Below, in pieces: positions 1-33,631 of a DNA stretch of 33,631 nucleotides. Source of the DNA: Lentisphaeria bacterium (GTDB taxonomy: Bacteria > Verrucomicrobiota > Lentisphaeria > JABSQK01 > JAWLHB01); NCBI GenBank assembly GCA_041690595.1, contig JAWLHB010000063.1, forward strand, positions 1 to 33,631, given 5' to 3'. Positions within the stretch are counted from its first letter, which is position 1; each line of letters begins with the position of its first letter. Both the position numbers and the translations under genes were made by a program. The notes under the pieces are model-generated. The model ran no database searches and was not told the DNA's origin. It was given only the letters and a program-made list of their open reading frames with translations.

Positions 1-77
1 TCTCGGCCTCACCTCCGGCCCCCAGCGCCCATGAGCAAGCCATCGAAATCCGGGCGACCAACTTTACAGACGCCTGA

Positions 78-542
78 GCCTATCCCACTGAGGTCTGGAT
101 CACTCTGGTCAGGGAGATTCTCCGCGAGCGCCAGCCCGACACCCGACTGAGATACCACCTGGGTCTGCACAACCCGCGTTCCACGGCAGAACAATGGCGC
201 CACAATATGCAGCTGATGCAGGCTATCGCGTCGTCCGTGGAGGCAACGTTTCTGGCTTACCTTCAACCGGCGGAAGCCTATGGTGTATACCCACCCACTT
301 CAGGAGAAGATTATCGGGAGCCCGATGCGGCGGCATTGCGCTTTCTTGCCGTCGCACAGGAGGCGGCCGCGGAACTGCCGTGGTGCGTCGATCTGACGGC
401 ATGTCTGGCTGACAACAACGCCATGTTTGTCGATGGTATTCACCTGAACGAGGAAGGCAATGCCGCCTTGACTCGATCCATCATCGCCGATCTCGACAGC
501 CGCGGTCTGCTCATCGGCAGCGCCGACGCGCGCGAACGCTGA
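78..542 (+). CDS. C-terminal part of an SGNH/GDSL-hydrolase-like protein; start unresolved, possibly interrupted by an in-frame TGA at 75-77
   Basis: Frame is open 78-542 and ends ...LQP...MFVDGIHLNEEGN, matching the SGNH block V DxxH motif. The track's ATG is at 207 but the frame looks coding upstream of it. Confidence 0.55.
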   Translation, partial: AYPTEVWITLVREILRERQPDTRLRYHLGLHNPRSTAEQWRHNMQLMQAIASSVEATFLAYLQPAEAYGVYPPTSGEDYREPDAAALRFLAVAQEAAAELPWCVDLTACLADNNAMFVDGIHLNEEGNAALTRSIIADLDSRGLLIGSADARER

Positions 543-546
543 GGGC

Positions 547-1599
547 TCACTCCGGGAGCTGAGCCATGACGGCGGCGATCACGGTGTCGGTGGAGATCTG
601 CATCCATTCCGGCCGGGGACAGGGGTTGTCCGTCCAGTGCGGGCAGTGATCGCTGCTTCCTTCGGGGCGAAGGGGGCAGTCGGTGCGCAGGATGGTGACC
701 CGGGGACCGAGGGGGCGGCAGTGCAGGGGGTTGGTTGGGCAGAAGAGGACGATCACCGGCAGGCCAGCGGCGGCAGCGAGGTGCGCGACGGCGGAATCGT
801 TGGCGATGACCACTCTGGCGCCGGTCACGAGCGTGCAGAGATCGCCGACGGACAAGTCGGCGACGCCACCATGATCGAGCGTCCGTACCACTTCGCGGCA
901 GAGTTCCTGCTCCGCGGCGGACCCGCAGGCAATCACCCGTAGCCCCTGTCGCTCGAGATGGGCGGCAAGTTCATGAAAGCGGGGCGCGGGCCAGCGCTTG
1001 GTGGCCCAGCCGGCGCCGGGGGCAATGACCGCGTAGGGACGACGGTCGGTGATGCCCATGCTGGCCAGGATCCCCGGAAGCTCCTCGCCGGGAGCCACGG
1101 GCGTCGGCAGGGGGGGGATCGTCAGGTCGGGGACGACGGCTTGAGCCACGCGCCACGGTCGTTCGGAAAGATGGGCTTCGGGACGCTCCGCATCAGGGAC
1201 GCGGCGCGTATAGAGGCAGCCGAGTTCACCACCATCAAAGCCGATCGTGGAGCCGCTTGCCACCAGCCGTGAGAAGAGGGCGGAATAGCGGTTGCCGGTG
1301 AGGTCGATGACAAGGTCGAAGGTCATCCCGCGCACCGCGATGGCCCGGCGCAGGAAGCCGAGCGGGTGAAAGCGCTCCCGGCGGCGGTCGCTTACGATCT
1401 CGGGGAGAGGGAGGAGTCGTTCATCCGGCAGGTACTGGCGAAAGAGGTCGAGAGCGGCGGGCTTGGCGCCGACATGGAGCTCGGTATCCGGCCAACGCGC
1501 CTGCAATGCCGGCAGCACCTGGCTGGCCCAGAAGGTGTCGCCAAGCCAGTGGCAGGCGATGAGCAGGCATCGACGCGGCGGGATGGAGGGCGCGGTCAT
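547..1599 (-). CDS. Glycosyltransferase family 9 (ADP-heptose:LPS heptosyltransferase-like)
   Basis: Motifs WLGDTFW, APGAGWATKRWP, ANDSAVAHLAAA, LFCPTNP. Start moved to ATG 1599, just past the upstream stop at 1604. Confidence 0.85.
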   Translation of the reverse strand: MTAPSIPPRRCLLIACHWLGDTFWASQVLPALQARWPDTELHVGAKPAALDLFRQYLPDERLLPLPEIVSDRRRERFHPLGFLRRAIAVRGMTFDLVIDLTGNRYSALFSRLVASGSTIGFDGGELGCLYTRRVPDAERPEAHLSERPWRVAQAVVPDLTIPPLPTPVAPGEELPGILASMGITDRRPYAVIAPGAGWATKRWPAPRFHELAAHLERQGLRVIACGSAAEQELCREVVRTLDHGGVADLSVGDLCTLVTGARVVIANDSAVAHLAAAAGLPVIVLFCPTNPLHCRPLGPRVTILRTDCPLRPEGSSDHCPHWTDNPCPRPEWMQISTDTVIAAVMAQLPE

Positions 1600-1603
1600 G
1601 CGC

Positions 1604-2506
1604 TCAAGCTCTCCCGGCGAGGCGCCGCAGGGCGGCATGAAGGCGGGGGCAGCTGTTGCGGAGACCATGGGCGAGCGAGTTGCGAAGATGGCGATAGCCA
1701 AGGCGGCCTTCATACCGCCAGCGCGGCGCGGAAAGCTTCAGCTCTTCGCGGAGGGTAGCCCAGTGCCGGCCAAGGAAGCGATGATTGTTGCGGATGCCCC
1801 ACATGGCATACGCCCACTGACTGCCGCGGCAACCGCCGCCATAGTCGTGATACATGTGATAGGCTACCGCGTCGCCGCAGAAGAATAGCTTCGCACCAGC
1901 CGCGCGGGCATTCATGTAGAAGTCGGACTCTTCGCGCAAGGCATTGCCGCGATAGCCGGGATCGTAGGGGTGGGCAAGCCCGAAGTCGCGGCGATAGAGG
2001 CTACAGGCATGGAGCAGTGGCGTCACCACCGGCGTCTCCAGGCGTTGCGAATAGTTGCCGCTGAGTGCTTCCACCGCGATGAGGGGCTGAGGCGGTTCCT
2101 GGTCCGCCCGCGCCAGTGCCTCTTCCGGGTTTTCCCCATGGAGCAGGCCGATAAGGCGCCCCGCGACGATATCCGCCTGAAGCTCAAGCAGATGCGCGTA
2201 AAGGCGCCGCACATAGGCGCCATCCATGATGACGTCGTCTTCTCCCATGAGGATGTGCGACTGTGTGGCGTGGGCGATCCCCGCGTTGCGCGTGGCGGGC
2301 AGGTTCAACCGCCGGGGATTCCGGAGATAGACGAAGCGCTCGTCGTCGACGCCATTCGCCAACTGGGGTGTCTCGTCGGTCGATCCATCGTCGACCATGA
2401 GGATCTCCTTGACGGGGAGGGCAAGATAAAGGGGCAGCGTCAACCGCAGGGTATGCGCCCGGTTGTAGCTGGGGAGAATGATGGTGATGGGTAGAAGCTC
2501 AGCCAT
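1604..2506 (-). CDS. Glycosyltransferase family 2
   Basis: IILPSYNR, VDDGSTD, RNAG, MGEDD (DxD-like), REESD. Confidence 0.88.
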   Translation of the reverse strand: MAELLPITIILPSYNRAHTLRLTLPLYLALPVKEILMVDDGSTDETPQLANGVDDERFVYLRNPRRLNLPATRNAGIAHATQSHILMGEDDVIMDGAYVRRLYAHLLELQADIVAGRLIGLLHGENPEEALARADQEPPQPLIAVEALSGNYSQRLETPVVTPLLHACSLYRRDFGLAHPYDPGYRGNALREESDFYMNARAAGAKLFFCGDAVAYHMYHDYGGGCRGSQWAYAMWGIRNNHRFLGRHWATLREELKLSAPRWRYEGRLGYRHLRNSLAHGLRNSCPRLHAALRRLAGRA

Positions 2507-2518
2507 GACAGGAGCGGC

Positions 2519-3556
2519 TCAATCCGAAAGGTGATGGCGTCGCCCGCGCTGACGCAGAGCGAGACTCAGACCGCTGAGTTGACGAAGGGTGAAGCGCTCG
2601 ATCCCTTCATCGCCGCTCATCAGCCAGAGGCGCGGCAGGGCGTGGAGGGTGTCGCGGTGAGGCGGAAAAAGCGGGGACCAGCGCGTCGTGACGGCGGTCA
2701 CAAAGCCGGCATCGGCAGCGGCGGCGAATTCACGGGGTCCTGCCTCGCCAGGTCCGCCGTACGGATAAGCGAGATGATCGCACGCCCCCAGTTCGGCCAC
2801 CATGCGCTCGCGGGAGTGCGCGAGTTCGGCGGCCAGCTCGGCCGTGCTTTCTTCTTTGAGATTGGCATGACTGACGGTGTGCGCCCCGAAGGTGACCAGA
2901 GGATCCTGATTGAGCTGGCGGATCTGCTCCCAGGTCATGAAGGAGTCGCATGAGCGCATGGCGTCGACTCCGTTTGCGGCACACCAGTTGGTGAGTATGG
3001 CCGAACGGCGGGCATGGGGCAGGTGCATCAGGCAGTGCGCCAGGCGAGCATAGGATGCCTCCTTTTCGGCCCGGCTGCTGTTCGGTAACGTCTGCTCATC
3101 GCCATCGAGTTCCACCCGAAGTGGCCCCTCCCGCAGCACGAGTTCATGCAGGGCGATCCACCACGCGGGCACCTTGCGATCGATGATCCCGGTTGGCAGG
3201 TAGACAGTGAATGGAACCTTCAGGGCCTGGCAGATGGGCAGCACCTGATCGGCCATGCTGCGATAGCCATCGTCGAAAGTGAGGCAGGCGATGCGTTCGG
3301 ATGGGGCGTGCAGGGCGGCCGGCAGGGCATCGACGGGAATGAAAGTGTAGCCATCGTTCTGCATGTGCCGCAAGAGCGCCGCCAGGCTCTCCGCCCGGTT
3401 TTCCAGGCACCGCAGCGGGTGCAGATACTCCTCGTGCAGGCGGGGGACGATGTCGTGAAAACCGAGGATGCACCCCATGCCGCCGAAGCGTCGCCGGCAG
3501 AGGCCGAGAAGCCCCGTGCGCTGGAGCACTGGGTAGAGGAGCGAGTCGATGCTCAT
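2519..3556 (-). CDS. Polysaccharide deacetylase (CE4/NodB-like)
   Basis: LTFDDGY, GAHTVSH, AYPYG. ATG 3556 overlaps the upstream TGA (ATGA). Confidence 0.88.
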   Translation of the reverse strand: MSIDSLLYPVLQRTGLLGLCRRRFGGMGCILGFHDIVPRLHEEYLHPLRCLENRAESLAALLRHMQNDGYTFIPVDALPAALHAPSERIACLTFDDGYRSMADQVLPICQALKVPFTVYLPTGIIDRKVPAWWIALHELVLREGPLRVELDGDEQTLPNSSRAEKEASYARLAHCLMHLPHARRSAILTNWCAANGVDAMRSCDSFMTWEQIRQLNQDPLVTFGAHTVSHANLKEESTAELAAELAHSRERMVAELGACDHLAYPYGGPGEAGPREFAAAADAGFVTAVTTRWSPLFPPHRDTLHALPRLWLMSGDEGIERFTLRQLSGLSLALRQRGRRHHLSD

Positions 3557-4662
3557 GGATCGAGTTGCTCCTTTTCGCCGACGCGGGCGGCGCGGGCATT
3601 CAGCCGATCGACCAGGCGCGTGGTGGCGCTCAAGCGCTCGCTGGTTCGCTTGGCGAACAGGTAGGCGCGGCCGGCGGCACTTACCGGCTCGAGGACGCGA
3701 TACAACTCCTTGGTGACGTCGCTCCATTCGGTCTTGTAGGCTTCATCGCCGACGGTGAAATCGAAGTACTTCAGGCCATGCCCGATGGCCCATTGCAGGA
3801 GCCATTCGGTCAGCAACCGTCCGGGCGAATACTTTCCGAACTCGTCGTCGAAGGTGGGCATGTAATGATAGAAGCGATCGTGGCGGTACATGCCCATGTG
3901 GGTGGCAATGAGCTGGTCTCCCAGTCGCAGTGCGGAGAGCTGGGTATCCGGCATGGCAGGAACCCCGGCATAGAAATCGGCGTGGGACGTTGAGGCGAAG
4001 AAATTGCGCGCGCCGGTCTCGGTGTAACGGCGTTCCTTCTGGGCGCGCATGACGTCATACACCTGCTGCTTCTCCGCCTCGCTCTCGGCGATGAAGAAGG
4101 AAAGCTCACCGAGTTCTTCCAGCCGGCGCAGCCGACGCCGGGAATCGGCGCGAAGCTTGGTGGTCACTCTGGACGCATACCATGACTCCCATTCCTCACC
4201 CAGCGTACAGGTGAAGCTGATTTCTGCCGGTTCGCAACCGGGAAGCAGCAGGAAGGGATTATCGCGATCGGCAATGCGGGCCGGGCCGCGCGCCATGTTT
4301 ACCACGTCCACGCCACCAATCCGTGACTTGACCTCCCGCCAGAGCTTGGCAAAGCCCTCTGGCTGGAAGGAGGGCGCGCCGCGGTGAAGGAGTGGCGCAT
4401 GATAGTCGGTGACATCGCCGCCAAGCCATTCCAGGCGGCGAACGATGCGCTGGCGTATGCCCATCGGCAACAGCAGGAAGGGTTCGCCGCCATCTTCAGC
4501 GACGGTGACAATACATGGCTCGATCCCCTGCGCCCCACCGATTGTGGCAAACCAGTGGGAGAGCCAGGCATAGCGCTGGAACGGGTGAAAGAGGCCATCC
4601 TGCTCCAATTTCAGCCATGCCGCCCGGGCATCTTCAAAGGTCGTATAGAGTTGAATCTTCAT
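3553..4662 (-). CDS. GNAT-family N-acyltransferase, CelD/BcsL-like
   Basis: DYHAPL, SPGRLL, FDFTVGDEAYK. Start MKIQLY at 4662 overlaps the upstream stop. The first ~340 aa of the 712-aa track ORF overlap another gene. Confidence 0.85.
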   Translation of the reverse strand: MKIQLYTTFEDARAAWLKLEQDGLFHPFQRYAWLSHWFATIGGAQGIEPCIVTVAEDGGEPFLLLPMGIRQRIVRRLEWLGGDVTDYHAPLLHRGAPSFQPEGFAKLWREVKSRIGGVDVVNMARGPARIADRDNPFLLLPGCEPAEISFTCTLGEEWESWYASRVTTKLRADSRRRLRRLEELGELSFFIAESEAEKQQVYDVMRAQKERRYTETGARNFFASTSHADFYAGVPAMPDTQLSALRLGDQLIATHMGMYRHDRFYHYMPTFDDEFGKYSPGRLLTEWLLQWAIGHGLKYFDFTVGDEAYKTEWSDVTKELYRVLEPVSAAGRAYLFAKRTSERLSATTRLVDRLNARAARVGEKEQLDP

Positions 4663-5717
4663 GGTGCTTGAAGTTGCTGGAGGCGTTGAGTCAGAGCGTG
4701 AGAATCGAGATCGCCGGGAATGGGAAAGCATACGAGCCGCTGCCAGAAGCGATACGCGGCGGAGCTGGGGTCGTCGGCAAAACAGCGCGGCAAGGCAGGC
4801 CAGCCGTGAACGTTGATGCGACGATGCCATCCCCAGCCGAACCAGTTGCAGCGGCTCTCCGCATCGGGCGCCACGGCGGCAAAAAGCATGGGGGCCGCAC
4901 CGTCGGCCAACGCAGGAAAGAGGGGCTGCAGGCCATGGGCGCTCGTCCATCGCTCCCATGTACCATATACCTCGCGCCGACCTGCCGCCAGTGCTGCCTG
5001 GTCGACTGCCTGAAGCTGCGTCCATACGCGCTCGTCCATCCCCCATTCCGGTAGAATCGCCTCGTACCAGATTTCGTGCCGGTCGTAGTCCGGCTGGGTG
5101 CGGTAACGCTGGAGGACCTGTGGCAGTTGATCGAGGAACCGGCCCCGGTTGGTGCGGTACCATTGTCGCCATGGCTGAAGAGGCGGCACCGGCGGCGAGG
5201 GGGCCTCGATATCGTCTGCCAGTCGCAACAGGCCGCCGTGAGGGAGCGGCAGGCATTTGCGGGGTGACCAGAAGGCCATCGCCCCCGCCTGGCCCAGCGG
5301 CCGGCCATCCGCCGTCGCGCCCCAGCAGTGGGCGCAATCCTCGATCAGCAGCAGATCCTGACTCCGGCAGAACTCCGCCGCCGCCGCGGTCGGCTGGGGC
5401 TGGCCGAAATAGTGTACCAAGAGAAAGCCTTTGGCGCTGCTGGTCAGGGTGGAGACCGCCGGCCAGTCGGGTGCAAGGGTATCGGTCAGCGGATAGTAGA
5501 CACTCTCGATCCCCATCGCCGCCAGGCTCTCCGGCACCACCTGGCAGATGAATTCCGGCAGGAGCAGGCGATCCCCGCTCTGGAAGCCAAGCGCCCGCAG
5601 CCCCACCTGCAACGCGGTTCGTGCATGTGAATAGGCATACGGCTGCACGTCGTTCCGGTGGGAACGCGGCGGCCCGAGGTAGTGGCGCCATGGTATGAGA
5701 GGCAATGAACGAATCAT
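4659..5717 (-). CDS. DegT/DnrJ/EryC1/StrS-like PLP-dependent aminotransferase-fold protein (divergent)
   Basis: ARTAL, LLVHYFG, IEDCAH, WSPRKCLP (PLP lysine position). ATGA overlaps on both sides. Confidence 0.75.
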   Translation of the reverse strand: MIRSLPLIPWRHYLGPPRSHRNDVQPYAYSHARTALQVGLRALGFQSGDRLLLPEFICQVVPESLAAMGIESVYYPLTDTLAPDWPAVSTLTSSAKGFLLVHYFGQPQPTAAAAEFCRSQDLLLIEDCAHCWGATADGRPLGQAGAMAFWSPRKCLPLPHGGLLRLADDIEAPSPPVPPLQPWRQWYRTNRGRFLDQLPQVLQRYRTQPDYDRHEIWYEAILPEWGMDERVWTQLQAVDQAALAAGRREVYGTWERWTSAHGLQPLFPALADGAAPMLFAAVAPDAESRCNWFGWGWHRRINVHGWPALPRCFADDPSSAAYRFWQRLVCFPIPGDLDSHALTQRLQQLQAP

Positions 5718-6613
5718 GCGGAAAGAAAGCTCTTGGCCAGACTATGCCAGGTGGGCAGGTGAAGGGGCGATCTCTTCAGCGAGTCGAGCAGTACCCGCCG
5801 AGCGTCGCCGCGCCTGCCTGCCCCCAGCAGTTCGAGTGCATAGGCCCGGGTATGGGTGCGTCGTGCCCGGGTACAGACGGTTGAGACGGCGACGCGCTCC
5901 TCCGGCGTGAGCAGCTCGCTTTGCGGCAGTTCCAGCTCGAGGTCGGCAAGGGCGGTCATCATGCTGGCATGCATCATGTCGGCAGCCTGGCTGGTGTTGG
6001 CGCCATGGATGCGATAGCTGGCCAGCTTGTCGTCGACATAATCGAAGTCGCAGCGCGCAGCGAGGCGTACCCATAGATCCCAGTCCTCGACGCCCTTGCG
6101 GCCAGGGCGAAAGCGCAGACGATCCTGCTCGATCACCTCGCGCCGGACAACGACGGTGGAGGATGAAACGAAGTTGTGGTCGAGCAGCTCCAGCACCACG
6201 CGTCCGCGCAAGTACCGCACTGGCGGCTGGGGCAGTCGCCTGCCCTCGGCGTCGATGTACTCCTCACCGGTGTAGACCAGACCGACGCGCGGGTTGTCGA
6301 AGCGTGGCATCTGGCGTTCGAGCTTGGTTGGATGCCAGAGGTCGTCGGCATCGAGGAAGGCGACGAAGGGGCTTCTGGCCAGATCGAGTCCGGTGTTGCG
6401 CGAACCAGCCGGACATCCGCTGTTCTCCTGATAGTGGTAGCGGATGCGGGGATCGTCCTGCGCGTTGACCCACTCGCGTGTGGAGTCGGTCGAGCCGTTG
6501 TCGACGATCTGGATGACAAGCTCCTTCCATGTCTGCGCGAGGGCGCTGCCGACGGCAGCGGGCAGGAACTCCATGCCGTTATAGGTCGGGATGATGATGG
6601 TGATCTCAGCCAT
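5714..6613 (-). CDS. Glycosyltransferase family 2
   Basis: IIIPTYN, VDNGSTD, RNTG, FLDADDLW, EDWDLW. Confidence 0.92.
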   Translation of the reverse strand: MAEITIIIPTYNGMEFLPAAVGSALAQTWKELVIQIVDNGSTDSTREWVNAQDDPRIRYHYQENSGCPAGSRNTGLDLARSPFVAFLDADDLWHPTKLERQMPRFDNPRVGLVYTGEEYIDAEGRRLPQPPVRYLRGRVVLELLDHNFVSSSTVVVRREVIEQDRLRFRPGRKGVEDWDLWVRLAARCDFDYVDDKLASYRIHGANTSQAADMMHASMMTALADLELELPQSELLTPEERVAVSTVCTRARRTHTRAYALELLGAGRRGDARRVLLDSLKRSPLHLPTWHSLAKSFLSA

Positions 6614-7577
6614 GATTCAGCCGCCACTGGAGCGTTCGTTCGATTTCGCTCTTCACGGGGAGGGGGAAGAGGTGGGGAGCGTATGCGGCCAGCCGTCGAG
6701 TCTGGAGGTGCCAGGGCGGTTGGCCGCCGAGGCGGTTGAAGGGCGGACGCATGGAGCGGCCCGCAACGTCCAGCGTGACCTCGCTGCCGCGCAGTGGGGC
6801 GGCCATCTCGGCCACCTCGATGGCGGCGTCGAGCAGGCGCACGGTCCGGCCAGATCCGACCAGCAGCCGGGTGTGCGGCGGCAGGGACGCATGATCGCGC
6901 ACCACCTGCCGTACGAGATCCTGGAAGCTGTTCAGGGGGAAGAAGTCGCGCCAGGGGGTGCCGTCGGAGAGGAGCCGGATCACCCCGGCGTCTGCTGCCT
7001 GGCGGCAGAAATCGTTGAGCACCAGCTCCCACCCCTTGCTCTCCGCCAGACGAGGCGCGCCAAAGATGTTGCTCAGGCGAAGGACGACAGAGCGGAGCCC
7101 TGCCACGCGCGCGGCAAAAGCCACCGCTTCCTCCGCCTGCAGGTGCGTCAGTCCATAGTAGTTGTGAGGCGCCGCCGGGCTCTCTTCATCGATGGCGCCC
7201 GTCATATTCTGGCCATATACCTGCACGGTGGAGAGGTAGACAACCAGCTTGAGTGAAGGCGGTGGCCGGTGCAGCAGCCGCATGAGCGTTCCCACGTTGG
7301 CGGTCAGGCTCTTCAGCGGATCCGCGGCCGAGGCATGATGATCGAGCGCCACGCAATGGATCAGTGCCTCGGGCGCGCCGGCATGCAGCTGCTCTATCAC
7401 CGGCTCGTCCCGCAGGTCGCCCAGGATCAACTCACGCCTGGTGAAGCGGGTTAGGTCATCGCGACCAGCTTGGGATGGAGCACGCGCATGCAGATGCAGA
7501 TCGTGGCCATCCGCGTGAAGGGCTTCGGCGATTCGGCCCCCCAGATAGCCGGAAGCACCGGTAATGCGCACCATCAT
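6606..7577 (-). CDS. Extended SDR, NAD(P)-dependent nucleotide-sugar reductase/epimerase
   Basis: ITGASGYLG, LSTVQVYG, YGLTH, LRLSNIFG, RDF. ATG 7577 overlaps the epimerase stop; ATG 7589 is an alternative start. Confidence 0.82.
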   Translation of the reverse strand: MMVRITGASGYLGGRIAEALHADGHDLHLHARAPSQAGRDDLTRFTRRELILGDLRDEPVIEQLHAGAPEALIHCVALDHHASAADPLKSLTANVGTLMRLLHRPPPSLKLVVYLSTVQVYGQNMTGAIDEESPAAPHNYYGLTHLQAEEAVAFAARVAGLRSVVLRLSNIFGAPRLAESKGWELVLNDFCRQAADAGVIRLLSDGTPWRDFFPLNSFQDLVRQVVRDHASLPPHTRLLVGSGRTVRLLDAAIEVAEMAAPLRGSEVTLDVAGRSMRPPFNRLGGQPPWHLQTRRLAAYAPHLFPLPVKSEIERTLQWRLNHG

Positions 7578-8026
7578 CTGATTGTCCATTGATATGGAAT
7601 GGAGTCGTCGTCTTGCGGCAGCCGGTCGACTTCGTCGGGATCGTGTTCGAGAGTGGCACAGTTGGCCAGAAGAGCCGGCTGTCCACCGGGATTGGCAAAA
7701 CCGAACCAGAGCATCGGGGGCACGGTGGCCAGGCGATAGGCAGACGGCTCCTCGCCCAGCGTGATTTGCACCACGGTTCCCCGGGTTGGCGAATCCGGCC
7801 GGTCGTCGTAGACAATCAGCAGTATCTCTCCCACCGGCACGGCGAGGTTGAGGGTCATGCGCCGATGGCGTTTCCACGCCTTGACCTGTCCCGGCCCGAC
7901 CATCGAGAAGTAGACTTCGCCGAACCGGATGAAGTGGGGATCGGAAGCTCGCAGCATGTGAAAGACGCCACCGCGGGCGTCGCGCATCTGGCGCAGGTCG
8001 GTGAGGATGAGGCCGTCAATCTTCAT
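7574..8026 (-). CDS. RmlC/RfbC-family NDP-4-keto-6-deoxyhexose 3(,5)-epimerase (cupin)
   Basis: DARGGVFHML, FGEVYFS, VKAWKRH, VYDDR, VPPMLWFGF; lies directly after rfbG. Confidence 0.85.
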   Translation of the reverse strand: MKIDGLILTDLRQMRDARGGVFHMLRASDPHFIRFGEVYFSMVGPGQVKAWKRHRRMTLNLAVPVGEILLIVYDDRPDSPTRGTVVQITLGEEPSAYRLATVPPMLWFGFANPGGQPALLANCATLEHDPDEVDRLPQDDDSIPYQWTIR

Positions 8027-9116
8027 GACTGATCCAGGGCTGGTGACGCGTGCGGGCGAGCTGCTCGTACTCGTCCAGTTGTTGCGCGGTGAGGTCGGCC
8101 ATCGGTGTCTGATGACAGTAATAGCGGTTATACCATTGCGCGGTCAGGCGAGCCGTTTGCGCAAAGGTCATCGTCGGTCGCCAGGCGAGACGATGCATGG
8201 CCTTTTCGGAACTGAGTTGAAGCAGATGCGATTCCTTGCCGACGAGGGTGGCGGGCATGGCGTCCCAGGCGCATCCGGGCCAATGGCGGAGCAGCGCCTC
8301 GATCAGCTCCGCCACGGTGTTGCCGGGGCCGGGGGGCGGACCGAAGTTGAAGGCTTCGCCACGAATGCCGTCGCTTTCGCCGAGCAGGCGGCTCCCCGTC
8401 AGGAGATAACCGCTGAGGGGTTCGAGGACGTGCTGCCATGGTCGAGTTGCGCCGGGGTTGCGTACCGCCACCCGCTCACCGCGCGACCAGGCCCGGGCAC
8501 AGTCGGGCACGATGCGGTTGTCGGCCCAGTCGCCACCGCCGATGACGTTGCCGGCACGCACCGAGCTGATGGCCGCCCCCGTGCGGAAGTAGGAAGCCTG
8601 ATAGGCGTGTATGATCAGTTCCGCGGCAGCCTTCGAAGCGCTGTAGGGATCATCGCCGCCGAGCCGATCGTCCTCGCGATAGCCCCACTCCCACTCGACG
8701 TTGCGGTAGCACTTGTCGCTCGTGATGATCACGCCGGCGGCAACGCTGGGGGTATGGCGGATCGCCTCCAGCACGTTAGCGGTGCCGGCGACGTTGGTCT
8801 CGAAGGTGAGTACGGGTTCGCTGTAGCTGCGCGCCACCAGGGACTGAGCGGCCAGGTGAAAGACGATCTCGGGCTGGAAGGCATCGAAGGCCGCCTGCAC
8901 GGCTGCGCCGTCGCGAACATCCCCCCAGGTCATCTGGAGGCGTTGTTCGAGGCCGGTGGCAGCGAAGAGGGATGGTTCGGTGGGGATGCAGTCAGCATAG
9001 CCTGCGAGCCTGGCGCCGAGGCGGTGCAGCCAGCTTGCCAGCCAGGCGCCCTTGAAGCCGGTTACGCCGGTGATCAGAACGCGGCGATCACGATAGCAGT
9101 CATTGAAAGGATTCAT
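8016..9116 (-). CDS. rfbG: CDP-glucose 4,6-dehydratase
   Basis: TGVTGFKGAW, FHLAAQSLV, ITSDKCY, DPYSASKA, RAGNVIGGGDW, RPWQHVLEPL. ATG 9116 overlaps the rfbF stop. Confidence 0.95.
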   Translation of the reverse strand: MNPFNDCYRDRRVLITGVTGFKGAWLASWLHRLGARLAGYADCIPTEPSLFAATGLEQRLQMTWGDVRDGAAVQAAFDAFQPEIVFHLAAQSLVARSYSEPVLTFETNVAGTANVLEAIRHTPSVAAGVIITSDKCYRNVEWEWGYREDDRLGGDDPYSASKAAAELIIHAYQASYFRTGAAISSVRAGNVIGGGDWADNRIVPDCARAWSRGERVAVRNPGATRPWQHVLEPLSGYLLTGSRLLGESDGIRGEAFNFGPPPGPGNTVAELIEALLRHWPGCAWDAMPATLVGKESHLLQLSSEKAMHRLAWRPTMTFAQTARLTAQWYNRYYCHQTPMADLTAQQLDEYEQLARTRHQPWISHED

Positions 9117-9934
9117 CAGTTGTCCCAGATTTTCCATGGTGCGCGGCCGGTATGCCAGAGCTTTTCAAGATACTCGCGCTCGCGTATATTGTCCATGCAC
9201 TGCCAGAAGCCGTCGTGGGTATGGACGCGGAGCTGTCCATCGTGCGCCAGTTGCTGCAGGGGGCCGAACTCGAAGTCGCAGTCGTCGTCTTCGGTCAAGC
9301 GATCGAGGAAATCGCGCCGAAAGACGAAGAAGCCACCGTTGATGATGCTCTGGGAGAGCTGGGGCTTCTCCTCGAAGGTGGTGACGCGGTCGCCCTCCAG
9401 GCGCATTTCGCCGAAGCGCGAGGGGGGGCGCACCCCCGTCACCGTCCCGACGGCGCCGTGGCTGCAGTGGAAGCGGTAAAGGGCCTGCATGTCCATGGTG
9501 CCGACGCCATCGCCGTAGGTGAGCATGAAGTGCTCCCGATCGAGGTGTTCGGCGACCCGCTTGATCCGCCCTCCCTTGAGGGTATCGACGCCGGTATCGA
9601 TGCAGGTGACCTCCCACGCCTGCTCGGCCCCTTTGCGGTGAACGACGGGCATCCGCTCCGGATCGAGGCGCACGGTGAAGTCGCTGGCCATAATCGGATA
9701 CTCGAAGAAGAAGCGCTTGATGCAGGTCGATTTGTAGCCGAGGGCGAGGACGAAGCGTCGGCAGCCGAAGCAGGAGTAGTACTTCATGATGTGCCAGAGG
9801 ATGGGCATGCCGCCGATCTCGACCATGGGTTTCGGCCGAAGCTCGGTCTCTTCCATCAGTCGAGTGCCTCTGCCGCCGCAGAGGATAACGACGGGGATTT
9901 CCCGCAGGTCGGGAAGGGAGTTGAGATCATCCAT
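9116..9934 (-). CDS. rfbF: Glucose-1-phosphate cytidylyltransferase
   Basis: LCGGRGTRL, PKPMVEIG, ILWHIMK, LTYGDG, INGGFFV, GFWQCMD. Confidence 0.95.
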   Translation of the reverse strand: MDDLNSLPDLREIPVVILCGGRGTRLMEETELRPKPMVEIGGMPILWHIMKYYSCFGCRRFVLALGYKSTCIKRFFFEYPIMASDFTVRLDPERMPVVHRKGAEQAWEVTCIDTGVDTLKGGRIKRVAEHLDREHFMLTYGDGVGTMDMQALYRFHCSHGAVGTVTGVRPPSRFGEMRLEGDRVTTFEEKPQLSQSIINGGFFVFRRDFLDRLTEDDDCDFEFGPLQQLAHDGQLRVHTHDGFWQCMDNIREREYLEKLWHTGRAPWKIWDN

Positions 9935-9964
9935 GGAGCTACCTGTCGATGTGAGGATTGGCGT

Positions 9965-10750
9965 TCAGCGTGTGGCTGTGAAGAAGTGCTGGTACTTGAG
10001 GAAGGGAAGGAGGCGTGGGAGATGGTCGCGCATCAGCCGGGGGAAGGCTCTGTAGAGGGGCTGGAGCAGCCTCCATGGCACCCGCGGGATCGTGCAGCCA
10101 AGCGGTTGGTATTGGATGTCGCGGAAGCCGATCTCACGCAGGAGCGCATGCAGTTGCCGGCTGGTGTAGGCGTACGAGAAGGTGTAGTCGGTCGCCTGCG
10201 CGAAGCGCTGGCAATGGATGGCCTGAATCAGGCTGAAGGCGTTGACGCGGGTGAAGATGAAGGTTCCTCCCGGCTTGAGCACGTCATGGCAAATCCTCAG
10301 GTGCAGCTTTGCCTGGGCAGGAAGAATGTAGCCGACGACGCTGGAGCTGACCACGCAATCGTACTGGATGGGCGCATCGAAGAGACCGTTGCGCGTGTGA
10401 TAGAGGTTGGCCTGGGGGTAGACCTCGGCAATCGCCTGGAGTGCACCGCGGTTGACCTCCACGGCATCGACCCTATCGAAGCGCGGCCAATAGTCTTCCT
10501 TCCACCATGGCCCGCCGCAACCGTAGTCGAGCAGGGCTCCGCCACGGGGCATGCGCTCCATCATGAGCGCATTGAAGGAGCGGCGGACCGCCCCGACTTC
10601 CGGGCCGAAGTAGCTCTGCTCCAGCGTCTCCAGCGACTCGAGGATTGCCTCGCCTTCGGCATGTCGGCGCAGCTCTTCCATGTGGCAGAGGGCCTCGAGA
10701 ATCGGCAGATCGTGACGTTCCAGAGTGCGGTCTTCGATCGTGGCCATCAT
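9965..10750 (-). CDS. Class I SAM-dependent methyltransferase
   Basis: LLDYGCGG motif I, VEVN, LKPGG. ATG 10750 or 10747 with GGAGG upstream, overlapping the previous stop. Confidence 0.82.
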   Translation of the reverse strand: MMATIEDRTLERHDLPILEALCHMEELRRHAEGEAILESLETLEQSYFGPEVGAVRRSFNALMMERMPRGGALLDYGCGGPWWKEDYWPRFDRVDAVEVNRGALQAIAEVYPQANLYHTRNGLFDAPIQYDCVVSSSVVGYILPAQAKLHLRICHDVLKPGGTFIFTRVNAFSLIQAIHCQRFAQATDYTFSYAYTSRQLHALLREIGFRDIQYQPLGCTIPRVPWRLLQPLYRAFPRLMRDHLPRLLPFLKYQHFFTATR

Positions 10751-12249
10751 GCCTCCAGATAAGGCTGAAGGTTTTCGTCGCAGACCGCTCGGAAATAGCT
10801 GCTTATGTACGCCATGCCTTGCTCGATGCTGGAGGCGATGGCGGCGGGCTCGCGGGTCTCGATGGCATGCAGTGCATCCCGGATGGCCGAGGCGGAGTCT
10901 GCCTGCCACTTGAGGTGTGGACACTGAAAGAGCGGATCACCCGCCGCGCCAAAACCGATGTCGAGATAGATGACGGGAATACCGAGCGCCAGGGCCTCCA
11001 TGCAGACGGTGGTCTCCGAGTAGAGAAGGAGGTCGGCGCGGGCGAGAAAGGGGCCCATGGCTTCGCCGTCGCGGATCGTGAAGTTGTCGGGCAGCGGCTG
11101 ACCGAGGCTGGCTACCTGCTGCGCCGTGGGCAAGGCCGGATGCGCTTTGACGTCGACCTGGTAGGTGGTACCGGCAAAGGCTTCGATGGCCATGCGCAGC
11201 ACCGGCAGGTTGGTTGAGAGATCAATGGTGAGGGGCAGCGCCAGCCGTTGGACGGATCCGCTCCATGGCTTGGCCGGGAGCTGGCGGAGGTTCTGGAAGC
11301 GGATGGCGGCGCCGGGCCGCAGGCATCCTTCGGGAAAGGCGCCATAGTCGGCCAGGATGTCGCGGGAGCGCTCCCCGGTCGTCAGGATGCAATCGGGCAG
11401 CGGGGCGATGCCACGTTCCTCGGCGGGAGGAAAGAAGCGCAGTTGATTGAGAAGGACGGTGGTGTGCTGAGCGCCAACCAGCCGTGGCGGATGCTCGCTT
11501 CGGCGCGCGGCCAGGCAGAGGAGCCGCTCCCAAGGATGGTTCTCCCATGGCCAGAGGAGCCGCCTGGGGCTCTGCTGGCGAAGCAGCCTCACAAAGGCGC
11601 GCTGGTACATGAGGTGACGCATGAGGAGCCCGTTGACCTGCTCCTGGTGCCAGCGGTTGAGCAGGTACTCCGGCCATTCGTCGGCAAGGCCGTCGGGCAG
11701 GGTGAATCGCGCCGCGAGGGCGCCGGCGACCGCGCGGAGGAGATCGCCATGGGTCATGAAAGCTTCGATGGGAAAGATCGGGCCGCTTTCGGCGGCAAGG
11801 CGGGCCGCGACCAGATGCTCGTCGGCCACGGTGATGGCGACCTGCGCCCATCGCACCTTGCGGGCGTCGAGGTAGTCGAGCAGCGGTTGCCAATAGGGAT
11901 CCCGCCGCTTGCCATGGTCATCCCAGCCGCGTTTGTCGAGGTAGGTGAAGAGCAGCAGGTCGCATGGTCCTTCCGCCTGGCACCTGTGCAGGCGACGGCG
12001 GAGGGCGGCCGGCGCGAGGAGGCGCAGCCGGTGAGCCTGTGCGGCGGCATGCTGAAGCAGGGTCCGCCGATCACCTTCCGGTTGGGGCATCTTTCCGCTC
12101 TCCAGAAAGGGGAGCAGATGGGGCAGCTCGTTGGCCCTGGCGGCCAAATCGGAAGCCCACCAGGCAGGATTGTCCACATTGAGGCGGGCAATGTTGCCGA
12201 TCATGGAGCGGTATGCCTCGAAGGGTTCAGGCAGTGGCTTCACGCTCAT
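10747..12249 (-). CDS. Surface-carbohydrate biosynthesis protein, putative GT-B-fold transferase (resembles LIC13510/TIGR04326-type proteins)
   Basis: 500-aa ORF coupled at both ends; PWENHPWE, GAQH, VKAHP, ETTVCMEALALGIPV. Family assignment is from memory. Confidence 0.6.
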   Translation of the reverse strand: MSVKPLPEPFEAYRSMIGNIARLNVDNPAWWASDLAARANELPHLLPFLESGKMPQPEGDRRTLLQHAAAQAHRLRLLAPAALRRRLHRCQAEGPCDLLLFTYLDKRGWDDHGKRRDPYWQPLLDYLDARKVRWAQVAITVADEHLVAARLAAESGPIFPIEAFMTHGDLLRAVAGALAARFTLPDGLADEWPEYLLNRWHQEQVNGLLMRHLMYQRAFVRLLRQQSPRRLLWPWENHPWERLLCLAARRSEHPPRLVGAQHTTVLLNQLRFFPPAEERGIAPLPDCILTTGERSRDILADYGAFPEGCLRPGAAIRFQNLRQLPAKPWSGSVQRLALPLTIDLSTNLPVLRMAIEAFAGTTYQVDVKAHPALPTAQQVASLGQPLPDNFTIRDGEAMGPFLARADLLLYSETTVCMEALALGIPVIYLDIGFGAAGDPLFQCPHLKWQADSASAIRDALHAIETREPAAIASSIEQGMAYISSYFRAVCDENLQPYLEA

Positions 12250-13052
12250 TCCTTCTTTGTCTTCTGGATATGGGCCACGTATTTCCGGGTATGAAGCCGG
12301 CAGTTGTCGAGCGGCAGCATGCGTTTGAGGAAATAGGCGATGGTACCGGGAGGAGTTCGGGCGGCCAGATACTCGGTGACTTCGAAGCAGGCCGGCGAGA
12401 TGTAGCGGTCGCTGAAGCGCGGATGGACCATGATGTCATCACAGAGGATGCGGCCGCCTGGACGACAGAGATGCCAGCCGTTGCAGGTGTCCCAGGCCGC
12501 TTCCGGATAGTGGTGACCGCCATCGACCCAGACCAGATCGAAGAGACCCTCCACGGCTCCGGGAATGAAGAAGGAGTTGAGCTTCAGGAAGCGGATGTTG
12601 GACTTGGCCAGGTTGAGGGCCTGACGCCGCGAGAAGGCGGCATAGGCGTCATCGCTCTGCCGATCGTAGGAGGAGCGCAGAATCGGATCGCTCTCGGGCA
12701 GATCGACGGTGACGATTTCGGATTCGGGAAAGAGGGCGGCGAGGATGGCGGTGAACTGGCCATCATAGGTACCGATTTCCAGGATGCGCCGCCATGGCCC
12801 GGGCTGGAGGCTGATGGCGCTGAAGAGGAGCCAGTGAATGCTGTCGTTGCGCCGGTCGAAGCTGCGTTGGAGTTGATCGTTGAGGATCAGATCGAGCCTC
12901 TTTCGTGCAGCCTCGAAGTCAAAGCCGAGCTGCTGGAAGCGCGCCTCTTCCTCTGCTGCCACTCTGGCTGGCGGATGCCGACGAAGGTAACGCATCAGGC
13001 ATACCTTCTCGACGTAAGCGCGCGGATTGAAGTATTTGCTCAAGGTTGCCAT
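12246..13052 (-). CDS. Class I SAM-dependent methyltransferase (Methyltransf_24-like)
   Basis: ILEIGTYDG, TVDLP, VWVDGGH, PGGRILCDD. Confidence 0.82.
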   Translation of the reverse strand: MATLSKYFNPRAYVEKVCLMRYLRRHPPARVAAEEEARFQQLGFDFEAARKRLDLILNDQLQRSFDRRNDSIHWLLFSAISLQPGPWRRILEIGTYDGQFTAILAALFPESEIVTVDLPESDPILRSSYDRQSDDAYAAFSRRQALNLAKSNIRFLKLNSFFIPGAVEGLFDLVWVDGGHHYPEAAWDTCNGWHLCRPGGRILCDDIMVHPRFSDRYISPACFEVTEYLAARTPPGTIAYFLKRMLPLDNCRLHTRKYVAHIQKTKKE

Positions 13053-13096
13053 GAATGGGACGGATCTCCTGCGGGTATTTCAGCGACAGCGCTTGT

Positions 13097-13945
13097 CTAC
13101 CAGTCGGTATACAATTCCGCCAATTGAGGGGCGGGTCGAAGGATGAGCCCGAAGAATCCTTCCAGATCTTCTGCTCGCCACAACGATTTGGTCAGGCGCA
13201 GAGGATGACGGCGCGGGTACTGAAGGTACGTTTCCTGGTGTACGATCTCCCAGCCGGTGAAGTTGCAGAGGAGGCGAAGATCCTGGGGTGAAAGCTCAAA
13301 GATGTGGGTGTTCTCAGCAGAAGCCTTGCGGTGAACCGGGCCGCGAAGATGGTGCAGACCGATCCGGCTGCGCGCCACGTACGGTACTGTCACCACCAGC
13401 AGACAATCCGGCGTCGATTTGCCCAGATCGTAGAGGAAGCGAGCGGGGTTCATGAAATGCTCCAGCGTTTCGAAAAGCAGGAAGATGTCAGCGGCACCAT
13501 GTTCGTGGTGCAGCTCCTCCGCCCGGCAGCAGACAGCCTCGAGCCCTTTTGCGCGAATTCGCTCTACGGCATGGGGATCCATGTTCACACTGAGGGTGTG
13601 AACATCGTGGTCAAGCAATGCCTTGATGTACCGCAGGTGCGTGCCGGAGGAATCGCCGATATCGACAATGAGGCGGGCATCCGGTTTGAGGTCGCAGGCT
13701 TTGAGGGCAAGGCGAGTCTGAAACGCATGTGCTTGCCGGATCTTCCTCGTGATATACTCAGAATCGAGTCGAACCGAGGTGTACTGATCGGAGATATCCG
13801 GAATGATCACTTCGAGTTGCCGCACGATGGCATCCAGCCCCTGCTCTCGGGCAGCCGCTTTCAGCGATCGCAGCCGGATACCGAAGAGAAGATCCAGTTT
13901 TCCGCCGATCCTGGCAAGCAAGAGATCAGACATTGTGATTTGCAT
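13097..13945 (-). CDS. Methyltransferase-domain protein
   Basis: IVDIGDSSG, FETLEH, VTVPY. Start ATG 13945 or 13933; the upstream part of the track ORF overlaps the dehydrogenase gene. Confidence 0.72.
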   Translation of the reverse strand: MQITMSDLLLARIGGKLDLLFGIRLRSLKAAAREQGLDAIVRQLEVIIPDISDQYTSVRLDSEYITRKIRQAHAFQTRLALKACDLKPDARLIVDIGDSSGTHLRYIKALLDHDVHTLSVNMDPHAVERIRAKGLEAVCCRAEELHHEHGAADIFLLFETLEHFMNPARFLYDLGKSTPDCLLVVTVPYVARSRIGLHHLRGPVHRKASAENTHIFELSPQDLRLLCNFTGWEIVHQETYLQYPRRHPLRLTKSLWRAEDLEGFFGLILRPAPQLAELYTDW

Positions 13946-13959
13946 GTCCCATGATCGCG

Positions 13960-15558
13960 TTACTCCGGTTCTTTTCCGAACAGGCGCAGCAGTTCTTCGA
14001 TGGCTGCCCAGCCCATATTCTTGATGGCGCGGTTGCTGCTGCCGGCGATGTGGCAGGTGGTGAGCAGATGTGGCGTCGCGCCAAGCTCGGGGCTGGGGAC
14101 GGGTTCGTCTTCGTAGACGTCGATGGCGGCGCCGGCGAGCCGGTTCGCGTGGAGGGCGGCCGCCAGCGCGGCCTCGTCGACCACTTCGCCACGTGAGGTA
14201 TTGAGCAGGTAGCCGCCGGGCTTCATCCGGGCGAGGAAGCTCTGGTTGACGAGGTGGAGATTCTGGGGGGTCATGGAGATGTGCAGGGAGATGATGTCGC
14301 TCTCGCGGATCAGGTAATCCTGGGGGACGGCTTCGGCGGGAGCTTCGGCGTCGATTTCGAGCAGGTCGTTGACGAGGAGGCGCCCTACCCCGAGTTGGGC
14401 GAACTTGCGGGCGACGACTTTGCCGACGTGGCCATAGCCGATGATGCCGACGGTCATTTCGGCCAGCTCGCGGCCGGGAAGCTTGCGCCATTTGCCGGCG
14501 CGATATCCCTGGATGCTGTCGTCGATGTTGCGCAGCATCATGATGGTGAGGGCAATGACGAGTTCGCCGACGCTGTCGGAGTTGACCCCCTTTCGGTAGG
14601 CCACCTCGATCTGGGCGCGCCGCGCCGCGTCGAAGTCGACATTGTTAAGGCCGACGCCATACTTGGAGACGTAGCGCATGAGGGGGAGTTGCGCGATGAC
14701 CTCGGCGGAAAAGGGCTCGGTACCCAGGATGAGGCCGTCGGCCTCGGCGAGGAAGGCGGCCAGCTCGTCACCGGCCAGCTTGCCATCGGAGGGATTGAGG
14801 AGAACGTTGGGGTAGAAGCGGCGGAGTTCACTGACGAGGTAGTCGTCGTTGCAGAAGGTCTTGGAGGTGACGGCGATGGTGGGGTTGCCGGTGGCGGCGC
14901 GGAGGCGCATGCGGGGGAGGACATCGAGGGTGCTGCAGTCACCGGCGGCATTGATGAGGCGGATGCCGCGTCCGAGGAGGAGCTGGCGGGTTTTGGCGAG
15001 CCAGTCGGCAAGTTCGGGGAAGTGGTAGTTACGGGCCTGCTCGACATCGATGCCGCCTGGTGCGGGGCGATAGAAGGGCTGGTCGGGGTTCTCGACGCTG
15101 CCGTCGACGCCGAGGATGTAGATGGGGTTGCATCCCATCCAGACGGCCAACTGCACTTCGATCTGGAGCACGTTGCTGGCGTAGACCTGTCGGGTTAGAT
15201 CGAGGGAAAAGGATTTGGCGTGGCCGGTGGTGGAGAAGGTGCAGGGGATGGACACGAGGCGCCGGCGGATCTCGGCCGGGGGATCCCAGCCGCGGTTCTT
15301 CTCGAGGACGCTTTCGGGGACGACGACGATGGTGTCGAGCGCGTCGGCGATCTGGTCGCGCAGGGGGGCAAAGCGTTCATTGCGCTGGAAACAGATGTAG
15401 TTGAAGCGGCGCTGGGCGGCATCGACGAGGAGCTGATTGCAACCGATGGTGACGTGGTCGCGGAGGCAGTCGAGGTCGAGGCTGGCCAGATGGGGGGCGG
15501 TTCCCAGGCAGAAGCCGGGCTGGCCGGCATGACGGTCGCGCAGGTCACGGATCTCCAT
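13960..15558 (-). CDS. Fusion: N-terminal DUF115/Maf/CstII-like domain + C-terminal D-2-hydroxyacid (phosphoglycerate-dehydrogenase-like) dehydrogenase
   Basis: N-terminal LGTAPHL, TIGCNQ, MGCNPIYILGVD, LINA; C-terminal SKYGVGLNNVD, GIIGYGHVG, LNTSRG, DVYEDEP, HIAG; one uninterrupted 532-aa frame. Confidence 0.8.
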   Translation of the reverse strand: MEIRDLRDRHAGQPGFCLGTAPHLASLDLDCLRDHVTIGCNQLLVDAAQRRFNYICFQRNERFAPLRDQIADALDTIVVVPESVLEKNRGWDPPAEIRRRLVSIPCTFSTTGHAKSFSLDLTRQVYASNVLQIEVQLAVWMGCNPIYILGVDGSVENPDQPFYRPAPGGIDVEQARNYHFPELADWLAKTRQLLLGRGIRLINAAGDCSTLDVLPRMRLRAATGNPTIAVTSKTFCNDDYLVSELRRFYPNVLLNPSDGKLAGDELAAFLAEADGLILGTEPFSAEVIAQLPLMRYVSKYGVGLNNVDFDAARRAQIEVAYRKGVNSDSVGELVIALTIMMLRNIDDSIQGYRAGKWRKLPGRELAEMTVGIIGYGHVGKVVARKFAQLGVGRLLVNDLLEIDAEAPAEAVPQDYLIRESDIISLHISMTPQNLHLVNQSFLARMKPGGYLLNTSRGEVVDEAALAAALHANRLAGAAIDVYEDEPVPSPELGATPHLLTTCHIAGSSNRAIKNMGWAAIEELLRLFGKEPE

Positions 15559-15561
15559 GGG

Positions 15562-16338
15562 TCAGGACTCCCGCTGGGGTTGACGGATCGCAGCCAGGCC
15601 GGCTCTGCAGGCGTTGCCGAGGAGGGTGATATCGAGGCTGTAGGCGATGAAGGTGTAGCCTTGGCGAAAGCGGCTGAGGACCTCATCGGGAAGGGGCTGC
15701 ACGACGTGGATGCCGGTGGCGAGACCGGCGGCGCGACTGACGCTGAGGATCCGCTCGCAGGCCGCCAGATAGTCCGGGTGATCGAATTGTGCGGTGATGC
15801 CCATGGAGGCGGAGAGATCGTAGGGGCCGATCATGACGCCGTCCACCCCCGGCACGTGGACAATCTCTTCGAGTTGCTCGAGGGCGCGCCGGTGCTCGAT
15901 CTGAATGCAGACGGAGATGTCGGCATTGGCGCGGGCGACGGCGGCCTGTATATCGTGTCCGTACGCATTGCAGCGTGCATAGCCGACGCCGCGCTCTCCC
16001 TGGGGTGGATACTTGACGGAGCGCACCAGTTCGCGAGCTTCGGCGGCGCTGTTGATGAAGGGGCAGATGACGCCCCGGGCGCCCGCATCGAGATAGCGCT
16101 TGGTGGTGGCGTAGTCGTTGCCGGGGAGGCGCACCATTGGCACGCAGCCTGGATTGCCGGCGCCGATCGCCTGGAAGATGGCATGGGCCTGGGCGAGGTC
16201 GACCGGGGAGTGCTCGGCATCGATGACGAGGAAGTCAAAGCCGGCCTGGCTCATCAATTCGGCGACGATGGGGCTGGCGGTATTGATCCAGGAACCGACG
16301 GCATCGCGACGTTCTCGCAGAATGGACATGGGCTTCAT
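15562..16338 (-). CDS. HpcH/HpaI (2-dehydro-3-deoxyglucarate-type) class II pyruvate aldolase
   Basis: IDAEHSP, VRL, LDAGARGVICP, YPPQGERGVG, QIEH, GPYDLSASMG. Confidence 0.9.
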   Translation of the reverse strand: MKPMSILRERRDAVGSWINTASPIVAELMSQAGFDFLVIDAEHSPVDLAQAHAIFQAIGAGNPGCVPMVRLPGNDYATTKRYLDAGARGVICPFINSAAEARELVRSVKYPPQGERGVGYARCNAYGHDIQAAVARANADISVCIQIEHRRALEQLEEIVHVPGVDGVMIGPYDLSASMGITAQFDHPDYLAACERILSVSRAAGLATGIHVVQPLPDEVLSRFRQGYTFIAYSLDITLLGNACRAGLAAIRQPQRES

Positions 16339-16356
16339 CCAGGGGGCTGATCGGTT

Positions 16357-17106
16357 TCAGTAACGGCAAAGGAGAGGATCGTTGGCCATGCGGCGCTCCA
16401 CCTCGGCCAAATCGGCGGGGGTGTCGACGGCATGGGTATCGAACTCCACCTCGACCATACGCACGGGTATGCCGTTTTCGACAAAGCGCATCATATCGAC
16501 GGATTCGGCGAGTTCAAGCGGGGTGGGAGCAAGTTGCACGTACTGCTGGAGGGCATCCCGTCGAAAAGGGATGATGCAGACCTGCTTGTAGCGGGGGATG
16601 TTGTCGAAGCCCTCGATGTCATCCGTGGGAATGGGCCGACGGGAGAAGTAGAGGGCATTGCCCTGGCGATCCATGACGACCTTGATGGTGTTTCGGCTCT
16701 CCCACTCCCCGCGGGTGGGGATGCGGGCGGTGAGGTTGACGCACTGGATGGCGGGATCGAGCTTCATGTCGCGGACGGATGCCTCGATCATGTCGGGGGT
16801 GGTCATCGGTTCGTCGCCCTGGACCATGACGATGATATCGGCATCGAGATTGGCGGCTGCTTCGGCGACGCGTTCGCTGCAGCGGGTGTGGGTGGCGGCG
16901 GTCATGATGGCGTTGCCGCCGAATGCTTCGGTGGCGGCGCGAATCTCCTCATCGCAGGTCGCCAGATAGACCTGATCGATGGAGGGGGCCATGGCGACGC
17001 GCCGGTAGACGTGCTCGATCATGGGGCGGCCCAGGATGGGCGCGAGGGGTTTGCCGGGGAAGCGGGACGAGCCCATGCGGGCGGGGATGACGGCAACAAT
17101 CTTCAT
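16357..17106 (-). CDS. KdsB-like (CMP-Kdo synthetase family) ulosonic-acid cytidylyltransferase
   Basis: IPARMGSSRFPGKPL, VQGDEP, ALYFSR, AVDTPADL. Substrate-side motifs differ from canonical KdsB. Confidence 0.88.
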   Translation of the reverse strand: MKIVAVIPARMGSSRFPGKPLAPILGRPMIEHVYRRVAMAPSIDQVYLATCDEEIRAATEAFGGNAIMTAATHTRCSERVAEAAANLDADIIVMVQGDEPMTTPDMIEASVRDMKLDPAIQCVNLTARIPTRGEWESRNTIKVVMDRQGNALYFSRRPIPTDDIEGFDNIPRYKQVCIIPFRRDALQQYVQLAPTPLELAESVDMMRFVENGIPVRMVEVEFDTHAVDTPADLAEVERRMANDPLLCRY

Positions 17107-17765
17107 GATTCGATCTGCTCCTTGCTGATGAAATCGTCGGGGGGAAGATCCTTGATGGGCCGGGCGGGATTGCCTGCGGCCACCACATTGGGAGGGATGT
17201 CACGGCTGACGAGGCTGCCGGCGCCAATGACGGAGTTCTCGCCGATGGTCACGCCTTTGAGGATGATCGTCTGCATGCCGATCCAGACGCAGTTGCCGAT
17301 GGTCACCGCGGCATCGGTGCCCTGAGGTGGGTTCATGACGCGATTATGCGGCGGCCATAGGGCATGAAAGTCTGAATCGACAATGGTCACGTTGGGGGCA
17401 ATCATGACGTTCTCGCCAAGGCGGATGGTAGTGGAGCGGGCGACGATGGAGGTGCCATTCAGGCCGCTCCCGGCACCGATGATAATGCGGGCGGCGGGCA
17501 GGTAGGTGACAAAGCGCACAGGCGCATAGAGGGTCGACGCCGTGCAGCGGAAGGACGATGAGACGAGGCAGACACGATCCTCGATTCGGATGTTGCTCCC
17601 GGGGCATCTGCGGATCATGACCGGCCCTGCCGCGCGGACTTCCTGCCCGAGTTCCACACCGATCAACCGACACTTCCATCGCAAGCGCCATGTGCTCCAC
17701 AGTTCGGTGCCTTGTATCCGCAACAGCTGGGAGAACCAGGCCATTCTATCTTGAAAGCGGGTCAT
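17103..17765 (-). CDS. Hexapeptide-repeat (LbH) O-acyltransferase
   Basis: DSDFH, IGNCVWIG, KGVTIGENSVIGAGSLV, AGNPA. Confidence 0.9.
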   Translation of the reverse strand: MTRFQDRMAWFSQLLRIQGTELWSTWRLRWKCRLIGVELGQEVRAAGPVMIRRCPGSNIRIEDRVCLVSSSFRCTASTLYAPVRFVTYLPAARIIIGAGSGLNGTSIVARSTTIRLGENVMIAPNVTIVDSDFHALWPPHNRVMNPPQGTDAAVTIGNCVWIGMQTIILKGVTIGENSVIGAGSLVSRDIPPNVVAAGNPARPIKDLPPDDFISKEQIES

Positions 17766-19363
17766 GAAGCGTGCCGGTGGTTGACGGTGTGGTGCAGGGT
17801 CTCGCCAAACTGGCGCCAGCGTTCGAGGTAGTCGGGGCTGGTCCAGGCATACTGTCGGCTGAAGCTTGCCCGCGCGTGCTGAACCTGTTCGCTATACCAC
17901 CAGCCCCGCGGGTCAGAGGAAAGGGTCTCGAGGTGCGCGGCAAAGGCAGCCGGCTCGTCATGGACGATACCCGCCTGGCGCAGCAAAGCCAAGGCGGCTT
18001 CCGCGTGTGGACGCATGGCGAAGAGCTCGCTGGGCCAGATGCCCACGCAGGGATAATTGAGGGCCATGGCTTCGAGAAAGCAGGTGCCCGGATGATCCAG
18101 AATGAGCAGCTTGCCGCATGACGGAAAGTCGATCATGCCACGGGTCTGATTCAACCTGCCAGGGAAATTCCGACGAAAGCTCTCCTCCTGTGGCCAGTCA
18201 AAGCTTCGGAAGAAGGGCCGATAGACGATCATCTGCTGAATAGATGGAGGGAGAGCCGCGTATGCCTGGTGGCGATTGCCATAGTAGGTTTCGGCCGATT
18301 GCGGATGATAGTCAGGCGCCAGATGTATGGGTCGCGGGTAACAGCTGTTGGAGATCCAGAGAAATGCGTTTGTTTCAAAGCGCTCGGGCAGCGCGTCAAG
18401 GCGGCTGCTGAGCGCGGAATTGGGCAGGGGGACGCACTGGTCTCGGGAACCGTAGCGGTCATCCTGCCAGCCCCAGGTAATGAAGCTGTCCGCCAGCCGG
18501 CGCTCGACCATCTCTTGAAAGAGGTTGGTCGCCATGCCATAGGCACCGCCATGTTGCTGGCCGACGATCCTGCCGCCGTTTTCACGGACGAACGCCATGA
18601 TGAAGACGAGTGAGTACTCCGCGTACAGGCGTGCATCCAACCAGACGACCTGGTAGCGGCCGGCGTGACGCCGCGCAAAGCGGTAGTAGTCGGAGAAAGC
18701 TTCCACCAGGCTGATGGGCAGGGACCACGCCAAGTGTGCGGCGCAGCGGCGAGTATTGTCATCCTGAGCGGTCGCCACAACCTCTTCGGCAATGCGTCGA
18801 CGCAGGTCGAGATTGAAGGTGATTGACGAGGTGTTGAGGCCGGCATAGCCACGCTTGCGCGTTCGGCCAAAGTGGCCGCAGACTGAGCGGACAGCTTTCG
18901 GATCCATGGCGGAGGGGATGGCGAGCAGTCCACTGGTGGTGCGGAAGAGGAGGCGCTCCAGCCAGCCGTCGGGATAGGTGAGCGCGGGCACCTCGAAGCG
19001 AAGCGAGACAGTCGGATTGTCGGTGGCGGTGAGGCAGTCGTAGTGCAGCATGCAGCTCTTGTGCCAGATATCGCTTGGATTATGAACGGCAGGTATGGAG
19101 AGGCCACCGGCGGCCAACTCAACCCGCGGAGGATAACCGCCGGCAAGCACGATCTCGACGTGTGCGGAGAGCCATGGTGCCAGCAGGCACTCCCAGAAGG
19201 CGGATGAATGCTTGACCTGATGCACCTGCCCCAGTACCCCCGCCAGACTCGTCAGCAGTTCATTGAAGATCCGTTGACCGAGGGCTACGGCATCGGCCCC
19301 CGGCGTCAGGGCGCGGGTTGGTGGAGCATATCCGCCGGGAAAGAGGTGGGGTGATGGCGACAT
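17762..19363 (-). CDS. Putative transferase, LIC12162-family-like
   Basis: LLAPWL, GQQHGGAYG, FITWGW, TCFLEAMALNYP, WWYSEQVQHAR. Start ATG 19363, 5 bp after the ABC stop. Family recalled from memory. Confidence 0.68.
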   Translation of the reverse strand: MSPSPHLFPGGYAPPTRALTPGADAVALGQRIFNELLTSLAGVLGQVHQVKHSSAFWECLLAPWLSAHVEIVLAGGYPPRVELAAGGLSIPAVHNPSDIWHKSCMLHYDCLTATDNPTVSLRFEVPALTYPDGWLERLLFRTTSGLLAIPSAMDPKAVRSVCGHFGRTRKRGYAGLNTSSITFNLDLRRRIAEEVVATAQDDNTRRCAAHLAWSLPISLVEAFSDYYRFARRHAGRYQVVWLDARLYAEYSLVFIMAFVRENGGRIVGQQHGGAYGMATNLFQEMVERRLADSFITWGWQDDRYGSRDQCVPLPNSALSSRLDALPERFETNAFLWISNSCYPRPIHLAPDYHPQSAETYYGNRHQAYAALPPSIQQMIVYRPFFRSFDWPQEESFRRNFPGRLNQTRGMIDFPSCGKLLILDHPGTCFLEAMALNYPCVGIWPSELFAMRPHAEAALALLRQAGIVHDEPAAFAAHLETLSSDPRGWWYSEQVQHARASFSRQYAWTSPDYLERWRQFGETLHHTVNHRHAS

Positions 19364-19368
19364 GGGAT

Positions 19369-21192
19369 TCAGATCCGCTGGGCGGCCAGGAGTTGGTTGA
19401 AGAGGGAGTCGGGGCGGGAGGCCAGCTCGTCGAAGCTTCCCTGCTCGGCGATCCGGCCACCGGAGAGAACGTAGATACGGTCGGCGCGGCGGAGGGTGGA
19501 GAGGCGGTGGGCGATGACGATGGTGGTGAGCTTGCCCTTCATCTGATCGATGGTTTCCTGGATGAGGCGCTCGTGCTGGCTGTCGAGGTTGCTGGTGGCC
19601 TCGTCGAGGATGAGTAGCGAGGGTTGCCGATAGAGTTCGCGGGCGATCTGCAGGCGCTGGCACTGTCCACCGGAGAGGGTCATGCCACGGTCGCCGATGA
19701 GGGCGCGGTATCCTTCGGGAAGCTCCTCAATGAATTCGGTGGCCCTGGCGAGTTCGGCGGCATGGCGAATCCGTTGCCAGCCTTCCCGATCCGACTCGTC
19801 GACGGCTTCCATGGCGATGTTGTAGGCGATGGTGTCGTTGTAGATGTGTCCTTCCTGGACAACGTAGCCCACGCTGCGACGCACTTCGTCGAGGTCGAGG
19901 GTACGGAGATCGCGGCCGGCGATATGGACGCTGCCGGCGGAGGGTTGCATGAGGCCGAGCAGGAGGTTGATGGTGGATGTTTTTCCAGCGCCGGAGGTAC
20001 CGGCGATGCCGATCATCTCGCCCGGCTGAATCTGCATGGTGAGGCCGCGCAGCACCGGCTTGTCGCCGAGTATGAGTTCGACGTTGCGCAGCTCGACGGC
20101 ATAGGCGCGCTCCGGGAGGGGATCGGCCCCGGTTTTCTCGCGATCCTCCTCGAAGCGGGCGGTGGCGTGGCTGAAGTTTTCCAGGCTGCCGAGGGTACTG
20201 TGGAAGGTCTGCCAATTGCTTTGAAAGACTTGAACCTGGCGAGTGGCGCGATAGAAGAGATAGAGCATGGGCATCATGGCCAGGAGATTGCCACCGTGGA
20301 CAGCCTGGTCGACGAGAAAGAGGAGGATGGCCATACCCAGGGCAATCGGCTCGGCGAGTGCCGTGACCAGATGGCGAGGGCGCATGCGCAGGAAGTGAAT
20401 CTCGGCGACCTCGCTAACCACCTCTTCCAGCCGTTTCAGCATCTGGGAGAAGCGGGCGGTGGCTTTGAGGTAACGGAAGGACTGGACGCTCTGGATAAGG
20501 AGGTTGTTCAGGCGGGCGTTGGCTTCCGTCATCAGGCGGGAGTAGTGGCGGCTGATCTTGAGCAGCGACTTGAAGGCATAGAGCACAGCCACGGACATGA
20601 CGATCGCGACCACGAGGATGAGGGGACGGATCAGGGCGATGCCGGCCAGGTAGAAGGCGGCGGTTACCAAGGCCGCCAGTGCCAGTACGTAACACGCAAA
20701 GGCGGTGCTGACGGTGATGCTGTCATTGACGATGAGATTGGTGAAATAGCCGACATTCTGCTTCGCGTAGGAAAGGAAGCTGATCCCGGAAAAGCGGTTG
20801 ACCAGTTCCATCCGCAACTTCACCATAAGATTCGCCATCATGCGTTCCTGCAGGATATTCTGCCAGTAGAGACAGATTCCCCGGACGACCACGATGATGC
20901 CGATGAGGACGAAGATGCCGACGAGCGACTGGGGGAGGTGGAAGAAGGTGAGGACGGCCATCACCATGCGGGTGAGCAGAGAGGAAGGCTCTTCCTCCAT
21001 GGATTTGGTGGCCAGGTTGATGAGGGGGACGAGGGTGCCGACGCCAACGACCTCCAGCAGGGTGCCGAAGCCGGTCAGGAAGAAATAGAAGTAGATCCGC
21101 CCCCCAAGTCTTTCCCGATAGAATCGGAAGTAGTGCAGCAGGGTGGAGATCAGCGGGAGATTAAACAAGGTGCGCCTGGTGTTGTCGATCAA
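19369..21192 (-). CDS. ABC transporter permease/ATP-binding fusion (MsbA/PglK-like glycolipid flippase candidate)
   Basis: N-terminal hydrophobic helices; Walker A GTSGAGKTS, LSGGQCQR, ILDEATSNLD, IAHRLST. The TTG start is uncertain. Confidence 0.9.
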   Translation of the reverse strand: MIDNTRRTLFNLPLISTLLHYFRFYRERLGGRIYFYFFLTGFGTLLEVVGVGTLVPLINLATKSMEEEPSSLLTRMVMAVLTFFHLPQSLVGIFVLIGIIVVVRGICLYWQNILQERMMANLMVKLRMELVNRFSGISFLSYAKQNVGYFTNLIVNDSITVSTAFACYVLALAALVTAAFYLAGIALIRPLILVVAIVMSVAVLYAFKSLLKISRHYSRLMTEANARLNNLLIQSVQSFRYLKATARFSQMLKRLEEVVSEVAEIHFLRMRPRHLVTALAEPIALGMAILLFLVDQAVHGGNLLAMMPMLYLFYRATRQVQVFQSNWQTFHSTLGSLENFSHATARFEEDREKTGADPLPERAYAVELRNVELILGDKPVLRGLTMQIQPGEMIGIAGTSGAGKTSTINLLLGLMQPSAGSVHIAGRDLRTLDLDEVRRSVGYVVQEGHIYNDTIAYNIAMEAVDESDREGWQRIRHAAELARATEFIEELPEGYRALIGDRGMTLSGGQCQRLQIARELYRQPSLLILDEATSNLDSQHERLIQETIDQMKGKLTTIVIAHRLSTLRRADRIYVLSGGRIAEQGSFDELASRPDSLFNQLLAAQRI

Positions 21193-21226
21193 GTGATTAC
21201 AGTCAAGTCTACATGCACGCGCGACA

Positions 21227-23065
21227 CTACTGCTCAGAGGCTAATGTGCAGGGGGGAATGGGTTCGATACACATGGCGGCAGCTGAAGGTCGCCACTGGT
21301 TGTCAAGCATCAGTTCATGCTGCTGGTCGATCTTGCCGCTGACGATATACTCCCTCAATAGCTGAATTCCATCAATACCCTGCGTCGCATAATCTTCGAT
21401 GAGAGGGAATTCATCAAAAGAAAATCCCTGAATCAGCACATCATTGACACGATCCAAGAGGGCCACTTCGTCATCAAAGACCAAGCGTCCCATGTACTCA
21501 TGGAAAGGATGACGACGACAGCCCGTCAGATCAAAGTACAATCCTGGTATTCGGTTGGCCAGTCCAACACCAACAGCACTGTTCAGCGCAAGACCTATAT
21601 TCAAATCTGCCGCGCAGACTGTACCGAAGAAATCATCATGAAGACAATCAAATAAATGTACACCATTGGCGCGCAACAGATCCCATTCACCCGCAAAATC
21701 AAAAGCTTTTGGCTTCAGGGCCATCCATGCCTGAGGGAAGCGTCGTCGGCATTCCAGAATAAGTTCAAGGAAGCGCTTCTTGAATGCTGTATTGAACATG
21801 AAGGTGTCGCTGATAGAATTGTCGTAAAAGACAAGCTTCGGAGCCTTCACATCCTTCATTGCAGCAGGAATAGACGGATAATTGTATTCACGATTAAATC
21901 GACAGCCAGCGATGTACAGGCGACAGGTAGAAACACGGTCGACCAAGGGAGTTGCGGCAAGCGGTCCCCAAACGAAGACAGCATCGATGGGACAATGGGA
22001 AAACATAAACGCCTCATACCCAACGAGATCCGAATAGAAATAGGTCGCTGTTCTGACTCCAAGCCACCTTGCCACAATTGCTTCAGCGAATGGTTCACAT
22101 ACCTGAAGATCATAATAGCAGCGAACATCGACATACGAAAAAACCTGAAGAGCATGAAATAAGCGCTGCAGCAAATCAGCGAATTTTGGCAGCATGGAGG
22201 GACGGGAAAGAAGGGTAAATGGCATAACGAGAATGATGGCACCCGCACCCCACAAGAGCGTTGCCCAGTATTCGCGTCCGAAATTAATCCGCCTGGAGCC
22301 GACCAAGTGCAACGTCTTATACTTTAACCTGCGGGCTTCATTAAGTGCGTGCATGCGGTACGGATCATTTTGCTCGGCACGACTAAAGAAGACAACGTCA
22401 TCCGCAGTTATCAGTCTACCATCAATGAGAAAATCGGCACTTGAGAGGCTGTTGGCCTGAATGCGGTTCAGTTCCGTCAAAACTGTTCCTTTATGCCTAT
22501 CAGACAAATGTGGTCTGGCCAGAAAGGCTCTCGCCGCGTTTCTGAGGAATGCAGTGCTATACAAGAGAAGCATCAACAGGGTAAGCAGTAGAGAAAATGT
22601 ATAGCTCCTCCTTTCCAGGTTTTCAGCAGCGGCTATCCGAGCATGCCGCCAAAATGGCAGGATAAAGATCTCCTTCCTACCATCAACCTCCCATAGTGCG
22701 ACTTCCCTGCGGAAGTTATAGAGAAAGACGTTGGCCTGATTGCTGAGATCATGTTCTACAATGTCGCTCTTCACCAACCGGGAAAAGAGCCAGGTGCACC
22801 ATGCATCGCGCATGCGTAACTTGGGCAGCCAAGTTTGACTGAACTTGATATCAGCCTGCAGTCGAACGTGCAAGCCATGCACCAGACCAACGGTATCTTC
22901 CCTGACATAAAGACGCTTCATCAGCCATGAACTTGGTGGCTTTCCGGGGGGAAGACAGCACCGAAAAGATTTTCGGGTCAGCCACCCATAGAGTGAATAG
23001 GCAATCGCCTCGGAGCGCCTGTCTACTACAGCACGGAATATGTTAATGGATGAGGCAATTGCCAA
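21227..23065 (-). CDS. Hypothetical polysaccharide-biosynthesis protein, possible GT-B fold
   Basis: 612-aa ORF in an AT-richer segment; VFVWG, LVFYDNS, LKPK, ADLNIG..NS....ANRIPGLYFD at the C-terminus. The TTG start is uncertain. Confidence 0.6.
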   Translation of the reverse strand: MAIASSINIFRAVVDRRSEAIAYSLYGWLTRKSFRCCLPPGKPPSSWLMKRLYVREDTVGLVHGLHVRLQADIKFSQTWLPKLRMRDAWCTWLFSRLVKSDIVEHDLSNQANVFLYNFRREVALWEVDGRKEIFILPFWRHARIAAAENLERRSYTFSLLLTLLMLLLYSTAFLRNAARAFLARPHLSDRHKGTVLTELNRIQANSLSSADFLIDGRLITADDVVFFSRAEQNDPYRMHALNEARRLKYKTLHLVGSRRINFGREYWATLLWGAGAIILVMPFTLLSRPSMLPKFADLLQRLFHALQVFSYVDVRCYYDLQVCEPFAEAIVARWLGVRTATYFYSDLVGYEAFMFSHCPIDAVFVWGPLAATPLVDRVSTCRLYIAGCRFNREYNYPSIPAAMKDVKAPKLVFYDNSISDTFMFNTAFKKRFLELILECRRRFPQAWMALKPKAFDFAGEWDLLRANGVHLFDCLHDDFFGTVCAADLNIGLALNSAVGVGLANRIPGLYFDLTGCRRHPFHEYMGRLVFDDEVALLDRVNDVLIQGFSFDEFPLIEDYATQGIDGIQLLREYIVSGKIDQQHELMLDNQWRPSAAAMCIEPIPPCTLASEQ

Positions 23066-23136
23066 GTTACAGCAGTCCTTTACCAGATGAGATTACATCC
23101 AGATGATCAACAAAGCAGGCTACTCTGCATGCCTCT

Positions 23137-24333
23137 CTACGAAACTGGTTTTTTCAATCGCCATTCACCATTTTTCTTCTCCCACAGATGCGGAAGACGA
23201 TAGCGGTCAACTACTTCCCAGAAACGCTCCTCAGTGATATTGATATATTCGAGGAACTCGGCGAAATGACGAGCTGGGAATTCACCATCATAGCGATGCA
23301 CGAGCGCAACACCTTCTTCACGAGTCAAGTGTCCATCACGAATCTCATGTGCGGCATCAGATGAGGCTCGCCCTAAGCCGAACTTGATAAAGCCGAGATA
23401 GAAGTGGAAACCATCAGTGCGGTCATCAAGACTTGCATATTTGGAATAGGTTCCCTCGGATCGGCCTGCGGGGTTAGCCTCGAATCCGGTATGCTCGGAT
23501 GAATAGTAGAAGTTTTCCTGTGGTATCCACTTATGATAGTAGCTGAACCAGTGAAACTCGACTTGTCGCTGCTTGATCAGTTCAAGTGGCGGCGGCTTGT
23601 AGAAGGTCAAATCACTCTGTGTGTAATCGTCTGGGGTGATAATGCCGTGTTGCTCTCCCCAAGCGATGCAATCGTCGACGGTGGCGCCTTTGAAATAGGC
23701 TTCGGCAAAATAATCAAGGGGCATTCCCGGCAGATCGGCAGTTTTTGGATTACCGCCATACTCTGCCTCACCGTTCTCACCATAGAAAATGAGCTTGATA
23801 TCAAACTGTACGGCAATGTGAAAGGCGAAAAACACCTGCCCATAGATGAAAGGCAGAAAATTATCGCCTACAGCTTCAAATCCAACTCGGGCAAGCTTGC
23901 GATGAAGTGCGCCATTGGGGAAGCAGGTCAGGTTTGTAAAGCCGGCATTCACAAAATTGCGATGATTCTGCAGACCGATATCTGAATAGACGAAAGGCGC
24001 ATAGGTGATGGTAAGCGGATGCATGCCAAACTCATGTTTTAACCGATGAGCGACATACGAGGCATCTTTTCCACCGCTGCACGGAACAATAACATCGTAA
24101 CGTCCATCGTCACGACGAAACCGGTCACACAGAGCGTGCAGTTCACTTTCTCTGGCATTCCAATCGATACCATGATTCTTACGTTCCGTGAATCGGCATG
24201 CACTACAGATTCCTTCCTCGTCAAAGACAATGCGAGGTCGCTGATTAGAAACCACACATCGTTTGCAGAATATGACCTCTTCTGGAAGTTCACTAAGCTG
24301 TTTGTCCAAGCTAGCAGTAATGGATTTAGCCAT
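23137..24333 (-). CDS. N-acetyl-sugar amidotransferase (WbuX/PseA/WbpG-like, N-type ATP pyrophosphatase)
   Basis: CKRCVVSNQRP, CSAC, VPCSGGKDAS (PP-loop), YGENGEAEYGG, KFGLGRA, IRDGHLTREEG. Start ATG 24333 overlaps the end of the HisH-like gene. Confidence 0.9.
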   Translation of the reverse strand: MAKSITASLDKQLSELPEEVIFCKRCVVSNQRPRIVFDEEGICSACRFTERKNHGIDWNARESELHALCDRFRRDDGRYDVIVPCSGGKDASYVAHRLKHEFGMHPLTITYAPFVYSDIGLQNHRNFVNAGFTNLTCFPNGALHRKLARVGFEAVGDNFLPFIYGQVFFAFHIAVQFDIKLIFYGENGEAEYGGNPKTADLPGMPLDYFAEAYFKGATVDDCIAWGEQHGIITPDDYTQSDLTFYKPPPLELIKQRQVEFHWFSYYHKWIPQENFYYSSEHTGFEANPAGRSEGTYSKYASLDDRTDGFHFYLGFIKFGLGRASSDAAHEIRDGHLTREEGVALVHRYDGEFPARHFAEFLEYINITEERFWEVVDRYRLPHLWEKKNGEWRLKKPVS

Positions 24334-24988
24334 TCCTTTTCTCCTTGATTTCGTTGAGCCAATTTGAGTAGATAGTGAGGCCGTCCGGACCGCTGCGCTC
24401 TGGGTGGAACTGAACGCCGACCACGTTAGCGCTGCGCACGGCGCATGCATAGCGAAACTGTTCATAGCTCACGTTGGCGCAAATGATGCTATCCATGGTG
24501 GGCCGAACGTAGTATGAGTGTACAAAATACATGTACGGAGAATGCGGCAAGTTGACAAACAACGCATCTCGTGGTTCTGACAGGAGGAGCGGAGACCACC
24601 CGATGTGGGGCACCCGAATCGGGACGTTTGAGCAGGCATCTAACCTTATGGAGCGAACGTCGCCGGGAAGAATGCCAAGACCTTCCGTAAGTGAAAATTC
24701 ATTGCTTTCGCGGAAGAGCAGTTGCATTCCGAGACAAATACCCAGAATGGGAGTGCCAGCGACAGCCAGATCTCTTATCGCCACATCGAGACCCTGTGCA
24801 CGGAGTTGCTGCATCGCGTATGGAAACCCACCAACGCCTGGCAGAATGATGGCGTCAAATTGTTTGAGCTCCAGAGGCGTGGAACATAATCGAGCATCAG
24901 CACCAACGCTGCCGCATGCCTGCAATATGCTGTACACATTTCCCATTCCATAGTCGACGATGCCAATTTGGACGGAACTCATACTCAT
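24326..24988 (-). CDS. HisH-like glutamine amidotransferase (WbuY-type)
   Basis: DYGMGN, LPGVG, GICLGMQLL, PHIGW, YFVHSY, QFHPE. Confidence 0.92.
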   Translation of the reverse strand: MSMSSVQIGIVDYGMGNVYSILQACGSVGADARLCSTPLELKQFDAIILPGVGGFPYAMQQLRAQGLDVAIRDLAVAGTPILGICLGMQLLFRESNEFSLTEGLGILPGDVRSIRLDACSNVPIRVPHIGWSPLLLSEPRDALFVNLPHSPYMYFVHSYYVRPTMDSIICANVSYEQFRYACAVRSANVVGVQFHPERSGPDGLTIYSNWLNEIKEKRNG

Positions 24989-25836
24989 ATGGGTCTACAG
25001 GAAATATCGCTCAAGGCGAGCGATTTTTTCAGTTCAGGGATACTGCAGGAAACAACGCGTTTTTGAATCAATTGTTTTTGCAGATAGTGAATATTGCCTT
25101 CACCTTCCAAGTCGAAATGCTTGGGGTGACTATTGATGGCCTGGTAATGCAACATGGAAGCGATGGCGACAGCGCTGACTTGAGCTTGTTCAATGACATG
25201 CTGAACATGTAAAGGGCATCCTGCACCGCCACCAGCGATTACTGGAATATCAACAGCAGTAGCAATGGAACGAACAAGGTCGAGTTCGAAACCCTTCCCG
25301 GTTCCTTCCTGGTCGATGGAGGTAATCAGAAGCTCACCCGCACCAAGTTCAGCGGCCTGCCTGGCCCATTCAATAGCGTCAAGATCCGTTGGTTCTCGGC
25401 CATTATCGGTATAGACTTGATATCTGCCGGCAGCCGTTCTCAAGACCTCAATGGACACAACAATCGTGGAGCTTCCGAATCGCTGAGCGGCATGCGAGAT
25501 GATCTGCGGAGACTTCACGGCAGCCGTATTGAGGGCGATTTTGTCTGCGCCATTGGTCAGGACGTCCTGAATATCCTGCAAGGAGCGTAAGCCGCCGCCG
25601 ACGGTTAATGGGACAAAAATCCGGCTTGCGGTGCGTTTGACGATATCCAAGAGATTGTTACGGCCATAGAGACTGGCGACGACATCCATATAGAGGAGCT
25701 CGTCAGCGCCCTCCTGATAGTAATGCTGGGAGAAGAACTCGGGCTTGCCCAGCACCCGTAAACCCTCGAGATGGATTCCCTTAACCAGATTGGGCCCTTT
25801 AATGTCAAGCCGGGGTATGATGCGAATTGGATGCAC
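24985..25836 (-). CDS. HisF-like cyclase subunit (WbuZ-type)
   Basis: RIIPRLDIKGPNLVKGIHLEGLR, GADEL, PLTVGGG, SIDQEGTGKG. A GTG start at 25836 avoids overlap with the upstream gene. Confidence 0.9.
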   Translation of the reverse strand: MHPIRIIPRLDIKGPNLVKGIHLEGLRVLGKPEFFSQHYYQEGADELLYMDVVASLYGRNNLLDIVKRTASRIFVPLTVGGGLRSLQDIQDVLTNGADKIALNTAAVKSPQIISHAAQRFGSSTIVVSIEVLRTAAGRYQVYTDNGREPTDLDAIEWARQAAELGAGELLITSIDQEGTGKGFELDLVRSIATAVDIPVIAGGGAGCPLHVQHVIEQAQVSAVAIASMLHYQAINSHPKHFDLEGEGNIHYLQKQLIQKRVVSCSIPELKKSLALSDISCRPI

Positions 25837-25843
25837 AGTCAGC

Positions 25844-27532
25844 TCAGGTATGGTATCCGCGGGCGAGTGCGAGGTCGGCATGTTGGCCGACGTCTGCCCA
25901 ATCGCCGTCAATCAGATGAACCCCAACGGGTTCGTTTCGGCTGATAGCCTGCTCAATGAGGTCGGTAATCGGAAACTCACGGTCTCGTGGAACATGGTCC
26001 AAGACGGCTGGCGACAGGAGATAAATGCCGGCGTTGACGAGATAATGATGGGTTGGTTTCTCGACAAGTTGAACAACCCGCTGGCGATCGACTTCTATGA
26101 CGCCATAGGGAATTTCGACAGCATGATCCCGGATACCGACAGTAATCAGGTTGCCGGCAGTCACATGGGCATCGACCAGATCGCCGACATTGACCTGCGT
26201 GATCAGATCGCCATTGAGAACGAGAAGCGGTCTGTCTATGGGCCAGGTATCGCGGAGCAGACTGAGGGCTCCCCCGGTGCCAAGTGGCTGCCCTTCGCGC
26301 AGATAGGTGATCCGGCAGCCGAAATCGTGTCCGTCGCCAAAATAGTCTTCGATGACATTGCCGAGATGATTGACGGCAATGTAAATATCCCGCACGTTGC
26401 TGCCGCTGAGGTGGAGGATGATGTGCTCGAGTATCGGCCGTCCGGCGACCCGCACCATGGGTTTGGGAATGGTCTCGGTGAGGGGGCGAAGCCGGGTGCC
26501 TTTGCCGCCAGCCATGATGACGGCGGCGACATCGAGCATGCCGCTGCCGAGCCAGCCGCCGAGGAAATGCAGGCCCACGACTCTGCCCTTGTCGTCGAGC
26601 ACGGGCAACTGCCCGATCTCATGGGCCCGCATCAGATCGATCGCCTTGGCACGGGAGACCGCTTCGCGAGCCGCGATGAAGTTGGCCGACATGATGGCGG
26701 CGACGGGAATGCTGAAGTCCTGTTGGGCGAGCAGGGCTCGACGGATGTCGCCGTCGGTCAAGACGCCCAGGAGCTTCTTTTGCTCATCGACAACGAGGGC
26801 AATCAGGGCACCTTCCCTGGCGACGACAGCGACAGCGTCGAAGAGCGATGTCGTAGGTGGAATGCACAGGCCGTCCAGATTGAGTTTATTTCGCGGTCGG
26901 ATGACGACAGCCGGTACTCCTGCAACGGTCAGGCCATCAGCGATGTTGGAGATGACGACGGCGCCTGCCCCAACGGTGCAGTCGTTGCCGACGCGAACAT
27001 GATCGCGCAGCTTGGCGCCAATTCCAATAAGAGTGCAATTGCCTACCAGGCAGCCGCCGCCGGTCAGCGCCCCCGGAGCGATATGACTGTAATCGCCAAG
27101 TTGAACATCATGCTCAATCAGTGCCTGGGTGTTGACAATGCCATGGCAGCCGATTTTCGAGTTTACCTGGAGGACTGATCGGGCACCGATGAAGACGCCT
27201 TCTCCCACCGTGGCGTGGGGGGAGATCGTGGCAGTGGGATGGATGACCTTGGCCCACCGATCCTGTGGGATGTCGAATGCCTCCACAATGCCCTTGCGGC
27301 GATCGAGAGGAGCGCCCATGCCGAGTATGATCTGGGCGGAGGGATGGCGACTCAGCAGTTGTTCGAGGTCATTGTCGTTGCCCAAATGCGGCACACGGAA
27401 ACGCTCTTCGGTAGATGCATTGGGTTCAGGGGCCAGGTAGCCAAGAAGCTGCCAGCCGGAGCTTTCCGCGGCATCCATGACAACCCGGGCATGTTCACCA
27501 CCACCGATGACGATCAAGGAATGATTACTCAC
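25844..27532 (-). CDS. Fusion: PglD/NeuD-like sugar acetyltransferase + CBS pair + nucleotidyltransferase (PtmE-like)
   Basis: IGGGEHARVV, IHPTA, IEHD, AGVPA; then TDGDIRRALL (CBS); then MAGGKGTRLRPLT, PKPM, PLGTGGAL, LNGDL, NAGIY, WADVG. GTG 27532 overlaps the neuC stop. Confidence 0.88.
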   Translation of the reverse strand: MSNHSLIVIGGGEHARVVMDAAESSGWQLLGYLAPEPNASTEERFRVPHLGNDNDLEQLLSRHPSAQIILGMGAPLDRRKGIVEAFDIPQDRWAKVIHPTATISPHATVGEGVFIGARSVLQVNSKIGCHGIVNTQALIEHDVQLGDYSHIAPGALTGGGCLVGNCTLIGIGAKLRDHVRVGNDCTVGAGAVVISNIADGLTVAGVPAVVIRPRNKLNLDGLCIPPTTSLFDAVAVVAREGALIALVVDEQKKLLGVLTDGDIRRALLAQQDFSIPVAAIMSANFIAAREAVSRAKAIDLMRAHEIGQLPVLDDKGRVVGLHFLGGWLGSGMLDVAAVIMAGGKGTRLRPLTETIPKPMVRVAGRPILEHIILHLSGSNVRDIYIAVNHLGNVIEDYFGDGHDFGCRITYLREGQPLGTGGALSLLRDTWPIDRPLLVLNGDLITQVNVGDLVDAHVTAGNLITVGIRDHAVEIPYGVIEVDRQRVVQLVEKPTHHYLVNAGIYLLSPAVLDHVPRDREFPITDLIEQAISRNEPVGVHLIDGDWADVGQHADLALARGYHT

Positions 27533-28692
27533 GCGAAGGCCACATCGTGAAAGTTCTGGTCGAGGAGGCTCTCCGGCGCCTGCAGGTGATGCAGAAGAGA
27601 GGAGCAGATCTGTTGCGCGGTATCGGCCTGAAAGTATGGGTTTTCCAGACCAGCGAGGGATGCCTTGAAGGGGTCGGAACAAGCCGTTGCCATGGCGGAC
27701 TCGATAGCAGGTTGGTTGGCCTTGATGTCGAGAACGTTTCGAGCGCGAACGCGCCCGGCCTGGCGGGAGCCGATGTTGACCACGGGGAGGGAAAAGGATG
27801 CGGCTTCGATGATGCCGCTGGAAGAATTGCCAATCATGGCGGCGGCAATGCGCATCATGCTGAAGTAGCGAAGCTGCCCAAGACTTTCGATCAACCTGAC
27901 GTGTGCCTTGTCCGCCGCCCATTGCTCAAGACGAAGACGAATGATGCCGCCGCCAGTATCGGCATTGGTGCCGGTGATGATGATGGGTCGTTGCTGGGAT
28001 TCAAGCGCCTTCAGGAGCGCGTCGACCTGATCGAGAGCGGCGTCGGGACTTGTCGTTTCAGGATGGAAGGTGACGAGGAGAGGAGCCGGACGCAATGCGA
28101 TGCCAAGATCCGTCTCAAGGGAGTCCAGATCCATGAACGAGAGATTGGCCAGATGCGAGAGGCTCAAGGCGCCACAGCAATGAATTCGCTCTGCTTCGGC
28201 TCCCAACTGCCGCACCCGCCGAGCGTACTCCTGCGTGGCGACATAGTGGAGATGGCTGAAGATCGTCATGGAGTGACGCAGCGGATCATCAATGGCGCCA
28301 TGGGTCAGTTCTCCACCGTGAATGTGTGCCAGGGGAATTCGAAACGGCAGTGCCGCTACGGCGGCGGCATACATTTCGTAGCGATCCCCCAGGATGACGA
28401 GCAGGTCTGGCCGCTCCATGGAGAAGACTTGGGCGAAAGCACTGACGGTGGAGCCGATGCAATGGGCAACGCCCGCGGCGGAGCTGGAGGCATTGAGGGT
28501 ATCGACTCTGGCGGCGATGCGAAAGCCGTCCTTTTCGATGCGGCTGACCGTATAACCATGCTGGTGCGAGAGATGGCTACCGGCGACCAGCAGCGCCAGC
28601 TTGACCTCATCCGTCTCCCTGAGCAGGTGCAGAAGAGGCGTGTAGATCCCATAGTCAGCACGGTTGGTGGTGGTAATCCACAGGCGCTTCAT
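27529..28692 (-). CDS. neuC: Hydrolysing NDP-N-acetylhexosamine 2-epimerase (NeuC/LegG family)
   Basis: TNRADYG, GSHL, LGDRYE, HIHGGE, GAIDD..RH, TFHPET, GNSSSGIIEA, NIGSRQAGR. Confidence 0.92.
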   Translation of the reverse strand: MKRLWITTTNRADYGIYTPLLHLLRETDEVKLALLVAGSHLSHQHGYTVSRIEKDGFRIAARVDTLNASSSAAGVAHCIGSTVSAFAQVFSMERPDLLVILGDRYEMYAAAVAALPFRIPLAHIHGGELTHGAIDDPLRHSMTIFSHLHYVATQEYARRVRQLGAEAERIHCCGALSLSHLANLSFMDLDSLETDLGIALRPAPLLVTFHPETTSPDAALDQVDALLKALESQQRPIIITGTNADTGGGIIRLRLEQWAADKAHVRLIESLGQLRYFSMMRIAAAMIGNSSSGIIEAASFSLPVVNIGSRQAGRVRARNVLDIKANQPAIESAMATACSDPFKASLAGLENPYFQADTAQQICSSLLHHLQAPESLLDQNFHDVAFA

Positions 28693-30428
28693 CGGAACAT
28701 CTCGGGAGTCAAGATTGTGTCGCTCTTGACGTCACAAGTCAGGGTGAGACCGACCAGAAAGGGCAACTGGGAGGGAGGATAACCGGTGCCCGGGCGCTTG
28801 AGAGCAAGGTCCTTTAGAGTAAGGTGCGTACCGGAAGCGAGATCGTGCCGGGCAACGATGCTCTTACGGGCGACGCGAGCGGTGTCCAGTTCGCTCGGAT
28901 GAGGGGACTTGACAGATGTGCCGAGAGCAGCCTCGACGTTGCGAATCCCCTGAATGAATTGTCGTAACTGCTCAACATCAAAGCTGGATGCATGATCCGG
29001 CCCTGGAAGAGTTCGGTCGATGGTGAAGTGCTTTTCGATAATTCTGGCGCCCATGCCGACAGCGGCGGCCGCAATCTCGAATGTTGTGGAATGGTCGCTG
29101 AGCCCAACCGGTACGGAGAGCGCCTGCTCCATATTCTGCATGGCGCGAAGATTGATCGAGCTGGGTGCGGCCGGATAGTCGCTGGTGCACTGCAGAACGG
29201 CGATGCCGTCACTGCCAGCATGGGTGAGGATATGGACAGCAGTGGCGGCTTCAGCGAGAGTACACATTCCCGTGGAGAGGATAACGGGTCGATACAGGCG
29301 CCCCACGGCCTCAAGAAGTGGAATGTTGGTGACCTCACCGGATGGAATCTTGATGAAATCCGGTTCCAGTCGATCCAACTCCTCAACAGCAAGATCGTCA
29401 AAGACACTGGCGGAGAATTGCAGGTTTCGCTCACGACTTCGTGCCGCCAATTGGCCAAGTTGGTCGCAGGACAGTTCCAGTTTGCGGATCAAGCTGTCCA
29501 TGGACTGTTGTTTGCCGGTATTGCGTCTCTGGTAGTCAGCTTGTGGTGCATCTTTGGCGACAAGCTCGCTGGTATGGTAGAGCTGAAACTTAATTGCATC
29601 GGCTCCGACATCAGCCGCGGCATCGATCATCTCGAAGGCACGCCCCATGTCGCCATTGTGGTTAACGCCAGCCTCGGCAATGACCATGACACGATCATTG
29701 CGTTCCCACGGCAGGCGTCGTTTCCAGACCTCATTGGCGATGTGCAGGTCAAGTGAAGTATCGATGTCAATGCCGGCAGTGTCGCTGACGACGTACCCGC
29801 GCGTACGGCCCGGAACAAGCCAATGAGGTTGTTCTTCAATCCACTCGGCAGTGGAAACATAGACGCTGCCGGCAAGATCGAATTCCTCATCCAGAGATTG
29901 ACGTTGAACGCGGAGGCTCTGGGGTGTTACGTGGAAAAGGTGACCGGCGTCATCCATGCGAAAGAGCCAGTTGCTGCCATGGGAGGGACGAACCATCGCA
30001 ATGACGGGAGCCCCGTCCCCTCGCCTGAACTTGTCGATACTGCCGAGAATATCGGAAACAAGCACGAGGGGGACGGTCGGCTGAAGGAGGATGACTTCTG
30101 TATAAACACGCCCTTGTTCACGCAGCTTCTGAACCATATGAATAGCCGCGAGCAAGGTGGGGGAATCATCCTGGGCGAGTTCTTGAGGACGCAGGCAGGG
30201 AATCTCGGCACCGAATCGCTCAGCAGTCTGGGCAATTTCAGGACAATCAGTGGAAACAACCACATCACCTTGATTTCCCAGGCGGTGCAGCGTCTTCCGA
30301 GCGGCCAGAATGACGCGACCAATAATGGGTATGTTGCCGACCAGGCACAGGTTCTTGCGCGGAATGCCTTTGCTGCCACCGCGTGCCGGAATAATAAAGA
30401 GGGTTCTGTGCATGGTGTTCGACTGCAT
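28689..30428 (-). CDS. Fusion: NeuA/LegF-like acylneuraminate cytidylyltransferase + NeuB/LegI-like nonulosonate synthase with SAF domain
   Basis: IPARGGSKGIPRKN, VSTD, LLQPT, IDIDT; then IAEAGVNHNGD, KIPSGEVTN, LSTGM, QCTSDYP, GLSDH, IIEKHFT, GPDH, KRPGTG. Start ATG 30428 or 30413. Confidence 0.9.
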   Translation of the reverse strand: MQSNTMHRTLFIIPARGGSKGIPRKNLCLVGNIPIIGRVILAARKTLHRLGNQGDVVVSTDCPEIAQTAERFGAEIPCLRPQELAQDDSPTLLAAIHMVQKLREQGRVYTEVILLQPTVPLVLVSDILGSIDKFRRGDGAPVIAMVRPSHGSNWLFRMDDAGHLFHVTPQSLRVQRQSLDEEFDLAGSVYVSTAEWIEEQPHWLVPGRTRGYVVSDTAGIDIDTSLDLHIANEVWKRRLPWERNDRVMVIAEAGVNHNGDMGRAFEMIDAAADVGADAIKFQLYHTSELVAKDAPQADYQRRNTGKQQSMDSLIRKLELSCDQLGQLAARSRERNLQFSASVFDDLAVEELDRLEPDFIKIPSGEVTNIPLLEAVGRLYRPVILSTGMCTLAEAATAVHILTHAGSDGIAVLQCTSDYPAAPSSINLRAMQNMEQALSVPVGLSDHSTTFEIAAAAVGMGARIIEKHFTIDRTLPGPDHASSFDVEQLRQFIQGIRNVEAALGTSVKSPHPSELDTARVARKSIVARHDLASGTHLTLKDLALKRPGTGYPPSQLPFLVGLTLTCDVKSDTILTPEMFR

Positions 30429-30540
30429 GGCGGAGAGGAAGAGGAGGTTCAGGAAGATTTGTGTCGAAGCAGGGGTGGAGCTGGATAGCTGAGGTAATGC
30501 CGTATCAGTTGGAGAATGACCGTAGTTGCCCAAACAGGCT

Positions 30541-30574
30541 CACATAGTATACAAAGGTGGTATTGTGTTTCAAT
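30541..30574 (-). promoter_or_regulatory. Putative sigma70-type promoter for the nonulosonate operon (copy A of a duplicated 34-bp motif)
   Basis: Minus strand TTGAAA (30573-30568), 16 bp, TATACT (30551-30546); 28/34 identical to 31580-31613. Confidence 0.6.
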
Positions 30575-30590
30575 GTCACCACGGCGGGAA

Positions 30591-31487
30591 TCAGGCTGAC
30601 TTGGTCGCATGGAGGACGAGGGAATCGGTGAGGTCCTGCTGGCGGAGCATGTCGCTGTAGGCGGCATCGAGATCGGGGGTGGTGAGATTGCGCCAGCGTT
30701 CATGGCCACCCGGCTTGCCGTGACGGAGCCAGTAGAGGTGGTTGGCGAGGGGATAGCGCTGCATGCCGTCGATCCGTTCCACGCGGAGGCCGGCGGCCTC
30801 GACGCAGGCGCGCAGGCTTTCGCGCGTATGCAGGATGAGGTGCTCGCTCCAGAAGGTGAACTGGCGGAATGTTTCCAGATCGTAGTGGGTGATCAGGGCA
30901 TCGCGGGCATGGGGGACTTCGATGATCAGCAGCCCATCGTCGGCCAGGCAGCGGCGTGCCTGCTGTAGCTCTTCGATGGGGTTGAACATGTGCTCGAGGA
31001 CATGAAAGAGGGTGATGACCTCGAGGTCGCTCCGCCGGACGTCGGCAAGTGAGGCCCAGGTGGGGTAGCCAAGCTCGTTGAGGTGGTGGCGGACCTGACG
31101 CTGCGGCTCGACGGCGACGGCTTCGGCGGCCTCAGGGGCAAGCATGTCGAGGATGCCGCCGGGACCGGTGCCGACATCGAGCCAGCGGCGGCCGCGGATG
31201 AGGGAGCCAAAGGCGTCGGCGCGACGGCGGTCGTCCGGACGGGTCGCCTCGATGGAAGCTTCCCGCGAGCCGGCTTCCCAATAGGCAAAGCCATCCTGCT
31301 CGACATAGTGATCCTGGGAGAGACGCTCCACGCCGTCAAGGAAGATAACCCCCGACTGGCGGCAGCGCAGGACGCCGATGTCCCGGCGGTCTCGCGTGCA
31401 GGGGCTGAGTTGCTCGACATCGCTCAGATCGGAGATGCCGATCCGGCGGAGGAGGCGGGCAATGGGATTGGCTTCGAGGTTGTGCAT
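30591..31487 (-). CDS. Class I SAM-dependent methyltransferase
   Basis: WLDVGTGPG, AVEP, FHVLEH, IEVP, FWSEH, QRYPLANHLYW. Confidence 0.88.
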   Translation of the reverse strand: MHNLEANPIARLLRRIGISDLSDVEQLSPCTRDRRDIGVLRCRQSGVIFLDGVERLSQDHYVEQDGFAYWEAGSREASIEATRPDDRRRADAFGSLIRGRRWLDVGTGPGGILDMLAPEAAEAVAVEPQRQVRHHLNELGYPTWASLADVRRSDLEVITLFHVLEHMFNPIEELQQARRCLADDGLLIIEVPHARDALITHYDLETFRQFTFWSEHLILHTRESLRACVEAAGLRVERIDGMQRYPLANHLYWLRHGKPGGHERWRNLTTPDLDAAYSDMLRQQDLTDSLVLHATKSA

Positions 31488-31579
31488 GGCGTTTGTGACT
31501 GCGGGGCAATGAGGAATGAGGGAGTATGGGCAGGCTACGCCCGGTCACGTAGGCATGACCGGAGCGGGAGGATGGGCTT

Positions 31580-31613
31580 CACATAGTATATAAAGGTAAC
31601 GTTGCGTTTCAAT
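31580..31613 (-). promoter_or_regulatory. Putative sigma70-type promoter for the methyltransferase gene (copy B)
   Basis: Minus strand TTGAAA (31612-31607), 16 bp, TATACT (31590-31585). Confidence 0.6.
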
Positions 31614-31788
31614 TCGCATTGCCAAAATATTCGGCTTTGCGGCCATTGCCGCAACTTCGAGGTGCGGTCTCCATTCCATCCGCGGTATGGAGGCCCATTC
31701 GCTCCGCCTCTTTCTGAAGCTTTCCGTCGTCAGTTCCATGATGTTCCAAGCAAGGGCACAAAACTCCATTATTTTGTTGTGTTGTTGC

Positions 31789-31817
31789 TTGCACCTGGCA
31801 GGACCCGACTTTATTAT
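31789..31817 (+). promoter_or_regulatory. Putative sigma70-type promoter for the divergent gene
   Basis: TTGCAC (31789-31794), 17 bp, TATTAT (31812-31817), about 50 bp before ATG 31866. Confidence 0.45.
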
Positions 31818-31865
31818 ACGGACATCAGCATCAAGCACATGTCACATTATGGGGAGGGACGTTGC

Positions 31866-32681
31866 ATGTTCGTAGCTATTCTTACCGAACTCGTCGCTGC
31901 TGGTGCAGCCGCCGTTGCCTGTATAGCCTACTACCGTAAGCGAACGCAGATGCGGCGCAATGTTGCCATGTTCTTCCTGGTGATGACGCTTGCGGCCACG
32001 GCGGGGACCATTTTCCGTGGCACCATGAAGCCTGCCATGGCGATCAGCCCGGAGGCTATTGCCGGGAAAACCGAAGCGATCCAGGCGACGTGCCGCGCCA
32101 TTGCTCAACATCTTGCCACCACCTACTCCGATGACCACGTTCTCCTGATCGCGTCAATCGACGAGTACTGCCCAATCCCGCAACAAGTCAGTGTGGACGC
32201 GTTCGAGGAAGCTTTTGAGGCTTGCGGCGGTGGGGTTGCCTCATTCCAGTGGTGTGCTGCATTCGGCGGTGGCGTCTGTCTGCCGAATGACTTGCATGCC
32301 ATCCCCGACCTGCAACCTATTCAGAGCATGCAGGATCGGGCCGCCGTGCTGGACCAGATTCTGCGCGAGCATCCGGGGACGACGCTTATCGTGGACATGA
32401 GCGGGATTACCGTGGCCTTCGATCCCGACCGTTTCGGCATGGAGTCCTCGATCGAGCGGCGCCCTCGCGTGCTTCTTTGCGCCTTCGCCAGCTTCGACGG
32501 TGCCGAGCAGTACCTCCGGGCACGGTGGGTGGATGAGGTATTTGTCTCCATCCCCGATGTCCCCATCGAATCCACCGAACCCTGCGTCCAGGCAGGCTAC
32601 TTCGTTACCTTCGATAATCTCGAAGAGCTTCGTCCCAAGATCCAGGACGCCTACAACGCTGCCTGCATGGGGCTTCCGTAG
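31866..32681 (+). CDS. Hypothetical membrane-anchored protein
   Basis: GGGAGG ribosome-binding site before ATG 31866; two N-terminal hydrophobic segments separated by RKR..RR, then a soluble domain. No family recognised. Confidence 0.65.
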   Translation: MFVAILTELVAAGAAAVACIAYYRKRTQMRRNVAMFFLVMTLAATAGTIFRGTMKPAMAISPEAIAGKTEAIQATCRAIAQHLATTYSDDHVLLIASIDEYCPIPQQVSVDAFEEAFEACGGGVASFQWCAAFGGGVCLPNDLHAIPDLQPIQSMQDRAAVLDQILREHPGTTLIVDMSGITVAFDPDRFGMESSIERRPRVLLCAFASFDGAEQYLRARWVDEVFVSIPDVPIESTEPCVQAGYFVTFDNLEELRPKIQDAYNAACMGLP

Positions 32682-32785
32682 CAGCCGGCCAGTAGGCGCG
32701 GCGCATGATGGGGAGATGCTGTTGGGGGAGCGCGGCAAGTGGATAATGTCCCCGCCGAGGAAGCAAATAAAGCATTCCACCTGAC

Positions 32786-32813
32786 TTGACTTTTGGGTTA
32801 TTTGCGCTAAGGT
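32786..32813 (+). promoter_or_regulatory. Possible sigma70-type promoter facing the repeat array
   Basis: TTGACT (32786-32791), 16 bp, TAAGGT (32808-32813) in a locally AT-rich patch. Confidence 0.35.
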
Positions 32814-32866
32814 GATGCGAAGATGGACGCCGCTCGGAGAGCGCCGCCGGAGGTTCGGGAAGGGAA

Positions 32867-32893
32867 CACGGACAGGCACGGACGAACACGGAC
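32867..32893 (+). repeat. Three CACGGAC heptamers at a 10-bp period
   Basis: CACGGAC at 32867, 32877 and 32887. Confidence 0.85.
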
Positions 32894-33631
32894 GAAGAGA
32901 TCGAGAGGCTGTCCGTGGGAACGAGGAATGGACCGAGGTTTTCGGGCGACGCGCAGGAGGTGCCACTCAGGCGAGTGGCGTGCCCAGGAAGAGATCGGGA
33001 GGCTGTCCGTGGGACCGAGGAATGGACCGAGGTTTTCGGGCGATGCGCAGGGGGTGCCACTCAGGCGAGTGGCGTGCCGAGGAAGAGATTGGGAGGCTGT
33101 TCGTGGGTACGAGGAATGGACCGAGGTTTTCAGGCGACGCGCAGGAGGTGCCACTCAGGCGAGTGGCGTGCCCAGGAAGAGATCGGGAGGCTGTCCGTGG
33201 GACCGAGGAATGGACCGAGGTTTTCGGGCGANNNNNNNNNNNNNNNNNNNNNNNNNNNNNNNNNNNNNNNNNNNNNNNNNNNNNNNNNNNNNNNNNNNNN
33301 NNNNNNNNNNNNNNNNNNNNNNNNNNNNNNNTGCGCAGGGGGTGCCACTCAGGCGAGTGGCGTGCCCAGGTTTGCGGGCAGAGCGAGGGGTATGGGTGCG
33401 CTGGGACCGAGCTTTCGACCGAGGTTTTCGGGCACGGACGAACACGGGCTGTCCGTTGGAACGCGCAGGAGGTGCCACTCAGGCGAGTGGCGCGCCCAGG
33501 AAAAAATCAGGAGGCTGTCCGTGGGACCGAGTAATGGACCGAGGTTTTCGGGCGACGCGCAGGAGGTGCCACTCAGGCGAGTGGCGTGCCCAGGAAGAGA
33601 TCGGGAGGCTGTCCGTGGGACCGAGGAATGG
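32894..33631. repeat. 94-bp tandem repeat array with an internal hairpin (REP-like satellite), truncated by the window end
   Basis: Units start at 32894, 32988, 33082, 33176, 33500 and 33594, with a 130-bp variant at 33370-33499. Each complete unit has GCCACTC-AGGC-GAGTGGC. Confidence 0.95.
33232..33331. other. Assembly gap (100 N) within the tandem array
   Basis: Run of N. The flanks join in register (GGGCGA | TGCGCAGG), so the gap hides zero or more whole units. Confidence 0.95.

Follow-up and report, generated by a model that had tools for sequence, protein, structure and literature searches.

The closest described relatives of the system reported here are the Kdo pathway (KdsD-KdsA-KdsC-KdsB, and KpsU), the nonulosonate pathways (NeuB-NeuA and those for Leg and Pse, with Maf or GT29/GT42 transferases), and the catabolic aldolases HpcH/HpaI, GarL and YfaU (RhmA). 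The KdsB-like enzyme of our cassette, termed KdsB* below, has the cytidylyltransferase fold and the CTP/Mg and carboxylate residues in common with the Kdo pathway, and CMP activation of a 2-keto acid is expected for it. Unlike the Kdo pathway, the cassette lacks KdsA, KdsC and KdsD and has a pyruvate aldolase and a dehydrogenase, while KdsB* differs from KdsB/KpsU at six positions within or close to the sugar pocket, where the substitutions are fixed, and belongs to a separate clade. The CMP-ulosonate logic and the fold of a fused domain are shared with the nonulosonate pathways, but the cassette includes no PEP-dependent synthase, its activator is of the KdsB type rather than the NeuA type, and its Maf-like domain, devoid of the conserved Asp and His, is joined to a dehydrogenase. 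The catalytic and metal residues of the cassette aldolase align with those of E. coli HpaI; in contrast to catabolic HpaI, GarL and RhmA, however, this aldolase falls under all equivalog cut-offs, bears a GPYD plus H211 signature and lies in a glycan-biosynthetic context. A further point of comparison is 3-deoxy-D-lyxo-heptulosaric acid (Dha), a Kdo-like 2-keto-3-deoxy diacid.

The accessible part of one article lists the enzymes and nucleotide form of Dha as unknown in plants (PMC12168206), that of another treats Leptospira kdsB1/kdsB2 as lipid A genes (PMC4758666), and that of a third places an aldolase in a capsule locus of C. jejuni and gives no pathway there (PMC9858101). A full-text literature search, with subscription journals outside its scope, yielded no description of the cassette, and no account of it was found in the accessible portions of PMC3149649, PMC4616057, 10.1101/2025.01.29.635457 and PMC12887879; the SugarBase preprint, in the portion available, mentions neither an aldolase nor Nitrosomonas. 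Apparently, the pathway has gone undescribed in the literature.

The cassette lies in a stretch of 33,631 nucleotides from a Lentisphaeria bacterium (contig JAWLHB010000063.1; hereafter the window), which has the character of a glycan cluster, as judged by family profiles. Three intact, co-oriented ORFs were found on the minus strand at 17106-16357 (249 aa), 16338-15562 (258 aa) and 15558-13960 (532 aa), separated from one another by 18 and 3 bases, and the initial annotation was right to describe an adjacent trio. The first encodes KdsB* (16357..17106), assigned by PF02348, KdsB-subfamily scores, residues and a tree, and the second an HpcH/HpaI class II pyruvate aldolase (15562..16338), assigned by PF03328 and residue alignment. 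The third encodes a fusion protein, of which the N-terminal part is a domain of the DUF115/Maf/GT29-GT42 fold (14893..15558; relatives and predicted fold) and the C-terminal part a D-2-hydroxyacid dehydrogenase (13960..14892; families, motif and triad). The start of KdsB* is overlapped by 4 bases by a minus-strand gene for a hexapeptide-repeat O-acetyltransferase (17103..17765, family assignment), a homologue of which (53%) sits between HpcH and KdsB* in another locus, L188. Also on the minus strand are two SAM methyltransferases assigned by family and by orthologues in genome G247: a probable tailoring enzyme (13097..13945, the latter being the estimated start), whose 49% orthologue flanks KdsB* in that genome, and a Methyltransf_24 member (12246..13052), whose 41% orthologue lies on the opposite flank. 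A NeuA::NeuB fusion recognized by family profiles (30533-28689) confirms that a separate NeuA/NeuB system is present upstream of the cassette. Likewise, the earlier statement that the window has no kdsA, kdsD or kdsC agrees with our scan of 30 window ORFs, none of which matched the KdsA, KdsC or KdsD families. On a separate contig (C2) of the same genome, housekeeping kdsB and kdsA genes are paired, with a KdsC-like ORF next in line; judging from these genes, the genome can make Kdo.

The window KdsB* matched PF02348 with an E-value of 2.5e-45 and scored over the cut-off of the KdsB subfamily NF009905 and slightly below the TIGR00466 equivalog cut-off (153.2 vs 155.2). Among solved structures, the capsule CMP-Kdo synthetase 1gq9 comes nearest to it (E 1e-51), and the protein shares 41% identity with the housekeeping KdsB encoded on C2. 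R10, K19, R78, Q98-G-D100, R157 and D235 (E. coli numbering) are retained, and the CTP/Mg residues among them (R10, K19, Q98-G-D100, D235) as well as R157 were found in the window protein and in 119/119 homologues. The pocket, on the other hand, is changed by S74R, H181Q, G183C, Y185I, E210D and Q211M, with H181-x-G-x-Y185 and E210-Q211, in which we take H181, G183, E210 and Q211 to serve Kdo binding, being replaced by Q-V-C-I-I and D-M. Five of these changes (S74R, H181Q, G183C, Y185I/M and E210D) are fixed in all 119 top homologues, and Q211M occurs in 117. In a model on PDB 3K8D, as given in the accessible part of the source, the C5-OH of Kdo is bound by Y185 and Q98 (PMC12199768). None of H181, G183, Y185, E210 and Q211 is changed in KpsU, in the KdsB of E. 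coli or that of S. meliloti, or in the genome's own KdsB. In the phylogeny, KdsB* formed a separate long-branch clade with support of 98/99 against 97/92 for the canonical KdsB/KpsU rows, of which the tree included only four, with long branches; by tree path the window KdsB* is closest to copies from loci free of HpcH, at forks that lack resolution. At least 5,671 proteins match the window KdsB at E<=1e-60, a count of matches of which only part were checked for the clade motifs, and the named top matches are annotated as CMP-Kdo synthetase. No close homologue was found in plasmids (best 42%), in phages, or in E. coli genomes by a DNA search of low sensitivity.

The nearest structure, the NCBIfam subfamily cut-offs passed and the ability of the genome to make Kdo would suit a KpsU-like paralogue with a capsular role, activating Kdo or something closely derived from it, the aldolase and the dehydrogenase then belonging to another branch. 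We consider this reading quite improbable: canonical KdsB and KpsU keep the five pocket residues and group away from KdsB*, the TIGR00466 cut-off is narrowly missed, and canonical loci lack the close association with HpcH and the dehydrogenase. KdsB* is not the housekeeping KdsB of its genome, which lies on C2, and the altered pocket and separate clade support the earlier proposal of a CMP-activating paralogue distinct from the Kdo enzyme.

The window aldolase matched PF03328 (HpcH) over the cut-off with an E-value of 1.7e-38 and stayed under the equivalog cut-offs for HpaI (191 vs 369 bits), GarL (170 vs 407) and RhmA (149 vs 441). Its catalytic and metal residues W17, D40, E42, H43, R70, Q146, E148 and D174 are intact. 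Arg70, His45, Asp42, Glu44, Glu149 and Asp175 of E. coli HpaI, presumably the catalytic and metal residues of that enzyme (E. coli HpaI numbering), all align in it, in line with its designation as a pyruvate aldolase. The cassette aldolases are set apart from the two other HpcH paralogues of the genome by a signature composed of Y173 in GPYD (77/77 copies) and H211 (74/77).

PF00389/PF02826 cover residues 260-529 of the fusion protein. G374, G376, G379, D398, R456, E485 and H503 are invariant in 24 fusions, so that the GxGxxG motif, D398 and the Arg456-Glu485-His503 triad are kept in 24/24, one Gly position of the pattern aside. The fused dehydrogenase does not reach the SerA equivalog TIGR01327 (158 vs 454 bits), is only ~31-38% identical to the other cassette dehydrogenases and makes up its own subclade, the dehydrogenases of the three cassette types falling into separate subclades. 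The carbon on which D-2-hydroxyacid dehydrogenases act adjoins a carboxylate. For this reason, the enzyme could supply the aldehyde only if the aldehyde is itself an acid, and the earlier suggestion that it supplies or modifies the aldehyde is narrowed, as to supply, to that case.

Among the 80 closest KdsB* genome loci, a 2-hydroxyacid dehydrogenase was found in 73 and HpcH in 60, the latter being essentially one lineage. In an independent, evenly drawn set of 251 genomes belonging to another phylum, HpcH lay within 1.5 kb in 12/18 KQ-motif loci vs 0/12 canonical loci, and within ~6 kb in 14/17 of the extended loci. At canonical loci of the window's own phylum, HpcH was beside none of 28, and KdsA was adjacent in 14. 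Altogether, the trio is present in several lineages, in line with the conservation proposed for it, and the cassette was found across cultured ammonia oxidisers, Nitrosomonas europaea (locus L078) having KdsB*, HpcH and the dehydrogenase. Nevertheless, the aldolase is not the fixed part of the pathway that it had been taken for: 16 of the 80 loci have a GT2::Zn-dehydrogenase fusion instead of HpcH and none has both, implying that the aldolase is exchangeable. The HpcH-free cassette comprises a cyclase, KdsB*, a dehydrogenase and the GT2::Zn-dehydrogenase; 4 of 20 HpcH-free genomes have no HpcH match at all, and only 2 have HpcH on the KdsB* contig (29 kb and ~760 kb off). In loci L111 and L203, a KdsB with the KQVC motif adjoins a DmpG-type pyruvate aldolase unrelated to HpcH, which is a second pairing with a pyruvate aldolase. 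The HpcH-free loci (16/80) and the nearness, by path, of the window KdsB* to HpcH-free copies were counted against our preferred reading, as were the essentially single lineage behind the 60 HpcH loci, the absence of a dehydrogenase within ~6 kb from 6/17 extended loci and the divergence of the fused dehydrogenase.

With the dehydrogenase being the most constant partner (73/80), an oxidative route may be conceived, in which this enzyme creates the 2-keto group by oxidation of an aldonic or aldaric acid at C2, the product is activated by KdsB*, and the part of the aldolase is limited to providing a precursor or recycling the sugar. In the flanks of the HpcH-free cassette in 6 genomes (ORF picking was imperfect), no family forming C-C bonds was seen except a distant HpcH in one of them (G301), and a 6-phosphogluconolactonase homologue occurs in 46/80 loci, both of which favour such a route. 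We rate it as unlikely, since close homologues of the cassette cyclase, lactonase, HAD and GT2::Zn-dehydrogenase are all absent from the window genome, the products of the three cassette types may differ given the separate dehydrogenase subclades, and five extended loci have HpcH and KdsB* with no dehydrogenase within ~6 kb. The SDR that, together with an HAD, accompanies many cassette copies also resembles nucleotide-sugar epimerases, its best matches, and not a sugar 1-dehydrogenase; its assignment as a uronate or glucose-6-phosphate dehydrogenase was dropped. The description of the trio as a self-contained pathway is weakened, as there is no evident source of the aldehyde and the SDR and HAD of many copies have no close orthologue in the window genome.

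DUF115 (PF01973) matches the window fusion's N-terminal domain only weakly and under the cut-off (E 0.006), and we base the assignment on its relatives, 33/34 of which matched PF01973 at E<=0.001 when scanned, and on the agreement of the fold. We judge the N-terminal fusion to be real, since 23 further proteins have it too. In the predicted model (pLDDT 95.7), the domain adopts the GT-A variant fold common to Maf, GT29 and GT42, with Maf 5mu5 as the best match (Z 14.9, rmsd 3.4, 188 aligned), and CstII, Cst-I and GT29 enzymes at Z ~10 (Foldseek E 2e-4 for CstII). PDB profile searches with the fusion alignments, dominated by the dehydrogenase domain, gave no alignment to CstII or Maf. Such a fold agrees with the initial annotation, in which the fused domain transfers the sugar, and further points in the same direction are the fusion of its relatives to GT2, GT4, methyltransferase and cytidylyltransferase domains, the free-standing DUF115 genes near KdsB* in 3/80 loci, and its own invariant residues H23, N41, Q42 and D152. 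However, the Asp of alignment column 59 and the His of column 161 are found in 53/64 free-standing relatives and in 0/24 fusions, which makes a transferase role doubtful. A conserved His later in the chain, after the G-x-D motif, is also absent from the 24 fusions, whereas the catalytic base of GT29 enzymes is a His according to the accessible part of PMC10225777. Moreover, no DUF115 gene was detected within 6 kb in 77/80 KdsB* loci, and L203 has a domain of this kind joined to a cytoplasmic aldolase. An otherwise identical pathway in which the fused domain is catalytically active, transferring the sugar with inversion in the manner of Maf and the sialyltransferases, is possible, with the odds against it; the domain probably binds a CMP-sugar, and such binding, for feedback control or channelling, is more likely than transfer. 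The second fold match, MptE 8sd5 (Z 12.2, rmsd 2.9, 157 aligned; thiamine pyrophosphokinases Z 6-8), raises a kinase phosphorylating an intermediate, which we hold to be very improbable because Maf outscores MptE over the whole domain and the Asp ending the third strand, a plausible metal ligand, is replaced in 24/24 fusions.

As the transferase, we rate above the fused domain the TIGR04326-like GT-B protein (10747..12249, minus strand), a candidate CMP-sugar transferase by motif, fold and loci, at a little short of even odds. A K/R-x-H motif is conserved in it, structure comparison gave a GT-B fold, and relatives occur in 60/80 KdsB* loci, a count made without a matched control. His370 is present in 42/45 sequences and followed by Pro in only 14, an HP-type motif being the feature sought from CMP-sugar-using GT-B transferases (KpsC GT107, GT38). 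Its match to KpsC has an E-value of 3e-4 and is equalled or bettered by UDP-using enzymes, KpsC, WbbB and KrkA are absent among the 50 fold matches listed, and a word-index search retrieved the protein itself as the sole match. Its best sequence and fold matches are UDP/GDP-using enzymes, a resemblance counted against our preferred reading.

Most likely, the trio is one copy of a widespread pathway for an acidic sugar related to Kdo and sialic acid. From gene order, conservation, residues and folds, we propose, with a probability of roughly 0.55, that the operon makes, independently of PEP, a CMP-activated non-Kdo 2-keto sugar acid destined for either a surface polysaccharide or the glycan of a glycoprotein. 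The HpcH aldolase would join pyruvate, possibly hydroxypyruvate, to a short aldehyde, and the NAD-dependent dehydrogenase would interconvert a 2-oxo and a D-2-hydroxy acid, either supplying an acidic aldol partner or setting the stereocentre next to a second carboxylate. KdsB* would then transfer CMP from CTP to the anomeric C2 hydroxyl, a reaction expected from its family with the substrate being presumed, after which a glycosyltransferase of the cluster may add the sugar, and methyl- and acetyltransferases may tailor it. A Dha-like diacid as the product is a guess: in principle, an aldolase and a 2-hydroxyacid dehydrogenase, together with a KdsB-like enzyme that has one more invariant Arg, could make Dha, but the loss of Y185 in KdsB* argues against a C5 environment identical to that of Kdo. 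Among the glycan leads tried, namely Klebsiella K38, V. parahaemolyticus O7/O12, Azotobacter and Dha-bearing rhizobia, no organism with a known glycan structure was tied to the cassette, which counts against our reading. The accessible part of PMC10433991 adds E. coli K3 as a further lead, and the supplements of PMC5359410 contained no match to the cassette. Rather improbable, in our view, is the more far-reaching reading that KdsB* marks a third widespread class of CMP-ulosonate pathway with interchangeable modules (HpcH, DmpG-type aldolase, GT2::Zn-dehydrogenase), making a 2-keto diacid (Dha or a six-carbon analogue), and that a sialyltransferase-fold domain, its catalysis degenerate, serves as a CMP-sugar sensor in fusion with a biosynthetic enzyme.

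Through the fusion in the window, one operon combines the cassette with a domain of the sialyltransferase fold. If the KdsB* clade activates another sugar, the CMP-Kdo synthetase labels on its top matches are wrong. The cassette provides candidate enzymes for short or diacid ulosonates such as Dha, and the reading with a diacid and a sensor, if true, would be the first to assign enzymes to a class of sugars without a described biosynthesis. The cultured ammonia oxidisers with the cassette make the pathway testable, and a PEP-independent route to a CMP-2-keto acid, if true, would be an added branch of bacterial glycobiology.

Three adjacent genes on the minus strand were assigned by family matches to a KdsB-family cytidylyltransferase (17106-16357), an HpcH aldolase (16338-15562) and a 532-aa fusion protein with a D-2-hydroxyacid dehydrogenase as its C-terminal 310 residues (15558-13960). 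The trio, separated by gaps of 18 and 3 bases, lies within a series of co-oriented glycan genes. The initial annotation had described this arrangement, the lack of kdsA, kdsD and kdsC in the window, and a separate NeuA/NeuB system upstream. All three points were borne out: no KdsA, KdsC or KdsD match was found among the 30 window ORFs scanned, and a NeuA::NeuB fusion, NeuC and WbuX/HisH/HisF genes are located 6-13 kb upstream of the trio. Canonical kdsB, kdsA and a KdsC-like ORF are grouped on contig C2 of the same genome (97% complete). Thus, the window KdsB-like gene, whose product is 41% identical to the canonical KdsB on C2, is a paralogue.

The NeuA::NeuB gene (28689-30533, minus strand; a NeuA-like cytidylyltransferase fused N-terminally to NeuB, by family matches) is part of a legionaminic-type block with NeuC, a PglD-like acetyltransferase, a CBS-nucleotidyltransferase and WbuX/HisH/HisF, and further NeuA/NeuB sets occur on contigs C4 and C6. 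The region 21001-26000, spanning a 612-aa orphan and WbuX/HisH/HisF, has a GC content of 49-53% as opposed to ~63% on the cassette side, and is possibly a swapped-in segment. Family matches at 6606-9934 (minus strand) to RfbF/RfbG-like CDP-glucose genes, an RmlC-like epimerase and an SDR mark a CDP-deoxysugar branch within the trio's cluster. At 32240-33631, several copies of a ~200-base repeat appear as near-identical spurious ORFs, and a run of N lies near the contig end.

We aligned the window KdsB-like protein with E. coli KdsB, KpsU, S. meliloti KdsB, the KdsB of the window genome and the best 119 of at least 5,671 database matches. The window protein retains R10, K19, R78, Q98-G-D100, R157 and D235 (E. 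coli KdsB numbering), while it shares S74R, H181Q, G183C, Y185I/M and E210D with 119/119 of the best matches and Q211M with 117/119. Besides Y185, the other substituted positions are taken to line the sugar pocket. A modelling study on PDB 3K8D describes the C5 hydroxyl of Kdo as bound by Y185 and Q98 (PMC12199768). In a 39-row tree, in which 11 of the 60 HpcH-type loci were represented and long branches meet in the outgroup, the window protein and its relatives formed a single long-branch clade, KdsB* (98/99), separate from the four canonical enzymes (97/92). The KdsB* substrate is very probably something other than Kdo. Activation of plain Kdo is improbable against the four fixed changes at H181, G183, Y185 and E210 and a position outside the canonical clade; pocket residues and tree position likewise set the cassette outside the Kdo pathway. 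At locus L197:4929-7590, two KdsB* genes with an SDR between them adjoin HpcH in one cluster.

Neighbours were counted in the best 80 GTDB loci, drawn from at least 572 confirmed relatives. A dehydrogenase was found in 73/80 and HpcH in 60/80, the 60 HpcH loci being of Nitrosomonadaceae or unclassified bins and effectively one lineage. An independent sample covered 251 genomes of the phylum to which a Desulfobacterales locus belongs; 35 of them gave a match at E<=1e-55, and 30 loci were examined. HpcH lay within 1.5 kb at 12 of the 18 KQ-motif loci but at 0/12 canonical loci. Upon extension of 17 of these 18 to ~6 kb, HpcH was present in 14 and a dehydrogenase in 11, one of which appears unrelated; one further extended locus carried a DmpG-type aldolase. 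In the window's own phylum (300 genomes), KdsB* occurred at 1 of the 29 loci examined, that of G247, a genome of the same order, and neither HpcH nor the dehydrogenase was found within 1.5 kb of the 28 canonical loci. The gene-neighbourhood check suggested in the initial annotation recovered the trio in other genomes, and the cassette is real and conserved. It is apparently unpublished, as no description was found in the open literature (subscription journals being outside the scope). Most Nitrosomonas loci, including N. europaea (L078:6001-10727), carry a KdsB*-HpcH-dehydrogenase-SDR-HAD-(6-phosphogluconolactonase) operon kept across cultured species, adjoined by a divergent ~420-aa GT-B-like gene. 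For the LIC12162-family (TIGR04331) protein upstream of the cassette (17762-19366, minus strand; above cut-off), none of the 80 KdsB* loci contains a homologue.

The catalytic and metal residues of E. coli HpaI are all preserved in the window aldolase. Cassette copies, that of the window included, share Y173 (77/77), R122 (76/77) and H211 (74/77), a signature absent from the two other HpcH paralogues of the window genome. In the window dehydrogenase, the NAD motif is conserved along with the Arg/Glu/His triad; the protein reached none of the equivalog cut-offs. Enzymes of this family work on the alpha carbon, adjacent to a carboxylate, so the dehydrogenase cannot simply make an aldehyde, and its proposed role as aldehyde source would hold only for an aldehyde that is itself an acid. 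It can provide a keto-acid partner, react at the second carboxyl terminus or generate the 2-keto group. The last option would permit an oxidative route to the 2-keto acid, which we consider rather unlikely; consistent with such a route, no other C-C-forming family was detected in the wider flanks of six HpcH-free genomes (102 ORFs at E<=1e-9, with some frames missed). HpcH matches in the 20 HpcH-free genomes were absent in four, on other contigs in 14, and 29 kb and ~760 kb off in one each. A GT2::zinc-dehydrogenase fusion, often alongside a dehydrogenase and a cyclase-family hydrolase, occurs in 16/80 KdsB* loci of several phyla, HpcH in none of the 16, a result that speaks against a plain aldolase account; in L013, L015, L044, L076 and the 12 others, the fusion adjoins KdsB*. 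Since the Nitrosomonadaceae KdsB* group is also sister to two GT2-type copies (100/99; 39-row tree), the modules have been exchanged. Either KdsB* takes several sugars or its substrate is reachable by more than one route. The dehydrogenases fall into three subclades according to cassette type (fusion, HpcH and GT2), favoring related yet different chemistry. At L203:8931-10733 (minus strand) and L111:3386-4996 (plus strand), a DmpG-type pyruvate aldolase adjoins a KdsB with the KQVC motif, in which Y185 and E210 are retained; in L111, a HAD phosphatase lies downstream. This parallel aldolase cassette possibly yields Kdo, or a close analogue of it, independently of PEP.

The window fusion's N-terminal domain recurs on the same dehydrogenase in 23 other proteins (42-51% identity; search limited to 292-931 aa), so misassembly does not account for the fusion. 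In the window, the fusion and the cassette share one operon. Across six metagenome loci and G247, KdsB* was in the cluster in three, another cytidylyltransferase in three (L081, L085 and L086, where the fusion adjoins a different family), and HpcH at the contig end in one. Among distant relatives, 33 of the 34 scanned (picked from at least 150) belong to PF01973, and fusion to glycosyltransferases is frequent. The domain model (pLDDT 95.7) matched Maf best (Z 14.9, rmsd 3.4, 188 residues), then MptE (Z 12.2) and ST8SiaIII, ST3Gal and Cst-I (Z 10.2-10.5). The fold supports the transferase role proposed initially, but the Asp and His conserved in 53/64 free-standing relatives are missing from 24/24 fusions (in one, a His lies one column on), and GxGPS becomes GTAPH. 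In GT29 enzymes, a His serves as the base (PMC10225777). The fused domain has probably lost catalysis, judging from these residues; an active transferase, compatible with the main reading, is a tentative alternative, and a kinase domain, to which the lower-scoring MptE match points, is highly improbable. A related domain occurs at the C-terminus of the DmpG-type aldolase of L203 (E 7e-15), next to the KQVC-motif KdsB, and a Leisingera aldolase shows like motifs by eye with a non-significant score. As fusion to soluble biosynthetic enzymes recurs, a binding or regulatory role fits.

A candidate alternative transferase for the cassette sugar, on sequence and model grounds, is a 500-aa TIGR04326-like protein (12249-10747, minus strand; E 6e-25, below cut-off). 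Modelling gave a GT-B fold (pLDDT 89) whose best match was a UDP-GlcNAc 2-epimerase (Z 17.1); a K/R-x-H motif is conserved, and KpsC was matched weakly. An iterated local profile found relatives in 60/80 KdsB* loci (53/60 HpcH-type, 7/20 others; KdsB* loci only counted). It could serve the NeuA/NeuB product instead. Orthologues of the two methyltransferases following the trio flank KdsB* in G247.

Altogether, we regard as most likely, with a probability of roughly 0.55, that a pyruvate-type aldol reaction would build a non-Kdo 2-keto sugar acid, which the dehydrogenase would adjust before CMP activation and transfer to the surface glycan. As a guess, the product may be a diacid: Arg75, which is new and invariant, hints at one, as does the requirement for a 2-hydroxy-acid substrate. 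A 2025 review lists the synthesis of Dha as unknown (PMC12168206). As proposed from its genes, the cassette would operate like the CMP-ulosonate pathways.
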